This document shows, in pieces, positions 1-57,163 of a stretch of DNA of 57,163 nt (positions are counted from its first letter, which is position 1; every line of letters starts with the position of its first letter). The notes beneath the pieces were generated by a model, which saw only the letters and a list, made by a program, of their open reading frames with translations, made no database searches and was not told where the DNA came from. Origin of the DNA: Desulfurococcales archaeon. Lineage in GTDB: Archaea; Thermoproteota; Thermoprotei_A; Sulfolobales; NBVN01. The stretch is taken from the NCBI GenBank assembly GCA_026986435.1, contig JALSOP010000035.1, positions 1 to 57,163 on the forward strand, in the 5' to 3' direction. The position numbers and the translations under genes were made by a program.

Positions 1-582
1 TCTCTCGAGACTGCCCTCGCCAACGCCACCTATCACCCTCGGTATGTTGCCCGTCCACCACCTCCTGTTCCCTGGATCAACCCTCTCGGGTGCGTGCACT
101 AAGTAGACGTCCTTGCCTGGGACGAGGCCCTCGTCCTCGAGAGCCCTGGCAACGTTCTCCTCCGTTCCTCCCGGGTATATCGTTGTCTCAAGAGCTATCA
201 AGACACCTCGCTTGACACGCTCCGCAACGCCTGCCGACGCCGAGCGTAGAGGGGAGAGATTGATGAACTCCTCAACATCCACGACTCTCTTCTTCAGTAG
301 CTCAACGAGTTTGTTGCCGACATGCTTTGGAGGGGTATTGACGGCTATTATCACGACATCCGCATCCCCTATCGGGTCGTAGGAGGTCGTTGCCCTTATC
401 CTTCCCCTAACCTCCGGCCATACCCTAATGACGTGCTCGTCCGCCACCGTGGGCTTGCCAGCGTTAATGGAGTCAACGATCACCGGGTTTATGTCTATGA
501 TCACTGTCTCTATCCCCTTCAGCGCGAGGAGCGCCGCCGTTGACTGGCCCACGTAGCCCCCGCCCACAACCGCGGCCCTCAA
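1..582 (-). CDS. Nucleotide-sugar (UDP-glucose/GDP-mannose type) dehydrogenase family protein, N-terminal part; 3' end runs off the window
   Basis: Absent from the supplied track because there is no stop in the window. My translation of the minus strand from TTG at 582 reads (M)RAAVVGGGYVGQSTAALLALKGIETVIIDINP...VVIIAVNTPP...ALETTIYPGGTEE...VHAPERVDPGN. This shows the GxGYVG Rossmann loop plus the ETT..PGTT and APER..PG blocks of this family. The frame is open to base 1. Confidence 0.75.
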   Translation of the reverse strand, partial: MRAAVVGGGYVGQSTAALLALKGIETVIIDINPVIVDSINAGKPTVADEHVIRVWPEVRGRIRATTSYDPIGDADVVIIAVNTPPKHVGNKLVELLKKRVVDVEEFINLSPLRSASAGVAERVKRGVLIALETTIYPGGTEENVARALEDEGLVPGKDVYLVHAPERVDPGNRRWWTGNIPRVIGGVGEGSLER

Positions 583-593
583 TGCGGTACACC

Positions 594-1301
594 CTACTCC
601 TCCTTGAGTAGCTCCTCCGCTTCCTTAACGATCTTTATGCCGGAACTCGCCCCTATGATGTCCGCCCCAGCAGCCAGCATAGCGGCTGCATCGATCGCCG
701 TTCTTATCCCGCCGGAGGCCTTAACACCCGTGCAGGTACCCTTCACTGCCTTCCTCATTATTATTATGTCTGAGATCGTAGCCCCTCTCCTGCCGAACCC
801 CGTGCTTGTCTTGACGTAGTCTGCGCCGGCTGCCGCCACCCGCTTCGAGGCCTCGAAAATCTCGCTCTGCGTTAGGTACCCTGTCTCGATTATGATCTTT
901 ATCTTAAGGCCGAGTTCGTGGGCTAGCCCCGTCAGCTCTCTCACTTCCTCTTCGAATGCGTCGAGGCGCCCTGACTTTATGTTGATGATGTTGGCGACTA
1001 CGTCAACCTCTTTGGCGCCGTGGTCCGCTGCCAGCTCTACAGTAGCTTTCTTCACGTCGATTAGGTCGTAGCCGTTGGGGAACCCTATCACCGTGGCTAT
1101 GGGGGTCTTTGCTACCTGGGAGGCGTAGAGTACGATGGTCGGGGGGACGACGAGCGCGCGGAACCCGTATGTGTCGGACTCCTCTATGAATTCCTCGTAT
1201 TGCCTTAGGTCGGCCTCGGGCTTGAGGAGGGTTTGGTCTATTCTGCCCGCTATGCCAGCTAGGTATTTCTTAAGAATGTCTTCGCTAATCAATCCAGTCA
1301 C
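594..1301 (-). CDS. deoC: Deoxyribose-phosphate aldolase
   Basis: 235 aa. Contains IDQTLLKPEA near the N-terminus and DYVKTSTGF (Schiff-base Lys block), with typical DeoC length. Confidence 0.88.
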   Translation of the reverse strand: MTGLISEDILKKYLAGIAGRIDQTLLKPEADLRQYEEFIEESDTYGFRALVVPPTIVLYASQVAKTPIATVIGFPNGYDLIDVKKATVELAADHGAKEVDVVANIINIKSGRLDAFEEEVRELTGLAHELGLKIKIIIETGYLTQSEIFEASKRVAAAGADYVKTSTGFGRRGATISDIIIMRKAVKGTCTGVKASGGIRTAIDAAAMLAAGADIIGASSGIKIVKEAEELLKEE

Positions 1302-4068
1302 CTGTCTGGATTTTCTCGGGTATGTATTTATCCATGAGGAACTTCAGGCCCCTGGCCGTCAGCGCCTCTATCTCGAGCTTCGAGAGTGTCAGGAAGAATA
1401 GCCCGACCTCCCTTATCCAGTCGGGGGTTCTGAACCAGCCGTAGCCCCTGTGCCTCTTCTTTCCACTGAGCTGCTCCCTCTCACTCCTGCTCATCCTCGT
1501 CGTCCTGAGGAGCTGCATCACCCTGTCCCTGAACGGGGCGTACACATCGAGCCCGACGAGCTCGATAGCCCTTATCACGTCCCTGGGCTTAGCCCTTATG
1601 ACGTAGTTCCGCCTCTCAGCAGGGGTTAGGTATGGCTCCTTCTTCCGTACGAAGCCCCTCGGCAGAGACCTCTTGCCGAGTGCCTTGGCAAACAGCTTCT
1701 CATTCCTCAGAATCTCCTCAGTCCCGAAGATGTCCGTCGGCAGAACACCGATCAGCTTAGCCGCCGGAGTAGCCAACCTCTCAGACTCATAACTCAGGGT
1801 TATTGACCCAATCTTGAAAACGCTATAGATATACCACCCATACGGGTCGCTGTTATGATAGATCACCCCGTATCCTCCGATGAACGAATTAGTCGCCGGA
1901 ACAGCGAAGTCGTACACGTAGCCCTCATATTCCTCCTCATTAACAGAGATTACCTTAGCAACAACTGCGTCACCTTCAACTAGCAAGCGTTGACCCACGG
2001 ATAACCCCATTGAGCCGCGGGATAACAGCAACGCTAGCTTGGCCTTTGACGCAGATTTGTTTCTGACCGAGTTGGAAGTGACGCCGACGTTCATTAGGGG
2101 TATGAGTTCCCTCTTGACCTCCCTGCTTGTTGGGAGCCCGTAGGTTGGTTCAGCCGCTATTCCGGTCTCGGGTGACCTGCCTGATAGGCATGAGTAAATC
2201 TCTGGCGGCGTCCTTGAGGGTGCCTTGCCTACCCTTATGATTATGTCTTCATCGTTGAACGTGACTGACGGGTTAACCCCTAGGGACTGGAGCATTAGAA
2301 ATACCTGCTTTGAGAGTACTGAACTCCTGGTCGAGTATATTATGTTCCCATACCTGTCTACGCTTCCGTCACCGTCAAATAGCCCCTTCAGGTATGAGAG
2401 CACCACTGCTTTCGGGGAATTCATTATTACCTGCGGCACCCGCTTAGCTCTTGCATTGCCCAGGAGTCCTAAGGACTTGAAGAGCATGTAGATTACGCGG
2501 GACCCCACAATTACTCTTATCCCTCTCTTTCTGTCGATCACGGGCTCGATGCCGAATCTCTCCCTTATTATTCTTCTTAATCTCTCAGCCCTCTCAGTCT
2601 CATGAGGCCCCAGGTTGAATGTTATGTACCTCCCGCCCCACACACTCCCCTCCGTAGTGAAGAGTCCGAGCACCCACGCAATCTCCTCGTCAACAACTAT
2701 CTTGTTAGGTACTCTGTTCCTTGAGCGAGAGAGTCTCACGTAGCATGCTTTCTCGAGATCCTCTTCGTTCGCTTCTCTCAGCCTTATCTCGATGCCTTTC
2801 TCGAAACCGAGCCAGAGGGAGCTCTCCAGCTTAAAGTGAAGACCATATGCCTCCTTGTTGTTGACGAGCGTCTTCGCCACATTTATTACGCGGTATCCCC
2901 TGTCGTCAGGCAAGAGAGGCAGTCTTTCAGCTATAAGTATGTAGTCACCTGGCTTGATCTTGTGTGCTGGTTCCACAACTATTCTTCCATTCCTGAACAC
3001 AAAGAGAGAGTGTGCCTTAGTTACTCTCACAGTCCCCCTGCCCCTAAGCCTCAGTTTCAAGATCTTCTCCTTAATGCGGTGTCTGTACGCGTAGCCTATG
3101 GGATGCCACTCTATCCTCCCGTTGACGGGGTTCCATGAGGGAACGGCTAGAGGGGCTGTGACTCTCTCCTTAGGCGTGCCTTTCTTGAAGTACTTCCCTA
3201 TTAATTCTTCAACAGGCCCAACCATCACCTCGCCGGTGCGTAGGTCCTTAACCACTACGACCTCGTCTGCTGGTATGCTATCGGTTATAACGTAGACTGG
3301 GAGGTTTAGCTCCTGGTTAAGTCTTCTCACGAATCTTCTGGTGGCCCTGTCCGGCTGGCCGGCGCTCGTTATGAGGAGTGCTTTGTATTTTTTCCAGAAT
3401 CCTGCTCTGTGAAGTTGCTGGAATACGGCGTCTTTCTCGACTATTAGGACGAATTCTGCCCCTACGTCGAGGAACTCTATGAAGTCCGGAGTTGGCTCGA
3501 TTGCGTATGCTCCGTGGCCCATCTTGCTGAGGTCTATGACGTCGTCACCGGATCTTATCCTCATGTCCCCGACTACCTTGCCTTTCTCTTTGCTTAGTAT
3601 GAGCATCTCCTCCCTCAGCATGTCGATGAATACCTCTATGTCCCGGATCACTGAGTCCGACTCGCTCTGCTCGTCCCAGGTGTTCTCGTACTCGATCCTC
3701 CCGGTCACGAGGTTGCGGTAGACGATGGAATGCTTGCCCCTGTAGTAGAGGTCCCTTATGGTTGGGTACTCGTCGTTCTCGAGGGCCTCAGCGATTATCT
3801 TGGCCATGAGGAGCGTCTGCATGAACTTCTTGGCCTCCTTCTGGTCGAGGAACTCCCTAACGAGCTTCCTCTCACCCAACCTCAATATACCCTTCTCCGG
3901 ATCGTAGTAAACGTTCGCGAGCACCCTCTTCCTGATACTTATTACCGGCGGCTTCCCCTTCTCTATCATGTGCAGTATCTTCATGAACCTCCTCCTGAGC
4001 GCCTGAAGCGCCTTCCTCCTAGCCCTCACGTCCTTCTTCGACGTCAGGGACATCCCCCACCACCTCAC
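1285..4068 (-). CDS. top6A: DNA topoisomerase VI subunit A (Spo11 family), interrupted by an in-frame intein
   Basis: YPTIRDLYY (catalytic Tyr region), LIVEKDAVF (Toprim Glu), and PVYVITD / SDPYGWYIY flanking a 476-aa insert. The start overlaps the top6B stop by 4 nt. The extein is 451 aa. Confidence 0.95.
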   Translation of the reverse strand: MRWWGMSLTSKKDVRARRKALQALRRRFMKILHMIEKGKPPVISIRKRVLANVYYDPEKGILRLGERKLVREFLDQKEAKKFMQTLLMAKIIAEALENDEYPTIRDLYYRGKHSIVYRNLVTGRIEYENTWDEQSESDSVIRDIEVFIDMLREEMLILSKEKGKVVGDMRIRSGDDVIDLSKMGHGAYAIEPTPDFIEFLDVGAEFVLIVEKDAVFQQLHRAGFWKKYKALLITSAGQPDRATRRFVRRLNQELNLPVYVITDSIPADEVVVVKDLRTGEVMVGPVEELIGKYFKKGTPKERVTAPLAVPSWNPVNGRIEWHPIGYAYRHRIKEKILKLRLRGRGTVRVTKAHSLFVFRNGRIVVEPAHKIKPGDYILIAERLPLLPDDRGYRVINVAKTLVNNKEAYGLHFKLESSLWLGFEKGIEIRLREANEEDLEKACYVRLSRSRNRVPNKIVVDEEIAWVLGLFTTEGSVWGGRYITFNLGPHETERAERLRRIIRERFGIEPVIDRKRGIRVIVGSRVIYMLFKSLGLLGNARAKRVPQVIMNSPKAVVLSYLKGLFDGDGSVDRYGNIIYSTRSSVLSKQVFLMLQSLGVNPSVTFNDEDIIIRVGKAPSRTPPEIYSCLSGRSPETGIAAEPTYGLPTSREVKRELIPLMNVGVTSNSVRNKSASKAKLALLLSRGSMGLSVGQRLLVEGDAVVAKVISVNEEEYEGYVYDFAVPATNSFIGGYGVIYHNSDPYGWYIYSVFKIGSITLSYESERLATPAAKLIGVLPTDIFGTEEILRNEKLFAKALGKRSLPRGFVRKKEPYLTPAERRNYVIRAKPRDVIRAIELVGLDVYAPFRDRVMQLLRTTRMSRSEREQLSGKKRHRGYGWFRTPDWIREVGLFFLTLSKLEIEALTARGLKFLMDKYIPEKIQTGDWID
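1852..3279 (-). mobile_element. Intein (476 aa) with LAGLIDADG homing-endonuclease domain inside top6A
   Basis: Ser1 (SIPADEVVVV, block A), TKAH (block B TxxH), two LAGLIDADG motifs (WVLGLFTTEGSV and YLKGLFDGDGSV), and a terminal block YVYDFAVPATNSFIGGYGVIYHN followed by Ser+1. Codon positions were checked on the sequence: AGC at 3279-3277, AAC at 1854-1852. Confidence 0.85.
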
Positions 4069-5666
4069 TCTATCTTGACCACGACCTCGTCTATACTCCT
4101 GATCTTTATGTTCCTCAGCCTCTGATTCAGCATTTCAAGAAGCTTCTTAGCTATCTCGTCGGGGTCACCCTTTTTTGTGATGTACGCGAGGGACTGGGCT
4201 ATGTCGGGTATGTACTTAGCTATAGCCACAGCCCTCGAGCTCTCCTCCATCTCTTTCTTCTTTTTAAGGAGGTACCTCTTCAGCCCCCTGAGCAGGTGCC
4301 TGAGGGCCGCCTCTATCTCCCTCTCGATCTCGGGAACGTCCGCTATCGACTCCTTACCAACACCCTTGTAGGGTATCTTCGTACTGCATATATGGACGAG
4401 CACCGCTATCGGGGCGGGGAACGAGACCTCGTACTGCGACCAGTCAAGCCTGTCCTTCGATGTGCTAATCTTCCACAAAACCTTGTAGGACACGTCCGCC
4501 GTCTCGTCGTAGAGCAGGGGTATCTTGTTGGCGTACCTGAGCAGGAGGGGTGTGTCGGAGGACTTGATCGCGCCGCCGTAAGCTATGCCCGCCTCAACTA
4601 TGAATGCGTGGCCCTCGTGGACGGCCGGCCTCCTCGTTACTGCGTCAACGTACTCGGGCTTGAGTATGGCCTTAAGCCCTATCTTGATTATGTCCTCACC
4701 GATTGGGGAGAGGTGGTCGCCCCTTGGCGGCCTTATCCCCTTAAACGATCTGAAAGCCCTGACCAGTCTCTCGATCTGGTGCGTCTTCAGCGACTTCGGC
4801 GGTGTCGAGGGCTTTATGCCCGCTAGCTCGAGTATCTTCCTAGCAGTTATCTCGCCTATGCTCTGGAACTCCTTTATGAGGAAATCCTTTATTGTCTTGG
4901 CCTTAGTATTCTTTATCATATCATTAATGAGCTCTATGTCCGCACCGTGCGGGTGCGGCTTCGTTACCCTCGGGGGGCGCGGAAGCTTCGTAGTAGCTCG
5001 CTCAAAGTAAAAAACATTGCCCTCAGGGTCACTAAAGACTATCTCGGAGTAAGGCACTATTATTGCTGTGCGCTTGAAATACTCATAAATCTTGTTTTTC
5101 GCCCTACTCCAGTCACCAGTCAGCCTTATGGAGACCCTGGTACCGTGCCATCTAGCGTCACCGCTAGGGTACGAGCCCTCTTCTAGTATTATTGGGACGT
5201 TCTTCTCTATGTCGATCTTTATCTTGTAGTGGAACACCCTCTTCCTACCTATCGGCGTCGAGTACACCTCGACAGGGCTCCCGGTCTCGCTCTGCGCATA
5301 CAGCACAGCCATCTTCACGCCGAGGCCGAACGTACCCCTTGTTTGCCTGAGGACGTACTTGGAGCTGTAGAGTACCCTGCCGAAGGCGTTGGGTATGTGC
5401 TCGGGCGGTATCCCTATGCCGTTATCCTCGACAGTTATCCTGAAAACCCCCTCCTCCCCGTCGGGCGTGATGTCGACCTTGATGATGGGGAGGATCATGT
5501 GTGTGTCTGTGGCGTCTAGGGCGTTCTCGACCAGCTCCCTTATTGTCTGGTAGAGGGCCCTCACTTTGTTCTGAAAACCAGCTAACTGCTTGTTTTTGTA
5601 GAAGAACTGTGCCGGCGATATTCCCTTGAACTCCGCTACAGGCTTTCCCTGAGCGCTCAGCGCCAT
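4065..5666 (-). CDS. top6B: DNA topoisomerase VI subunit B (GHKL ATPase)
   Basis: 533 aa. Bergerat-fold motifs ELVENALDA, DNGIGI and GTFGLGVK. Sits immediately upstream of and overlapping top6A. Confidence 0.95.
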   Translation of the reverse strand: MALSAQGKPVAEFKGISPAQFFYKNKQLAGFQNKVRALYQTIRELVENALDATDTHMILPIIKVDITPDGEEGVFRITVEDNGIGIPPEHIPNAFGRVLYSSKYVLRQTRGTFGLGVKMAVLYAQSETGSPVEVYSTPIGRKRVFHYKIKIDIEKNVPIILEEGSYPSGDARWHGTRVSIRLTGDWSRAKNKIYEYFKRTAIIVPYSEIVFSDPEGNVFYFERATTKLPRPPRVTKPHPHGADIELINDMIKNTKAKTIKDFLIKEFQSIGEITARKILELAGIKPSTPPKSLKTHQIERLVRAFRSFKGIRPPRGDHLSPIGEDIIKIGLKAILKPEYVDAVTRRPAVHEGHAFIVEAGIAYGGAIKSSDTPLLLRYANKIPLLYDETADVSYKVLWKISTSKDRLDWSQYEVSFPAPIAVLVHICSTKIPYKGVGKESIADVPEIEREIEAALRHLLRGLKRYLLKKKKEMEESSRAVAIAKYIPDIAQSLAYITKKGDPDEIAKKLLEMLNQRLRNIKIRSIDEVVVKIE

Positions 5667-5719
5667 ACCCCCCTCTCCTCTCCAGGTATACGATTCCTAA
5701 CTATTAAGTTGGGAGAGCG

Positions 5720-6646
5720 TCAGACCTTCTTCAAGAGGTACGCCGCCAGAATCGGTAGGACAATCGTTGCGTCACCATACACCGTAACGTGCTTCGCGTC
5801 GAGGCCTATCTTCCCCCAACTGATCGCCTCTCTCGTCATGGCACCGCTTAGAGAGCCGTCCCACTCAACCGCCGTTGTTATGTAGACGGAGTAGTCGAGG
5901 CCGCCCTTGAATTGGTTCCACCATATCGTGTGGTGCTTGCTTATCCCACCGCCTATGACGAGGGCCGCCGACCTCTTCGAGGCGAATACCAGGTCGGATA
6001 GCTCCTTCATGTCCTTGAATAGGTTTATCCTGAACTTCGTGAACTGTGACTGCATGAAGAGGTTCGTGCCGAACGCCCCGTCAACGATCCCTGGCACATA
6101 AACCCTCGCACCTGCCCTGTACGCCGCGCCGAGGACCGAGTTCTTGTCGTGGCTGAGCCTCTTACCGACCTCATACATTAGTTCCCTAACGCCCCACTCC
6201 TCCTTGATCGGGGAGAGTTCCTCCACCAGCGATGTCGTGAAGGACTCAATCACCTTCCCATAACTATGGAAGGGTATGAAGACGTTGCCTAACCTATGAT
6301 ACCCTTTCTCGTACAGCTCCTTATCATCAGCCGCGAACATCCCCTTATAGTAGGTACCGCCGAGTGAGCGGGCTATGTCGTGGTCAACCGTGCCGCACGT
6401 CGTGATGATCACGTCGAAGAAACCCCTATCAATGAGTTGGGCTATGACGCCCCTAAGCCCTGTGGCTATGAGGTTGCCTGTGAAGGAGAGGAAGCGAAGG
6501 TCGGACTCCCTAAGTCCCTCCTCAAGTATCTTCGCAGCCCGGTATAGGTGACCGGCCATGAACCCGTGTATCTCGCCGAGGTACTCAACGATCTCCCACA
6601 GAGGTTTGTCGGGATCTATGCGCACGTCCCGCACAGGCTCGCTCAT
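5720..6646 (-). CDS. dys: Deoxyhypusine synthase
   Basis: 308 aa. ITTCGTVDHD and REAISWGKI blocks are characteristic of DHS. Overlaps the hisS stop. Confidence 0.88.
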   Translation of the reverse strand: MSEPVRDVRIDPDKPLWEIVEYLGEIHGFMAGHLYRAAKILEEGLRESDLRFLSFTGNLIATGLRGVIAQLIDRGFFDVIITTCGTVDHDIARSLGGTYYKGMFAADDKELYEKGYHRLGNVFIPFHSYGKVIESFTTSLVEELSPIKEEWGVRELMYEVGKRLSHDKNSVLGAAYRAGARVYVPGIVDGAFGTNLFMQSQFTKFRINLFKDMKELSDLVFASKRSAALVIGGGISKHHTIWWNQFKGGLDYSVYITTAVEWDGSLSGAMTREAISWGKIGLDAKHVTVYGDATIVLPILAAYLLKKV

Positions 6647-7941
6647 CCTTGACCACCTGAGGAAATGATCTCGGGTATCTTCTCCGGCTCGACCGTTATC
6701 TGCTCCCTTTCCACGAGGTCCCTAATAGTAACTTTTCCTTCACCGACCTCCTTCTCGCCGACGATTATCACGAACCTGTACCCCTTCCTTGACGCCAGCC
6801 CTATCAGCTGCCCTATCTTCTTCTTGGAAGCGAACCGCGTGTCGACCGACGCACCAGCGGACCTGGCTATCCCGGCCACACGGTCGATGAAGGGTATGGT
6901 CTCCGCACTGGCCACGAGCATCACCTTAGGCAGTTCCCCTATCAAGGCACCCGCTGTACCCGCGTTTAGGAGTGCCTCCGCTGTCCTATCGACCCCGATG
7001 GAGTAACCCGTTGCGGGTGTTGGTGGGCCGCCGTAGAGTTCTATGAGTCCGTCGTACCTGCCGCCGCCAGCTATGCTTGACTTATGGTGCGGGGTCTCGA
7101 CCTCGAAAATCGTTCCTGTGTAATATGCGAGTCCCCTTACAAAGCCTAGGTCAGCGTATGCACCGCTTATGCCTGCCTCTCTACTCATTCTCAGGAGGGT
7201 TGCCAGGTTCTTGGCGTACTTCATGGCCTCGCCCTTTATGCCTGCCTCCCTCGCCATCTCCTCTACCTTCTCGGGGTCATCGGTCCTCATCGAGACGAGG
7301 GCATACACTATGTCTGGGTCCGCCGCCTCATAACCCCGCAGCTTCTTGACTGCTTCATCCACCTCCTTCTTATCTATGAGGTGGATTATGTAGTCCTGCT
7401 CGCCCTCCGGAATACCCCACTCCCTCATTAGGGTTCGGAGGGCGCCCACGTTGCCCAGCCTGACTCTGTAGTCGCTTAAGCCGATGAGCCTGTAGTAATC
7501 CCTGATCATCATAAGGAGTTCCAGGTCAGCGTAGAGTGAGGGATCGCCTATTAGCTCGACACCCGCCTGCCAGAACTCCCTGTATCGCCCCTTCTGGGGC
7601 TCCTCATACCTGAACACCTGCCCGTAGTAGTATATCCTCACAGGCTTCGGCTCTGGGAGGAAGTGCCTTAGGTATAGCCTAGCGACGGAAGCGGTGAACT
7701 CAGGCCTTAAGGCCACCACCCTCCCAGCCTTGTCCTTGAACACGTACATGCTCCTCTCTATCTCGGGCCCGGACTTGGCGGCGAACAGCTCGAATAGCTC
7801 GATCGTCGGCAGCACGGCGTGGGTGTACCCGTAGGACTCGGCCACTCTCGAGAAGGCCGAATTAAGCTCCCTTAAGAGAACGGACATAGGGGGCAGTATA
7901 TCCCTCATGCCCCTCACTGGCTCAGTCCTTATCCTGGGCAT
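6643..7941 (-). CDS. hisS: Histidyl-tRNA synthetase
   Basis: 432 aa. GMRDILP, YYYGQVFRYEEPQKGRYREFWQAGVELIG (class II motif 2 region) and GGGRYD. Confidence 0.95.
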   Translation of the reverse strand: MPRIRTEPVRGMRDILPPMSVLLRELNSAFSRVAESYGYTHAVLPTIELFELFAAKSGPEIERSMYVFKDKAGRVVALRPEFTASVARLYLRHFLPEPKPVRIYYYGQVFRYEEPQKGRYREFWQAGVELIGDPSLYADLELLMMIRDYYRLIGLSDYRVRLGNVGALRTLMREWGIPEGEQDYIIHLIDKKEVDEAVKKLRGYEAADPDIVYALVSMRTDDPEKVEEMAREAGIKGEAMKYAKNLATLLRMSREAGISGAYADLGFVRGLAYYTGTIFEVETPHHKSSIAGGGRYDGLIELYGGPPTPATGYSIGVDRTAEALLNAGTAGALIGELPKVMLVASAETIPFIDRVAGIARSAGASVDTRFASKKKIGQLIGLASRKGYRFVIIVGEKEVGEGKVTIRDLVEREQITVEPEKIPEIISSGGQG

Positions 7942-7943
7942 GA

Positions 7944-8456
7944 TTAACCACCCCTCTCGATCAGGTCCTCAAGATGTACTCTCCATGTCTTATAGTAGGT
8001 AACGTCACCGTGGGCGTCCACCACGGCTATCACCGCCTCAAAGCCCTTCTTCGCAGCTATGTCAGACCAGGCATCGAGTTCTGAGGCAGTAATCGGCGCG
8101 TTCTCCTCCGTGACGAATACCATGAACTTCTCGGATCCCTTCTCGTAGACGAGTGTGTTGACGCCGTATGCAGCCCTAGCTCTCCTCCCTCTGTTCCGTA
8201 GGTCCACAAGTACGGAGAACTTTATCCAGTCGTACTTGCTCCTGCTGAAATACCTGAAGACATCGCGTAGGGTGAGCACCTTTCCCTCATGGATGACCTC
8301 TATCCCCCTATACACTATGTACGCCAGCTCCGAAACATCAAGGAGGACTGTTTTCCCGACCCGCCTACCCAGGCCCAGGCGCTCGACCTCTGGCGAGGCC
8401 TCGACCTCTATCGAGCCGTCCTCGAGCACTCCCAGCACCCTCATCCTGCGACCCAT
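7944..8456 (-). CDS. tRNA-splicing endonuclease family subunit, probably the non-catalytic (structural) subunit of a heterotetrameric EndA
   Basis: 170 aa. EndA-like C-terminal domain (VLVDLRNRGRRARAAYGVNTLVYEKG...VIAVVDAHGDVTYYKTWRV). No His at the position where catalytic subunits carry the H of the Y-H-K triad (reads GSEKFMVFV). Confidence 0.6.
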   Translation of the reverse strand: MGRRMRVLGVLEDGSIEVEASPEVERLGLGRRVGKTVLLDVSELAYIVYRGIEVIHEGKVLTLRDVFRYFSRSKYDWIKFSVLVDLRNRGRRARAAYGVNTLVYEKGSEKFMVFVTEENAPITASELDAWSDIAAKKGFEAVIAVVDAHGDVTYYKTWRVHLEDLIERGG

Positions 8457-8483
8457 ATAATATCCGGTTCCCGAAAGTAGGTT

Positions 8484-9548
8484 TTGGTGCGTCTCTTGAA
8501 GCAGGTTAAGTCTCTGGAATGGCTTGGCTGCAAGTTCAGGTGGCTCAACACCCTCAAGATACCATGGGAGGAGGAGTACATAGAGACAATCTCCTACGAA
8601 AGGGTAGCTAGAGCCATAGAGACTATGGAGATACGTGGGGCGCCAGCAATAGGTGTCGCCGCCGCCTACGGCGTCGCGTTGGCGGCGTGCAGCAGCCGGG
8701 CCGAGAGCGTTGAGGAGCTGAAGAAGGAACTCTTAAAGGCCATTGAGAGGCTCTCGAAGACAAGGCCCACCGCAGTGAACTTGTTCTGGGCCTTAAAGAG
8801 GATGAAGGCGGTCATCGAGAGGCCGTACACGTCAGTTGACGAGCTGAGGAAGGCGGTCATCAACGAGGCGGTCCGCATTCACGAGGAGGACGTGGCTGTG
8901 AACAAGGCGATTGGCCGCGTAGGCGCGGAGCTGGTAGAGGAGGGTGACACGATACTGACTCACTGCAACGCGGGCACACTCGCCACCGCCGGCTACGGGA
9001 CGGCCCTCGCAGTGATCAGGGCTGCGTGGGAGGCTGGGAAGAACATTAGGGTGATAGCGACGGAGACGAGGCCCGTTCTCCAGGGGGCGAGGCTTACTGT
9101 GTGGGAACTCGTGCAGGAGGACATACCGGTTACTCTCATCACTGACAACATGGTCGGGTATGTCATGAGCAAGGGGCTGGTGAATAAGGTCGTTGTCGGT
9201 GCTGACAGGGTGCTTCTGGACGGGCACGTGATAAACAAGATAGGGACGTACACGATAGCGGTGCTGGCTAGGAGGCATGGAGCAGAGTTCTACGCCGCCG
9301 CCCCACGCTCAACAATAGACCCGGAGACGAGGGTTGAGGACGTCGTGATAGAGGAGAGGAACCCCGACGAGGTTAGGTGGGTTCTCGGCAAGGTACTGAT
9401 CACGGTGCCCGACGTCCCGGTGATGAATCCCGCATTCGACATTACGCCGCCTGAACTCGTCAATGGCATCATAACCGAGGTCGGGGTCGCTAGGGCGCCC
9501 TTCAAGGAGAGCATAAGCGAGTTGCTCAAAAAAGAGTTCAAGCCATAA
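8484..9548 (+). CDS. eIF-2B alpha/beta/delta family protein, methylthioribose-1-phosphate isomerase-like (MtnA/aIF-2BI)
   Basis: 354 aa, TTG start. IRGAPAIGVAAAYG, RPTAVNLFWAL, THCNAG and VGADRV blocks. Confidence 0.8.
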   Translation: MVRLLKQVKSLEWLGCKFRWLNTLKIPWEEEYIETISYERVARAIETMEIRGAPAIGVAAAYGVALAACSSRAESVEELKKELLKAIERLSKTRPTAVNLFWALKRMKAVIERPYTSVDELRKAVINEAVRIHEEDVAVNKAIGRVGAELVEEGDTILTHCNAGTLATAGYGTALAVIRAAWEAGKNIRVIATETRPVLQGARLTVWELVQEDIPVTLITDNMVGYVMSKGLVNKVVVGADRVLLDGHVINKIGTYTIAVLARRHGAEFYAAAPRSTIDPETRVEDVVIEERNPDEVRWVLGKVLITVPDVPVMNPAFDITPPELVNGIITEVGVARAPFKESISELLKKEFKP

Positions 9549-9557
9549 ACGAGGTTT

Positions 9558-10442
9558 TCATCGAGCCCTTCTCTCACTGTCCCCCCTAGGTGCTGGGACA
9601 GGGTATGGGAGGTACTCTATGTTTGGCCTGGAGGACCTTGCCTGCGGGTAGAGTTCCATGAGTTCGTAGATCTCAGGAGGAACCTCTGTCTTGACAGGGA
9701 TTCCCCACTTCTTCAGAATATCCACGGTTATCGGGTAGTCGTGCGTGTACTTACCGCTGACGAGTTCCTCAACTATCTTGTCTATTCTGTCCTCCGGGAC
9801 CTTCCCCTCGAGGAACTCCCGGACTAGGGCCTTCATCTGGTTAAGGGCCTTCTCGGCGACGTCGGCAAGTATTAGAGTCGTGTCAGACACCTTATCGACG
9901 CCCTTGAGCTGCACTGCCTTGACCACCGAGGGGGCGGGCATGTATATGCCGTTAGGCCCCATGAGCTGCGGGTCCAGCGGGCCGAGGGTGGCGTGCGGGT
10001 CCATGATTATCTCGTCCGCCGCCAGCGCTATTAGTGTGCCGCCTGACATTGCGTAGTGCGGTACCACGACCACCGTCTTAGCTGGGTGATCCTTTAGGGC
10101 CCTAGCTATCTGCGAGGCAGCCAGGACGAGCCCCCCGGGGGTATGGATCACGAACATTATCGGCTTGTCCTTAGGCGTCGTCCTTATAGCTCTAATGACT
10201 GCCTCCGAGTCCTCGATGTCGATGTACCTGTGTATAGGTATTCCGAAGAGCCCTACCTTTTCCTGTCTATGAATCATCGTGATGACTCTGTAGCCGTACT
10301 TCCGCTCGATCAGCGACATCAGCCTTAGCCTAGCAACCTTAACCGACCTCAGCGAAAGATAGGGGGAGAGCACTGCGAAGAGCAGTATGAACCAGAAGAG
10401 AAACCCTAGCAACGTATTGATTATGTCTATTTCGCTTGCCAT
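9558..10442 (-). CDS. Membrane-anchored ClpP-fold serine protease (SDH/DUF114-like family)
   Basis: 294 aa. N-terminal TM helix (LLGFLFWFILLFAVL), then IHTPGGLVLAASQIARAL and MSGGTLIALAADEI, typical of the ClpP/crotonase-fold protease family. Confidence 0.7.
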   Translation of the reverse strand: MASEIDIINTLLGFLFWFILLFAVLSPYLSLRSVKVARLRLMSLIERKYGYRVITMIHRQEKVGLFGIPIHRYIDIEDSEAVIRAIRTTPKDKPIMFVIHTPGGLVLAASQIARALKDHPAKTVVVVPHYAMSGGTLIALAADEIIMDPHATLGPLDPQLMGPNGIYMPAPSVVKAVQLKGVDKVSDTTLILADVAEKALNQMKALVREFLEGKVPEDRIDKIVEELVSGKYTHDYPITVDILKKWGIPVKTEVPPEIYELMELYPQARSSRPNIEYLPYPVPAPRGDSERRAR

Positions 10443-10567
10443 CGCTCTAACCCCTCAATAAGATAGATCTGAGCTAAGGATAAAAGAATATAGCGAATTA
10501 TGGGATGTGTTGTTAGAATTTTTGTGAATAATAGCTATTCTTTTAGAAAAACATTCTTACTTGGTCG

Positions 10568-10789
10568 TCAGATGGCTATCCAGCCGTTGTCCTTACGCTT
10601 GACCTTCCCCTCTTTCTTGAGCTGCTGGAGCCTGCCCCTAACAGTGTTGTAGTTCAGGCCAGTCGCTGCCACTATCTCCCTCACCGTGGCGGGCTTACCG
10701 ACCTTCCTCAGATACTCAAGTATGATCTCTTTGGCTATGGGCCTTCTCCTTCCTCTCGAACCGATCCTGGAGATGCTCATTTGGATCAC
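10568..10789 (-). CDS. Small winged-helix DNA-binding protein (hypothetical regulator)
   Basis: 73 aa, basic. ILEYLRKVGKPATVREIVAATGLNYNTVRGRLQQLKKEGKV resembles a wHTH. Embedded in an AT-rich islet. Confidence 0.5.
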   Translation of the reverse strand: MIQMSISRIGSRGRRRPIAKEIILEYLRKVGKPATVREIVAATGLNYNTVRGRLQQLKKEGKVKRKDNGWIAI

Positions 10790-10948
10790 CGGATCATCGG
10801 CACGAATTACCTATTTAATTGTTAATATATTCTAAGCGACATTAAAGCAGTTTTGAAATTGAATAAGAAATATATCTAACCGTAATATAAGGATCCGACA
10901 CGAAAACGAGATATTACACTGACCCAATCACTGTGTGGGTTATTTCTG

Positions 10949-11665
10949 GTGAGAGGTGCGGTAATAGCGTTCGAGGGTATAGACGGTGCAGGGAAGTACA
11001 CACAGGCAAGACTGCTTGCAGAGAGGATCAAGGAGATAGGCCTCGAGGCATCGATATTCTCTTACCCCGACTATAGTTCCCCTTACGGGGCACTGATCAG
11101 GTCCTTCCTGATGAAGAGGCTTGAGGTAGGGGCTAGGGAGCAGGCAATGCTGTACGCTGTCGATATGCTTAAGGACGTTGACAAGATACGCGGGCTCACT
11201 AGTGAGGGGAGGATAGTCCTCTTAGACAGGTACTTCCCCTCCATCATAGCGTATCAGTCAGCTGGCGGCGCAGGCTACGGCTTCGTTACCTCGATAGTCG
11301 CCGCTGCGTCACTCATAGTGCCCGATATCGTTGTTTACCTCGATATCTCTGTTGAGACGTCGCTAAACAGGACCCGTAAGAGAGGGGACGATCTGGACAA
11401 GTTTGAGGAGGATAAGTCCTTTCTGCTATCCGTTAAGGGTTTCTACGAGAGGCAGATGCGGGACAACCTATTCGATGTCTCCTGGGTAAGGATCGATGCC
11501 GAGAGCTCACCAGACGCTGTTCACCGCGTTGTGATGGAGGCTGTGGAACGTCTTCTGGGCGGTGTTAAGGGGAGGCTGAGGTATACGAATGAGGTTCTCA
11601 TGTCTTCCGAGCTGGGCAGGTACATTTCCAGGATTGCTGGGGCAGGGGGTGCGGCTGATAAATGA
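10949..11665 (+). CDS. tmk: Thymidylate (dTMP) kinase
   Basis: 238 aa, GTG start. P-loop IAFEGIDGAGKYTQ and a DRY motif (LLDRYFPS). Confidence 0.88.
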   Translation: MRGAVIAFEGIDGAGKYTQARLLAERIKEIGLEASIFSYPDYSSPYGALIRSFLMKRLEVGAREQAMLYAVDMLKDVDKIRGLTSEGRIVLLDRYFPSIIAYQSAGGAGYGFVTSIVAAASLIVPDIVVYLDISVETSLNRTRKRGDDLDKFEEDKSFLLSVKGFYERQMRDNLFDVSWVRIDAESSPDAVHRVVMEAVERLLGGVKGRLRYTNEVLMSSELGRYISRIAGAGGAADK

Positions 11666-11883
11666 CCCGTGAGCTAATTGAGATTAAGTACAGGGTTCTC
11701 CCCGAGATGCGTGAGGGCGTGGTTAGGCTGAGACCATCGTCGAGGGTTAGTGACCTGCTCAAGACCCTTGGGATTAGCCCAGACTCTGTTGTTGTGACCG
11801 TTGACGGAGAGGTCGTTGCGGAGGATTACGTGCTGAATGAATCGAGCGATGTAGTGATATATAGGGTGGTCTCAGGTGGCTAA
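11662..11883 (+). CDS. ThiS/MoaD/TtuB-type ubiquitin-like sulfur-carrier protein ending in Gly-Gly
   Basis: 73 aa ending in VVSGG followed by a stop (codons ggt ggc taa at 11875-11883). Overlaps tmk (ATGA) and the downstream PP-loop thiolase gene. Confidence 0.7.
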   Translation: MTRELIEIKYRVLPEMREGVVRLRPSSRVSDLLKTLGISPDSVVVTVDGEVVAEDYVLNESSDVVIYRVVSGG

Positions 11884-12844
11884 GTGCGCTAAGTGTGGCA
11901 GGCAAGCCGTCATTAGGATACCCTATGCAAGGATGTGGCTATGCAAGGATCACTTCATAGAGTTTTTTGAGACGCGGGTTCTCAAGGCGATCAGGAGGTA
12001 CGGGCTGGCGAAGAAAGGCGACAGGGTACTTGTTACTGTCTCGGGGGGCAAGGACTCCGCCGCCCTTCTCTCGGCAATGAAGAGGGCTGGGGAGGAGCTG
12101 GGTTTTGGGATAATCGCTCTTCACATAGATCTGGGCATAGGCGAGTACTCGAGAAGGAACAGGGAGGCCGTGAAGAGACTCGCCGCTCAGTTAGGGACGA
12201 AGCTCCTCGTCTTCGACGTGAAAGAGGTTCTCGGGATGAGCATACCTGAGATGGCGTTCATGAGTAGGAGGCCGCCCTGCTCCGTGTGCGGGCTGGTGAA
12301 GAGGTATGTCATCAACGCGGCCGCTGTGGAGCTAGGTGTTGACGCCGTTGCTCTGGGCCACAACATGGATGACATGATCGCCTACATCATGAAGGCCTTC
12401 ATAACCCAGGACATAAGCAACATACATAAGCTGGGCCCAAGGACAGAGAGCTTGAAAGGGGCTGTGGGCAGGATCAGGCCGCTGTACGACACCAGCGAGA
12501 GGGAGGCACTTGCCTACGCCCTCATGAAGGGACTGAGCTTCAACCACGCCGAGTGCCCTAACGCGGCACCAGAGTCAATAGAGAGGGAGGTGAAGGCATT
12601 CATGAGTTCCCTCGAGAGGAATCACCCATCGATAAAGGTTCAGCTAGTCCGCCGCTTCTATAAGAACCTAGTGAGTGGGGGCTACCGGGGAGGCGGTGAG
12701 ACGTCCGTCTCCAGGTGCCCTGTCTGCGGGCTCATATCTGATGGAGGCGTCTGCTCCTTCTGTAGGTTAACGAAGAAGCTTATTGGGAGATATGGCGGCC
12801 CTATCGTTAGGGAGTGGTTCTCTAAGGCCGGTAAAGGGCTGTGA
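11876..12844 (+). CDS. TtuA/NcsA (Ncs6/Ctu1) family tRNA 2-thiolation PP-loop ATPase
   Basis: 322 aa. N-terminal CAKCG...CKDH zinc finger, PP-loop SGGKDS, CSVCG, and C-terminal CPVCG...CSFC zinc finger. Confidence 0.85.
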   Translation: MAKCAKCGRQAVIRIPYARMWLCKDHFIEFFETRVLKAIRRYGLAKKGDRVLVTVSGGKDSAALLSAMKRAGEELGFGIIALHIDLGIGEYSRRNREAVKRLAAQLGTKLLVFDVKEVLGMSIPEMAFMSRRPPCSVCGLVKRYVINAAAVELGVDAVALGHNMDDMIAYIMKAFITQDISNIHKLGPRTESLKGAVGRIRPLYDTSEREALAYALMKGLSFNHAECPNAAPESIEREVKAFMSSLERNHPSIKVQLVRRFYKNLVSGGYRGGGETSVSRCPVCGLISDGGVCSFCRLTKKLIGRYGGPIVREWFSKAGKGL

Positions 12845-12893
12845 TGATATTCGCTAGGATCGATGGGTGAGAGAACGGCGGAGTCCTGAGCCC
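12836..12893 (+). ncRNA. Box C/D sRNA candidate
   Basis: GGGC-T-GTGATGA(C)-12 nt TATTCGCTAGGA-TCGA(D')-TGG-GTGAGAG(C', degenerate)-12 nt AACGGCGGAGTC-CTGA(D)-GCCC. Both guides are exactly 12 nt, and there is a 4-bp terminal stem GGGC/GCCC. Fills the convergent gap between ttuA-like and trmI. Confidence 0.55.
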
Positions 12894-13685
12894 TCAGATC
12901 ATCCGGAAGAAGACTATGTAGCCCGTGTGCCCAATCATGAAGCTCTCGGGCCTCAGGGCGTCGGATCTCGGCTGGTACTCCCTCATCAGTATCTCGTACA
13001 CGTGAATATCAACTCCGTACTTCCCCGCCCTCACGGCCTGCAGGAGCTTACTCACCTGGTTGGTTGTCGGCAGAAACACTATCACAGGGGAGGTGGGGGT
13101 TAGCGCCTCCTTAAGCACTGGCAGAACACCCCATGGGTCGGGGAGGTCGAGGAACGCCGCGTCAAGCCCCCTCTCATCCACGCCCTCCCTCACATCCCTC
13201 ACCTTTATTGTGACCCTGTGAGAGAGGCCGGCCAGCTCCAGGTTCCTCCTCGCCACCCTCGCGAAGTCCTCGCGCACCTCGTAACCGTACACATGGCCCT
13301 CATCACCCACGAAGTGCGCCAGGGTGGCGGTTAAGAAGCCTGTGCCAACGCCTGCCTCCAGCACCCTCGAGCCCGGGCCGATCCCGGAGAGTAGTACGAT
13401 GAAGCCCAGGTCCTTCGGGTATATCACCTGAGTTGCCCTCCTGAACCCCCGCATCAGGTAGTCGACCAGCAGAGGACGCATTACCCTAGCCCCGGTTCCC
13501 GTAGATGTTCTCACAGCGCTGCCGTACTCGAGGCCGACAATGTCCTCTAACTTGATGTACCCCTTGTCCGTCCCGTACTCCCCCTTCCCTGCCCTCACTA
13601 CCCTAGACCTGCGTCTGTCGATGTACACGAGCACCCGCTCGCCTTCCTTCACTACGGCTCGGTTCTGGCGTCTTTCATCACTCAT
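12894..13685 (-). CDS. trmI: tRNA (adenine58-N1)-methyltransferase TrmI/Gcd14 family
   Basis: 263 aa. N-terminal beta domain (GERVLVYIDRRR), then YPKDLGFIVLLSGIGPGSRVLEAGVGTGFLT (SAM motif I) and AFLDLPDPW. Confidence 0.82.
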   Translation of the reverse strand: MSDERRQNRAVVKEGERVLVYIDRRRSRVVRAGKGEYGTDKGYIKLEDIVGLEYGSAVRTSTGTGARVMRPLLVDYLMRGFRRATQVIYPKDLGFIVLLSGIGPGSRVLEAGVGTGFLTATLAHFVGDEGHVYGYEVREDFARVARRNLELAGLSHRVTIKVRDVREGVDERGLDAAFLDLPDPWGVLPVLKEALTPTSPVIVFLPTTNQVSKLLQAVRAGKYGVDIHVYEILMREYQPRSDALRPESFMIGHTGYIVFFRMI

Positions 13686-13756
13686 TCAGAAATACCAGCC
13701 CTCCTCACAGCCGTATCCGAGAGGGTTAAAGAGGTTTAAGTTAATAAGGGAGTGCC

Positions 13757-13969
13757 TCACGCAATCTCTACCTTCTTCACCACTAGGTGCTCGTCCCTCT
13801 CCGCTATCTTTGATGGTGAGAAGACCTTGATGTCCCAGAGCTCCCTCATGAGGAGGTCCCTTATGGCCGTCCTTATGACCTCCGACCTGCTGGAGTACCT
13901 CCCGTTCCTCACGAGCTCGTCTATACCCTCAACATATATTTCGGGCATCTTGACCGTGACTAGCTTCAC
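13757..13969 (-). CDS. Ribbon-helix-helix (CopG/Arc/MetJ) DNA-binding protein
   Basis: 70 aa. [37 protein letters not shown] fits the beta-alpha-alpha RHH pattern. Confidence 0.7.
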
Positions 13970-14030
13970 GTGCCTGCACCGCTTATCTGATGTGGACTTA
14001 AGATGCTAAAAGACCGGACTCCCCCGCGTC

Positions 14031-14040
14031 ACATATAAGG
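14031..14040 (+). promoter_or_regulatory. TATA-box-like element upstream of the S25e gene
   Basis: ACATATAAGG lies 35-44 nt upstream of the ATG at 14075. Confidence 0.4.
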
Positions 14041-14074
14041 CTCCTTTGTTGTGAGTGTATTCGGTGCGCGTGGT

Positions 14075-14338
14075 ATGGCGAAGAAAAAGAAGGGGGGAAG
14101 TGAGGGTGGAAGAGGCCCTGTGGTAACGTATCAGAGGGTTGATGAGTCACTCATTCGTAGGGCTGCTGGCGCAGTGAGGAGGATGGATGTGGTCACCCAG
14201 AATTCCTTGGCTCAAGAGCTGGGGATCAGGGTTTCGCTGGCTAAGGCGGTTATGAGGGAGCTAGTAAGGCAAGGCGTTCTCCAGGTCGTGCTCAAGAGCA
14301 GTAAGCTGATAATTGCGACTCCAGCGGGGAAGAAGTGA
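14075..14338 (+). CDS. rps25e: Ribosomal protein S25e
   Basis: MAKKKKGGSEGG Lys-rich N-terminus, then a winged helix (LAQELGIRVSLAKAVMRELVRQGVLQVV) like eS25. The track ORF starts at GTG 14051; I prefer the ATG at 14075. Confidence 0.7.
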   Translation: MAKKKKGGSEGGRGPVVTYQRVDESLIRRAAGAVRRMDVVTQNSLAQELGIRVSLAKAVMRELVRQGVLQVVLKSSKLIIATPAGKK

Positions 14339-14368
14339 GAACGATAAATAATTCAACGCACCGCTTTA

Positions 14369-14590
14369 TCATAGCTTGTATATGTCCTCAAGCACCTTCT
14401 CCCTGACCGCTGACGGGAGTTCCTCCACCTTAACAATCTTCGCAGTATACGGCGGCTTTTTCGTGAGGGGGCCGACAACGATGTACTTCTCCGGGTCCGT
14501 GTCCTTGACACCCTTAAGGACCCTGGCCTTAACGTACTTGCCCTTCTCAAGCTGTATGTAGACGTACTTACCGTGCTTGAGACCCATCAC
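14369..14590 (-). CDS. Small Lys-rich hypothetical protein (possible SH3/KOW-like beta-barrel)
   Basis: 73 aa with natural composition, about 18% Lys, and a GKYVYIQLEKGKYVKARVLKG pattern. No family recognised. Confidence 0.5.
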   Translation of the reverse strand: MMGLKHGKYVYIQLEKGKYVKARVLKGVKDTDPEKYIVVGPLTKKPPYTAKIVKVEELPSAVREKVLEDIYKL

Positions 14591-14618
14591 CGCTCACCGA
14601 AGGCTCTAAGGTCGTGGA

Positions 14619-14638
14619 ACATATAAGCGTTTTAGGTT
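14619..14638. promoter_or_regulatory. Shared divergent promoter region (two TATA-like elements)
   Basis: ACATATAAGCGTTTTAGG. The reverse complement GCTTATAT lies about 31-41 nt upstream of the 14590/14587 start. TTTTAGG lies about 34-40 nt upstream of the udg start at 14670. Confidence 0.35.
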
Positions 14639-14669
14639 CGCCTAAGGAATACATCAAAGGTACTGGCGA

Positions 14670-15347
14670 ATGCCAGGCACGGGCAATAAGCTCAAGGAGT
14701 GGGAGAGACTTGTTACCGCCATAAAGTCCTGCCGCAAGTGCAGACTCGCGGAGAACAGAAGAAACGCTGTCCCGGGCGAAGGAAACCTGGACGCCGCCGT
14801 CCTCTTCCTGGGTGAGGCCCCTGGGAGGATGGAGGATCTTGAGGGCCGGCCCTTCGTAGGGGCCGCGGGGCGGTTGCTCAACAGGCTCCTCAAGGGGATA
14901 GGGCTGAAGAGGGAGGACGTATTCATAACTAATGTGGTGAAGTGCAGGCCCCCTAACAATAGGGACCCTAAGGAAGATGAGGTTGAGGCGTGCAGGCCAT
15001 TCACTGAGTCCATAATAAGGCTCGTCTCACCGAGGGTTATTGTTACCCTGGGTAACCACGCCGGCAAGTTCCTCATCGAGGGATATGGAGGCGGGAGGTG
15101 GAGGGGCATCACTGCTGAGCATGGGCGCGTGAGGAGGGTTAGGGTAAAGGGCGCTGAGGTAGTTGTTATCCCAACCTACCATCCCGCAGCCGCTCTCTAC
15201 AACCCTAAGCTGTTGCCTACCATAGAGAACGACTTTAAGATTGTTAAGTCAGTATTGGAAAAGGAGGAAAGCACTGAGGAGGGACAGGGCCTTCTTAAGT
15301 GGTTGAGGGGTGGTTCCGTTGAGGGAAAAAGAGGGCTCGGCCCGTGA
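14670..15347 (+). CDS. udg: Uracil-DNA glycosylase, family 4 (Fe-S, thermostable type)
   Basis: 225 aa. CRKCRL, GEGNLDAAVLFLGEAPG..ED..GRPFVGAAG, ITNVVKCRPPNNRDP..E..AC and TYHPAA. Confidence 0.9.
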   Translation: MPGTGNKLKEWERLVTAIKSCRKCRLAENRRNAVPGEGNLDAAVLFLGEAPGRMEDLEGRPFVGAAGRLLNRLLKGIGLKREDVFITNVVKCRPPNNRDPKEDEVEACRPFTESIIRLVSPRVIVTLGNHAGKFLIEGYGGGRWRGITAEHGRVRRVRVKGAEVVVIPTYHPAAALYNPKLLPTIENDFKIVKSVLEKEESTEEGQGLLKWLRGGSVEGKRGLGP

Positions 15348-15762
15348 GGAGGTTATCGAGTACCTTAAGAAGAAGATCAGGTGGTTAGAGAAGCGACTGC
15401 AGATGTACAGAACTATGCTGGCCCTCCTCGAGGGTAGGGAGGAGGGGGTGGGTGGGGAGTACGAGAAGATCTCCCTTATATCACAGGGCGATGAGGTCAT
15501 AGCGAGCCTCGCTAAGTCAGGCAGTAACTACAGATTCATCATCACCAGTAACATACCGGTTGATTCCCCGGAGGTGCAGTCCTTCCTTGTCCCGCAGCTG
15601 AACGATCTTCAGAGGGCCGGGCTCATAAAATCATTCAACATCCGCGAGAGGGAGAACGGGCAGCTCGCGGAGATCGATGTGCTTGGCGTCCGGAGCGAGT
15701 ACGCTATCAAGCAGGTCATCTCAGCCCTCCAATACGTGTGGGTGAAGACAAGGCAGAGGTGA
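15310..15762 (+). CDS. Hypothetical protein (N-terminal coiled coil)
   Basis: 150 aa with plausible composition. The start is uncertain; it overlaps the udg 3' end. No family recognised. Confidence 0.4.
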   Translation: MVPLREKEGSAREEVIEYLKKKIRWLEKRLQMYRTMLALLEGREEGVGGEYEKISLISQGDEVIASLAKSGSNYRFIITSNIPVDSPEVQSFLVPQLNDLQRAGLIKSFNIRERENGQLAEIDVLGVRSEYAIKQVISALQYVWVKTRQR

Positions 15763-15820
15763 CCCTCAGAGTAACACTGATCAGGCACCGATACCTTCTT
15801 GCCGGGTTCTCATCACGGGG
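15762..15820 (-). ncRNA. Weak box C/D sRNA candidate
   Basis: The minus strand reads CCCC-GTGATGA(C)-40 nt-CTGA(D)-GGG. Terminal C and D boxes and a short CCC/GGG stem are present, but internal D'/C' boxes are not recognisable. Confidence 0.3.
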
Positions 15821-15871
15821 CCACTATTCCTATTTTACCCTGGTTAAAGTCTCTCATTTTGGTAGGTAGCG

Positions 15872-17653
15872 TTGCTGTTCCGCGTAGTTGCCGAGACATT
15901 AAGCAAGATAGAGGCCATAACCTCCAGGACCGCCATAACCGAGCTACTCGCCAACCTGTTTCGGAAGACCGATCCGGAGGTGATCGATAAGGTCGTTTAC
16001 CTGATCCAGGGCAAGCTCTGGCCTGACTGGAAGGGGCTGCCCGAGCTGGGGGTCGGTGAGAAGCTACTGATAAAAGCGATAGCGAAGGCGGCAGGTGCCA
16101 GGGAGTCGGAGGTCGAGTCACTGTATAAGAAACTGGGTGACCTCGGCAAGGTCGCCGAGACCCTAAAGAGCAGGAAGGCCGGGGGCGGCGGGCTGGCCAG
16201 GTTCCTCTCAGGTGCCACTAACGCCTTGACGGTCAACAGGGTTTACGAAACGCTGAAACGGGTTGCCCTAGCGATGGGCGAGGGCAGCAGGGACCTCAAG
16301 ATCTCATTGATAAGCGGCCTACTCATTGACGCTGAACCCATTGAGGCGAGGTATATAGTCAGGTTCGTTGAGGGGCGCGGGAGAATAGGGGTCGGTGACG
16401 CCACTATAATGGACGCCTTAGCAATAGCCTATGGTGGCGGCACCGCCGCGAGGCCCATAATAGAGAGGGCGTACAACATCCGGGCCGACCTGGGTGAGGT
16501 CGCCCGTATCCTCGTGAGGGAGGGGCTTAAGGCTCTTGAAAAGCTAACACCTGAGGTCGGCGTTCCCATAAGGCCCATGCTCGCTGAGAGGCTCAACGAT
16601 CCTAGGGAGATCCTGGCGAAGGTTGGTGGGAGAGGAATGGTTGAGTACAAGTATGACGGCGAGAGAGCACAGATCCATAAGAAAGGGAACGAGGTCGTCA
16701 TCTATTCGCGAAGGCTCGAGAACATAACGCATCAGTACCCGGACGTCGTGGAGGCCGTACGGGAGAGGGTGAAGAGCAAGGAAGCAATAATAGAGGGCGA
16801 GATAGTCGCTGTAGACCCCGAGACGAGGGAGATGAAGCCCTTTCAGGAGCTGATGCACCGCAAGAGAAAGCACGATATCCACGAGGCCATAAAGGAGTAC
16901 CCCGTCACCGTGTTCCTCTTCGACGCCCTCTTCAATGAGGGGGAGGACCTCACGATCAAGCCCCTCCCGAAGAGGAGGGCCGTGCTGGAGAAGATCGTTG
17001 AGCCAGACGAGACTATCCAGTTATCGCAGTACATAGTCACCGACGACCCAGAGGAGTTGGAAAAGTTCTTCTTAGAAGCAATAGAGAACGGTGCCGAAGG
17101 GGTCATGGTTAAGGCAATACACAAGGACTCCATCTACAGAGCAGGTGCCAGAGGCTGGCTATGGATCAAGTACAAGAGGGACTACAAGAGCGAGATGATA
17201 GACACAGTAGACTTGGTAGTTATTGGCGCATTTGCTGGGAGAGGTAGGAGGGCCGGGACATACGGTGCCCTACTCATGGCAGCCTACGACCCCGATGCCG
17301 ACCTATTCCGCAGCGTCTGCAAAGTCGGGAGCGGCTTCACTGACAAGGACCTGGCTGAGCTACCGGAGATACTTAAGCCCTATATACGGCAATCAAAACC
17401 CAGGAACGTTGACTCACTTATGAAGCCCGACGTGTGGATCGAGCCGGCTCTAGTAGCGGAGATAATAGGGGCTGAACTCACACTATCTCCCCTACACACT
17501 TGCTGCAGGGACGAGGTGAGGAAAGGGACCGGCATATCGATCAGGTTCCCGAGGTTCATCAGGTGGAGGGACGATAAGGGGCCGACGGATGCCACGACAA
17601 CGAAGGAGCTCCTGGAGATGTACAAGTCCCAGCTCAAGAAGATTTCCGAGTAG
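15872..17653 (+). CDS. lig: ATP-dependent DNA ligase
   Basis: 593 aa, TTG start. Adenylation motif EYKYDGERAQIH (KxDG), EGVMVK and LWIKYKRDY. Confidence 0.95.
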   Translation: MLFRVVAETLSKIEAITSRTAITELLANLFRKTDPEVIDKVVYLIQGKLWPDWKGLPELGVGEKLLIKAIAKAAGARESEVESLYKKLGDLGKVAETLKSRKAGGGGLARFLSGATNALTVNRVYETLKRVALAMGEGSRDLKISLISGLLIDAEPIEARYIVRFVEGRGRIGVGDATIMDALAIAYGGGTAARPIIERAYNIRADLGEVARILVREGLKALEKLTPEVGVPIRPMLAERLNDPREILAKVGGRGMVEYKYDGERAQIHKKGNEVVIYSRRLENITHQYPDVVEAVRERVKSKEAIIEGEIVAVDPETREMKPFQELMHRKRKHDIHEAIKEYPVTVFLFDALFNEGEDLTIKPLPKRRAVLEKIVEPDETIQLSQYIVTDDPEELEKFFLEAIENGAEGVMVKAIHKDSIYRAGARGWLWIKYKRDYKSEMIDTVDLVVIGAFAGRGRRAGTYGALLMAAYDPDADLFRSVCKVGSGFTDKDLAELPEILKPYIRQSKPRNVDSLMKPDVWIEPALVAEIIGAELTLSPLHTCCRDEVRKGTGISIRFPRFIRWRDDKGPTDATTTKELLEMYKSQLKKISE

Positions 17654-17668
17654 TTTTTACTGTGTGCT

Positions 17669-17977
17669 CTACCTCGAGACATATATCTGCACAGGCTCGC
17701 CAATAACCTGCCCGGGGACATTCCTGTTGAACCTCACGATGACGACATTATTTCTTCCGTGGGCATGCACCTTCACTATCTTGCCTACATATGAATTGCC
17801 CCACTGATCCTTGACGAGAACCTTCGCCCCTACAAGGCTGTCAACCCTCTTCATTACGGTGTCAATAACCCTTACGAGCACCTGGTTAGTATATTGTGTG
17901 TTCATACCTCTCCTATACCCTACCACGATACCGTGACCGAGCACAATGACATCTGGTGTTGCGGACATCGGCGTCAC
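17669..17977 (-). CDS. rpl35ae: Ribosomal protein L35Ae
   Basis: 102 aa. GIVVGYRRGMNTQYTNQVLVRV...GKIVKVHAHGRNNVVIVRFNRNVPGQVIG matches the eL33/L35Ae pattern. Confidence 0.8.
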   Translation of the reverse strand: MTPMSATPDVIVLGHGIVVGYRRGMNTQYTNQVLVRVIDTVMKRVDSLVGAKVLVKDQWGNSYVGKIVKVHAHGRNNVVIVRFNRNVPGQVIGEPVQIYVSR

Positions 17978-18060
17978 CTCAGGTTTCTGAGTTCGACGGG
18001 CTTATAACGATTATCTGTGTATATAAGTGCCCAACACTATCAGGCTGTGAGGACGTGGCG

Positions 18061-18618
18061 ATGAAATTCATCGTAGACACGATGCTAGGCAAGCTGGCCA
18101 AGTGGCTGAGGATCCTGGGCTATGACACACTATACTCCAACAAGTACAGCGACTGGGAGATACTGAAGCGGGCTGAGAAGGACGGGCGTATCGTGATCAC
18201 GAGGGACAAGACGCTGTATAAGAAAGCAGTGAAGAAGGGTATTCAAGCGGTCCTAGCACCTTACGGGGACGGCGTGGACCTCGTAGATACGCTGGCGGCC
18301 GTGGCGCTAAGTACGGGAATATCACTGGATTTCGATCCTTCGCAGACTAGATGCCCTGTGTGCAACACCAGGCTCGTGAGGATAAGCAAGGCTGAGGCAT
18401 TATCGTATGTGCTCGAGGATATCTGGCGCAAATACGACGAGTTCTGGCGCTGCCCTAAGTGCGGAAAGGTTTACTGGAGGGGAAGGCACTGGGAGACCAT
18501 AACCGATAAACTGGAGAGAGCTAAGGAGTTAGTGAGGGTGTCGGCTGTTGATGGGAGAAGCAATTATGCCGGAGGAGCTAAGCAGGGATCACGGAGAATT
18601 CCTGGTAAGGCTCGCTAG
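18061..18618 (+). CDS. Mut7-C/DUF82 PIN-like RNase domain protein with C-terminal zinc ribbon
   Basis: MKFIVDTMLGKLAKWLRILGYDT is the hallmark N-terminus, and CPVCN...CPKCGKVYW is the zinc ribbon. The track ORF begins upstream at 17956 and would overlap L35Ae; the ATG at 18061 is preferred. Confidence 0.8.
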   Translation: MKFIVDTMLGKLAKWLRILGYDTLYSNKYSDWEILKRAEKDGRIVITRDKTLYKKAVKKGIQAVLAPYGDGVDLVDTLAAVALSTGISLDFDPSQTRCPVCNTRLVRISKAEALSYVLEDIWRKYDEFWRCPKCGKVYWRGRHWETITDKLERAKELVRVSAVDGRSNYAGGAKQGSRRIPGKAR

Positions 18619-19219
18619 AAAAGCTGTGGAAGAATTCGTAATGAATAGAAGAAAGATCGCACCACCAAGTAATACGCCGAGAGAGCTGTGGAAACCAGGG
18701 GCCTCATTCGTCACCCTTCTTAAACTCGTAGGAGAGAGGACAGAGCTCAGAGGGTGTATTGGATATACAGCAGCGTTCCAACCTCTCGTAGAGAATGTCA
18801 TATCGGCAGCGATCGCTGCCGCCACGCAGGACCCTAGGTTTCCTCCAGTGAAACCCGAGGAGCTTAGCATGATAGTTATTGAGGTATCCGTTCTCTCGCC
18901 CCTCATACAGGTGGCAAAGGAGAACCTTATGGAGGACTTCGTGATCGGGAGGGACGGACTCGTCGTCAAGAGGGGGCTCTATACGGGGCTCTTGCTACCC
19001 GAGGTTCCGGTAGAGTACTGCTGGGATAAGGAGACGTTTCTCAGCGAGACCTGCATGAAGGCCGGTCTCCGCCCTGACTGCTGGCTTGACGAAGATACCG
19101 AAGTATACAGGTTCAGTGCCAGGACGTTCAGGGAGACCCAGCCAGGAGGAGATGTCGTGGAAAGGGATCTGAGGGCCGAGTACGAAAGTAGGTGCCCACC
19201 GGAGGTCTTAGGGAGCTGA
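18566..19219 (+). CDS. AMMECR1 domain protein
   Basis: LRGCIGY hallmark, DPRFPPV and LLPEVP. The ATG at 18566 is preferred over 18548. Confidence 0.85.
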   Translation: MPEELSRDHGEFLVRLARKAVEEFVMNRRKIAPPSNTPRELWKPGASFVTLLKLVGERTELRGCIGYTAAFQPLVENVISAAIAAATQDPRFPPVKPEELSMIVIEVSVLSPLIQVAKENLMEDFVIGRDGLVVKRGLYTGLLLPEVPVEYCWDKETFLSETCMKAGLRPDCWLDEDTEVYRFSARTFRETQPGGDVVERDLRAEYESRCPPEVLGS

Positions 19220-19274
19220 AGAGGTAACGGTCTTATAGGATTAGCTCCTTCACTTCCCTAAAGAAGGGGAGTGC

Positions 19275-19967
19275 TTGGCGGTCACTAGTGCCGAGAACGT
19301 CAAGGTAGCTGAAGGAGTGAGGGGGATAAGGGTTAGGTTAATTGCTATCTCTCGACCCATTGAGGGTGACGATCCCCGCAGGCTCATCGTCCTCGCCGTC
19401 AAGACCTCCGCGGGCAAGGTCAAGGAGAAAGGGGCTGAGTATTACCTCAAGCATTACCCCGATGAGAAGGTCGGTATGTGGGTCATAGCCGCGGCTAGGG
19501 GCTTTCCGTCGGTGCTCGAGCACGTGGTGATGACCTTCCTCATAGAGGGTTGTTCGAGGGTGTGCACGCACCAGCTCGTGAGGCACAGGATAGCATCGTA
19601 CACGCAGGAATCACAGAGGTACTCAGCTATCGAGCCCTCATTTGTTCTCCCGGAATCTATTGAGCGGGCAGGTCTGGGCGGGGATTACTTGGCTCTGCTC
19701 GAGGAGGCTAATCGCCTGTATCTGAAGGCTCTGGAGAGGGGGGTGCCCTACGAGGACGCAAGATATGCCCTGCCGCAGGGCATTACATCCAGGCTCGTAA
19801 TGACCGTTAATCTGAGGGAGCTGCTCCACATAGCGTGCCTGAGAACTGCGAGGGAGGCTCAGTGGGAGACCAGGTACGTGGTCAGCAGAATGATGGAGGA
19901 GGCCGCGAGAGTGGTTCCAGAGATAGAGGAGGCGGTTAAGGTGTACTGCAGGGATGGTGACGTATGA
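19275..19967 (+). CDS. thyX: Flavin-dependent thymidylate synthase
   Basis: 230 aa. ThyX motif QLVRHRIASYTQESQRY (RHRxxSxxxxSxR). Confidence 0.9.
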   Translation: MAVTSAENVKVAEGVRGIRVRLIAISRPIEGDDPRRLIVLAVKTSAGKVKEKGAEYYLKHYPDEKVGMWVIAAARGFPSVLEHVVMTFLIEGCSRVCTHQLVRHRIASYTQESQRYSAIEPSFVLPESIERAGLGGDYLALLEEANRLYLKALERGVPYEDARYALPQGITSRLVMTVNLRELLHIACLRTAREAQWETRYVVSRMMEEAARVVPEIEEAVKVYCRDGDV

Positions 19968-20494
19968 TCCTCTCGGATTTTGACCTTAAGGCATATATAG
20001 AGTCAGGAAGGCTCAAGATAGAGCCTTTCTTCAACGACACGATAAGGGAGAACGGGCTTGACCTCAGGCTCGGGCGCGGGTACTGTAAGCTGAGGCCGGG
20101 GGAGGTGGTCGTTGTTGAGGAGGGCAAGGACGTGAGCCACGCGTACGAGTGTGGTTTGTCGGATGACTTCATCGAGCTGGAGCCCGGTGGGAGGTACCTC
20201 CTGCACACGCTCGAGGTCGTTGCCCTGCCCCCCGAGCTGATGGCGTTCGTGGAGCTGAGGTCGACCTTCGCTCGCCTCGGGCTCATGATGCCGCCTACAA
20301 TAATAGATGGGGGCTTCGAGGGCCAGATAACCATCGAGGTCCTTGCCCCGCCGTTCCACCTTAAGCTCCCGGTGATGGCGAGGTTCCTTCACCTGGTGTT
20401 CGCTAAGTTGACGACGCCCGTCACTAAGCCGTATAAGGGGAAGTACCAGGGTCAGAGGGGAGTCACGCCCCCGATCCTTAAGGGTATCACGTAG
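19964..20494 (+). CDS. dcd: dCTP deaminase (possibly bifunctional dCTP deaminase/dUTPase)
   Basis: 176 aa. MILSDFDLKAYIESGRLKIEP, GLDLRLG and IDGGFEGQITIE. ATGA overlap with thyX. Confidence 0.88.
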   Translation: MILSDFDLKAYIESGRLKIEPFFNDTIRENGLDLRLGRGYCKLRPGEVVVVEEGKDVSHAYECGLSDDFIELEPGGRYLLHTLEVVALPPELMAFVELRSTFARLGLMMPPTIIDGGFEGQITIEVLAPPFHLKLPVMARFLHLVFAKLTTPVTKPYKGKYQGQRGVTPPILKGIT

Positions 20495-20501
20495 GGTGTC
20501 T

Positions 20502-20843
20502 TTATGTGTGGAAAAACTTCTCTACGTCCTTTCTTGACTGCCCGGGCATCGCCGGCATCTTTATCTCTCCGAACCTCTGCTCGTACTCCCTAACCTTAGC
20601 GACCATCATGTTAGCCAGTGCCTTGAACTGGAGGGGGGAGAGCTTTATCTCTATGAGGAGCTCCCTCACTATCTTCTCCACACTCATCGTGCCATCGGGG
20701 TTTGTGGAGGGCACTATTCTGTCGACAAAGAATATTATCGAGCCCTCGCCCGGGTTAAGCGTGCCTATGGCGCCTGTGGCGTGAACGGTCTTGTACCCCT
20801 CGGACTCCTTCGTCTCGAACCTTGGTAAGGGCACTCTGAACAC
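20502..20843 (-). CDS. Hypothetical conserved protein (possibly DUF3467-like)
   Basis: 113 aa with natural composition. The family call is a weak recollection only. Confidence 0.45.
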   Translation of the reverse strand: MFRVPLPRFETKESEGYKTVHATGAIGTLNPGEGSIIFFVDRIVPSTNPDGTMSVEKIVRELLIEIKLSPLQFKALANMMVAKVREYEQRFGEIKMPAMPGQSRKDVEKFFHT

Positions 20844-20871
20844 CGTTACCTATCCTCTGCAGGGCTATTAA

Positions 20872-20933
20872 GCCGGTCAGGGGGCTCCTAAGTCATCACT
20901 GAGGTCGGTGACCGCCACACACATCATCCCGGC
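20872..20933 (-). ncRNA. Box C/D sRNA
   Basis: The minus strand reads GCCGG-G-ATGATGT(C)-12 nt GTGTGGCGGTCA-CCGA(D')-CCTCA-GTGATGA(C')-12 nt CTTAGGAGCCCC-CTGA(D)-CCGGC. There is a 5-bp terminal stem GCCGG/CCGGC. Confidence 0.7.
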
Positions 20934-20951
20934 TACTCACTAAGGTTACTC

Positions 20952-22907
20952 CTATCCTAGATAATTAGTTAGAGCGTTGTATCCCGCTACCAAGCCTTTC
21001 CCCGGTAGGGTAAACGCGTCCACACCGACCTCTCTAGCTGCACTATATAGGAGACCGAGATAGTACACCTTATCGATTCTTACCCCCTCCTTTACGTGTG
21101 TGACGGGTAACGGGCCCGCTTGGGTCATGACGTACTTCACAACCCCTCCCATAAGACCCGCGCGTGCGGCAGCGAGTGCCTGGGGAACCCTCCTAGGGGT
21201 GGGGGACGACCTCTTCGTTATTACTAGGTCGGCGAGAGATACCTCGTCATTGAGGAGTAGTGATGCCTTTTCAGCGAAGAGCGCTGACGCTGATGAGAGG
21301 GCTTCCTCGTACTCTCTTGGGTTCCGGGCCGATGCGAGGATCGTTAGTGCTTCGCTCTGTGCGTCCTTAACGAATTTGGGTGTGTCCCTCCTAACCATTG
21401 CGAGCCCCTTGACCTTGACCCGCCCCTCCGCTGTGAGGCCGAAGTACTTGTTCGCCGCACCACGCAACCCGTCCTTGATGGCTGGTATCGTTAGCCACAC
21501 ATACCTTGACTCAACCCTTATTGATAGACCGGTGACCATCTCGATCTCTGCCGCCACCTCCTCGGGTTGCGGGACACTAGGGCTCGCTGGCTGTATGAAT
21601 ATTGAGTCAACTATCGAGTGTATGACCCTGTACCCCATCTTCTCAGCGACTGCCTCAGCCTTCAGAAGCGTGTGCCTAGCGATCGAGGTCACGTTCTCGT
21701 ACGCCTGTATAGAGCCGAAGAGCGAGTTCCTGTAGCCTAGGTAGCCGAACGCAGCGACCAGCAACCACTTAACGGCGTCCGCTCTCTTAACAAGCCCCGC
21801 ATCCTTCTGCATGGCTCTCCTCCAGATGAGCTTCCTCAGCACGGACGGCACCACGCCCTCCTTATCCATGCAGACCGGGTGTATCCCGCCCTCCGGTACT
21901 GTCCCTCCCCGGCAGGCCACGCCCACGGTCTCGGCCGAGAGATTATGCTTCACTATTATGCTCGGGTAGAGGCTGTTGAAGTCCAGCTGCGCCACGCCCC
22001 AGTAGGTACCCGGCTCCGGCACCCTCCCGCCGCCGGCGAGATCGGCTGCTGCCAGTTCCCAGACCTTTCTCCAGCCCTCGATCCTGGGTGTTGAGGGGTC
22101 GAGTATGTAGCCCCTCCTCATCGCCTCTGCAGCCTCCGCTGTTGTGAGCACCTTACCGATGGGGGCCGCAGCCGCCTCTGGGAGGGGTAGGCCGGAGATC
22201 CTTGACCACTCTATCACGCCCTCCATTGAGCCAGCGAGCGGTGGCTCCATAACGATCCATTCGTCACTGTCTAGTCCGGGGAACAGCGCCCTGTCCTCGA
22301 ATCTGGCGATGACTACGTGGGGCCTGCAGTACCTCACTCCATCAACAACCTCCTCCGGCCTCGCAACGAACTCCTCTTCACCACACCTAATCATTACTCC
22401 CCCGACCCTGTCGCCGAGTATGGCAGGCCCGTGCCAGGCAAGCGCTGTGACCTCAGCGTAGCGTATGCTGGGGGTTTCGTAGAGTGGGTCATCGATGTCT
22501 TCGAGGGGGGATACCCTCCCAGATTCTACGCTCACTAGTGAGCCAGGCGGTGTGTTGTTCATCCTGAGGGCGACGGCAAGCTTATGCACCCTGTTGACCT
22601 CCCTGCCAATCCCGCGGGCCTCGAGCCAGTGCACGACTCTCGCCAGCGCCCTCAGGTCATCGCTCGCTAGCATCAGCACCCGTACCCTAACCTTGTAGTC
22701 GGGCGGCGCGAGCATCTCCTCCACCAACGCCTCCACTGAGTCCTCGCTAGACATGATCTGCTCCGCCAGTATCTGTGGGTCCGGCCTCGTCAGCACGTGG
22801 GCTGAGTACCTGATACGGGCCTTGACCCTCGCCAGGCCGTGCTCCGTGGTGAGAACCAGCTCCGTGCCCTCTGTTGCAGGTGATGCATCTATGAGGTACC
22901 CCTCCAC
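20952..22907 (-). CDS. Family B DNA polymerase, PolB3-like (short N-terminal region, degenerate motif C)
   Basis: Motif A DFNSLYPSII, motif B KWLLVAAFGYLGYRNSLFG. The motif C position reads YRVIHSIVDSIF instead of Y.DTDS. The track ORF extends to 23009, but its first 34 aa (MRLPRRRRLPLRPTLRPSGG...) look like non-coding translation. GTG at 22907 gives VEGYLIDASPATEGTELVL, a typical PolB N-terminus. Confidence 0.8.
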   Translation of the reverse strand: MEGYLIDASPATEGTELVLTTEHGLARVKARIRYSAHVLTRPDPQILAEQIMSSEDSVEALVEEMLAPPDYKVRVRVLMLASDDLRALARVVHWLEARGIGREVNRVHKLAVALRMNNTPPGSLVSVESGRVSPLEDIDDPLYETPSIRYAEVTALAWHGPAILGDRVGGVMIRCGEEEFVARPEEVVDGVRYCRPHVVIARFEDRALFPGLDSDEWIVMEPPLAGSMEGVIEWSRISGLPLPEAAAAPIGKVLTTAEAAEAMRRGYILDPSTPRIEGWRKVWELAAADLAGGGRVPEPGTYWGVAQLDFNSLYPSIIVKHNLSAETVGVACRGGTVPEGGIHPVCMDKEGVVPSVLRKLIWRRAMQKDAGLVKRADAVKWLLVAAFGYLGYRNSLFGSIQAYENVTSIARHTLLKAEAVAEKMGYRVIHSIVDSIFIQPASPSVPQPEEVAAEIEMVTGLSIRVESRYVWLTIPAIKDGLRGAANKYFGLTAEGRVKVKGLAMVRRDTPKFVKDAQSEALTILASARNPREYEEALSSASALFAEKASLLLNDEVSLADLVITKRSSPTPRRVPQALAAARAGLMGGVVKYVMTQAGPLPVTHVKEGVRIDKVYYLGLLYSAAREVGVDAFTLPGKGLVAGYNALTNYLG

Positions 22908-23071
22908 AGGCGCTCCCTCGCCAAGCAGATCATGACGCCGATGAGCACTGCCTCCAGAGGGTCTGAGAGTGGGACGAAGCGGTAGGCGTCGGCGGCGCGG
23001 GAGGCGCACTGGAGCAGTTTCTTAGCGACCTCCCTGTCCTCCGGGTCCTTGAGGGCGTTCGCTACCTTCAT
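22889..23071 (-). CDS. Small alpha-helical hypothetical protein between the RecA-like gene and PolB3
   Basis: 60 aa from the ATG at 23071 (79 aa if from 23128). MKVANALKDPEDREVAKKLLQCASRAADAYRF... has plausible composition. Overlaps the preferred PolB3 start by 19 nt. Confidence 0.35.
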   Translation of the reverse strand: MKVANALKDPEDREVAKKLLQCASRAADAYRFVPLSDPLEAVLIGVMICLARERLWRGTS

Positions 23072-23091
23072 GAGGCGGCGGATCTCCGCCT

Positions 23092-23712
23092 CTATAACAG
23101 GCCTAGGTGCGGGGATAGTCCGCCCCACTCCCTCATCACCTCCGCCTTGGGGAGAATGGTTATCCCGGGCGCTCTCCAGGCGTGCTTAACGATTTCTGCC
23201 CCGAACCTCTTCCTGTCGATCTCCCATAGCCTGATCACTGCGTGCATTACGTGGTGGTGGTAGTTCCCGCCCTCCGGCAGGAACCTACCGAACTTGCTCA
23301 CCGTATTGAAGACTGCCACCCTAACCCCCGAGTCGATGAGCTTCTTGATCGCTGCGACGATGGGCGTAACCCTGCTGTACTCCGCAGGGGTTTGTGGGGA
23401 GAAGAGGAAGGGGGTTCTCACCACGACTGTGTCGACCCATTGTGGCACGCTCCTAAGTAGTGTCGGCACGTCCTCTGCGCGGAAGGCTCTAGAGACCTTT
23501 ATTCTGTCGAGGCCGCTGCCGAGGACTTTGGTGAAGTAGCGGAGCATGTAGGGGTTCAGGCCGCCGAAGTCCTGGACAAGCGCTATCGCCACGTCCCCTC
23601 TCCTCGCCCTGCATGCTGTCACCCTATGCATTAGGGTAGTGACTATACTGCCCGCCCCGTAGAACTCGATTGCCCATACCTCGGGTAATGGGGTTATGAA
23701 GCGGTCGAGCAT
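23092..23712 (-). CDS. RecA/RadA/RadB-fold protein with degenerate Walker A and B motifs (hypothetical)
   Basis: 206 aa from the ATG at 23712. AIEFYGAGSIVTT sits where the family has .YG..GSGKT. VDTVVVRTP sits where Walker B hhhhDS is expected. RVAVFNTVSKFG..PEGGNYHHHVMHAVIRLWEIDRKRFGAEIVKH parallels vvvtNQV...P.GG..l.H...i.L.k...R.a.i.k. The track ORF (to 23907) is artificially extended through a tRNA gene. Confidence 0.55.
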   Translation of the reverse strand: MLDRFITPLPEVWAIEFYGAGSIVTTLMHRVTACRARRGDVAIALVQDFGGLNPYMLRYFTKVLGSGLDRIKVSRAFRAEDVPTLLRSVPQWVDTVVVRTPFLFSPQTPAEYSRVTPIVAAIKKLIDSGVRVAVFNTVSKFGRFLPEGGNYHHHVMHAVIRLWEIDRKRFGAEIVKHAWRAPGITILPKAEVMREWGGLSPHLGLL

Positions 23713-23790
23713 GCTGCACGTTATGACCGTCAGCGTGCCCCCATAATAAGCTATGCTTATAAAGTGGTCGTGGAGCCCGTTGTGATTTTG

Positions 23791-23890
<100 letters not shown>

Positions 23891-23927
23891 TCCAAGCCCT
23901 TAAACATGTGTGGGGCTTAAAAGCGTT

Positions 23928-23988
23928 AGTTCAGCAAATCGACCCCTCCTCATAGCGTTGCTCAGGCTACGTCGACGTCATCATCACT
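23928..23988 (-). ncRNA. Box C/D sRNA, 38 nt upstream of tRNA-Lys on the same strand
   Basis: The minus strand reads AGTG-ATGATGA(C)-12 nt CGTCGACGTAGC-CTGA(D')-GCAACGCT-ATGAGGA(C')-12 nt GGGGTCGATTTG-CTGA(D)-ACT. Short terminal stem AGT/ACT. Confidence 0.7.
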
Positions 23989-24042
23989 TCATCTAAACAC
24001 TTACTAAGCTTTTTTCTTAAATGGCATTCGACCAACGAGGGA

Positions 24043-24411
24043 TCACTTACCGAAGGGCAGGAAGTCCGGTATCTCGGCCAGGTTTATTATTGGCACGACT
24101 ACGTAGCCAGGCTTACCGCCCTTTCCTATCTCGACGATCTCGCCTTCGGAGTCCGCCTTCACAAGGAGATAGTTTCCGTCGATCGGGTACTTCCTCTCCG
24201 CGTCGACGTAGTAGTAGATTATCGGGATCCCGTAGAGCCTGTAGTAGTCGCGGAACACCGCGAGGACAGCGTAGATCACATCCTCGCCCTTGAATATCCT
24301 CACTACATAGGTTATCTGCCCCATAGCAACGCTGGAGGCAGCCAGCCTGGCGAGGTCGTTCATGCTGGCGACCCTCACTCCGTACGCCTTGCTTATTTTC
24401 ACGTCCTCCAT
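24043..24411 (-). CDS. Hypothetical protein
   Basis: 122 aa. This frame has natural composition, unlike the overlapping Arg-rich frames at 24113..24421 and 24021..24293. No family recognised. Confidence 0.5.
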   Translation of the reverse strand: MEDVKISKAYGVRVASMNDLARLAASSVAMGQITYVVRIFKGEDVIYAVLAVFRDYYRLYGIPIIYYYVDAERKYPIDGNYLLVKADSEGEIVEIGKGGKPGYVVVPIINLAEIPDFLPFGK

Positions 24412-24450
24412 GGCGAGACACCCTGCTATGGTAGAACTTCTGGTTTCATC

Positions 24451-24463
24451 TATTTTAGGATAA
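24451..24463 (+). promoter_or_regulatory. TATA-box-like element for the oxidoreductase operon
   Basis: TATTTTAGGATAA lies 28-40 nt upstream of the TTG start at 24491. This is consistent with a leaderless or short-leader transcript. Confidence 0.4.
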
Positions 24464-24490
24464 TCTCGAGATCACTCCGAGGGAACAAGC

Positions 24491-25051
24491 TTGGGGCGTT
24501 TTGAGATAAGATGGCACGGCAGGGGCGGCATGGGCGCAGTCACCGCCGCCGAGCTGACTGCCATGGCCGCCGTGAAGGCTGGCTACTACGCTGTCGCCTT
24601 CCCGGAGTTCGGTGCGGAGAGGAGGGGTGCCCCGGTTAAGGCATATACGAGAATTGACGAGGAGCCCATATACGAGAAGACACCTATTGAGGAGCCCGAC
24701 GCCGTAGTAGTACTCGATTCCTCCATGGTTGGGCAGGAGGCGGTCCTCCACGGCCTCAAGAGCAGTGGGTGGTATATAGCCAACACTGCCAAGGACCCGG
24801 AGGAGATCCGGAGAATCATTGGGAGGGATGACGTGAAGGTAGCGACTGTCAACGCCACTAAGCTCGCGATGGAGGTCTTTAAGGCACCTATAGTTAACAC
24901 AGCAATGATCGGTGCTCTCGTCGCCGCGACAGGCATAGTTCCTTTGGAGAAGGTCGAGGAAGCTGTGAGGGACAGGTTCCCCGAGCGCTACGTGGGTCCC
25001 AACATTAAACTCCTCAGGCAGGCATATGAGTCCGTGAGGGTGGTGGTGTGA
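24491..25051 (+). CDS. 2-oxoacid (pyruvate/2-ketoisovalerate):ferredoxin oxidoreductase, gamma subunit
   Basis: 186 aa. FEIRWHGRGGMG N-terminus typical of POR/VOR gamma. First gene of a 4-gene overlapping operon. Confidence 0.9.
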   Translation: MGRFEIRWHGRGGMGAVTAAELTAMAAVKAGYYAVAFPEFGAERRGAPVKAYTRIDEEPIYEKTPIEEPDAVVVLDSSMVGQEAVLHGLKSSGWYIANTAKDPEEIRRIIGRDDVKVATVNATKLAMEVFKAPIVNTAMIGALVAATGIVPLEKVEEAVRDRFPERYVGPNIKLLRQAYESVRVVV

Positions 25052-25372
25052 ATGACCGCTCAACTACCCGGTTGGAAATCCTTGCCCCCCGGCGCTGTCA
25101 TAACAAGGCCGGGGTCAACGGTTGAGTACAAGACGCATGACTGGAGAACCCTGCGGCCGGTCATCGACCAGGAGAGGTGCATTAGGTGCAGGCTCTGCTG
25201 GCTATACTGCCCGGAGGGCACCATAATTGAGCTCGACAAGCCCTACACCACCAAGGCGGGAAGAAAATACACGAGGACCTACGAGATAAACTACGACTAC
25301 TGCAAAGGGTGTGGGATCTGCGCTCAGGAGTGCCCTGCTAAAGCGATAAAAATGATTGAAGAGGTGAGGTGA
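25052..25372 (+). CDS. 2-oxoacid:ferredoxin oxidoreductase, delta subunit (2x[4Fe-4S] ferredoxin-like)
   Basis: 106 aa. CIRCRLCWLYCPEG and CKGCGICAQECP cluster motifs. Confidence 0.9.
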   Translation: MTAQLPGWKSLPPGAVITRPGSTVEYKTHDWRTLRPVIDQERCIRCRLCWLYCPEGTIIELDKPYTTKAGRKYTRTYEINYDYCKGCGICAQECPAKAIKMIEEVR

Positions 25373-26571
25373 GGATGGCGGGCAAGAAGAAGCTACCCCT
25401 CTCAGGCAACACCGCTATAGCATACGCCGCTAAAGCGGCTGATGTCGACGTGATCTCCGCCTACCCAATAACCCCACAAACAACCATCGTGGAGAAGCTC
25501 GCCGAGTTCGTAGCCAACGGCGAGCTGAATGCTGAGGTGATCCATGTCGAGTCCGAGCATTCAGCGCTGTCGGCCGCCGTCGGCGCCTCCGCAGCCGGTG
25601 CGAGGGTGTTCACGGCGTCCTCGTCGCAGGGCATTGCCCTCATGTATGAGATAATGTTCATAGCGTCCTCGATGCGGCTCCCGATAGTCATGGCTATGGC
25701 AACAAGGGCCCTCTCCGCGCCCATCAACATCTGGAACGACCACGGCGACTTCATGGCAGCCTCCGACACCGGGTGGGTCATGATGATGGCCCACACCAAT
25801 CAGGAGGCTCACGACGACGTCATATTGGCTTACAAGATCGCCGAGCACCCGGACGTCCTCCTACCAGTGATCACGGCCATAGACGGGTACTTCATGAGCC
25901 ATACCATTGAGCCTGTCGAGCCTATTGAGAGAGAGGAGGCACTGAAGTTCATACCCAAGAAGGTGACGTGGAGAGTTCTTGACCCCGACAACCCAGTGAC
26001 CATGGGCCCGCTCGGCACGCCCGAGTGGTACTACGAGTTTAAGAGGCAGCAGCATGAGGCGATGAAGAAGGCGAGGGAGGTATTTGATGAAGCAACCAAG
26101 GAGTTCGAGAAGACGTTTGGGAGGAACTACGAGCCCGTTGAGTACTTTATGATGGATGACGCCGAGTACGCCCTCGTCGCGATGGGCAGCGTCGCGGGCA
26201 ACGTGAAGGCATACATAGTTAGGGAGGCAAGGAAGAGGGGCATAAAGCTGGGGCTCATAAGGGTCAAGCTCTTCAGGCCGTTCCCTGCTGAGGAGATAGC
26301 GGAGGTCATAAGCAACCTGAAGGCCGTAGGCGTGATAGACAGGGCCCTAGCCTTCGGCTCATCCTATGGCGGGCCACTCTATGGGGACACACTATCAGCG
26401 GCATACATCAGAGGGATCGATACACCGATAGTGAACTTCGTTGCAGGTCTAGGAGGTAGACCGGTGACGTTCCACGATATCAAGACAATGGTTGACGCCA
26501 CGCTGGCGTTGGACGGGAAGACCAGGAAGGATGTTCCTAAGGAGCCTTACTTTATAGGGGTGAGAGAATGA
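25369..26571 (+). CDS. 2-oxoacid:ferredoxin oxidoreductase, alpha subunit
   Basis: 400 aa. GNTAIAYAA...ISAYPITPQT and the SEHSA block. Confidence 0.9.
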   Translation: MRMAGKKKLPLSGNTAIAYAAKAADVDVISAYPITPQTTIVEKLAEFVANGELNAEVIHVESEHSALSAAVGASAAGARVFTASSSQGIALMYEIMFIASSMRLPIVMAMATRALSAPINIWNDHGDFMAASDTGWVMMMAHTNQEAHDDVILAYKIAEHPDVLLPVITAIDGYFMSHTIEPVEPIEREEALKFIPKKVTWRVLDPDNPVTMGPLGTPEWYYEFKRQQHEAMKKAREVFDEATKEFEKTFGRNYEPVEYFMMDDAEYALVAMGSVAGNVKAYIVREARKRGIKLGLIRVKLFRPFPAEEIAEVISNLKAVGVIDRALAFGSSYGGPLYGDTLSAAYIRGIDTPIVNFVAGLGGRPVTFHDIKTMVDATLALDGKTRKDVPKEPYFIGVRE

Positions 26572-27521
26572 GCACAAAGCCCAAGATCCCAACTATTTGG
26601 GACATACCGAGGGAGGAACTCTTCGCGCCTGGCCATAGAATGTGCCAGGGATGCGGAGCTGCCATATTGATGAGGCACATAACGAAGGCCCTGGGGAAAG
26701 ACGCCATAATAGTTGAGGCCACTGGCTGTGTCGAGGTCACCACGACTGTTTACCCGCAGACCGCGTGGAAGCACCCATGGCTGCACATAGCGTTCGAGAA
26801 CGCTGCCGCCGGTGCGTCAGGTGTTGAGGCGGCGATAAAGGCCCTGAAGAGAAAGGGAGTAATACCGAAGGACAAAAAGGTCAAGGTCGTCGCGATAGGC
26901 GGTGATGGCGGAACCTTCGACATAGGCCTGCAGGCCCTCTCCGGCATGCTGGAGAGAGGGCATAACGTGCTCTACATAGTGTACGACAACGAGGCATACA
27001 TGAACACAGGAATACAGCGCAGCGGTGCCACACCATATAAGGCGTGGACCACCACAACTCCCGTCGGTAAGGTGTGGCGCGGTGAGTGGAGGCCTAAGAA
27101 GGACATAATGGGTATCGTGCTAGCGCACAGAGTGCCTTACGCAGCCACCGTCAACCCGGCGTATATAACGGATCTCTACATGAAGGTGAGGAAGGCAGTC
27201 GAGATCGAGGGGCCGACCTTTATACACGCGTTCTCGCCGTGCACGCCCGGCTGGAGGATAGACCCTGCCCTCACAGTGACCGTAGCGAGGCTAGCCGTGC
27301 AGACCGGAGTGTGGATTAACTATGAAGTGGAGAATGGCGAGTTCAGGGTGACGACGCCAGTGTCGAGGAGGAAGCCTGTTAGGGATTACCTGAAGCTTCA
27401 AGGGAGGTTCCGCCACCTCACCGAGGAGGAGATTGCTGAGATACAGCGTATGGTTGACGAGGAAGTGGAGCGAATTAACAGGCTCGTCGGCAAGACAGTC
27501 ATTGGGCCGGTTGTTAAGTGA
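26568..27521 (+). CDS. 2-oxoacid:ferredoxin oxidoreductase, beta subunit (TPP-binding)
   Basis: 317 aa. CQGCG, ATGC, GGDGGTFDIGLQALS and YDNEAYMNTG. Confidence 0.9.
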   Translation: MSTKPKIPTIWDIPREELFAPGHRMCQGCGAAILMRHITKALGKDAIIVEATGCVEVTTTVYPQTAWKHPWLHIAFENAAAGASGVEAAIKALKRKGVIPKDKKVKVVAIGGDGGTFDIGLQALSGMLERGHNVLYIVYDNEAYMNTGIQRSGATPYKAWTTTTPVGKVWRGEWRPKKDIMGIVLAHRVPYAATVNPAYITDLYMKVRKAVEIEGPTFIHAFSPCTPGWRIDPALTVTVARLAVQTGVWINYEVENGEFRVTTPVSRRKPVRDYLKLQGRFRHLTEEEIAEIQRMVDEEVERINRLVGKTVIGPVVK

Positions 27522-27523
27522 GG

Positions 27524-28342
27524 TTATGAGCCGATCTTCTTCTTTTTAATTCTTATCAACTCCTTGGACTTCTTCAGCATGTTGATGTATCTCTTGGCGA
27601 GGCGCTCGTTACCGCTCCTGCCCAATCTCTTGATCGTTACCTCGAGCATGAACCTCGAAGCATCCATTCTGCTCTCCAGGATCTCGCCCTCGCTACTTGT
27701 GATTATCGTTGGCTGGGCTATGAACTCATCAGCATACCCGCCTATGACGATCACAGGCACGCCGTTCTCGTGAGACCTGACCGAGGCAAGCCACTCAGTC
27801 TCTTTGGGCGAGTACGGGGTTATGAGGGGTGGCACAAAGAACATTATGACGTCGGCACCAAGGAGCGCACAGGCCCTACTTATCTCCGGGTAACTCATGT
27901 CATCCCCCACTACAGCACATATCTCTGCCCCATCAACCCTGAACTTACCCACACTGAATGAACCACTTATCTTGTCCTCTATCTCGACGACCTTCCGCGC
28001 AAGCGTCACTGGCGCGGCGTGGGGTAATATGCCAACTACGTCCAGGTAGTTCTTATTACCGCTCCTTACCATGACTGGTCCAATAATGATTGGCGTCCCG
28101 AATTCGTCGACGAATGCCCCTAGCTTTGTGAGGAGTAAGCTATACGATGCTCTGGCGCTGAATGCTTTTCTTTTCCCCTTAATGTACTGGTACACCGGAT
28201 GCGGGGGCGCCAGCGTGACGACAGTTTTACTAGCTGGCGCTTCCCTCAGCGTCGCTATGAGGTCAACAGCAAAGTCCCTTGCCTTCTGTCTCAGTTCTTG
28301 GCGAAGTATGAGCAGTGATCCATGACTCAATAAGTGCACCAA
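27524..28342 (-). CDS. Carbon-nitrogen hydrolase (nitrilase superfamily)-like protein, probably lacking the catalytic Cys
   Basis: 272 aa. LARKVVEI parallels the yrKihL Lys block, and GAEICAVVGDDMSYPEISRACALLGADVIMF parallels kiG..IC.D..fPE..r.la..GA.ii. In my by-eye register a Gly sits at the Cys position. Confidence 0.45.
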   Translation of the reverse strand: MVHLLSHGSLLILRQELRQKARDFAVDLIATLREAPASKTVVTLAPPHPVYQYIKGKRKAFSARASYSLLLTKLGAFVDEFGTPIIIGPVMVRSGNKNYLDVVGILPHAAPVTLARKVVEIEDKISGSFSVGKFRVDGAEICAVVGDDMSYPEISRACALLGADVIMFFVPPLITPYSPKETEWLASVRSHENGVPVIVIGGYADEFIAQPTIITSSEGEILESRMDASRFMLEVTIKRLGRSGNERLAKRYINMLKKSKELIRIKKKKIGS

Positions 28343-28372
28343 GAGAGTTTAATGAGTAATGGGATAAAACGG

Positions 28373-31300
28373 TTAGCTCTTTGCACCCATCATCCTTTTC
28401 TCGATCTCCCTCATCTCGCCAAAGATGTCCGTGAGTAGCTTCACGTAGAGTGTGAACCCGTCCTCACCTACCTCCTCCACAGTCCTCATGCGCTCCTCGA
28501 GTTCCCTGGTCTTGTCCTCGGTAACGAACTCCCTGTACTTCTTGAGGAGGTGCCTGTAGACCTCCATGCCGAGGATGGTCGGCACGAGCACCCTGTTGTG
28601 TTCGACGTACCTCCGCTTCTTTATGGTGTCCATTATCTTTGCGTATGTGCTCGGCCTACCTATTTTCTTCTCCTTCATCTTCCTAACAGCGTCAGCCTCA
28701 CTCAGTAGAGTGCCTTTCTTCCCTATCCATACGAACCTGATCTCGCACGGGTGAACCACCCTCTTCTTTCTCCTCTCCCTCGGCGGTGGGGGTCTGCAGA
28801 CAACGCCCCTGAGCTTCTCAAGAACACCCGTATCAACTAGTGGCACGTTGACATAGAACCTGAGATAGCCATCGAAGGTGTCCTCAAGGCCGAGCACGTA
28901 GGCCTCGCCAGCGTCAACGTCGCTTATGCGGACCTCGTGACGCTCGCCCCCAACGTACCCGACGAGCTTGATGTCAGCCTTAAGCCTCGCCTTAGCTACC
29001 TTAGCAGGGGCTGCCTGGCTTGCCATGAATCTACGGAATATCATGTCATAGACAGCGAAGTGTCTCGACTCTAACCTCCTAACAGGCTCTATGACTCCCT
29101 CATTGATGAGGTCCCTTAGTGTCTGCTCGTCTATCGGCCTCGTCGGCCTTATGCACTCGTGGGCACCTCCCTCGCCCCACCTCCTGGGCCTGAAGTACCT
29201 GTCCCCTAGCTTCTCCGTGATGTACTCCCTGGCCACCGCTATCCCGGCGTCGGAGACCCTCGTTGAGTCAGTCCTGTGGTAGGTTATGAAGCCCAGCTCG
29301 AACAAGTCCTGGAGTATCCTCATTATCTCCTCTGAGCTCATCCTCAGCTTCTGGGATATGTCGCTGATCGCTGTGTCCGTTGTGTACGGTGGCGGCGGGT
29401 TAATCTCCGCGAGCTCCTCTAGTAATTCTGCGGTGATTGCTAACTCCGCGTGCTCTATGCCACTCTTACTCCTTGGCGTGAGCATCCACCACTGCGGCGA
29501 GCCGTAGAGAGCTGACATTGGGACATAGACTCTTCTCGTAATCTTTTTGTCTATGCCGAGCGGCTTTACGCCTATTCTCTTAAGGAGTTCTGCGTCCTCT
29601 TCAGTGAACTCGCGCTCAATCCTTAGAGAGGGTGCCAATACCCTGCCCTCCCCAGCATTAGCTATTAGGTCTGGTCTGAGGGTGAGCCTCATCCTCGGAC
29701 CCCACTCAGAGAGGTGCATTTTCAGTCCTTCGATTATCCAGCCAAGAACGGGAGTCTGCACCCTGCCAGCGCTCAGATTTCTATACGGTCCTCTTTTCTT
29801 ACAGTTTGTTAGAACTACTGAGGGTAGTGGTTGCCTGAGCTTCACAATTATTTTCTTATCGCGATCTGCTCTGAGTAACTTCCTCAGCTTCTTTACGTCC
29901 AGAAGGACATACTTATCCACGTCATACCTGGTGCGAAGGTCGTCGGGTCTCATCTTGTTCCTTTTCATGTAGTTGTTAATGTTTTCGCAGAACACTGGCC
30001 AGAAGTTCTCCTGTAGATCCTTCGAGAGTGGGAACCCTATCCACCTGTCCTCTATCCTCCTAATGAGCTGAGCCATGACCAGGTTCTCGTCGATGTTCCT
30101 CGGGTTCTCGATGGCTTTCAGGACCGCCTTCCTCGTCACCTCGTGGAACTCGACGCGCTTGAGGGCGTTGTCGCTTGGGAGCATCGGTCTGACGATGTTC
30201 CATACGTCGAACGCTATTTTCTCGCCTTCGGTGTCGGGGTCCGTCCCTATGAGTACCTCGTCGACCTCCATAGCGACGTCCCTGAGGGCCTCTATGATCT
30301 CCGTTGCGGACTCTATCTCACCTTCTGTGGCGTATCTCTCCCATGCCTCACTGTATTCCGGCTCTGCTATGAAGGTCGTGGCCGGCCTGTTTTCGTCGCC
30401 TCTTATGATTCTCCTTCTGGGTGAGTAAATCGGGACGAAGGGAGGTTTGTTGCTCCCGGCGACCAGCTTCTCCCTTCCGGCGATCCCGTAGTAGTGCCTT
30501 ATGTGGGGCGCTACCTTCTCATGCTTCACTATCTTCTGAAAATCGACTATCAAGTCGTATATGTGGCCGCCGCTGGCCGTTATGAGTAGTGTGAGGGAAC
30601 CTATCGATACCTCGTATACCCTTAACCTTCCGTAGGTTCTTGAGCTCGGGCGGCCGAAGAACCTCGCTATTGTTCTGGCCTTGTTGGGTGATTCAACGAT
30701 GAAGAGCGCTGTCTTTATGTCCGTTACCCTCGGTAGTTCGGCAGCGCTCACTTTCTCCCCGCTCCTCAGCCTCCTTATGAGTTCCCTGTGTCTGTCCACC
30801 TCCTCAAGGGTTTTCTTGACCTTCTCGGGGTCCCATTCGTGGAGGGCGAATTCGTCTATTAGCCACCTTATCCTGTGCTCGAGCCCGTAGACGAGGCGAT
30901 CATCGTGCTCAAGGATCACCGCTATACCCTTGCTTATGCCGCCCAGGAAGAGCCTCGATGTCCTCCCGCTCGCCTGGATGTACGTCCTAACGTCAGGTAT
31001 TAGCACGTAGAGGGCGCCGGCCTCGACCCTAACAGAGACCTCCGGGTTCTTCTCGATCGCCTCAATAACGGATTTGTCCCGGAGGGCCGCCCTCACAATC
31101 ATGAAGGCCTCCGCGAACACCCTCTCAAGCCTGCTCATGGTCGAGGCACGCTCGCGGATCTCCTCGTCACTCAGCCCCCTGATCTGGGACAGGAACTCGT
31201 CCAGCCTGTTGAGTATGTAAGTGCCCCTGCGCCTGATCTCCCTCCTCACGATGTTGAGTGCTGCGTTAAGGGCTCTCCTCTTCGCCTCATCCCTTATGGC

Positions 31301-32797
31301 GTCTCTGACCAGCGGTATTAGCTGGAGGAGGTCCCTAGACCCGGTCTCCTCCCCTATCTCGAGCCTCACTTTATGCCTAGGAACACCCACGAAAACCGCA
31401 TACCTAATGATCTCCGGTATGTCCAGCCCCCTTACAAGAACACCGTAGTATGTCGCTACACCGACAAGTACATTGATGTCCCCCTTCCTGAACGCCTCTA
31501 TGATCGAGACAGCGTCCTTCTTGCTGTGAACGGCCTCGGCCTTGATCCCTGCGTCCTTAAGGTATGAGGCTATGGCCTCGGCAGCCTCTATTCCAAGGTC
31601 CTGTGAGACGTAGACCAGGCCTCCTCTAACACCCAGGAACTCGACAGCCTTCACCAGCTCATCAAGATTCTCTTTCCTAAGGTACGGGGCCTCCACCTTG
31701 ATGAGGTAGTCGTCCACGTTACGTATGAACTCCGGCCTAGCACCTATCTCGAAGCCCAGCAACTCCCTGAAGAGCTTGACCCTGGGCCCGCGGGGGTTGC
31801 CGGTGGCAGAGGCGAGAAGCACGAGGGTGCTTATCTGCTCCCTCCTCCTCTGTAGCTTCTTGCTCAGCTTCTCCAGCACCCGCCTATCTCTCTCCAGGCG
31901 TGGGTTGAAGGCGAGCCTCCTCCTGAGTGTTATTATTTCCATACCATCCTGTATGTCCTCCTTGGTGAACCCCGCAAGCATAAGGATGAATTCTATCACC
32001 CTCGAAGATCTCATGACTGCGTCGACATCGTCGACGAATATCATCCCCCACTTCCTTCTCCTCCCGAGGCGCACGAGGCCCTCAAAGATCTCGTCCCCAT
32101 TCTCCTCATGCTTCTTCCCCAGCCTGAGCAGGAAGTTGGAGGTTGTGATGAGGATGTCGAAGTCACCGTTCTTTACCGCCTCCAGCACCTCTTTTCTGGC
32201 GGATGCACGTAGCTTGGAATGAATAGCTACGACCCTCGGCTCCCACCCGGTGATGTTCCGGGCCAGTTCCTCAACTCTCTCCTTGATCTGCATTACGAGT
32301 GTCGTTGTGGGCGCCATGAAGTATGACTTGAGACCTTTCTCCTTAGCTAGGTAGAGGGCGAGTACCACGCCGAATGTCGTCTTGCCAACTCCGGTTGGGG
32401 CTATCATAGCGAAGGAGAGGCCCTTCGCCGCCCTCCTTATCCAGAGCCTCTGAATCGCCCAGGGCTTACTGCCCATGACCTGCGTGAAGAAACTCTCGAT
32501 CTTTGCTGACTCCTTTATCATTCTGCAGTAGACTCCATAGGAGGTGTTCCTGAGTAGCCCACGCTCCTCAAGGTAATCACATATGTTTCTCCTGAAATCA
32601 CCCCTTCCCTTAAGCCTGTTTAGCACGTCGTCAGGGATACACTTCGAGCACGGAAGGCCTGCCCTCAACCTCTCATCGCTTATAGCCCCACCGCACACGG
32701 GACACGTCTTAAGGTAAACAACAAACCTAGCGCGAGCGACCTCGCTGACGAATCTCTCGGCCTCAGCATCTACCGGGGAAATTGGAGCAGCACCCAA
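28373..32797 (-). CDS. rgy: Reverse gyrase (helicase-like domain fused to type IA topoisomerase)
   Basis: 1474 aa. N-terminal zinc finger CPVCGG...CSKC, helicase motif I APTGVGKT, motif II VDDVD, Toprim ESPNKARTIARFFG and GTDPDTEGEKIAFD, SAGRVQTP, and catalytic Tyr block ITYHRTDSTR. Confidence 0.97.
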   Translation of the reverse strand: MGAAPISPVDAEAERFVSEVARARFVVYLKTCPVCGGAISDERLRAGLPCSKCIPDDVLNRLKGRGDFRRNICDYLEERGLLRNTSYGVYCRMIKESAKIESFFTQVMGSKPWAIQRLWIRRAAKGLSFAMIAPTGVGKTTFGVVLALYLAKEKGLKSYFMAPTTTLVMQIKERVEELARNITGWEPRVVAIHSKLRASARKEVLEAVKNGDFDILITTSNFLLRLGKKHEENGDEIFEGLVRLGRRRKWGMIFVDDVDAVMRSSRVIEFILMLAGFTKEDIQDGMEIITLRRRLAFNPRLERDRRVLEKLSKKLQRRREQISTLVLLASATGNPRGPRVKLFRELLGFEIGARPEFIRNVDDYLIKVEAPYLRKENLDELVKAVEFLGVRGGLVYVSQDLGIEAAEAIASYLKDAGIKAEAVHSKKDAVSIIEAFRKGDINVLVGVATYYGVLVRGLDIPEIIRYAVFVGVPRHKVRLEIGEETGSRDLLQLIPLVRDAIRDEAKRRALNAALNIVRREIRRRGTYILNRLDEFLSQIRGLSDEEIRERASTMSRLERVFAEAFMIVRAALRDKSVIEAIEKNPEVSVRVEAGALYVLIPDVRTYIQASGRTSRLFLGGISKGIAVILEHDDRLVYGLEHRIRWLIDEFALHEWDPEKVKKTLEEVDRHRELIRRLRSGEKVSAAELPRVTDIKTALFIVESPNKARTIARFFGRPSSRTYGRLRVYEVSIGSLTLLITASGGHIYDLIVDFQKIVKHEKVAPHIRHYYGIAGREKLVAGSNKPPFVPIYSPRRRIIRGDENRPATTFIAEPEYSEAWERYATEGEIESATEIIEALRDVAMEVDEVLIGTDPDTEGEKIAFDVWNIVRPMLPSDNALKRVEFHEVTRKAVLKAIENPRNIDENLVMAQLIRRIEDRWIGFPLSKDLQENFWPVFCENINNYMKRNKMRPDDLRTRYDVDKYVLLDVKKLRKLLRADRDKKIIVKLRQPLPSVVLTNCKKRGPYRNLSAGRVQTPVLGWIIEGLKMHLSEWGPRMRLTLRPDLIANAGEGRVLAPSLRIEREFTEEDAELLKRIGVKPLGIDKKITRRVYVPMSALYGSPQWWMLTPRSKSGIEHAELAITAELLEELAEINPPPPYTTDTAISDISQKLRMSSEEIMRILQDLFELGFITYHRTDSTRVSDAGIAVAREYITEKLGDRYFRPRRWGEGGAHECIRPTRPIDEQTLRDLINEGVIEPVRRLESRHFAVYDMIFRRFMASQAAPAKVAKARLKADIKLVGYVGGERHEVRISDVDAGEAYVLGLEDTFDGYLRFYVNVPLVDTGVLEKLRGVVCRPPPPRERRKKRVVHPCEIRFVWIGKKGTLLSEADAVRKMKEKKIGRPSTYAKIMDTIKKRRYVEHNRVLVPTILGMEVYRHLLKKYREFVTEDKTRELEERMRTVEEVGEDGFTLYVKLLTDIFGEMREIEKRMMGAKS

Positions 32798-32849
32798 TCG
32801 CTACCGCCGTTGAGTAGGCGGATTCTAAAGTATTAGAAATTTATGCTCA

Positions 32850-32917
32850 CCTCAAAACTCAGTGAAGAGAAGACTCATCATTTGCCCTCAGGAGACCGTC
32901 GTATCATCACACAAAGG
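32850..32917 (-). ncRNA. Box C/D sRNA
   Basis: The minus strand reads GTGATGA(C)-12 nt TACGACGGTCTC-CTGA(D')-GGGCAA-ATGATGA(C')-12 nt GTCTTCTCTTCA-CTGA(D). All four boxes are canonical and both spacers are exactly 12 nt. The D' guide is complementary to AGACCGUCGU of the conserved 23S domain V sequence (recalled from memory). Confidence 0.8.
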
Positions 32918-32962
32918 AGCTTCACAACTAAACTAATATAGGGTTCGCTACACCAACAAAAC

Positions 32963-33018
32963 GGATGATGAACCCAGCAGATAACGGGATCATGTGACGA
33001 AACCTGTCTCAGCTGAAT
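32963..33018 (+). ncRNA. Box C/D sRNA candidate (degenerate D' and C')
   Basis: ATGATGA(C)-12 nt ACCCAGCAGATA-ACGG-GATCAT-GTGACGA(C')-12 nt AACCTGTCTCAG-CTGA(D). The guide complements UAUCUGCUGGGU and CUGAGACAGGUU resemble two neighbouring stretches of conserved 23S domain V (..GUGAGACAGGUU..(about 7 nt)..UAUCUGC..GGG), recalled from memory. Confidence 0.6.
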
Positions 33019-33109
33019 CAGCGCACACCCTTTCCTCGACCATGCGAGTTTCTGCCGAAGGATACCCCGCCTGAATTATGAGAGATCGTCGCAGTATCTC
33101 GGCAAGTTC

Positions 33110-33919
33110 TTAGAGCACTGCTCTACTCACGAAGTACCTCACTAGGTCATTGAGCGTCACTGCCGCCCTGATCTCGTTCTCCTCAACGAGGTAGACCGCT
33201 TTCACCCTCTTCTCGCTCATGAGTGCGGCGACATCCGAGATCGTAGAGTCCAGGGGCTGGATGGGTACGTAGGGTCTCATTATCTCGCCTACCCTCACCT
33301 CTCTTAGGTAGTCCTTCGGCCCGTACTCAGCTGCGTAATCTATGAGGTCAGCCAGTAGCTTGGCGATCTCGTAACTGCTTACTATTCCTGCCGGTTTTCC
33401 TTCGAGGTTGCGCACGAGAACCTGCTGTACGCCCTCATCAATGATCATTCTCCTAACCATGAGCACAGAGTCAGTCTCCCTCACCTCCCTCACCACGCTG
33501 GTCAACGCTGAGGTAACCCCCGCCTTCTCGTCCTTTAACATCGCAGCAATCTCCCACTTCGTGACCAGGGCTGATACCTCACCAGCTTCATCGAGCGCTG
33601 GTATACTGCTTATCCCCTTCTCAACCATCACCCTAGCGGCCTTCGTTACTGGTGAGTTCTGGGGCAATGCTATTAGTGGGAAACTCATGACGGCGGAGAC
33701 GTGGAGAGTTGTGGTTGGAACTCTCTTAGATTTTGTCGGCGCTAGCTTTAGGGCTATGTCTGTCAGCGTCACTATCCCGACAGGCTTGTCGTTGTGATAG
33801 ACAATTGCCCTGTCCTCCCCCCTGCGAAAGAGTTCCCTTATGAGGTTGTATAGCGTGTCGTTCTTGTTTGTCTTCATGAAGTCTTTCCTACCGATCTCGA
33901 TCAGAGTAGGCTCCATCAC
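33110..33919 (-). CDS. Stand-alone CBS-domain protein (4 CBS motifs), paralogue 4 of 4
   Basis: 269 aa. Repeated h.p..h.sh..ss.h..A..hM....h..hPVh-type units (e.g. VYHNDKPVGIVTLTDI, ALDEAGEVSALVTKWEI, VRNLEGKPAGIVSSYEI, LVEENEIRAAVTLNDL). Confidence 0.9.
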   Translation of the reverse strand: MMEPTLIEIGRKDFMKTNKNDTLYNLIRELFRRGEDRAIVYHNDKPVGIVTLTDIALKLAPTKSKRVPTTTLHVSAVMSFPLIALPQNSPVTKAARVMVEKGISSIPALDEAGEVSALVTKWEIAAMLKDEKAGVTSALTSVVREVRETDSVLMVRRMIIDEGVQQVLVRNLEGKPAGIVSSYEIAKLLADLIDYAAEYGPKDYLREVRVGEIMRPYVPIQPLDSTISDVAALMSEKRVKAVYLVEENEIRAAVTLNDLVRYFVSRAVL

Positions 33920-33921
33920 CT

Positions 33922-34791
33922 CTACCCCTTCCTCACTGCTTTAAGGATCTCCTTCTTCGTGACCAAGCCGGCGAGCTTGCCAGAGCCGTTCACCACCGGG
34001 AGGGTGCTTATCCCGTTAGTTATCATTATCCTAGCTGCCTCAGCCAAGTCCTCCGAGGGCGAGATCGTGATCGGGTTGGGTGTCATGATGTCGAAGGCAA
34101 CAGGCATTGTGTAGACACGTACGACACCCGGTATTCCCCTACCGGTTAACCCAGCTCTTTTGACGAACTTTGTGCCTGTCCTTGCGAGAGGGAATATGTT
34201 ACTGTACATTATGTCTGCTTTAGTAATTACACCAACAACTTTCTCACCGTCAACCACTAAAGCCCGACCATATTCTCCCACAACTTCAGCGACATAGAAG
34301 AATGAGTGCTGTGGATGGACTATTGGGAGTTCCTCAGTTATCATCATTTCCTCTACTCTATGCGCTCCTTTATAATTCTCTGCATATGCCCTAACGATAT
34401 CCGTCTTCGTTATTATTCCTCTGAGCTCCTCCACACCGTTCACAACATCTATGACCACGAGGGAGCCTATCTTCCTAGTAAGCATTATGTGGGCTGCTCT
34501 CTTGATCGCCCTAGTAGGCCTTATCGAGTAAACAGGTGTGGACATTATCTCCTTGGCTAGTATGTCCGTTAACGGCCTGTACATCCTCTTTCTGTTGTAC
34601 ATTATCCTCACGAAGTCGCTCCTGCTTATAATGCCGACAACCCTGCCCCCACTCTTCGAACTCACGATCACTACTCGGCCTATGCCGTACCTTATCATGA
34701 GGTTCCTTATCCTGGCGAGGTTATCGTTCTCATCAGCCGTAACGACCTCCGACGTCATGTATTTACTCACTCTGGGAGGCATCACTCTCAC
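33922..34791 (-). CDS. Stand-alone CBS-domain protein (4 CBS motifs), paralogue 3 of 4
   Basis: 289 aa. MTSEVVTADEND..., GRVVGIISRSDF, ELRGIITKTDI, EKVVGVITKADI and GKLAGLVTKKEI. Confidence 0.9.
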   Translation of the reverse strand: MRVMPPRVSKYMTSEVVTADENDNLARIRNLMIRYGIGRVVIVSSKSGGRVVGIISRSDFVRIMYNRKRMYRPLTDILAKEIMSTPVYSIRPTRAIKRAAHIMLTRKIGSLVVIDVVNGVEELRGIITKTDIVRAYAENYKGAHRVEEMMITEELPIVHPQHSFFYVAEVVGEYGRALVVDGEKVVGVITKADIMYSNIFPLARTGTKFVKRAGLTGRGIPGVVRVYTMPVAFDIMTPNPITISPSEDLAEAARIMITNGISTLPVVNGSGKLAGLVTKKEILKAVRKG

Positions 34792-35726
34792 CTCGTGAGC
34801 GCGGCGTATAGAATGTCTCTCTCAGTAATTATTCCCACCACCTCATCGCCCCTCATGACGAGGGCGTAGTCCTTTCCTCTCTCCTTCATCCTAATCACCA
34901 CGTCCGCGAGGTCTTCCCCTGGAGACGCCCTTTCAAAGTCCGTCGTCGTCACTAGCGCTAAAGGCAGGTCGTTGAACTCTGTTACCGTGTACTCCTTCAG
35001 ATGATTGAATACCTCGTGAGAACCTACGAACCCTATTATTTCCCTCCACGTTACCACACCCCTTAACACCGCTCCGTCCACGACGGGAAGACGCCTAACA
35101 CCCGTAGACACCATAAGCTTAAGGGCCGCTCCTATGCTGGCCTCCCTCGCTATGCTTATAACTGACTTACTCATTACCTCGGATACGGTGGTGCCCCTAA
35201 CCAATGCGTGGACATACCGCGTAAGTATCTCCTCCGTGATCATGCCAACGAACTTACCGTCCTCCTCAACCACAGGCACGGCTCCTAGCCCGTTCAGCAC
35301 CATTACCTCGATAACCTTCATTGGGTCAGTGTCTATGTCGACCGAGATCACCTTTGTTGTCATGATGTTCCTCACGTGCGCATAGAGGGCGTCGTAGATA
35401 CGGTCGCCGAATCTCTGAGCAATTATTCTATATTTCTGCCCGCCGCCCAGATACTCGATTATGTCCATACCAGCTACCACGCCACCGAGGTTGTTGCCCG
35501 GATCCACTACCGGGAGCACCCTCTTACTTGATGACGTCATCGCCTCCGCGGCGTTGAGCACCGTCGATACCTCACTTAAGGTGGGCACCTTCTTATCGAG
35601 GAGCGGCTGGAGTTTCGGTATGACCTCATGTATGTTATCGCGGAAGTTGGGCTTGCCGTCACTTCTTAACCATCTGTTCTTCTCAACTACTCTCCTGTAT
35701 ACGGGCCTCTTCACCACGGAACTCAC
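34788..35726 (-). CDS. Stand-alone CBS-domain protein (4 CBS motifs, N-terminal extension), paralogue 2 of 4
   Basis: 312 aa. NLGGVVAGMDII, GKFVGMITEEIL, VLRGVVTWREI and DEVVGIITERDIL. 4-nt overlaps with both neighbours. Confidence 0.9.
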   Translation of the reverse strand: MSSVVKRPVYRRVVEKNRWLRSDGKPNFRDNIHEVIPKLQPLLDKKVPTLSEVSTVLNAAEAMTSSSKRVLPVVDPGNNLGGVVAGMDIIEYLGGGQKYRIIAQRFGDRIYDALYAHVRNIMTTKVISVDIDTDPMKVIEVMVLNGLGAVPVVEEDGKFVGMITEEILTRYVHALVRGTTVSEVMSKSVISIAREASIGAALKLMVSTGVRRLPVVDGAVLRGVVTWREIIGFVGSHEVFNHLKEYTVTEFNDLPLALVTTTDFERASPGEDLADVVIRMKERGKDYALVMRGDEVVGIITERDILYAALTR

Positions 35727-36511
35727 CTCAGAAAAGCCTTCACAGCATCACTCCTGTCAACAATGCCAACCAGAGAACTATTCTCATCGGTCACAGGAAC
35801 CCTGCCGATCTCCTTATCCAACAGTACCTCAACGACCCTCACAACCTCATCGTCCGGAGACACTGACACAGCCGGCGTCGTCATGGCGTCCTTGACCCTC
35901 GGCCCTCTCCTAGGCCCACCAGGGGACTCCAACTCGATCCTCGTGTAACCCCTCCTAAGGAGGTCGTGCTGTGTTATCATCCCAATTAGCTCGAGAGTCT
36001 TCGCGCTTCTAACGACAGGGAATCCACTTATTTGAAGCTCAACCATCCTTCTCCATACCCTCGATATGGGCTCATCGGGGAGCACGTACTCAAGAGGCGA
36101 TGTAGTCATTATTTCCTCAACCTTCATGCCAGCCCTCAGCCTACCCTTCCTTAACATAAATCCAAGGAACGAGGCCAAGCTCACGACACCTACGTACTTC
36201 CCGCTCCTCTCATCCACCACTGGCGAATACCACTCATCGAACTCGACCATGGCTCTTACAGACTCGAACATGTCATCGTCGGGACGGAATATTAGCCGGG
36301 GCCTGTCAGCGGCGTCGCGGACTGTTGCTGTTGAGCGTGTCGATGTGAGTAGGAGAACGCTTTCTCTTTTTATAACGCCATAAAGTGAATCCTCCTCAAC
36401 TATGGGTAGCATTCTTAGTCCTATATCCCTCATCAAGGCTCGAGCCTTGGTGAGAGGGTCATCGGGTGATACGGTTGGGTAGTGAGAATCGATAAGGAGC
36501 TTAACCTTCAA
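35723..36511 (-). CDS. Stand-alone CBS-domain protein (4 CBS motifs), paralogue 1 of 4
   Basis: 262 aa. DSLYGVIKRESV, GKYVGVVSLASF, LELIGMITQHDL and SSLVGIVDRSDA. Confidence 0.9.
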   Translation of the reverse strand: MKVKLLIDSHYPTVSPDDPLTKARALMRDIGLRMLPIVEEDSLYGVIKRESVLLLTSTRSTATVRDAADRPRLIFRPDDDMFESVRAMVEFDEWYSPVVDERSGKYVGVVSLASFLGFMLRKGRLRAGMKVEEIMTTSPLEYVLPDEPISRVWRRMVELQISGFPVVRSAKTLELIGMITQHDLLRRGYTRIELESPGGPRRGPRVKDAMTTPAVSVSPDDEVVRVVEVLLDKEIGRVPVTDENSSLVGIVDRSDAVKAFLR

Positions 36512-36532
36512 GGAGTCACCATTAATACTATG

Positions 36533-38488
36533 TCATTCAGGCGATTTATCTCTTCTAACCGCCCTTCCGCCGTAACCAACGATTCTTGATGGACCCGGAA
36601 CCTTGTTGATTACGTGATCAGCCTTAAGGTCGATTAAGCCCGGGACCACCTTTCTGAGTCTCTCCACGATCTTCTCAGCTACCTTACCCTTCTTGATGTT
36701 GCCGGGCTCTATAACCACGTACACCTCTGCACGGCCCCCGATAACTTCTTCTGGACCAGCGACCAGTCTGTACCCGTCTGCGCCGACCAATTCCGCCCCT
36801 ATTGCCAGGCGTAGCCTCACCCCCTTTATATAATTCTTCTTCCCGTAAACCATGAACGAGCCTTTCGGCAGGTACTGGCCTGGAGGCGGAGACTTACTGA
36901 CCTGCTCACCACGCACCCAGAACACGTCAACGGCAACAAATCCCGAAGACCAGGCCTTGCTGTATGATGCAGCCATTACTGCAACTTCCCTTATATCGCT
37001 ATCCGGGACGTCCCTCCCTTCCGTTAATATGACAAAAGCGGATGCCCCATGCACGTCAGCGTGGACGAAGATGTCTCGGGGGCCCAGATACTTCCGCACC
37101 ACTTTCTCATTCTGCTGCGCATCCCTCCCCCCGATTGCGAGGAATCCGTGGCTCGTGATGAGCCAGTGGTATGTGTCATACCACTCGATAATCCTCCGCA
37201 ACTTTCTTACACTGGCCTTCGCTCGCACTTCAGCTAGTCTCCTCTCGAGTTCCTCCACCGCCTTCCTCCCTCTCTCTAGCCTCTCCCTCTCTTTCTCTAG
37301 CTTCTTCATTAAGAGGGCATGCTGTCTGTGAAGAGGCTCCATCACATTCAATGAGAGCTCGGTACCATTAATGGTGACCTTAAACACACCTCTGGAAGGC
37401 TCTACGTCATCTACCCTGCAAAACTCACGTACTCTATCCCACCCCACACTCTTAACCGTCTCTCGAACACATCTCCAGAGCTTCTCGACAATGTAGTAAT
37501 TCTCGGAAAACACCCTCGCCTCCGCATCAAGGCGGTTTATCGCCTCCTTAATCTCCTCTAGTCTCCTAAGGGCCTCCTGGAGGAGGGCCTCATGCCTGGC
37601 TACCTCACCCTCACTGACCACTCCCTCGCTCAACACCTGAGAGAAGTAATCATCGACGGCCTTAGAGAACGAGTCATACTCCGTGTACTCAACCTCTGTC
37701 CCTCTGTAGAGGTTCTCCGGCATGAATGGGTGAAAAGCGATCGGCCTTCCCGAGACCTTCACGATGACGGGCCTTGGCGACTCAATAACGGCAAGTATGA
37801 AAGTCTTCACTTTCCTTATTAATTCAATAATAGCCTCCGCACCCAGTTCCTCAGGCTTACTAGCCCTCACCTCCTGCTGTATCACCTCATTCACAACCTC
37901 TGGAGGTATGCCCAGCTCCCTGACCAAGGCTGAGCCCACATTCTTTCCTTTCCTCAAGATGATGTCCGTGAGAACCCCCTCATCCTCCCTTAGGATATCG
38001 GGGAGCGGGGGTGGCAGGTAGTACCTGCCACCAGGCACGACAGTTCGGTCCTTAGCCTTTATCGATGAAGTGACAGCGAGCGCCTTACCCTCACGGTTCG
38101 CCAGGGCGGCGATTCCCCTTGGAATTAATTCGACGTAAAATAACAGTCTGGAGCCCTTGTTTCTCAAGGTTGCCTTGAGGATCCTCTCGAACCTCACCTG
38201 CTCCACGCCCTCGATCACGGCACCCCTCATGAACGCTCTAAATGTAGGCACCCATCCCCTCGCGTCCTTCTCGCCTATCTTCCACGTCACGTGCACCCTT
38301 CGGGCAGGTTCAATGAGTACGTAGCCGGACCCGATCTCCCCGCCCTTAATCTTGAGGAGCATGGTCGACGAGGACCTGTATATGTTATCAATTCTTCCGC
38401 CCACGAGAACCCTGTTGAGCTCTCGTGCCATCACCGCCGTATCAAGGGACGTGAAGGAAGACTTAGGCCTGCGATACGCCGTCGACAA
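36533..38488 (-). CDS. NFACT family protein (archaeal Rqc2/NEMF/FbpA homologue; NFACT-N + coiled coil + NFACT-R/DUF814)
   Basis: 651 aa. N-terminal SLDTAVMARELNRVLVGGRIDNIY, a central coiled coil (LEKERERLERGRKAVEELERRLAEV), and GRDAQQNEKVVRKYLGPRDIFVHADVHGASAFVI (DUF814 block). Confidence 0.85.
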   Translation of the reverse strand: MSTAYRRPKSSFTSLDTAVMARELNRVLVGGRIDNIYRSSSTMLLKIKGGEIGSGYVLIEPARRVHVTWKIGEKDARGWVPTFRAFMRGAVIEGVEQVRFERILKATLRNKGSRLLFYVELIPRGIAALANREGKALAVTSSIKAKDRTVVPGGRYYLPPPLPDILREDEGVLTDIILRKGKNVGSALVRELGIPPEVVNEVIQQEVRASKPEELGAEAIIELIRKVKTFILAVIESPRPVIVKVSGRPIAFHPFMPENLYRGTEVEYTEYDSFSKAVDDYFSQVLSEGVVSEGEVARHEALLQEALRRLEEIKEAINRLDAEARVFSENYYIVEKLWRCVRETVKSVGWDRVREFCRVDDVEPSRGVFKVTINGTELSLNVMEPLHRQHALLMKKLEKERERLERGRKAVEELERRLAEVRAKASVRKLRRIIEWYDTYHWLITSHGFLAIGGRDAQQNEKVVRKYLGPRDIFVHADVHGASAFVILTEGRDVPDSDIREVAVMAASYSKAWSSGFVAVDVFWVRGEQVSKSPPPGQYLPKGSFMVYGKKNYIKGVRLRLAIGAELVGADGYRLVAGPEEVIGGRAEVYVVIEPGNIKKGKVAEKIVERLRKVVPGLIDLKADHVINKVPGPSRIVGYGGRAVRRDKSPE

Positions 38489-38996
38489 TGCAAAGCACCT
38501 CCATCCTACCTAGTCTCCTGACTTCATGTCCTAGAGGACAGGACGCAGTGTCGCCTAGTACCGTATAAACTATCTTTCCTCCCGGCGAGAGAACACCCAT
38601 AAACCCCTTGAGCAGGTGTTGAAGGTCGTACCCAGTAAGGAGTACCGTAAAGAGGGTTATGCACCCGAACTTCTCAATGAATAGATTACTTACAAGCACC
38701 ATATCGGAGGCCACTCTCTCAACCACCACTTCACTCTTCCTACACTCATCACATCTCTCAAGCATCTCCCTACTGATGTCAAGACACAAGTACAGCTCCG
38801 GATCGGCGCCCGAATCTCTTAAGTGCTTGAGGAGTAGTCCAGTGCCGCACCCTATGTCAAGTATCCTCGCACCCCTGCATAAGTACTCTATCCCTCTGTA
38901 CTTATTGAGTTGCTCATCGCCGTAGAGTTCGTTATAAGAGGGTGCTATAGCGTCATAGTACTCCATTACCTCATAGGAGTCGTGAGCTTTGCCCAT
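38463..38996 (-). CDS. Class I SAM-dependent methyltransferase
   Basis: 177 aa. YYDAIAPSYNELYG and motif I ILDIGCGTGLL, then CLDISREML. Its 3' end overlaps the NFACT start by 26 nt. Confidence 0.8.
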   Translation of the reverse strand: MGKAHDSYEVMEYYDAIAPSYNELYGDEQLNKYRGIEYLCRGARILDIGCGTGLLLKHLRDSGADPELYLCLDISREMLERCDECRKSEVVVERVASDMVLVSNLFIEKFGCITLFTVLLTGYDLQHLLKGFMGVLSPGGKIVYTVLGDTASCPLGHEVRRLGRMEVLCIVDGVSQA

Positions 38997-39000
38997 CTCT

Positions 39001-39276
39001 TCACCTCATCGCCGCTGTGTAACTCAGTGCCTCATAGATCCCTGCCCAGAAGATGAATTCTAGGGAGTAGAATACTGAGACACCCTTCTTGAGCCCTGCG
39101 CCCCCGCCAGAAATCCGCATGATCATAACGAATACGGGATACGCCGCCAGATACAGGGCTACCAGGAGATACGATACCGTCTCTGATGGGGGGCTGAGCA
39201 CCGCTGACACCATACCCAATACCGCGCCAGCGATCGCCCCAGCGACAGACTTCAGCCTCAGCTCGCTACTGAACAC
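39001..39276 (-). CDS. Small integral membrane protein (about 3 TM helices), hypothetical
   Basis: 91 aa with hydrophobic segments AGAIAGAVLGMVSAVL, YLLVALYLAAYPVFVMIM and FYSLEFIFWAGIY. Confidence 0.5.
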   Translation of the reverse strand: MFSSELRLKSVAGAIAGAVLGMVSAVLSPPSETVSYLLVALYLAAYPVFVMIMRISGGGAGLKKGVSVFYSLEFIFWAGIYEALSYTAAMR

Positions 39277-39774
39277 CTACTCCACCCTACATACAGGCAA
39301 CACGCGGGATATTTCATTAACTACGCTTGGTAACTCGACACAGGAGAACTCAGTAGGGCTGAGAAGGAGCGGGTTAGAGAGATCAAGAGTGCCGGGGCCC
39401 ATATGCTTGGCAACGATAACCCTAGCATAGTCCCTAGCGAGTGATATATCGGCGATCAAGACAACTTTATCTGTTCTGCCAGCTATGCATCTCTCGCGAT
39501 CCCTCGAGACCTTGACGATATCACTGCACAGCTCCCTCGCGCTCGAGGCAGGTTTCACGAAGAGCGTCAGCCTGAGGATGCAATTACGAATAAGTTTCTT
39601 CAATTCACCCACGACATCCAGAAGAAGGCAGGGGTCGGCTCTGACGAGAACTGATCCGTGGTTGTAGTCGAGGAAAACCAGCCTGGCCTTGACGGAGTTA
39701 AGGAGCCTCTCCAGGCGCGCGACCCTGCGCTGATCCACTACACCCGCTATCTCCGCCCTCGCCTTTACCCGCAT
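39277..39774 (-). CDS. Hypothetical protein
   Basis: 165 aa from the ATG at 39774 (MRVKARAEIAGV...). The track start at 39864 would overlap the helicase gene by 100 nt, so I chose the 10-nt overlap. No family recognised. Confidence 0.4.
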   Translation of the reverse strand: MRVKARAEIAGVVDQRRVARLERLLNSVKARLVFLDYNHGSVLVRADPCLLLDVVGELKKLIRNCILRLTLFVKPASSARELCSDIVKVSRDRERCIAGRTDKVVLIADISLARDYARVIVAKHMGPGTLDLSNPLLLSPTEFSCVELPSVVNEISRVLPVCRVE

Positions 39775-42461
39775 CCTTTCATCACCTGCAGGTATGCCAT
39801 AGCATTGAGGATAGCTAGGTCGAGCAATTCCAGGGGGATGTGGTAGTACGTCACGGACCCGCATCCCCCCTTAACTGTGAGTTTGTAGACGTTATCAGTG
39901 TCAGCAAGTAGATTATTTAATATTCCTCTCTCAACGCTTTCAGCCGATAACAGAATCGATGAGGGCTGCTCTCCTCTCTCATAGTAAATCGTTACCTGAT
40001 ACACACTGCTCTTCGAGGGCGGGTCAAAGCATTCCTTGAAATCACTCTCAGCCAATGCCCTCAGATCCTTTGCAAGGGCCCACCTCTTCTCCCCCGTACT
40101 GACATCGTAAAATTCCACAACTCTATATCGCCCGCTAAACTTCCTCATTCCTTTAAGCTTCCTCTCTACGTAGCCCTCGTCAAGGCCCGTGAGAACCGCT
40201 AACTCCTCCACCGTGAAGGCATAGCCGGTCACACTATCAACCAGCAACCTATAGACGCCTCTGTACCAGGGCCTTGTCCGAGGAGACCTCAAGATCTCCT
40301 TCGCTATGGGTGAGACACCAGCGCCACTCACGAACCGCAGAGCGAGCTCAGCGTTCATGAACGCCTCAGCCAGGTGGCCCTTATCCTCGGCTCCGTATAG
40401 CACGCGCAGCTGCCTCAGTATCTCGGCACGGACAACGTCGTTCTTGGCCACTCCAAAACTCGGGAGGACCTCCTTCTCCAACACTGTGTACTCAGGCGAC
40501 ATGCTCAGCGCTCCCTTCACGAGGTCTTCCGAGTAGCCCGACCCGTATAGTTCCTTAATCAAGTCGCCACCACCCTCAACAGCTACTCCCAACGCTGAAG
40601 ACCTCACAGTAACTTCCCTTACCCTGCTACGCTTCGTGTGTAGCAGGAAGTGCAGCAGTAATGAGAATAGCTCGAATTCTCTTTGGGAGTAGGGGCCGTA
40701 GAGGATCAGCGTGTCACCATATTGCTCAACGAATAGCTCCCCCGGGTACGGCGCCCTACCGGGGTATCTCCTGAACCAGCTGGCAACCCTCTCAATGAAG
40801 TTATTGGGGCACGAGCCACTTACGCACTCATTTATCATTCTAAAAAGTTCTTTCGTGATCAGTTCAGACACCACCACAGGGGATCCGTGCCACTCAGGGG
40901 GCTCGCCTCCACCGGTGCTCGGCACCACCTCTATGCGCCCTAACCTCAAGTCTATCCCAACGATATCCCAGTTCTTGCCGGCGAGCCGGACTCTGTCACC
41001 TGGGCGGAGGTACTTAATCACGTACGCGTAGTCCAGGAACCCTATCTCCCTCTCCCTAAACACCACAACAACCTTATCATCCAATGACGGTATAAGTGAG
41101 AAGAACCTCCGAAAATCCCTTCCTGGGCCCTGCTGACTCCATATCCTATAGAACCTGTTCGTGAGCTTGAGTTCGTTGTTATGTCGGCGCACAATGCCCG
41201 CCTCCTTGAGCACCTCAACTATTGACCTCACCCTTTCCGCACCGCAGGGAAGCGATCTGGTGATTATAACGAGTACCTCATCCTCCTCCCTCGGTGAGCG
41301 CTCAAGAAGCATACCGGCTACCGCCCTCGCCACAACATCACCAAAGCATACTAGGGGAGTCCTCTCCTCAAGGAGCCCCTTCATCACGGCCGATGCCGAG
41401 GCAAGGGATAGCAAGTACTCGTAATCGTTTCTTGGAATGATGTAGCCGATTCCAACACCACCGCTTCTATGCCCCGATCTCCCCACCCTCTGAAGAAGGG
41501 CTGTCACGGAGGACGGCGGCCCCACATTTATGACTGCATCCACGTCACCCACGTCAATTCCGAGTTCCAGGGTTTTCGTGGCGATGACAGCCCTTAGGCC
41601 CCCCTCCTTAAGCATTCTCTCGACACTCTCCCTAACCCCTCTTGATACAGAGGAATGGTGAACAGCGAAGCCGCTGAGGCCCATTCCCTCTAACTCTGAG
41701 TGAAGCCTCTCAGCTAACCTCCTCGAGTCAATAAATATGAGGAGCTTACGATGATTCCTCATGATCTCCTTTATCGCGCCGGATACGTCATCGGTAGGTG
41801 GGATGACCTCCACCCTTATGCTTTTTAGTTCCTCCGAGCCTACGTGCATCCGCCCTCTCTTACTCGAGCTGGAGAAGGCGTCGAGGACACCTATCGGGTT
41901 ACTCACTGTTGCCGAGAGCATTATCAGCTGGAAATCACCTGCTAACCCCCTGAGCCTCTCGAGCAATACGGCGAGCTGCGCCCCTCTCTTCGTAGCTAGG
42001 ATCTCGTGAACCTCGTCAACGATGACCCACCTCACGTTCTTGAGCATGTCACGCATCCCGGGCGAGAGATCGATGTCGGACTCCAGGCTCTCCGGCGTTG
42101 TGACAAGGATGTGGGGACGCTCCTTCAGGCGCCTTCTTCTCTCTGCTTGAGCGACGTCACCGTGTTTCCTCGCAACCTTGACGCCGAGTGTCCTGCCGAG
42201 CCGGCTTATCCTCGCCGTTATGTCGTTGATGAGGGCCCGCAGGGGAGTGATGTAGAGGGCTGCTACGGGTTCCGGTCTCTTGACATGGATCTCCGAGATT
42301 ATGGGTACGATGGACGCCTCTGTCTTCCCCCACCCAGTCGGCGCCGTTATTATGACGTTGCACCCCTTCAGCACGGCGTCGAATGCCTTTAGCTGGTACT
42401 CGAACGGCGTTATCCCCAGACTCCTCAGCACCCTACGGATGACAGCGGCGGCGTCCGTCAT
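39765..42461 (-). CDS. Lhr-type (large helicase-related) superfamily 2 DEAD/DEAH-box helicase
   Basis: 898 aa. Motif I APTGWGKTEA, motif II VIVDEVHEI, motif III LSATV, motif VI LQRVGRSGHR, plus a long C-terminal extension as in Lhr-like helicases. Confidence 0.85.
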   Translation of the reverse strand: MTDAAAVIRRVLRSLGITPFEYQLKAFDAVLKGCNVIITAPTGWGKTEASIVPIISEIHVKRPEPVAALYITPLRALINDITARISRLGRTLGVKVARKHGDVAQAERRRRLKERPHILVTTPESLESDIDLSPGMRDMLKNVRWVIVDEVHEILATKRGAQLAVLLERLRGLAGDFQLIMLSATVSNPIGVLDAFSSSSKRGRMHVGSEELKSIRVEVIPPTDDVSGAIKEIMRNHRKLLIFIDSRRLAERLHSELEGMGLSGFAVHHSSVSRGVRESVERMLKEGGLRAVIATKTLELGIDVGDVDAVINVGPPSSVTALLQRVGRSGHRSGGVGIGYIIPRNDYEYLLSLASASAVMKGLLEERTPLVCFGDVVARAVAGMLLERSPREEDEVLVIITRSLPCGAERVRSIVEVLKEAGIVRRHNNELKLTNRFYRIWSQQGPGRDFRRFFSLIPSLDDKVVVVFREREIGFLDYAYVIKYLRPGDRVRLAGKNWDIVGIDLRLGRIEVVPSTGGGEPPEWHGSPVVVSELITKELFRMINECVSGSCPNNFIERVASWFRRYPGRAPYPGELFVEQYGDTLILYGPYSQREFELFSLLLHFLLHTKRSRVREVTVRSSALGVAVEGGGDLIKELYGSGYSEDLVKGALSMSPEYTVLEKEVLPSFGVAKNDVVRAEILRQLRVLYGAEDKGHLAEAFMNAELALRFVSGAGVSPIAKEILRSPRTRPWYRGVYRLLVDSVTGYAFTVEELAVLTGLDEGYVERKLKGMRKFSGRYRVVEFYDVSTGEKRWALAKDLRALAESDFKECFDPPSKSSVYQVTIYYERGEQPSSILLSAESVERGILNNLLADTDNVYKLTVKGGCGSVTYYHIPLELLDLAILNAMAYLQVMKGCG

Positions 42462-42554
42462 TGCTGTTGCTACCCCTGCTCCCAGAGTAATGTGTTCAGA
42501 CCTATTAACCGAAAGGCAATAATTTCCTCATCTCATCATCATTGGTTAAGCGGG

Positions 42555-42797
42555 ATGCCTAAGGAGAGGCTTGTCTGTGTTGTGTGCGGGCGAAAATTCC
42601 CACGTGGTCAAGGTGTCATACTGGTCATAGGGGGGAAGGAGTATAGCTTCCACAGTAAGGTATGCGCACTGAAGTTTGTGAGGAGGCTCCTTGAGGAGCT
42701 GGGTGAGGCGGCGTCCACTGCGGCGGAGGGGGTGGTGAGGGAGTTTGCTGAGGAGCTAAAGGTGAGGGAGGAGGCGAGGAAAAAGAAAATAGTTTAG
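42555..42797 (+). CDS. Small zinc-binding protein (TRASH / L24e-like fold) with acidic-basic helical tail
   Basis: 80 aa from the ATG at 42555. CVVCGRKFPRGQGVILVIGGKEYSFHSKVCALKF resembles the C..CG...G.G......g....FCS.KC pattern of L24e/TRASH domains. Confidence 0.5.
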   Translation: MPKERLVCVVCGRKFPRGQGVILVIGGKEYSFHSKVCALKFVRRLLEELGEAASTAAEGVVREFAEELKVREEARKKKIV

Positions 42798-42979
42798 GGT
42801 CGGTAACACGAGCCCTCTTCATCGATCATCTGTGTGGCGTCTGTCCTCATCCCCAGTAGGTGAGTGTTACCTATCTGACCCTCACGGCCTAATGGGGCGC
42901 ATAGCTTATTAGTAATTCGGTTTGAGACCTGGTTAGTTGAGGGAGGACCCTGAAGCACAAGCTAGCCCTTGTCAGGGCA

Positions 42980-43480
42980 GTGCACATGCTGACGCTTGTG
43001 AGCGTTGCGGTACTGAAGGATATAGGTAGGGTCTACTATGAAGGCAAGCACGAGTCGTTCTCGAGGGGCGAGGAGGCCGTCCTGCCCCTGTGGATCGCTG
43101 AGGCCCTTCCTGACAGCCTCGAGCTGCGCGAGCCCACAATAAGGGATCACGACATAGCTAACTATTCGATCTCCGAGGAGAGCGCTCGCCCCAGCGATCT
43201 CGTACCCCTTAAACGAACATTCTACTATGAGGCTGCCAAGCTGATCACCGAGTTGAGGAACTCAAGCGACTCCAGAGACCTGGCTAAGGCCGATAGGGTC
43301 GAGGCAGACCTGATGGCACTGATGAAGCGGAGGCTGAACAAAATAATGAGGCTGGCGTTTCTGGGAGCCGAGATCGATGACATAGCTGACAAGCTAACGC
43401 CTGAGGAGATCGCTCTCTTTCTTGAGCTGAAAGACAGCATCGAGGCTTGGGAGAGAGGTGTTGCCCTTGGCAGGCACTGA
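42980..43480 (+). CDS. GINS complex subunit (Gins23-like)
   Basis: 166 aa. GEEAVLPLWIAEAL and RRLNKIMRLA blocks. Sits immediately upstream of and overlapping mcm, the arrangement known for gins23-mcm in Sulfolobus. Confidence 0.7.
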   Translation: MHMLTLVSVAVLKDIGRVYYEGKHESFSRGEEAVLPLWIAEALPDSLELREPTIRDHDIANYSISEESARPSDLVPLKRTFYYEAAKLITELRNSSDSRDLAKADRVEADLMALMKRRLNKIMRLAFLGAEIDDIADKLTPEEIALFLELKDSIEAWERGVALGRH

Positions 43481-45605
43481 GTTCGTCGAGGAGTTCGGGG
43501 GAGGTGAGGAGTTAGTCGCTGATTACATGCTCATGTTCTACGACTTCCTCCGAACATTTAGAGAGAATAACAGGTTCAAATATGTAGAGAGGATCCAGGA
43601 GCTTATCCGTGAAGGGAGGATATCGCTCCATATAGACTATGAGGACCTGCTGCGCTTTGACCCGAAGCTCGTGTCTATTCTAGAAAATAGCCCCGAGGAT
43701 GCTCTCCAGGCCTTTTCGAAGGCTGTGAAGAAGCTGGTAGAGTCACTGGACCCCGATTACGCTGCGGCGGTGAGGAGGTTCTATCCTAGGCTAACTGGCT
43801 GGAAGACGAGGTTATCGATCAGGGAACTTGGGAGCCAGCACGTGGGGAGGCTGGTAATGGTTGACGGTATAGTGGTTAAGATGACGACGAAAAAAGAGAG
43901 AATGATTAAGGCGGTCTACCTACATGTCCTACCCACGGGCGAGTCTCACGAGTTCGAGTGGCCGCCTGGTGAGGAGGAAATGAAGGACGAGTCCGAGAAG
44001 CCTACCTACTGCCCGATCTGCGCCGAGAATATTCTCGGGGAGGAAGGGAAAGGAAGAGGTAGGGGCGTCTTCAAGCTCGTGCCCGAGAGGTCTGTCTTCA
44101 TAGACTGGCAGAAAATAACCGTGCAGGAGAAGCCCGAGGACGTGCCTGCTGGCACCATACCCAGGTCGGTTGACGTGATCCTCACCGAGGACCTCGTGGA
44201 CGCTGTGAGGCCGGGGGACAGGGTCTCTGTGATAGGCGTGCCCAAGCTCCTATCGATGGGTCCCTCGAAGAGGAGGGTAAGGAACCTCTTCTCCATCTAT
44301 CTTGAAGCGAATAACGTCATCGTCTCCCAGAGGTACCTCGAGGAGGTTAAGCTGAGCCCCGAGGACGAGGAGAAGATACTGAGGATGAGCAGGGACCCAC
44401 TCATAAGGAGGAAGATCATAGCGTCCATAGCCCCCACGATCTATGGCCACTGGGACATCAAGGAGGCAGTGGCGATGCTCCTCTTCGGAGGTGTGACGAA
44501 GGAGGTGGGCAACACAAGGAAGAGGGGGGAGATACATGTGCTACTCCTCGGCGACCCTGGAACGGCGAAGAGCGAGATGCTGCAGTTCGCCGCCAAGATA
44601 GCGCCAAGGGCTGTCTACACGACCGGTAAGGGATCATCGGCTGCTGGTCTGACGGCGGCTGTGCTCAGGGATAAGGATACGGGGGAGTACTTCCTCGAAG
44701 CAGGTGCCATGGTGCTGGCGGACGGGGGGATCGTCTGCATCGACGAGATAGACAAGATGAGGGAGGAGGACAGGTCAGCCATCCACACCGCTATGGAGCA
44801 GGGCTTCCTAAGCATAGCCAAGGCGGGTATCGTGGCCCAACTCAACGCTAGGGCAGCGATCCTCGCCGCCGGCAACCCGAAGCACGGGAGGTACATACCT
44901 GAGCTGGGACCTAAAGGGAACATAAACCTGCCGGACAGCATACTCTCGAGGTTCGACCTCATCTTCATAGTGAGGGACGTCGCCGACGTCGAGAGAGACA
45001 GGGCGATGATCGAGCACATACTCACAGCGCACGAGAAACCCACTGAGGTGCAGCCCGAGATCCCGCCCGACCTTCTTAGGAAGTACATAGCGTACGCGAG
45101 GAAGTACGTGAGGCCCAAGCTAACTCAGGAGGCGATCAACCTGATCACGGAGTACTTCGTGAGCCTCAGGAAGCTTAGTGCACAGAACCCCGAGGTACCG
45201 CTCCCCCTAACCCCGAGGCAGGGAGAGGGCCTGATAAGGCTGGCCGAGGCCTACGCCAAGATGGCCTTGAAGGACACTGTGGACGCTGAGGATGCCGCGG
45301 AAGCTATCAGGCTGATGAACTCCATGCTCGAGAGCGTTGGCCTGGACGTGGAGTCAAACATGATCGATATCGACCTGATCATGACGGGCAAGCCAAAAAG
45401 CATGAGGGAGAAGGAGATACTTGTTCTCAAGCTGATTAAGGAGAGGTACTCGGAGTACGGTAGGTGCGTGCTCCATAAGGAGCTGCTTGAGGAGCTGAGG
45501 GAGCACGGGATAACGGATGACGCGCTCAAGCAGATAATAAAGAACCTCAAGCGCTCCGGCGACGTGTACGTCCCCAGGTACATGTGCTACGCACCGGTTG
45601 AGTGA
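43458..45605 (+). CDS. mcm: MCM replicative helicase
   Basis: 715 aa. Walker A GDPGTAKS, Walker B CIDEIDKM, arginine finger SRFDLIF, C-terminal wHTH. No intein. Confidence 0.97.
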   Translation: MLPLAGTEFVEEFGGGEELVADYMLMFYDFLRTFRENNRFKYVERIQELIREGRISLHIDYEDLLRFDPKLVSILENSPEDALQAFSKAVKKLVESLDPDYAAAVRRFYPRLTGWKTRLSIRELGSQHVGRLVMVDGIVVKMTTKKERMIKAVYLHVLPTGESHEFEWPPGEEEMKDESEKPTYCPICAENILGEEGKGRGRGVFKLVPERSVFIDWQKITVQEKPEDVPAGTIPRSVDVILTEDLVDAVRPGDRVSVIGVPKLLSMGPSKRRVRNLFSIYLEANNVIVSQRYLEEVKLSPEDEEKILRMSRDPLIRRKIIASIAPTIYGHWDIKEAVAMLLFGGVTKEVGNTRKRGEIHVLLLGDPGTAKSEMLQFAAKIAPRAVYTTGKGSSAAGLTAAVLRDKDTGEYFLEAGAMVLADGGIVCIDEIDKMREEDRSAIHTAMEQGFLSIAKAGIVAQLNARAAILAAGNPKHGRYIPELGPKGNINLPDSILSRFDLIFIVRDVADVERDRAMIEHILTAHEKPTEVQPEIPPDLLRKYIAYARKYVRPKLTQEAINLITEYFVSLRKLSAQNPEVPLPLTPRQGEGLIRLAEAYAKMALKDTVDAEDAAEAIRLMNSMLESVGLDVESNMIDIDLIMTGKPKSMREKEILVLKLIKERYSEYGRCVLHKELLEELREHGITDDALKQIIKNLKRSGDVYVPRYMCYAPVE

Positions 45606-45610
45606 ACAGC

Positions 45611-45618
45611 TTTTATAG
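45611..45618 (+). promoter_or_regulatory. TATA box upstream of the 78-aa ORF
   Basis: TTTTATAG lies 33-40 nt upstream of the ATG at 45651. Confidence 0.45.
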
Positions 45619-45650
45619 ACCTTACCCAAACCCACTAGGGGCAGGGAACA

Positions 45651-45887
45651 ATGTGCGAGCTCGTCGTGAGGCTGAGCAACGGCAAGGAGGTGCCGCTTGA
45701 CCAGGACACGCTGGCCATTATTTACAAGTACATAAGATCGGAGTACTCCCTCGAAGCCCTAGCGAGGGACCTCGGCCTCGACAACTGGGAGGAGGCCTAC
45801 GACCTCGTAAAGAGGCTCCCCGCGTGGATAGCGTGGACACCGTCCTCCTTCTTCGAGTACACGAAGCGGAGGATATGCGGCGAGTAA
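45651..45887 (+). CDS. Small hypothetical protein
   Basis: 78 aa with natural composition and a TATA box at suitable distance. No family recognised. Confidence 0.45.
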   Translation: MCELVVRLSNGKEVPLDQDTLAIIYKYIRSEYSLEALARDLGLDNWEEAYDLVKRLPAWIAWTPSSFFEYTKRRICGE

Positions 45888-45891
45888 CGGG

Positions 45892-46374
45892 ATGCTATAC
45901 ATTGTAACCGTTAGGTACGGGAAGGAGAGAGCAGCGGAGCTAGAACTTGGTGACGCGATCTTCCCGCACGATCCGGGAGTCAAGATCACGCGGACGGAGT
46001 TCGGCGGGGTCCTTCTCCTCGATACTGCGCTGGATTACGATAAGCTAATACGTGTACTATCTGTTTTCCCGCCCGTGAACGTGGAGAGGATAGTGCCTGT
46101 TAGAGAGTGCTGCAGGGTGGAGGAGCTTACGAGGTGTGTGGACAGGCTCCTCCGCGAGGTGGGACCAGTGGCTAATGTCAGGATAGGTAGGAAGGGAGGG
46201 ATACCGAGCAACCTCATTAAGGTACTGGAGGCGATGCGCAGGAGGGGCAGCACAGTGACAGTTCATGTCGAGCCAGTGAGTAAGGAGCTCGTGTGTGTTG
46301 GGGTTACGAAAACGGGTGAGGATAGGTTCTACATCATTAGGGAGAGAAGAATGGCACAAGGAAATAAGGGTTGA
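45892..46374 (+). CDS. THUMP-like (Tan1-type) RNA-binding domain protein, hypothetical
   Basis: 160 aa. The N-terminus MLYIVTVRYGKERAAELELGDAI resembles small archaeal THUMP proteins. Weak assignment. Confidence 0.45.
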   Translation: MLYIVTVRYGKERAAELELGDAIFPHDPGVKITRTEFGGVLLLDTALDYDKLIRVLSVFPPVNVERIVPVRECCRVEELTRCVDRLLREVGPVANVRIGRKGGIPSNLIKVLEAMRRRGSTVTVHVEPVSKELVCVGVTKTGEDRFYIIRERRMAQGNKG

Positions 46375-46400
46375 CCCAATTCTTTATGGAGGGGTAGGGG

Positions 46401-46895
46401 ATGGGAGAACTAAAGAGGATAGAGGTTGTGGACATCCCTGTGCCCGAGGGCACCAACGTCATCGTTGGCGCCACTCACTTTATCAAGTCGGTCGAGGACA
46501 TATATGAGGCACTGATCACCTCGTCGACATGCATAAAGTTTGGGCTAGCGTTCCTCGAGGCCAGCGGCAAGAGACTGATCAGGTACGACGGAAACGATGA
46601 CGAGCTGGTCAAGCTGGCGATAGAGGCGGCGAGGCGCATCGGCGCGGGGCACACGTTCATTGTCTACCTGAGGAACGCCTGGCCCATAAACGTCCTCAAC
46701 AGGCTGAAGCAGGTGCAGGAGGTAATCACGCTCTACGCCGCGACAGCCAACCCGCTTCAGGTAGTTGTGGCAGAGACTGATCAGGGTAGGGGCGTCCTGG
46801 GCGTGGTAGACGGCTTTACACCGCTTGGCGTGGAGTCCGAGGATGATAGGGAGGAGAGACACGAATTCCTGCGCAAAATAGGATATAAGAGGTGA
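46401..46895 (+). CDS. Adenosine-specific kinase family protein (PAE2307/DUF355-type)
   Basis: 164 aa. [65 protein letters not shown] and LRKIGYK. Confidence 0.78.
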
Positions 46896-47602
46896 AGATA
46901 GCAGTCATGCCGACCTACCTAGCGAAGTGCCTAGAGCCAACAGAGATCCGTGTGCCGAGGGACAAGCCGAAGGTGGTTCTCCTAGCTTACAAGATAAGGA
47001 AGGAACTCGAGTTTGTATCGAGGGCGCAGATAAAGATAGATGAGCACCCCGTCATAGCGTACAAGAAGTTCGAGGAATTCCTCGAAGGATGCGAGATCGC
47101 CCTGCTACGGACGGAGCGGGGGAAAGGTTTCCGCGAGGTGCTGGTGTACAAGAGGAAGCCGCCGGGGAACGTCCTCATCTTTACCAAGCCCTCGCCCCTG
47201 AAGGGGGTAATCATTCTGCGGAAGCAGGAGGAAGGCGAGCGAGAAGAGAACGTGATGTTCGCTCGCAACCTCATCCGCGAGTACTATCAAGTAGACGGTG
47301 AGGGGCTTGTCTTCGTTGGTAACATAAGGTTCCTCGAGGGAGAGGACAGCGTGGTCGGGATAGGTCTAGAGACAGGTAACGGCATCAGGTACATAATGAG
47401 AACGGAACTAAAGGAACAAACACTCAGGCCATACGCCATAGTAAGGAGTGATGCCAGAGAGAACTTACAGCAAAAAAGTACCACAAGCCCCCAAAAAGAA
47501 GGCGGCAAGAGATCAGGCAAGACCGTTGCCAAGTCATCAACTAAGGGGACAAAGACAAGACCGAGAAGGAAGAAAAAGAAGAGAAAATCAAAGAAGAAGT
47601 GA
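46892..47602 (+). CDS. Hypothetical protein with extreme Lys/Arg-rich C-terminal tail
   Basis: 236 aa ending in [20 protein letters not shown]. Overlaps the upstream gene (ATGA-type), and its 3' end overlaps the convergent argF stop by 15 nt. Confidence 0.5.
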
Positions 47603-48523
47603 GAGCACCGCCTTTTGTGCGTGAAGCCTGTTCTCCGCCTGATCCCACACAACCGACCAGGGACCATCAATAACGTCGTCAGTTACCTCATATCCCCTGT
47701 GGGCTGGGAGGCAGTGCATGAATATTGCGTCCCTCTTCGCGTGCGTCATCAACTCCTTATTCACCTGGTACGGAGATAGGTCCCTCAGCCTCCTCTCTTT
47801 CTCGGCCTCCTGGCCCATGCTAACCCATACGTCGGTGTAGACCACGTCAGCATCCTTTATCGCCTCAACAGGGTCATGGGTCACAACTATCTCCGCACCC
47901 CGGAGCTGGGCCTCCTCCACAGCCGCCTTGAGGATTTCCGGGTTGGGCTCATATCCCTTAGCTGTCCCCACCCACACGCTCGCCCCCAGCTTGGCCGCAG
48001 CCAGCATCAGTGAGTGGAGCACGTTGTCAGCGCCGTCGCCGAGGAACACTATCTTAAGCCCCGCTACCCTGCCCTTCTTTTCGAGTATTGTCAGCATATC
48101 GCCGAGTGCCTGCATGGGGTGCTCTAGGTCGCTCAAGGCGTTTATCACGGGTATGCTCGAGTACTTGGCGAGTTCCACCAGCGACTTATGCGAGTATACC
48201 CTAGCTGCGACGCCGTCTACGTACCTGCTTATCACCCTCGCTGTGTCGGCAAGTGTCTCACCCCTGCTTATCTGCATCTCTCTCGACGTGAGAGCTATGA
48301 CGTCCCCACCGAGTTCCTTCATCGCTACCTCGAACGAGATCCTCGTCCTCGTGCTCGGCTTCTCGAATATCAGCAGGAGGTGCTTCCCCTTTAGTACAGG
48401 GATGACCTTCTCACCGGAGTAGTATCTCTCCTTCATCTGCTTGGCCACACCTAGTATGAACCTGATCTCCTCTGATGTGTAATCACCTATAGAAAGAAAG
48501 TGTCTTCCCCTAATGTTGAACAT
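47588..48523 (-). CDS. argF: Ornithine carbamoyltransferase
   Basis: 311 aa. STRTR, HPMQ, DVWVSMG and HCLPA motifs (OTC rather than ATCase signature). Confidence 0.92.
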
Positions 48524-48594
48524 CCTTTACTCACCAGCTGAAAGTTATGATGCTAAACAATTAATCTTTAGGAACTTATACACTGTTAGGAGGA

Positions 48595-49251
48595 GTGTTG
48601 ATCGACTACAGCGAGTTATGTATTGTGAAGTCCGTGATCGAGCCCAGAAGAGGGGTGAGGCCGGCTTTCACGGCGTACGAGGTGCTTAGAGCGATCACCT
48701 TGATACATAGCTCTATGAGGGGCCTAGGAAGACCTACGCTCATGAGGATGCTTGGCCTAGGCGAGGCGAGCACGAGGACGTTGTTGAGGAGGCTTTCGGA
48801 AGCGGGATTAATCACCTCTAGAGGTTACGGGTTCGTAGTCACAGAACATGGTAGGCACATAGCAGACTTAATTAACAACTACATACTCGACGTTGAGCAC
48901 TTGCCTCCAGATGAAGTATGTAGCGAGTGCACTCTCTCCGGAGTGGTGCTTCGTGGGCCTCTGAGCTCGGAGCTCAGGGGCAAGCCAGTGCTAGCTATAC
49001 GGGACACCGCGGTTAGGGAAGGAGCGAGGGGGGCCCTTGTCATAGCTTCTGAGGGACACTATCTGTACTTACCTCTCCCTGGGGGAGGTCGAGGGAGAGT
49101 GCCTCACAAGCTCGGACAGGCACTGAGGACTTTGATGAGAGATGGCGACACAGCAGTTTTATCGATATGTGGAGACATGGATCCCCGTTCCTGCGTGAGG
49201 ATAGCGTTTAATGCTGTCTTTTGGCTACTCACCGAAAGGTGCAGGTCGTGA
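48595..49251 (+). CDS. Winged-helix DNA-binding protein with uncharacterised C-terminal domain
   Basis: 218 aa. GRPTLMRMLGLGEASTRTLLRRLSEAGLITSRGYGFVVTEHG looks like a wHTH. Divergent from argF. Confidence 0.5.
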   Translation: MLIDYSELCIVKSVIEPRRGVRPAFTAYEVLRAITLIHSSMRGLGRPTLMRMLGLGEASTRTLLRRLSEAGLITSRGYGFVVTEHGRHIADLINNYILDVEHLPPDEVCSECTLSGVVLRGPLSSELRGKPVLAIRDTAVREGARGALVIASEGHYLYLPLPGGGRGRVPHKLGQALRTLMRDGDTAVLSICGDMDPRSCVRIAFNAVFWLLTERCRS

Positions 49252-49931
49252 GAGGAGCCATCCTATACACTGGCGGTAAGGACTCACACTATGCGCTGAT
49301 TGAGGCATGGCTTCACCATAACGTTGAGCCGGCTGTGCTAGTGATTGTCAGGCCCCGCAGAAGCGATTCCTGGATGTTTCATTCCATAAATGCTATATGG
49401 GCAACGCTCCACGCCGACGCCATCGGCGTCCCGTACGAGGTTGTGGAAGTAAGTGGAGAGAAGGAGGTCGAGATCGATGAGCTCCGAGGCCACCTCGAAG
49501 AAGTCATTGCGAGATACGGATGTGATGCCCTAGTTACGGGGGCTGTAGCCTCCCGGTACCAGAAGGAGAGGGTTGATAAGATTGCTAAGGTCCTCGGCGT
49601 GAAGCACGTGGCGCCCCTCTGGCTAAGAGATCAGCGAGAGATCTTTCTTCTTGAGTCCGACTTACTCGACTTCATGATTGTCGCTGTGCAGGCATACGGC
49701 CTGAGCAAGTCGGTGCTGGGGGTGCCTATCAGGTACTTGGGGCCGCACAGGCTGCTTCAGACCTTTTCGAAGTATGGCATAAGCACTGTGGGGGAAGGCG
49801 GTGAATTCGAGACTTTCGTCTTGGCGTCACCGCTTATGAAGAAGGCAGTATGCGTGCATAAGGCCAGGATTCTGTGGAGCGAACAGGCATGGAGTGGTTA
49901 CTATGTCATAGAGGATGCTGAGCTCTGCTAG
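49221..49931 (+). CDS. Dph6/MJ0570-type PP-loop ATP-binding protein (diphthine-ammonia ligase-like)
   Basis: YTGGKDS PP-loop and GEGGEFETFV block. The true start may be the GTG a few codons downstream of 49221. Confidence 0.78.
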   Translation: MATHRKVQVVRGAILYTGGKDSHYALIEAWLHHNVEPAVLVIVRPRRSDSWMFHSINAIWATLHADAIGVPYEVVEVSGEKEVEIDELRGHLEEVIARYGCDALVTGAVASRYQKERVDKIAKVLGVKHVAPLWLRDQREIFLLESDLLDFMIVAVQAYGLSKSVLGVPIRYLGPHRLLQTFSKYGISTVGEGGEFETFVLASPLMKKAVCVHKARILWSEQAWSGYYVIEDAELC

Positions 49932-49942
49932 TGATGCGTTCC

Positions 49943-50998
49943 TCACTTCTTGAACCAGGCATCTAACCCGCGGGCACGGGTCGCTATCTTGCTCCTGTAC
50001 GCCTTCACGAGCCTTTCGATAGCGTTCCGCACCCTCTCCTCAGAGAAATCGTACTCCTTCACTAGGATCGCGACTATCCCCTCGGGATCGGGCTTCTTCC
50101 ACTTCAGCTGGTAGTCATCGGTTACTTCTGGGTGAAGGAACAGCTCCCTTATCTTAGAGGGCTCCACAGGGAATGAAGCAGACGGGATAGCCTTCAGCGC
50201 CTTCTCCAGCGAACCATACGTCCTTATCAGGCGGAGCGCCTGCTTAGGGCCTATGCCCTTAACTCCCTCGGGATTGTAGTCCGTCCCTACAAGTATCGCT
50301 ATATCTATCAACTGCTCACGGGTTATGCCGAGGCCCTTTAGCACCTTGTCTAGGTGGACGACCTCGGGATTTATCTCGATGTAGACGTTCTTGTTGGGCA
50401 GCTTCCTCCTACCGGAAATTGTTAGGTTCCGCACGAGCCTTGGGGCACCGAAGAGCAGGGAATCATAATCTTGGGAGGCCGCTGCCCACACATCACCTTT
50501 CTTAGCCATATACGCTGCCTGTGCCTCGCCCTCAGAGGGTGCTTGTACCCAGGGTATGCCCATCGCTGAAAGGAGTTCCTTGGATGCGTCAACCATCTCG
50601 CTTGTGAGCCTCGAAGTCATTTGGGCGTACTTTCTTGCTGCCTCAACATCGCCTCTCCGGATAGCCTCCTCATACTTCTTTCTAGATTCCTCCTTGATCT
50701 TCATTCTCTCCGCTATCTCCCTGGCCTTGAGTTCGGGTGGTTTTCCATCGAAGACATATACAGGCCTTATCCCTGCCTCGACTATGTTTATCGTCCTGTA
50801 GAACAAGCCGCTGAGGTGAGACGTTATCCTACCCTTCCGGTCCATGAGGGGCGTGCCGTCAGGCTGTCTTATGGCGGCCAGGAACTGGTAAAGAGCGTTG
50901 TACGCGTCTATAGCCATTTCCTTGCCCGAAAGCTCGCGGAGGTCATTCACCGCCTTCACGGCGTCCGAGGGTATTATGTCCTTGAGGTTAACGCCCAT
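49943..50998 (-). CDS. fen: Flap endonuclease 1
   Basis: [11 protein letters not shown]-terminus, [34 protein letters not shown] and a C-terminal PIP-like LDAWF. The track ORF starts 4 codons upstream. Confidence 0.93.
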
Positions 50999-51094
50999 TA
51001 AGCCCCCCATACTCTACTGCTGTTCGGGGGCTTAATTCCGCGTACGCCTCATCCCATTTATAACCCCTGCACTAATCCTTGTAGAGGTAGGTGA

Positions 51095-51316
51095 GTGAGT
51101 ATGGCCCATGTGACAGAGGCAAGGAGCGGGCCCGTGGTGATAGAGTCCGCCACTCCACCGATATGCAACAGCTGCGGTAGGGTCATACCCCCTCATGAGA
51201 GGGGTGTCAAGTTCCTGTGCCCGAACTGCGGCGCTGTAATAATCTGGCGCTGCAAAAAGTGCAGGGTTCTGGCTAAGCCGTATAGGTGCCCGAACTGCGG
51301 CTTCGAGGGCCCCTAA
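51095..51316 (+). CDS. Zinc-ribbon protein (COG2888-type, usually paired with aEF-1beta)
   Basis: 73 aa. CNSCG, CPNCG, CKKC and CPNCG make four CxxC pairs. Lies directly upstream of EF-1beta. Confidence 0.7.
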
Positions 51317-51337
51317 GCGTTGTTTAGGTGATGGGTT

Positions 51338-51631
51338 ATGGGAGAGAACGGTGAGCCTAAGGTTCTCGTGACCCTAAAGATCAACCCGGAAGACATAGAC
51401 ACGGATCTCGAGAAGGTCGTGGAGGAACTCAAGTCGAGATTACCGCCGGAGATGGAGGTAGTGAGGTACGATAAGGTGTACGTGGCTTTCGGGCTCTACG
51501 CCCTTAGGGTCTATGTGCTGATGCCTGAGAAGTACGAGGGAGGCACAGAAAGGCTTGAGGAGGTAGTGAAGAGCATCCCTGGTGTCTCCTCCGTAGACAT
51601 TGAGATGGTTACAAGGGTGAGTGCGTTTTAA
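51338..51631 (+). CDS. Translation elongation factor aEF-1 beta
   Basis: 97 aa. VLVTLKINPEDIDTDLEKV...VAFGLYALRVYVLMPE..GGTERLEE.V..IPGVSSVDI matches the aEF-1beta pattern. Confidence 0.85.
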   Translation: MGENGEPKVLVTLKINPEDIDTDLEKVVEELKSRLPPEMEVVRYDKVYVAFGLYALRVYVLMPEKYEGGTERLEEVVKSIPGVSSVDIEMVTRVSAF

Positions 51632-51680
51632 TTAATATAATTAGGCCTGAAGCACGCCTTCTCTAGGCTGTGGATAAGGT

Positions 51681-53897
51681 ATGCCGCGCAAGAAGCAACC
51701 CCGGGGGTACCCCCTTGTAGTGAGGCAGGCGTACAGAAGGGAGGCGAAGAAGTGGCTGGTCAGGCTGCCTAGGAAGGTCATGCAGAGACTCGGCATAGAA
51801 ATCGGTGATGCTGTCGAGATCATCGGGAGGAAGGTAACGGTTGCGATAGCGTGGCCGCTGAGGCCCTCTGACGAGACCGAGGACATCATAAGGATGGGGT
51901 CGATAATACGGAAAAACGCTGGTGTATCGCTTGATGAGGTCGTCTATGTAAGGAAGACTGAGCTGAAAGAAGCCGAGCTCGTTAAGCTCGCTCCTCAATC
52001 AGGCATCACTCTGGGGAAGGGAGGCAGGACATTAAGAACGATAAAGGACGCTCTGATAGATGTGCCGATGGCTGAGGGGGACATAATACAGATCCCCTTC
52101 ACCCATGCGTTTGTCGGAATGAGTGGAGGAGAAATATATGCCGTGGTACTACAGACGAAACCCAGGGGACCGGTTAGGGTAACGGAGAAGACCCAGATAA
52201 AACTCGTGGAAAAGCACGACGTAATGCTTTCAATACCTCGTGTAACTTACGAGGACATAGGGGGGCTGGGAGACGCCATCCAGAAAATACGAGAACTAGT
52301 TGAAATACCCCTTAGGTACCCCCAGCTATTTAGGTACCTGGGCATAGACCCGCCCAAGGGAATACTTCTGTACGGCCCTCCCGGCACGGGCAAGACATTG
52401 CTGGCTAAGGCGGTTGCCAGTGAATCAGATGCTTACTTCATAGCCATAAACGGCCCGGAGATAATGAGCAAGTACTACGGCGAGAGCGAGCAGAAACTGC
52501 GTGAAGTATTCGAGGAGGCGAAGAGGCGGGCCCCGTCGATAATCTTCATTGATGAGATCGATGCTATCGCCCCCAAGAGAGAGGAGGTTGTCGGCGAGGT
52601 CGAAAAGAGAGTAGTCGCGCAGCTACTAACGCTAATGGACGGTCTCGAGGGGAGAGGAGACGTCATAGTGATTGGGGCAACCAATAGACCGAACGCTGTT
52701 GACCCGGCATTGAGGAGACCGGGCAGGTTTGACAGAGAAATAGAGGTTCCTATACCGGATAAGAAGGGAAGGCTGGAGATACTCGAGGTTCATACTAGGA
52801 ACGTGCCCCTTGCTGACGACGTTGACCTCGAGAAGATCGCCGAACTGACGCACGGGTACACAGGAGCTGACCTAGCAGCGCTAGTAAAAGAAGCAGCAAT
52901 GAGCGCACTAAGAAGATTCCTTCCTAATATAGAGGCCAATGAGGGCATACCGTATGAGAAGCTGGGTGAACTGGAGATTACGATGGCAGACTTCATGTAC
53001 GCACTCCGCAGCATACAACCTTCCGGGCTTAGGGAGGTGATGATAGAGGTACCTACTGTGAAGTGGGACGATATAGGGGGCCTCGAGGAGGTCAAGAGGG
53101 TGCTCAAGGAGATCGCTGTCCTACCGCTCCAGAGCCCAGGAGTGTTTGAGAGGATGGGTATCAGGCCTCCTAGGGGTATTCTGCTTTATGGTCCTCCTGG
53201 CTGTGGTAAGACATTGCTCGCTAAGGCAGTGGCCACAGAGTCGGGAGCGAACTTCATAGCGATCAAGGGCCCAGAAATACTAAGCAAATGGGTAGGAGAA
53301 TCAGAAAAAGCAATAAGAGAAATATTCAGGAAGGCCAGGCTCTACTCCCCGGCAATAGTGTTCTTTGACGAAATAGACGCGATAGCCCCAACCAGGGGCT
53401 ACCATAGCGATGCAGGCGTAAGCGACAGGATTGTTAATCAGTTGTTGGCTGAGATGGATGGGATTCAGACGCTTAAGAACGTCGTGGTTATAGCGGCAAC
53501 AAATAGGCCTGATCTAGTCGACCCTGCTCTGCTGAGGCCCGGCAGGTTCGACAGGGTTATCTATGTGCCCCCGCCGGACAAGAGAGCAAGACTAGAGATA
53601 CTCAAGGTACACACAAGAAAAGTGCCGCTGGCAGACGACGTCGACCTCGAGAGAATAGCAGAGCTAACCAAAGGATACACAGGAGCTGACCTAGAAGCAC
53701 TGGTAAGGGAGGCAGCGTTGACCGCTATTCGGGAAGACATAAATGCGATGGAGGTGTCAATGAGACACTTCGTCGAGTCCATGAAGTCTGTTCAGCCCTC
53801 GTTGAATGGGTCGTTGCTCAAGTTCTACGAGTCCTGGCAGCGGGTGCTGAAGCAGAGGCTACCTAGGTCGATAACGCACTCCCCTATGAGTCTGTAA
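51681..53897 (+). CDS. cdc48: CDC48/VCP-like AAA+ ATPase (two AAA domains)
   Basis: 738 aa. N-domain [14 protein letters not shown]1 GPPGTGKT plus IIFIDEIDA; D2 GPPGCGKT plus IVFFDEIDA; both have second region of homology RPGRFDR. Confidence 0.95.
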
Positions 53898-53945
53898 GCG
53901 GCGTGTAGTTATTTAGCCGCTCCGCGTAGAGGTGTCAGGTGAGTT

Positions 53946-54218
53946 TTGATGCCAACACCTAGATACCCTGTGATTGTGCTGACGACTGTGCTTGAGGAGA
54001 TAGTTAAGGCCAAGGGAGAGATAAAGGCGTCTGACCTCTTCTCGAGACTTGTCAGTATGTTTAAGCTGAGTCCTAGCGACATAATGAAGTATCTGATGGT
54101 GCTCGAGATTCGTGGGTATATCTCGATAAGTAGTAGAGAGAGCGGAGAACCCTACCTGATAAGAATAACCGAGTACGGTAAGCGAGCCATAGCTGAGGGC
54201 ATGAAACCGAGGATGTAG
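53946..54218 (+). CDS. Small winged-helix-like hypothetical protein
   Basis: 90 aa. DIMKYLMVLEIRGYISIS...ITEYGKRAI is suggestive of a wHTH. Confidence 0.4.
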   Translation: MMPTPRYPVIVLTTVLEEIVKAKGEIKASDLFSRLVSMFKLSPSDIMKYLMVLEIRGYISISSRESGEPYLIRITEYGKRAIAEGMKPRM

Positions 54219-54222
54219 CCGC

Positions 54223-55101
54223 CTAAGGCTCTACCCCATATATTCTCTTAACGCTTCCGACGCCGAGGACATACGCGTCGTCTTCGTCGATGACGCCCTC
54301 CTCAATGGCTTTCTTCACGTTCTCGCTTATTTCCCAAGGATACATCACTAAGCCAGGCCTCTTCGGGTCGTCTATGTAGTCGCTCTCAAGCATGGCACCA
54401 GGCACGATGACGCCGGCGGGCTTCATTTTATCGATTATTTGCTTTCTCCCTGTCAGTGTTGCTGAGTATCCCCTCTTCAGCGCTTCCTTAGCTATAGCAA
54501 TAGAAGAGTGATGAAATATGACCTTACTCAGCCCTCCAGCACCTAGAACCTTCGCGAGCTTGTCTATCATGTGAACCGTTAATGTACCCGCCTCCTCCAG
54601 GTGAAGGTGAAGCGGGACATCCATGTCCTTTGACGCCTCTAGTACACGCAATAGAACGAGCTCGTTAGCTACGAATGAAGCGGGTAGTGTTTTGTAGTGT
54701 GGTCTCCCGAACTCTCCTAGACCATCGATAACGCCATTAGCTACCATCTTTATTATTGACTCAACAGCTTGGAGCACTTTATCCAGCGCCTTCATAGGGT
54801 CTCCTGAAGCCGTCTTTATTATTCTGTCAACTGTTGCCGGGTGAACCCCGCCTATACAGGCAACTGACATACCCTCCCCTCTCACCCTTGAACACAGCTC
54901 AGCGTGTATTTTGGCTGCCCTCACCAAGTTTTCAGTAGTGTCGTCGAGCCCGTAGTAGTGGGGTGGAAGTGATACAAGCACTATGAACCATCCGCCTGAC
55001 TCCTTGAATTTCTTTGCTAACTTAGCCGGGCCTATGCCCAGCGTTGAGACATGAGCATGCCCATCGGCTATTAGTATGCTAGCCATGATTCGCATCGCCA
55101 A
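54223..55101 (-). CDS. TatD-related metal-dependent hydrolase (amidohydrolase fold)
   Basis: 292 aa. LIADGHAHV N-terminal His pair, LHLHLEE, and FHHSS. Confidence 0.7.
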   Translation of the reverse strand: MAMRIMASILIADGHAHVSTLGIGPAKLAKKFKESGGWFIVLVSLPPHYYGLDDTTENLVRAAKIHAELCSRVRGEGMSVACIGGVHPATVDRIIKTASGDPMKALDKVLQAVESIIKMVANGVIDGLGEFGRPHYKTLPASFVANELVLLRVLEASKDMDVPLHLHLEEAGTLTVHMIDKLAKVLGAGGLSKVIFHHSSIAIAKEALKRGYSATLTGRKQIIDKMKPAGVIVPGAMLESDYIDDPKRPGLVMYPWEISENVKKAIEEGVIDEDDAYVLGVGSVKRIYGVEP

Positions 55102-55143
55102 AGCTTATTTAAGGAAACTTTATGAGTTTATCATGGTGTTGTC

Positions 55144-55563
55144 ATGTCCCAGATCATTAGGGAGTTCGACAGTATTGGAGAGTTCATGAAGACCGTCGAT
55201 GAAGAACTGAGTAATATGAGGAGGAAATTAGGGGAACTCTTAAGGCGCCTTGAAGAACTCAGAGTAAAGGTTGAGCAAGAGAGAAAACTAAAAAGCCTAT
55301 TAACAAAACTCGGCATGTCCCAGGAGGGAGCTACCCCTTCCAATGTTATTGAGCTAAAGACCATAAGACTAATAATGAATCCAACTGCCGAGCAGGAGGT
55401 CGTCGCTCTCGAACAGGCCGTAGAGAATTTAAATAATAAGATAACGGCACTTCAAGCGATAAAGAAAGACCTCGAGATTCTAGGAGGTATAGATGTTGAA
55501 GTAAAATTAACGACAATCTATGTTGATGGATTGCCCAGAACTATACTAATAAGAGTCGTCTAG
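55144..55563 (+). CDS. Coiled-coil hypothetical protein
   Basis: 139 aa with heptad-like segments (LSNMRRKLGELLRRLEELRVKVEQERKLK; ALEQAVENLNNKITALQAIKKDLE). AT-rich codon usage. Confidence 0.45.
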   Translation: MSQIIREFDSIGEFMKTVDEELSNMRRKLGELLRRLEELRVKVEQERKLKSLLTKLGMSQEGATPSNVIELKTIRLIMNPTAEQEVVALEQAVENLNNKITALQAIKKDLEILGGIDVEVKLTTIYVDGLPRTILIRVV

Positions 55564-55565
55564 CT

Positions 55566-55601
55566 AATTTTTATAACATAATTTAAAAATCCTTTGGATT
55601 T
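55566..55601. terminator. Bidirectional terminator-like region between convergent genes
   Basis: Oligo-T run (AATTTTTAT) directly after the plus-strand stop, and the hairpin AAATCC-TTT-GGATTT at 55587-55601. The reverse strand also presents a T-run. Confidence 0.35.
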
Positions 55602-55611
55602 GAGAACTTGC

Positions 55612-57163
55612 CTAAAATAGTTCTTCGGCTGAACTCATTCTCATAGCTATTCTCGCCCTTATCTTAAGAGCTACATACACCGCTATACCTGCTACTATCA
55701 TTACTACTATTATCGGAAGGTACCTAAACACCAATGTGAGAGGTAGCGGATACATTGTTATCGAGACGTCCTTCGTGCTATCAAGCTCAACGCTAATGTC
55801 CTGATCGCTATAACCTCCGAAGGTCACATGTATGTTATATATATCATAGGGCAGTGTAAGCGTTACTATCCCGTTGCTGTCGCTCAGCATACTAGCAACA
55901 AGCATCCCCCTACTTGAACTGTATATTAGTACTTCGGCGTTTTGGAGAGGTGCTCCCATATCATTGATTATCTTTAGTGTGAGGACGTAGGACTTACGCT
56001 TCACATTCACAGTAACGTTCATATTATTTTTAAGAACGATACTGATTTCACCTGATGGCTCGTATATTTTTTCGAAGTTCTTTAAGGGTTCTACTTTCAG
56101 AATATAATTAGCGTATGGTAACTTTATAGTTGCGTTTGTTATTACATTCTTTGCAACCACGGTGTCATTCATATATATCATGAAAGCTCCAATGGGCTTC
56201 CCTTTTGTTAATTGATCAACTATCGTTATGTTAATCATGTATACCTGCCTCTGTATGGTTGCTGAAACTGTGAGATGCTTCGTTACATTCACGGTTAATT
56301 CAGTAGGAACATATACATACTCGTATCCAGGCTTAGGCATGATCTTTATCTTATGCACACCGTATACTAGCTGAAACTGTGCCTGTGTTTCTCCAGCGTC
56401 TATAATACCTATTAAAGTTCCGTTATCAAATACGTTTACTGGCACCGCTAACGGACCTACGAGACTATCAGCTATCGCTAAAGTTACTTTGTATTGATTC
56501 CTCGCTACAATAATTGTGTAGTTCATATCTTTTCTAACACTTATTGCGTCAGTAATGCCACGATAGACTGCGGAATTTTCCTTGCTTGGCTCAATAGTTA
56601 GCAAGAAGTCGCCATATGGTACCGCTAATTCTGTTCCGGATTGCACAAGGCCGTAATCCATATCCCCTATTTTGAGCTTAAAGCTACCAATTGCATCCCT
56701 ACCCGTAATACTATCCACTATCCTAAGCACAACTGTGTACCTTGTTCTGTTTAAAGTAATAGGTAAGGCAGTATCCCTAAGAAGATCAACTTCTATATCC
56801 GGTGATGATTGATATATCCTGGCTGCATCATCCCTCGTCACAATTTTAAGAGCTAGCGGTCCGGCTGGCAGTTCGAGTTTTGCTGTGCCATTAATTATTG
56901 TGAAAACTCCTGAACTAACGTTTGTTATAACATCGACAGGTGTTGTGACAACAGAGCCTGTTAGCTCATCAAGAATCGATAAAGTTAATGAGTATTTCTT
57001 CCTTTGCATTATGAGCGATACGCTAGTGTTCTTATTTATGAACTGGATCGTTGATGTGGGGTAGTATATACGCTCTCCGTAAGCCGTACTTGGAACAACA
57101 GTAATGTTATGGTTGCCGAAGATCAGGTTCAACAAATACATCTGTGAACTTATGTTTTCAGCA
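55612..57163 (-). CDS. Repeat-containing, C-terminally membrane-anchored surface (glyco)protein; N-terminus may lie outside the window
   Basis: The track gives 509 aa from the ATG at 57141, but the frame stays open to the window edge and no signal peptide follows that Met. Five roughly 84-aa repeats, about 11 N-x-S/T sequons, and a C-terminal TM helix (LPIIVVMIVAGIAVYVAL) with a basic stop-transfer. Confidence 0.6.
   Translation of the reverse strand, partial: AENISSQMYLLNLIFGNHNITVVPSTAYGERIYYPTSTIQFINKNTSVSLIMQRKKYSLTLSILDELTGSVVTTPVDVITNVSSGVFTIINGTAKLELPAGPLALKIVTRDDAARIYQSSPDIEVDLLRDTALPITLNRTRYTVVLRIVDSITGRDAIGSFKLKIGDMDYGLVQSGTELAVPYGDFLLTIEPSKENSAVYRGITDAISVRKDMNYTIIVARNQYKVTLAIADSLVGPLAVPVNVFDNGTLIGIIDAGETQAQFQLVYGVHKIKIMPKPGYEYVYVPTELTVNVTKHLTVSATIQRQVYMINITIVDQLTKGKPIGAFMIYMNDTVVAKNVITNATIKLPYANYILKVEPLKNFEKIYEPSGEISIVLKNNMNVTVNVKRKSYVLTLKIINDMGAPLQNAEVLIYSSSRGMLVASMLSDSNGIVTLTLPYDIYNIHVTFGGYSDQDISVELDSTKDVSITMYPLPLTLVFRYLPIIVVMIVAGIAVYVALKIRARIAMRMSSAEELF
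55744..56994 (-). repeat. Five tandem, roughly 84-aa domain repeats (beta-sandwich, carboxypeptidase-regulatory-like by pattern) at protein level
   Basis: Units start at aa 50, 135, 217, 301 and 385 with Y-x-h-x-h-x-I-x-D (YSLTLSILDE, YTVVLRIVDS, YKVTLAIADS, YMINITIVDQ, YVLTLKIIND). They are divergent at the DNA level. Confidence 0.6.

Follow-up and report, generated by a model that had tools for sequence, protein, structure and literature searches.

Within a stretch of 57,163 nt of a Desulfurococcales archaeon (contig JALSOP010000035.1, in the following called the window) three co-directional, tightly packed genes attracted attention, because a preliminary description had proposed that they encode an undescribed module of a pseudo-recombinase, a small helical protein and a crippled DNA polymerase. 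The question was therefore whether the trio is indeed new, or whether it belongs to a system that is already known. The open reading frames were confirmed on the minus strand (Table 1). The locus is very probably an ordinary chromosomal copy of the known archaeal PolB2 "mutasome" operon, iRadA-PPB2-PolB2, of a Desulfurococcales-type archaeon. The trio is already known and no new pairing was found: the operon of PolB2, an inactive RadA and arCOG07300 was described in 2013/2014 (Makarova et al., 2014, PMC4104785), and the PolB2 mutasome was modelled in 2025 as a heteropentamer with a MGRT arm, a D(K/R) motif and a shuttling PIP motif (Timinskas et al., 2025, PMC11791011).

Table 1. Features of the iRadA-PPB2-PolB2 locus (positions in the window).
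Feature	Position	Strand	Remarks
iRadA	23092..23712	-	206 aa, ATG start, ORF
PPB2 (arCOG07300)	22889..23128	-	79 aa, GTG start, ORF
PolB2 (Dpo2-type family B DNA polymerase)	20952..22907	-	651 aa from GTG 22907
TATA-like box TTTATAA	23757..23763	-	45 nt upstream of iRadA ATG, between tRNA-Gln and iRadA; read from sequence
Degenerate P-loop GAGSIVTT of iRadA	23635..23658	-	profile alignment to P. furiosus RadA
VVVRTP of iRadA, strand matching Walker B	23410..23427	-	register from family alignment, no superposition
iRadA C-terminal tail WGGLSPHLGLL-stop	23092..23127	-	compared with tails of 56 complete homologues
PolB2 loop STPRIEGWRKVWELAAADL	22038..22094	-	ends in invariant Asp289 of D(K/R) motif, here DL
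PolB2 motif A DFNSLYPSII	21954..21983	-	catalytic Asp309, family-invariant
PolB2 motif B-like KWLLVAAFGYLGYRN	21726..21770	-	Lys kept; Asn-Ser of KxxxNSxYG replaced by Val-Ala
PolB2 motif C HSIVDS	21603..21620	-	first Asp of DxD is Ile; second Asp (D434) invariant
PolB2 C-terminal tail YNALTNYLG	20955..20981	-	PIP-like: L4, Y7, L8 of QxxLxxFF

By profile comparison and structure prediction, the 206-aa protein is an inactivated RadA/Rad51-core protein, iRadA (family identifiers arCOG07763/04294/08101). As a single sequence it had no match in Pfam, NCBIfam or PDB, and a word-indexed protein search retrieved only five relatives. A tiny orphan family was ruled out with an HMM of six sequences, which in its first pass found homologues in 63 of 81 PolB2 loci. 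None of the homologues found in protein-database searches was functionally named, and those with a name were called "hypothetical protein". The family profile matched the RadA structure 5jed_A across the whole core (E 9e-11) and also Rad51 (E 1e-9), an HMM built from Sulfolobales sequences alone matched the window protein (E 1.8e-12), and the Pfam family Rad51 was matched by six of 35 iRadA family members. The best Foldseek matches of an AF2 model (pLDDT 84, pTM 0.84) were RadA/RAD51 (E 1e-9, TMq 0.6-0.73, probability 1.00); about 40 Rad51-Pfam-positive relatives were included in the underlying alignment, which may have biased the fold, and the independent match of the HMM to RadA argues against an artefact. 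The RadA fold that had been read from the sequence was thus recovered, although not the whole of RadA: the N-terminal helical (HhH) domain is missing, and the alignment begins at the RadA core, at residue 114 of full-length 1pzn.

Both degenerate nucleotide-binding motifs of the preliminary description were confirmed in the sequence. GAGSIVTT is the counterpart of GEFGSGKT in P. furiosus RadA, with Val in place of Lys, and in 61 of 61 homologues this column was occupied by V, L, I, T or A and never by K. The Walker B Asp, kept by half of the family, is Thr100 in the window protein (D 30, Y 18, F 6, N 3 and T 2 among the 61 homologues, the window protein being one of the two with T). For this register the family alignment was used together with the order of strands, because a shared "PY" shifts the HMMER alignment to RadA. 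Neither Walker A nor Walker B, the intact forms of which mark RadB and active RadA paralogues, was preserved. The C-terminus also differed from that of the relatives, which end in Q(R/H)xL(x)EWL-stop (family form WGGQRxLxEWL-stop), while the window protein ends in LSPHLGLL-stop. With a loose regular expression a PIP-like tail was found in 46 of 56 complete homologues, so the motif is frequent in the family and not obligatory, and the window tail was not PIP-like. Judged from the alignment, it represents a decayed form of the PCNA-binding motif that has been described for the iRadA tail (PMC11791011).

The small ORF can be assigned to PPB2 (arCOG07300) by profile searches and by its predicted structure. 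An HMM from which the window and its closest relative were left out matched the protein with an E-value of 1.1e-17 (aligned residues 1-72), and one made from Sulfolobales alone with an E-value of 3.9e-5. Homologues formed 13 representative clusters among 1.84 billion representatives, all aligning from residue 1. The N-terminal MGRT arm (here MGRTIPAPR, with R3 and R9), also found in 66 related loci, is followed by three helices, and an AF2 model of the single sequence (pLDDT 82; helices 9-24, 29-48 and 57-77) agreed with the helical nature noted before. A Foldseek search with this model yielded no significant match, the best being the N-terminal domain of SigE (8b3z_B, E 1.5, probability 0.23). 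Because the MGRT terminus is conserved and homologues align one-to-one from residue 1, the start was set at the GTG at 23128 (79 aa), rather than at the ATG that would give 60 aa. An SD-like GGAGGTGA is situated 7 nt upstream of this GTG. Consequently, the iRadA and PPB2 genes overlap by 37 nt; the 20-nt gap of the preliminary description had resulted from the 60-aa version, whereas the 19-nt overlap between PPB2 and PolB2 was verified.

The polymerase had been labelled PolB3, and this label had to be given up. On sequence it groups with PolB2, the Dpo2 group, rather than with PolB3 or PolB1. Its full-length relatives (620-670 aa; 560-680 aa over all full-length matches) are all Dpo2/PolB2-type proteins that lack the exonuclease, have a h[IV]DS motif C and adjoin PPB2 and iRadA; they include Caldisphaera, Thermogladius and Acidianus "DNA polymerase II". 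The N-terminus MEGYLID lines up with the starts of the homologues. The only Pfam match was PF00136 (E 8e-21), the exonuclease family PF03104 was matched neither by the window polymerase nor by its relatives, and the alignment of the family profile to solved PolBs began no earlier than profile position 173-264. In agreement with the first reading, an exonuclease domain or active site (Exo I-III) was not detectable. PolB1 and PolB3 structures matched only the C-terminal two thirds (palm, fingers, thumb), and neither the intact 3'-5' exonuclease domain nor the canonical YxDTD motif C that characterize PolB3 was present. Motif A and the motif B-like block were found as previously described, as was the degenerate motif C: because HSIVDS aligns with YIDTDG and YGDTDS of solved PolBs, it is the first Asp that is replaced by Ile, while the second is kept. 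Motif C was h[IV]DS in 20 of 20 aligned PolB2 sequences, a replacement that is typical of the family and not universal. D289, D309 and D434 were invariant in the same sequences, and the motif B Lys was invariant across the family.

Two further regions of PolB2 deserve attention. In the loop that precedes the palm domain, the residues R275, E277, R280, L285 and D289 are conserved. Asp289 was found in 20 of 20 sequences, and it is followed by Leu in the window clade, by Met in some relatives and by K/R in the others. By analogy to the published model, the beta-alpha segment in front of Asp289 may be the Rad51-oligomerisation-like motif that binds iRadA (PMC11791011), and as D(K/R) reads DL here, one modelled contact to the PPB2 arm may differ. 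At the C-terminus, relatives with 75-89 % identity retain LTNYLG-stop but vary in the 25 residues ahead of it. A loose PIP regular expression matched 15 of 79 complete PolB2 tails, with a chance estimate of about 20 %; since both values are about equal, the PIP-like tail was treated as a lead only.

Relatives are encoded at 501 genome loci, 81 of which were examined. All three genes were present in 62 of them, in 35 cases in the window's order iRadA-PPB2-PolB2, and the loci without the full trio were mostly truncated contigs. As the arrangement recurs in most of the 81 loci, it is far beyond chance. What the data show, then, is that each of the three proteins is a member of its family (iRadA, PPB2 or PolB2) and that their linkage is widely conserved. 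The TATA-like box upstream of iRadA is a putative operon promoter. ANTTTC is the damage-response hexamer of Sulfolobus; when the 78-nt spacer between tRNA-Gln and iRadA was read by eye for this hexamer, it was absent. Orc1/Cdc6, SRAP and DUF72, which are reported to be enriched near polB2, were not encoded by any of the ten flanking genes, and therefore the damage-response linkage of some genomes is not visible in this neighbourhood.

Three other explanations of the locus were weighed. The complex could be enzymatically dead and form a structural or regulatory assembly, e.g., at stalled forks or origins. This view, in which both the polymerase and RadA are inactivated, was held in PMC4104785, which predates the Dpo2 biochemistry, and the preliminary description had likewise called the polymerase crippled and possibly non-catalytic. 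The losses of the first Asp of motif C, of Asn-Ser in motif B, of the whole exonuclease site and of the Walker A motif of iRadA are in line with it. However, the metal-binding Asp pair (D309 of motif A and D434 of motif C) and the motif B Lys are family-invariant. Moreover, Dpo2 of S. islandicus, in which motif C reads 401-IID-403 (PMC11791011) and thus has the same Ile-x-Asp form, is an active translesion extender polymerase (PMC8764526), with robust nucleotide incorporation and mismatch extension (PMC8764526; PMC11791011) and without exonuclease activity (PMC8764526). Robust polymerase activity is known for Dpo2 of both S. islandicus and S. solfataricus, which have the I-x-D motif, and damage-induced mutagenesis depends on dpo2. 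The notion of a crippled polymerase was therefore abandoned, and a dead complex is regarded as unlikely.

Even less can be said for the original proposal, in which a PolB3 paralogue, deprived of the exonuclease and of part of the active site, recruited a pseudo-recombinase into an undescribed module. PolB2 is thought to descend from PolB3-like ancestors, and the best sequence matches in the PDB were Thermococcales and Pyrobaculum PolBs. However, these matches span palm, fingers and thumb only, every full-length relative is a PolB2 linked to PPB2 and iRadA, and the pairing is already in print, so that its novelty is refuted and this reading has become hardly credible. Lastly, the trio might be the cargo of a mobile element recently integrated at tRNA-Gln, a gene that lies 78 nt upstream. 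The GC content of 0.60-0.63 over the trio, compared with 0.52-0.58 in the flanks, and the reported horizontal movement of PolB2 operons among archaea would fit. In contrast, neither tRNA-derived nor other flanking direct repeats were found, and the adjacent genes are housekeeping genes without an integrase among them. The tRNA adjacency was also found in the closest relative (locus L002), and only there; as it is common to both, any insertion was not recent. A recent integration is thus very improbable. A mobile origin would leave the identity of the module unchanged.

For the iRadA-PPB2-PolB2 operon a mechanism can be proposed, the steps of which are taken from published Sulfolobales work and published AlphaFold models. 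The trio would share one transcript, for which the TATA box at 23757-23763 is the probable promoter element, and the translation of PPB2 and PolB2 would be coupled via the overlapping GTG starts with SD-like sequences ahead of them. PolB2 would be an active, proofreading-free polymerase that extends mismatched or lesion-opposed primer ends after DNA damage. A PPB2 trimer, which was modelled in PMC11791011 as part of a heteropentamer with PolB2 and iRadA, may insert one of its MGRT arms close to the DNA, where PolB2 and iRadA meet. iRadA, presumably unable to bind or hydrolyse ATP, would be a structural subunit that is held by the Rad51-oligomerisation-like beta-alpha loop of PolB2. The complex might reach PCNA via a C-terminal PIP motif that either iRadA or PolB2 carries; the iRadA motif would have decayed in this lineage, and the tail of PolB2 is PIP-like. 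The general idea of the preliminary description was supported, namely one module in which a proofreading-less PolB is partnered by a small helical protein and by a RecA/RadA-fold protein with a dead ATPase, with a link to lesion tolerance. Proofreading-free polymerisation and induction by DNA damage are known only for the Sulfolobales enzymes, and according to a 2026 review the mutasome holoenzyme still lacked experimental verification.

It is tempting, though rather doubtful, to regard the small Desulfurococcales clade of the window as a natural snapshot of the "shuttling" clamp motif that has been proposed for PolB2 mutasomes, in which the ancestral PIP tail of iRadA changed from WGGQRxLxEWL-stop to WGGLSPHLGLL-stop and PolB2 gained the PIP-like LTNYLG-stop. 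In the same clade D(K/R) of PolB2, the contact for the PPB2 arm, would have changed to DL, and Asp at the Walker B position of iRadA to Thr. If this were true, the connection of the complex to PCNA, and perhaps also that to PPB2, would not be the one modelled for S. islandicus.

The closest known system is the Dpo2 operon of Sulfolobales, which shares with the window the three protein families PPB2, PolB2 and iRadA, the I-x-D motif C, the inactive exonuclease and the MGRT arm of PPB2; over 91 % of its length the window polymerase shares 33 % identity with the PolB2 of Acidianus. Differences are the gene order, which is PPB2-PolB2-iRadA in Sulfolobales (loci L074, L077 and L081), the length of the window PolB2, which exceeds that of Sulfolobales by about 80 aa, the DL instead of DK at the D(K/R) motif, the Thr at the Walker B position of iRadA, and the iRadA tail without aromatic PIP residues. 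[quoted passage not shown] In contrast to the PolB2 mutasome, the polymerase of Pol V belongs to the Y-family and not to the B-family, its RecA is the active recombinase of the cell and not a dedicated dead paralogue, and UmuD' is a dimer of unrelated fold. Eukaryotic Pol zeta (Rev3-Rev7 with Pol31/Pol32) resembles PolB2 as a multisubunit B-family lesion extender with an inactivated exonuclease and a link to DNA damage, but differs by its unrelated accessory subunits and by the lack of a RecA-fold partner. The bacterial ImuA-ImuB-DnaE2 cassette is a mutagenesis operon with a degenerate RecA-like ImuA alongside an error-prone polymerase; unlike the window operon, it has a C-family polymerase and a dead Y-family adaptor, without homology to PPB2 or PolB2.

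Taken together, iRadA, PPB2 and PolB2 are suitable names for the three genes, and in the annotation the PPB2 start should be set at the GTG at 23128. The locus opens no new question and is a further ordinary instance, in which the clamp-binding motif may have been relocated, of the PolB2 mutasome, which has been proposed to be the main machine of damage-induced mutagenesis in many archaea.

The three genes are an unremarkable copy of an operon that is already known, iRadA-PPB2-PolB2 (the PolB2 mutasome). [quoted passage not shown] The partners were renamed PPB2 and iRadA by Timinskas et al. (2025), who also modelled the complex (PMC11791011). The module is thus known, and the novelty claimed for the pairing in the preliminary description does not hold.

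All three genes are co-directional on the minus strand, and the observation of a three-gene module was confirmed, with the start of the small gene corrected. Homologues of the polymerase aligned with its N-terminus only from the GTG at 22907 (MEGYLID...), and therefore the 651-aa reading was chosen. With the chosen starts, iRadA and PPB2 overlap by 37 nt; the 20-nt gap described earlier was the product of an internal ATG, which yields a 60-aa version. The 19-nt overlap between PPB2 and PolB2 has the same value with both GTG starts. Shine-Dalgarno-like sequences precede the GTG codons of the small gene (GGAGGTGA) and of the polymerase (GAGGGAG).

Features of the operon and its surroundings (forward-strand numbering)
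Feature	Position	Strand	Remarks
iRadA, 206-aa ORF	ATG 23712 to stop 23092	-	ORF reading
PPB2, 79-aa ORF	GTG 23128 to stop 22889	-	ORF reading
PolB2, family B polymerase ORF	GTG 22907 to 20952	-	ORF reading; 651 aa; longest reading 685 aa
TATA-like TTTATAA	23757-23763	-	between tRNA-Gln and first ATG
tRNA-Gln(CTG)	23791-23889	-	99 nt; 78 nt upstream of iRadA start
DUF3467 gene	20502-20843	-	between ThyX/dCTP deaminase-like pair and PolB2
ThyX and dCTP deaminase-like genes	19275-20494	+	4-nt mutual overlap
122-aa ORF	24043-24411	-	between tRNA and oxidoreductase operon
2-oxoacid:ferredoxin oxidoreductase operon	24491-27521	+	gamma, delta/ferredoxin, alpha, beta; genes overlap or abut

As a single sequence, the 206-aa protein had no match in Pfam, NCBIfam or the PDB, and a word-indexed protein search retrieved five relatives only. 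A tiny orphan family was rejected as an explanation, because this scarcity was a search artefact: the first pass with an HMM of the protein and these relatives (six sequences) found homologues in 63 of 81 PolB2-containing loci. A 35-sequence family profile aligned with P. furiosus RadA along the complete ATPase core (E 9e-11) and also matched Rad51 of yeast and human (1e-9 to 1e-7) and RAD51D, and six of the 35 members matched Pfam Rad51 individually. An HMM built solely from the three Sulfolobales iRadA sequences recognized the window protein with an E-value of 1.8e-12 (Z = 1e6). The AF2 model (58 sequences, pLDDT 84, pTM 0.84) showed the alternating strand-helix pattern of the RecA core, and the best 50 Foldseek matches comprised RadA, Rad51, DMC1, RAD51 paralogues and RecA (E about 1e-9, probability 1.00, TMq 0.55-0.73). 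In the RadA alignment EFYGA-GSIVTTLMH falls on EVFGEFGSGKTQLAH. The column equivalent to the Walker A lysine was occupied by V, L, I, T or A in all 61 full-length homologues, and the Walker B aspartate column contained Asp (30), Tyr/Phe (24), Asn (3) or Thr (2, including the window). The window protein is devoid of the N-terminal domain of RadA. The RadA fold and the inactivation show that the earlier reading as a Walker-less protein on the RadA/RadB core was correct, and the protein is iRadA. The iRadA sequences of two Geothermarchaeota/Nitrososphaeria loci (L061 and L063, 4012-4632) contain GGIRPGKT; a retained ATP site was rejected, because the motif precedes the place of the actual P-loop and is a chance Walker-A look-alike.

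Read from its GTG, the small ORF begins with MGRTIPAPR... According to the literature, PPB2 (arCOG07300) is characterised by three helices preceded by an N-terminal 'MGRT' arm that carries Arg3 and Arg9 (PMC11791011). An HMM from 39 neighbours of PolB2 genes, excluding the window and its nearest relative, matched the small ORF from residue 1 (E 1.1e-17), and a Sulfolobales-only HMM gave 3.9e-5. When 1.84 billion representatives were scanned in full with HMMER, 13 PPB2 clusters (67-88 aa) were recovered, of which 12 align from residue 1. The single-sequence AF2 model (pLDDT 82) had a free arm (1-8) and three helices (9-24, 29-48, 57-77), in agreement with the helical ORF noticed earlier. Foldseek gave no significant match for this model; the SigE N-terminal domain ranked first, which belongs to the match class given for PPB2 in the literature, but at E 1.5 it carries no evidential weight.

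The sole Pfam match of the polymerase was PF00136 (polymerase domain), the exonuclease domain PF03104 was not found by Pfam, and NCBIfam gave sub-threshold matches to 'type B DNA polymerase' models of about 665 aa. Full-length relatives (about 560-680 aa; Desulfurococcales, Caldisphaera, Thermogladius and Acidianus, the latter annotated 'DNA polymerase II') had PF00136 only. A 20-sequence family profile matched solved PolBs only from profile position 173-264 onward, after the exonuclease domain. HSIVDS aligned on YIDTDG (Deep Vent) and YGDTDS (5mdn) of solved structures; motif C is therefore degenerate, as had been noted, with Ile for the first Asp and the second Asp kept. Motif C was h[IV]DS in 20/20 aligned relatives, and D309 (motif A), K380 (motif B), D434 (motif C) and Asp289 were invariant. 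Asp289 belongs to the D(K/R) loop motif before the palm domain, which reads DL in the window and has Leu throughout its clade. S. islandicus Dpo2 has 401-IID-403 and 253-DK-254 (PMC11791011). Judged by its sequence, the window polymerase carries the published hallmarks of PolB2/Dpo2, and the PolB3 label was wrong.

A one-genome-per-species scan revealed 501 loci encoding polymerase relatives, the best in a Desulfurococcales MAG (89 % identity). Among the best 80 loci plus one metagenomic contig (n=81), a neighbourhood survey as proposed earlier showed that the adjacency is conserved, with all three genes in five arrangements (62/81): the window order iRadA> PPB2> PolB2> (35), PPB2< iRadA< PolB2> (11), iRadA< PPB2< PolB2> (7), iRadA< PPB2> PolB2> (6) and the Sulfolobales order PPB2> PolB2> iRadA> (3). 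The other 19 were mostly contigs cut beside the polymerase. Neither partner was detectable in L049, L057 and L005 despite about 5 kb of upstream sequence, and L050, L055 and L059 (Nitrososphaeria/Geothermarchaeota) had PPB2-PolB2 and no iRadA within the fetched flanks. PolB2 was present as two ORFs in L073 (4673-6632, Desulfurococcales MAG, overlapping frames) and L076 (4107-6305, Bathyarchaeota MAG), and in L013 (4131-6161, Aeropyrum MAG) its N-terminal part was on the opposite strand; frameshifts, genuinely split genes or misassembly may account for these breaks.

The operon lies directly downstream of the tRNA-Gln gene, the length of which is enough to imply an intron. This adjacency was also present in the nearest relative (L002, 4021-4119) and in 0/36 other PolB2 loci scanned. 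The GC content was slightly raised at 21500-23600, which covers iRadA and PPB2 together with the 5' half of PolB2 (0.60-0.63 versus 0.52-0.58 in the flanks); neither flanking direct repeats nor an integrase were found around the operon. Housekeeping genes flank the operon (Mut7-C, AMMECR1, ThyX, Dcd, DUF3467 and the four subunits of a 2-oxoacid:ferredoxin oxidoreductase), and none encodes Orc1/Cdc6, SRAP or DUF72, which are reported to be enriched near polB2. The pair of ThyX (flavin-dependent thymidylate synthase) and dCTP deaminase-like genes converges on the 3' end of the operon. The 122-aa ORF had no Pfam match.

PIP-like (PCNA-binding) iRadA tails (...WGGQRxLxEWL or ...RTLLEWL...) were found in 46 of 56 complete tails with a loose regex; in the window and its nearest relative iRadA ends in WGGLSPHLGLL, devoid of Gln and the aromatic residue. 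The window PolB2 ends in YNALTNYLG, resembling the QxxLxxWL tails of Thermococcales PolB. The terminal LTNYLG is retained in relatives at 75-89 % identity, and the residues ahead of it are variable. Because about 20 % of PolB2 tails are expected to match the PIP regex by chance, this tail is only a lead, which fits the published 'either/or' pattern, the PCNA-binding motif 'shuttling' between iRadA and PolB2 (PMC11791011).

Dpo2 of S. islandicus polymerises robustly, has no exonuclease activity and extends termini that are mismatched or lie opposite a lesion, and among the polymerases dpo2 is required for damage-induced mutagenesis (Feng et al., 2022; PMC8764526), which for the family contradicts a 'crippled' polymerase. 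The functional interpretation in the preliminary description is partly supported: the module, the dead RadA fold and the link to damage tolerance are upheld, whereas PolB3, 'crippled' and undescribed are not. The published model is a heteropentamer of PolB2, iRadA and three PPB2 with the MGRT arm, in which a Rad51-oligomerisation-like loop of PolB2 binds iRadA (PMC11791011); according to a 2026 review, experimental verification of the complex is still awaited. On the basis of the Sulfolobales experiments and the published models, the operon would encode a PCNA-tethered complex built around an extender polymerase for damage tolerance.

Follow-up and report, generated by a model that had tools for sequence, protein, structure and literature searches.

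A four-gene array of stand-alone CBS-tetrad proteins in a Desulfurococcales archaeon as a probable orthologue of the archaeal sriABCD ribosome hibernation operon

Gene organization of the CBS-tetrad array

The window analysed here, a 57,163-nt stretch of DNA from an uncultured hyperthermophilic Desulfurococcales archaeon (Thermoproteota), carries on its reverse strand, between positions 33110 and 36511, four consecutive genes (A to D, Table 1), each of whose products is made up of four CBS motifs and nothing else. Pfam searches returned exactly four PF00571 stretches per protein and no other Pfam domain (whole-protein E-values from 4e-28 to 5e-50), and the four proteins share about 21–27% identity with one another in long pairwise BLASTP alignments. 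Open reading frames and Pfam hence confirm what a sequence-only reading of this DNA had described, namely four consecutive genes coding for 4xCBS proteins alone; its view that the paralogues are strongly diverged and have been retained as distinct subunits also holds, the four being non-redundant. No further CBS protein is encoded elsewhere in the window.

When the longest open reading frames are taken, A/B and B/C overlap by 4 nt and a 2-nt gap separates C from D, in agreement with that reading, whereas public annotation of the identical locus places the starts of B, C, and D downstream by 3, 3, and 1 codons, giving proteins of 309, 286, and 268 aa, lengths that are also seen in close homologues. 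An exact sequence look-up with the 312-aa longest-ORF version of B gave no match because the public calls start this gene three codons downstream. With the downstream starts, every junction becomes a 5-nt gap accompanied by a GAGGTGA Shine-Dalgarno-like motif, and the genes are tightly packed under either set of starts.

Table 1. Coordinates of the genes and signals at the locus (window positions).
Feature	Position	Strand	Remarks
A, sriA orthologue	35723..36511	-	262 aa, TTG start
B, sriB orthologue	34788..35726	-	longest ORF 312 aa, GTG start
C, sriC orthologue	33922..34791	-	longest ORF 289 aa, GTG start
D, sriD orthologue	33110..33919	-	longest ORF 269 aa, GTG start
Probable start of B	35717	-	GTG, gives 309 aa
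Probable start of C	34782	-	ATG, gives 286 aa
Probable start of D	33916	-	ATG, gives 268 aa
GAGGTGA Shine-Dalgarno-like motif, A/B junction	35723..35729	-	read directly from sequence
GAGGTGA heptamer, B/C junction	34788..34794	-	read from sequence
GAGGTGA heptamer, C/D junction	33916..33922	-	read from sequence
Putative sri promoter and short leader	36517..36550	-	conserved upstream pattern
TATA-like GATAAAT	36544..36550	-	inside the last NFACT codons
AT-rich proximal box	36521..36531	-	part of the putative sri promoter
GGTG	36517..36520	-	5 nt ahead of the sriA TTG start

The stop codon of an NFACT gene lies 21 nt ahead of the sriA start. Comparison of 36 distinct orthologous upstream regions revealed that GGTG at -9 to -6 is invariant, with maxima of AT content at -45 to -31 (0.78) and at -20 to -11 (0.84), and this promoter-like pattern upstream of sriA is kept with or without an NFACT gene in that place. 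We read it as a putative sri promoter, so that the operon appears to have a promoter of its own.

Assignment of A–D to the SriA–SriD families

Matches to PDB sequences placed A–D in one-to-one correspondence with the four Sri chains of entries 9ZNF, 9ZNG, and 9ZNI, as identified in PMC13454478. These entries are M. acetivorans 70S ribosomes with SriA–SriD (single ribosomal subunit inhibitors), four 4xCBS proteins encoded in one operon, MA4648–4651 (Nissley et al., 2026, Nat Commun 17:8083; PMC13454478). SriA and SriB act as a pair on the large subunit and SriC and SriD as a pair on the small subunit, the two pairs being unable to share one ribosome, with the binding sites resolved in cryo-EM structures; the proteins inhibit in vitro translation, and in the deletion mutant 30S subunits are lost and recovery is slow (PMC13454478).

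Subfamily assignment relied on profiles made here and on the sequences of the solved chains, in place of the authors' HMMs and tree. A profile was built for each gene from 22–41 orthologues and scored on the M. acetivorans Sri chains, which yielded best-domain scores on the cognate protein of 195, 228, 172, and 130 bits for A, B, C, and D, while off-diagonal scores were at most 78 bits. Each M. acetivorans Sri protein in turn found its cognate window protein as best match. In a neighbour-joining tree, computed on Poisson distances as the Kimura distance is undefined at such divergence, the window families grouped with their Sri counterparts with bootstrap values of 100, 100, 99, and 90 of 100, respectively. 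Identity to the M. acetivorans proteins amounts to about 33, 28, 29, and 24% over aligned columns. At 262–312 aa, all four fall within the 100–500 aa that define stand-alone CBS tetrads of the Sri type, and the genes stand in the order sriA-sriB-sriC-sriD with one Sri subfamily per protein, D being the weakest case. Taken with these results, we consider it very likely (probability of roughly 0.85) that this locus is orthologous to the archaeal sriABCD operon and codes for hibernation factors acting in two pairs. Ribosome binding, inhibition, and rRNA protection are known for M. acetivorans and Methanolobus (PMC13454478; bioRxiv 10.64898/2026.01.19.700304); by homology, A–D would likewise bind ribosomes, act pairwise, and be subject to nucleotide control. 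The locus is thus an ordinary copy of a known system whose biology is already published.

The predicted large-subunit pair, A and B

The best PDB match of A is M. acetivorans SriA (9znf chain 4; E 4e-36, residues 13–261 against 13–259), and SriA receives 195 bits from the A family profile, compared with at most 85 for the other Sri proteins. Its most conserved 25-aa stretch is the linker between CBS3 and CBS4 (residues 176–200, IGMITQHDLLRRGYTRIELESPGGP). By analogy with SriA, A is predicted to bind the tRNA sites A and P of the large subunit.

For B, the best PDB match is SriB (9znf chain 5; E 3e-37, residues 26–306 against 47–328), with 228 bits for the family profile on SriB versus at most 96 on the others. 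Ahead of CBS1, B carries a basic N-terminal extension of about 42 residues, 33 more than in MJ1225, and conservation along the protein is highest in the N-terminal motif K..RR..E.NRWLRSDGKPNF; residues 6–25 hold a strongly conserved RR..E.NRWLRSDGK that is common to homologues of 331–338 aa. Residues 1 to about 35 are predicted to be disordered (AlphaFold2 pLDDT 44–59, above 90 elsewhere). SriB proteins are recognised by more than 15 residues that align with M. acetivorans SriB 27–56, and we place B among them, the correspondence to positions 27–46 being judged from spacing. HMMER aligned only the last 10 residues (26–35) to residues 47–56 of the solved chain, and the SriB alignment in a family-profile search of the PDB likewise begins at residue 47. 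The extension is about 20 residues shorter than that of M. acetivorans SriB and only partly aligned, for which reason the part running down the exit tunnel may be missing in B. We nevertheless predict from the homologue that this basic extension enters the peptidyl-transferase centre.

The predicted small-subunit pair, C and D

C matches SriC best among PDB chains (9zni chain 6; E 5e-23, residues 8–286 against 3–280), and its family profile gives 172 bits on SriC as opposed to at most 98 on the others. The loop of C that aligns with M. acetivorans SriC 191–225 (NIFPLARTGTKFVKRAGLTGRGIPGVVRVYTMPV) comprises 34 aa with a net charge of +6, compared with 35 aa and +5 in M. acetivorans and a median of 34 aa and +5 across 38 orthologues; C therefore has the counterpart of the long, positively charged ribosome-binding loop of SriC, unlike the class termed 'SriC-short'. 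The equivalence to SriC leads us to predict that C binds the P/E sites of the small subunit and, via its basic loop, the 3' end of the 16S rRNA.

D is the weakest of the four Sri assignments. SriD (9zni/9zng chain 7) is its only full-length collinear PDB match, with 48 bits for the single sequence (residues 16–245 against 28–253) and 130.5 bits for the family profile (18–267 against 27–273, E 6e-37); M. acetivorans SriD finds D as its best reciprocal match, and the linker motif R..P...LHVS of D is common to M. acetivorans SriD. When multi-domain scores are summed, the D profile nonetheless favours SriC, with 157.6 bits as opposed to 130.4 bits on SriD, and MJ1225 scores as well as SriD, whereas AMPK gamma reaches 50 bits against 130 for SriD. 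The AlphaFold2 model of D, predicted from a shallower alignment of database homologues (pLDDT 86.8), superimposes on 9zng_7 with TM-scores of 0.84/0.87 and an rmsd of 2.5 Å. This fold comparison serves as a consistency check only, given that in it the Sri subfamilies are inseparable from one another and Sri proteins from other CBS tetrads such as SSO3205, MJ1225, and AMPK gamma. In C and D, the loops show no higher conservation than the remainder of the protein. If D follows SriD, it is predicted to occupy the A site, the mRNA channel, and the decoding centre of the small subunit.

Nucleotide-binding motifs

At least two canonical G-h-h-[ST]-x-x-D ribose-binding motifs are retained in each of A–D; from what is generally known of CBS domains, these may bind nucleotides. 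The S/T-x-x-D element is kept in CBS1–3 of C and in CBS1 and CBS4 of D, where CBS2 and CBS3 carry Glu. ARC-P and ARC-A hold AMP in their CBS pockets via T/D pairs and are released from ribosomes by ATP, and CBS4 of ARC-A contains an arginine pocket that senses ATP (bioRxiv 10.64898/2026.01.19.700304). The Asp that anchors AMP in CBS3 of ARC-A is replaced by Glu in D (GIVSSYEI), and CBS1 of D keeps its T..D; the occupied sites may therefore differ from those of ARC-A.

Conservation of the array and comparison with known systems

In a scan of genomes for related loci, performed with a closer 13-sequence alignment, A-B-C occurred in the same order in all 40 of the related Desulfurococcales/Sulfolobales loci that extend far enough; D comes next after A-B-C in 22 related loci and is absent from the array in 14. 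The conservation among relatives that the sequence-only reading had proposed as a check was thereby observed. A-B-C-D is also the most common sri arrangement (529 species; PMC13454478).

The array shares with the M. acetivorans operon four adjacent genes in the same order, bare CBS tetrads of similar length (262/312/289/269 aa here, 270/339/281/280 aa in M. acetivorans), the one-to-one sequence correspondence, the N-terminal extension of SriB, a basic loop of some 34 aa in SriC, and SriD's linker motif R..P..LHV. It differs in its about 24–33% identity, in the upstream gene, which is a 2xCBS gene in M. acetivorans while a methyltransferase-NFACT block is found here, and in the host, a methanogen there and a hyperthermophilic member of the Thermoproteota here. 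ARC-P/ARC-A of Methanolobus (Zhu et al., 2026), treated as SriC/SriD orthologues by Nissley et al. (PMC13454478), are adjacent CBS tetrads, two in number, which bind AMP, obstruct the small subunit, are released by ATP, and form a two-protein system as opposed to the four genes seen here. Their AMP/ATP control supplies the energy-sensing step that had been proposed from the sequence. Of the nucleotide or energy sensor suggested earlier, adenine-nucleotide sensing is thus backed by experiment in ARC orthologues, but the single hetero-oligomer gives way to two pairs in M. acetivorans. Its output partner, earlier taken as not known, would be the ribosome itself, as the structures and genetics of SriA–D indicate (PMC13454478).

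The dual ribosomal subunit inhibitor Dri of Pyrobaculum calidifontis (PDB 9E6Q/9E7F) belongs to the same phylum and combines an SriA-like N-lobe with an SriC-like C-lobe; A matches residues 36–291 of 9e6q_3 with an E-value of 2.6e-15. Dri, however, unites its two CBS tetrads in one chain of 655 aa, and membership in this class of proteins above 500 aa was rejected, as here the SriA-like (262 aa) and SriC-like (289 aa) tetrads have a gene each, with another gene lying in between, and B and D are present as two extra partners. HibA/AHA, in which an SriA-like CBS tetrad is combined with an HPF/RaiA domain, is likewise a hibernation factor of the ribosome, sits in the A/P sites of the large subunit, and carries AMP (PMC13324472; PMC12934967); no HPF/RaiA or other non-CBS Pfam domain was found in A–D, and membership was likewise rejected.

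The cluster described from the sequence is part of a near-universal archaeal system of ribosome sleep and energy sensing shown by three groups in 2026, to which the locus adds modestly, as a clean four-gene example from an uncultured hyperthermophilic member of the Thermoproteota, a phylum previously linked mainly with the fused Dri. Its shorter but very strongly conserved SriB tail, the conserved promoter-like pattern ahead of sriA, and the recurrent NFACT neighbour may serve as comparative guides for how the peptidyl-transferase centre is plugged at high temperature.

Proposed mechanism

A–D would most likely be made from one transcript, starting at their own promoter and translated with the help of internal Shine-Dalgarno sites. 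On the model of the homologues, SriA would occupy the tRNA sites A and P of the large subunit, and SriB would pack its N-terminal tail, which is conserved and intrinsically disordered, on SriA and thread it into the peptidyl-transferase centre. SriC would lie in the P/E sites of the small subunit, where its basic loop would hold the 3' end of the 16S rRNA, and SriD would fill the A site, the mRNA channel, and the decoding centre. Under energy limitation or prolonged stasis, such binding would block translation and keep nucleases off the rRNA. Whether the factors are on or off is probably decided by adenine nucleotides held in the CBS clefts, AMP being compatible with binding and ATP promoting release.

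Alternative explanations and the upstream NFACT gene

We regard it as quite improbable that A–D form a free-standing, hetero-oligomeric energy-charge sensor of the AMPK gamma type for a non-ribosomal effector, be it an enzyme or a neighbouring gene product. The likeness to AMPK gamma and MJ1225 noted in the sequence-only reading held up in the fold comparison, where the D model resembles AMPK gamma (TM about 0.79) and the AMP-binding SSO3205 (PDB 3DDJ) and MJ1225 (PDB 3KH5/3LFZ; TM 0.85–0.86 for both); the canonical ribose-binding motifs are kept, and CBS tetrads have branched out into several functions away from the ribosome. Each protein is, however, more than a generic CBS tetrad, being orthologous to one particular Sri protein that binds ribosomes, and the most conserved parts are the loop of A and the tail of B, which contact rRNA in the homologues, the nucleotide clefts being less so. 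AMPK gamma is moreover a subunit of a kinase heterotrimer; with the profiles placing the window proteins among Sri and no kinase in the conserved neighbourhood, membership in that family was rejected. Apart from NFACT, itself ribosome-associated, no other candidate effector is conserved beside the array.

NFACT proteins act on large subunits. In 28 of the 38 related loci that are informative, a methyltransferase-NFACT block lies directly upstream of the array on the same strand, a linkage that spans 38–85% SriA identity. Together with the 21-nt NFACT-sriA spacing, this general property and this linkage could be taken to mean that A–D serve the upstream Rqc2/RqcH-like ribosome quality-control factor as accessory or regulatory subunits, forming one module with it and the methyltransferase, a reading to which we give slightly less credence than to the AMPK gamma-type sensor. 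Arrays without NFACT are seen in 10 related loci as well as in more distant lineages, and the promoter-like pattern upstream of sriA is conserved whatever the upstream gene. The M. acetivorans Sri proteins work without NFACT, which is not mentioned in PMC13454478. The upstream genes, earlier named as candidate effectors, are accordingly not needed in that role.

With A–D seen as Sri orthologues, it is a tentative and rather doubtful suggestion that, in this Desulfurococcales lineage, the hibernation operon is functionally tied to ribosome quality control. Should this be the case, the conserved methyltransferase-NFACT-sriABCD block and its 21-nt spacing would point to NFACT and the SriA/SriB pair acting on one shared pool of 50S subunits that are free or stalled, a hand-over of 50S from rescue to storage being one possibility. 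Such a link is not mentioned in the published Sri, ARC, Dri, or HibA studies, as far as surveyed.

That the proteins are CBS-tetrad transcription regulators (HhpR-like) or anti-phage components (DS11-like) is scarcely credible and was dismissed, since the weak NCBIfam matches (at most 60 bits for HhpR against a cut-off of 520, at most 62 bits for DS11 against 260) all lie far under the curated thresholds and are due to nothing more than shared CBS motifs, PADLOC gave no match, and A–D have no DNA-binding domain.

The B-family profile scores MJ1225 like M. acetivorans SriB (226.6 and 225.7 bits). We surmise that MJ1225, which is not named in PMC13454478, resembles the 'SriB-short' class, because it lacks the N-terminal extension.

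Architecture of the four-gene array

Pfam analysis of the minus-strand genes at 33110-36511, lettered A to D in order of transcription, revealed four CBS (PF00571) stretches and no further domain in each product (whole-protein E-values of 8e-40, 1e-38, 5e-50 and 4e-28 for A, B, C and D, respectively). ORFs and Pfam matches thus confirm four consecutive CBS-only genes, as the sequence-only reading had described. The proteins share ~21-27% identity over long alignments in pairwise comparison, and a check of the whole window found no CBS proteins encoded elsewhere in it. The junctions of that reading, 4-nt overlaps for A/B and B/C and a 2-nt gap for C/D, were reproduced with the longest ORFs. In the public gene calls for the identical contig, B, C and D start 3, 3 and 1 codons further in, giving proteins of 309, 286 and 268 aa that match the lengths in close homologues; with these starts a 5-nt gap lies at every junction. 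The Shine-Dalgarno-like heptamer GAGGTGA is present at all three junctions. The locus recurs in two further assemblies, one from ENA and one from Logan. Since 312 non-coding bases separate D from the reverse gyrase gene, which is preceded by an AT-rich promoter-like sequence, D is most likely the last gene of the operon. The presence of reverse gyrase marks the host as a hyperthermophile.

Features of the window discussed in the text
Feature	Position	Strand	Length	Remark
tRNA-Gln (anticodon CTG)	23791-23889	-	99 nt	
Reverse gyrase	28373-32797	-	1474 aa	downstream of sriD
D (sriD orthologue)	33110-33919	-	269 aa	longest ORF
C (sriC orthologue)	33922-34791	-	289 aa	longest ORF
B (sriB orthologue)	34788-35726	-	312 aa	longest ORF
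A (sriA orthologue)	35723-36511	-	262 aa	ORF
Promoter-like pattern	36517-36556	-		sequence conservation upstream of sriA
NFACT (Rqc2/RqcH-type)	36533-38488	-		directly upstream of sriA
Class-I methyltransferase	38463-38996	-		upstream of sriA; overlaps start of NFACT gene
DEAD/Helicase_C protein	39765-42461	-	898 aa	divergent from MCM gene
MCM replicative helicase	43458-45605	+		divergent from DEAD/Helicase_C gene
TatD-type gene	54223-55101			in low-GC region
CarboxypepD_reg-like domain protein	55612-57141			in low-GC region

Relationship to the ribosome hibernation factors SriA-SriD

The Methanosarcina acetivorans operon MA4648-4651 encodes all four 4xCBS Sri proteins, each of which inhibits in vitro translation; the quadruple sri deletion mutant loses 30S subunits and 16S 3' ends when stationary phase is prolonged, and its recovery is slower (Nissley et al., 2026; PMC13454478). 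A PDB sequence search with A-D returned a one-to-one pattern against the Sri chains of 9znf, 9zng and 9zni, entries that show the M. acetivorans 70S ribosome bound by SriA+SriB, SriD and SriC+SriD, respectively (PMC13454478). For each of the four genes, a profile was built from its orthologues collected at 40 related loci in species-representative genomes, and every profile scored its cognate Sri protein highest by best domain; in the reverse search, the cognate window protein was the top match for each M. acetivorans Sri. In a neighbour-joining tree of 61 sequences, families A-D join their own Sri counterparts in 100, 100, 99 and 90 of 100 bootstraps. We consider it highly probable (about 85%) that the array is an orthologous sriABCD operon.

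Matches of A-D to M. acetivorans Sri proteins (profile scores in best-domain bits)
Protein	Best PDB chain	Chain length (aa)	E-value	Profile, cognate Sri	Profile, highest off-diagonal
A	9znf_4	270	4e-36	195	43
B	9znf_5	339	3e-37	228	58
C	9zni_6	281	5e-23	172	41
D	9zni_7 / 9zng_7	274 / 280	7e-12	130	78

D is the weak point of the one-to-one assignment. Its profile reaches a higher summed score on SriC (157.6 bits) than on SriD (130.4 bits) because out-of-register CBS pairs add up, whereas a collinear full-length alignment is obtained only to SriD. The AlphaFold2 model of D (pLDDT 86.8) superposes on 9zng_7 with TM scores of 0.84/0.87 and an rmsd of 2.5 Å, but its superpositions on SSO3205, MJ1225 and AMPK gamma are of similar quality, so that the fold alone is non-discriminating. 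Besides, MJ1225 (PDB 3KH5/3LFZ) scores 226.6 bits on the B-family profile versus 225.7 bits for M. acetivorans SriB and, devoid of the N-terminal extension, resembles a "SriB-short" protein, while SSO3205 (PDB 3DDJ) aligns over its full length to the D-family profile and ranks first among the structures matched by the D model. Both proteins, known as "AMPK-gamma homologues" from earlier structural genomics, may fall within the Sri radiation. In a third paper, SriA-D, Dri and AHA/HibA are grouped into a single archaeal radiation of CBS tetrads with kinship to AMPK gamma.

Proposed function on the two ribosomal subunits

On the large subunit, SriA binds the A/P sites, and the N-terminal extension of SriB lies against SriA and reaches into the peptidyl-transferase centre and the exit tunnel. 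On the small subunit, SriC is bound at the P/E sites via a basic beta-hairpin loop holding the 16S 3' end, with the A site and the decoding centre taken up by SriD; one ribosome cannot carry both the A/B and the C/D pair (PMC13454478). By analogy, A and B would shut down and shield the large subunit, as C and D would the small one. For ARC-P/ARC-A, the SriC/SriD orthologues described by a second group, AMP was found in the CBS pockets and ATP releases both from ribosomes (bioRxiv 10.64898/2026.01.19.700304); here as well, ribosome binding is probably modulated by adenine nucleotides occupying the CBS sites that A-D retain.

The sequence-only reading had proposed an AMPK-gamma-like sensor of distinct subunits in one complex, with the upstream co-directional genes or a trans partner as candidate effectors. 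The distinct subunits and the sensor-type character hold, but Sri orthology points to two pairs instead of one complex, and orthology to SriA-SriD (PMC13454478) makes the ribosome the effector; a non-ribosomal sensor is weakly supported or excluded. The same applies to readings of the array as HhpR-like regulators or as a defence system, as the NCBIfam matches behind them are far below the cut-offs. All NCBIfam matches of A-D lie far under the curated cut-offs and reflect common CBS motifs only.

In B, ~42 residues precede CBS1, and residues 26-35 align to residues 47-56 of M. acetivorans SriB. The alignment covers the latter from residue 47, and the extension of B is ~20 residues shorter. Residues 6-28 (K..RR..E.NRWLRSDGKPNF) form the best-conserved stretch of the entire protein, and this motif also occurs in Hyperthermus butylicus, in Nezhaarchaeales and in 331-338-aa homologues. 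In the AlphaFold2 model of B the core is confident and the extension is predicted to be disordered (pLDDT 44-59), in line with the disorder reported for SriB (PMC13454478). The loop of C comprises 34 aa with a net charge of +6, compared with 35 aa and +5 in M. acetivorans SriC.

Conservation and upstream NFACT linkage

The order sriA-D was reported for 529 GTDB species (PMC13454478). Among the 40 related loci, A is followed by B and C in all 40 wherever the sequence reaches far enough, so that the array is conserved and its paralogues are not scattered in relatives, the arrangement that would have spoken against the sequence-only reading. The closest species-representative genome, a "Desulfurococcales archaeon" MAG, shares 85, 91, 94 and 81% identity in A, B, C and D, respectively. 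D directly follows C in 22 of the 40 loci; four end before the D position, and four carry a convergent gene after C. Ten "Sulfolobales archaeon" loci (L020, L022, L026, L031-L037) have no sriD at the post-sriC position; there, ~10 nt past sriC, lies a gene for a ~357-aa radical-SAM protein with a C-terminal zinc ribbon, followed by a metallophosphoesterase gene. The loci devoid of D fit the reported occurrence of sri gene subsets (PMC13454478).

The sri system itself is already known; what remains new is the conserved link to NFACT, a SriB tail of reduced length and a promoter-like pattern. The methyltransferase-NFACT block directly precedes sriA in 28 of 38 informative loci (L001-L019, L021, L023-L025, L027-L030, L038), across 38-85% SriA identity, and was not found at the more distant sri loci examined. 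NFACT and its pairing with sri are not mentioned in the Sri paper (PMC13454478). A ribosome quality-control gene is thereby recurrently paired with a ribosome hibernation operon; that the array is an accessory module of NFACT, a reading to which this linkage would lend itself, is nevertheless weakly supported, if not excluded. In a Fervidicoccaceae genome (L038:4930-5424, plus strand), a 164-aa 2xCBS gene lies between NFACT and sriA, recalling MA4647, the dual-CBS gene that immediately precedes the sri operon in M. acetivorans (PMC13454478).

Across 36 distinct orthologous sequences, the 80 nt preceding sriA share an invariant GGTG at -9 to -6 from the start codon and AT-rich boxes at -45 to -31 and -20 to -11, all kept whether or not NFACT precedes sriA. 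In the window, a TATA-like GATAAAT sits within the last NFACT codons. From this conservation we infer a putative TATA box together with a proximal promoter element, as well as a short leader that carries a Shine-Dalgarno motif, and hence a putative own promoter for the sri operon.

Other features of the window

The tRNA-Gln (CTG) gene presumably contains an intron, given its length. The GC skew changes sign at ~42 kb, coinciding with the switch of coding strand, and GC content falls to 0.458 at 54001-56000, versus ~0.54 elsewhere in the window.
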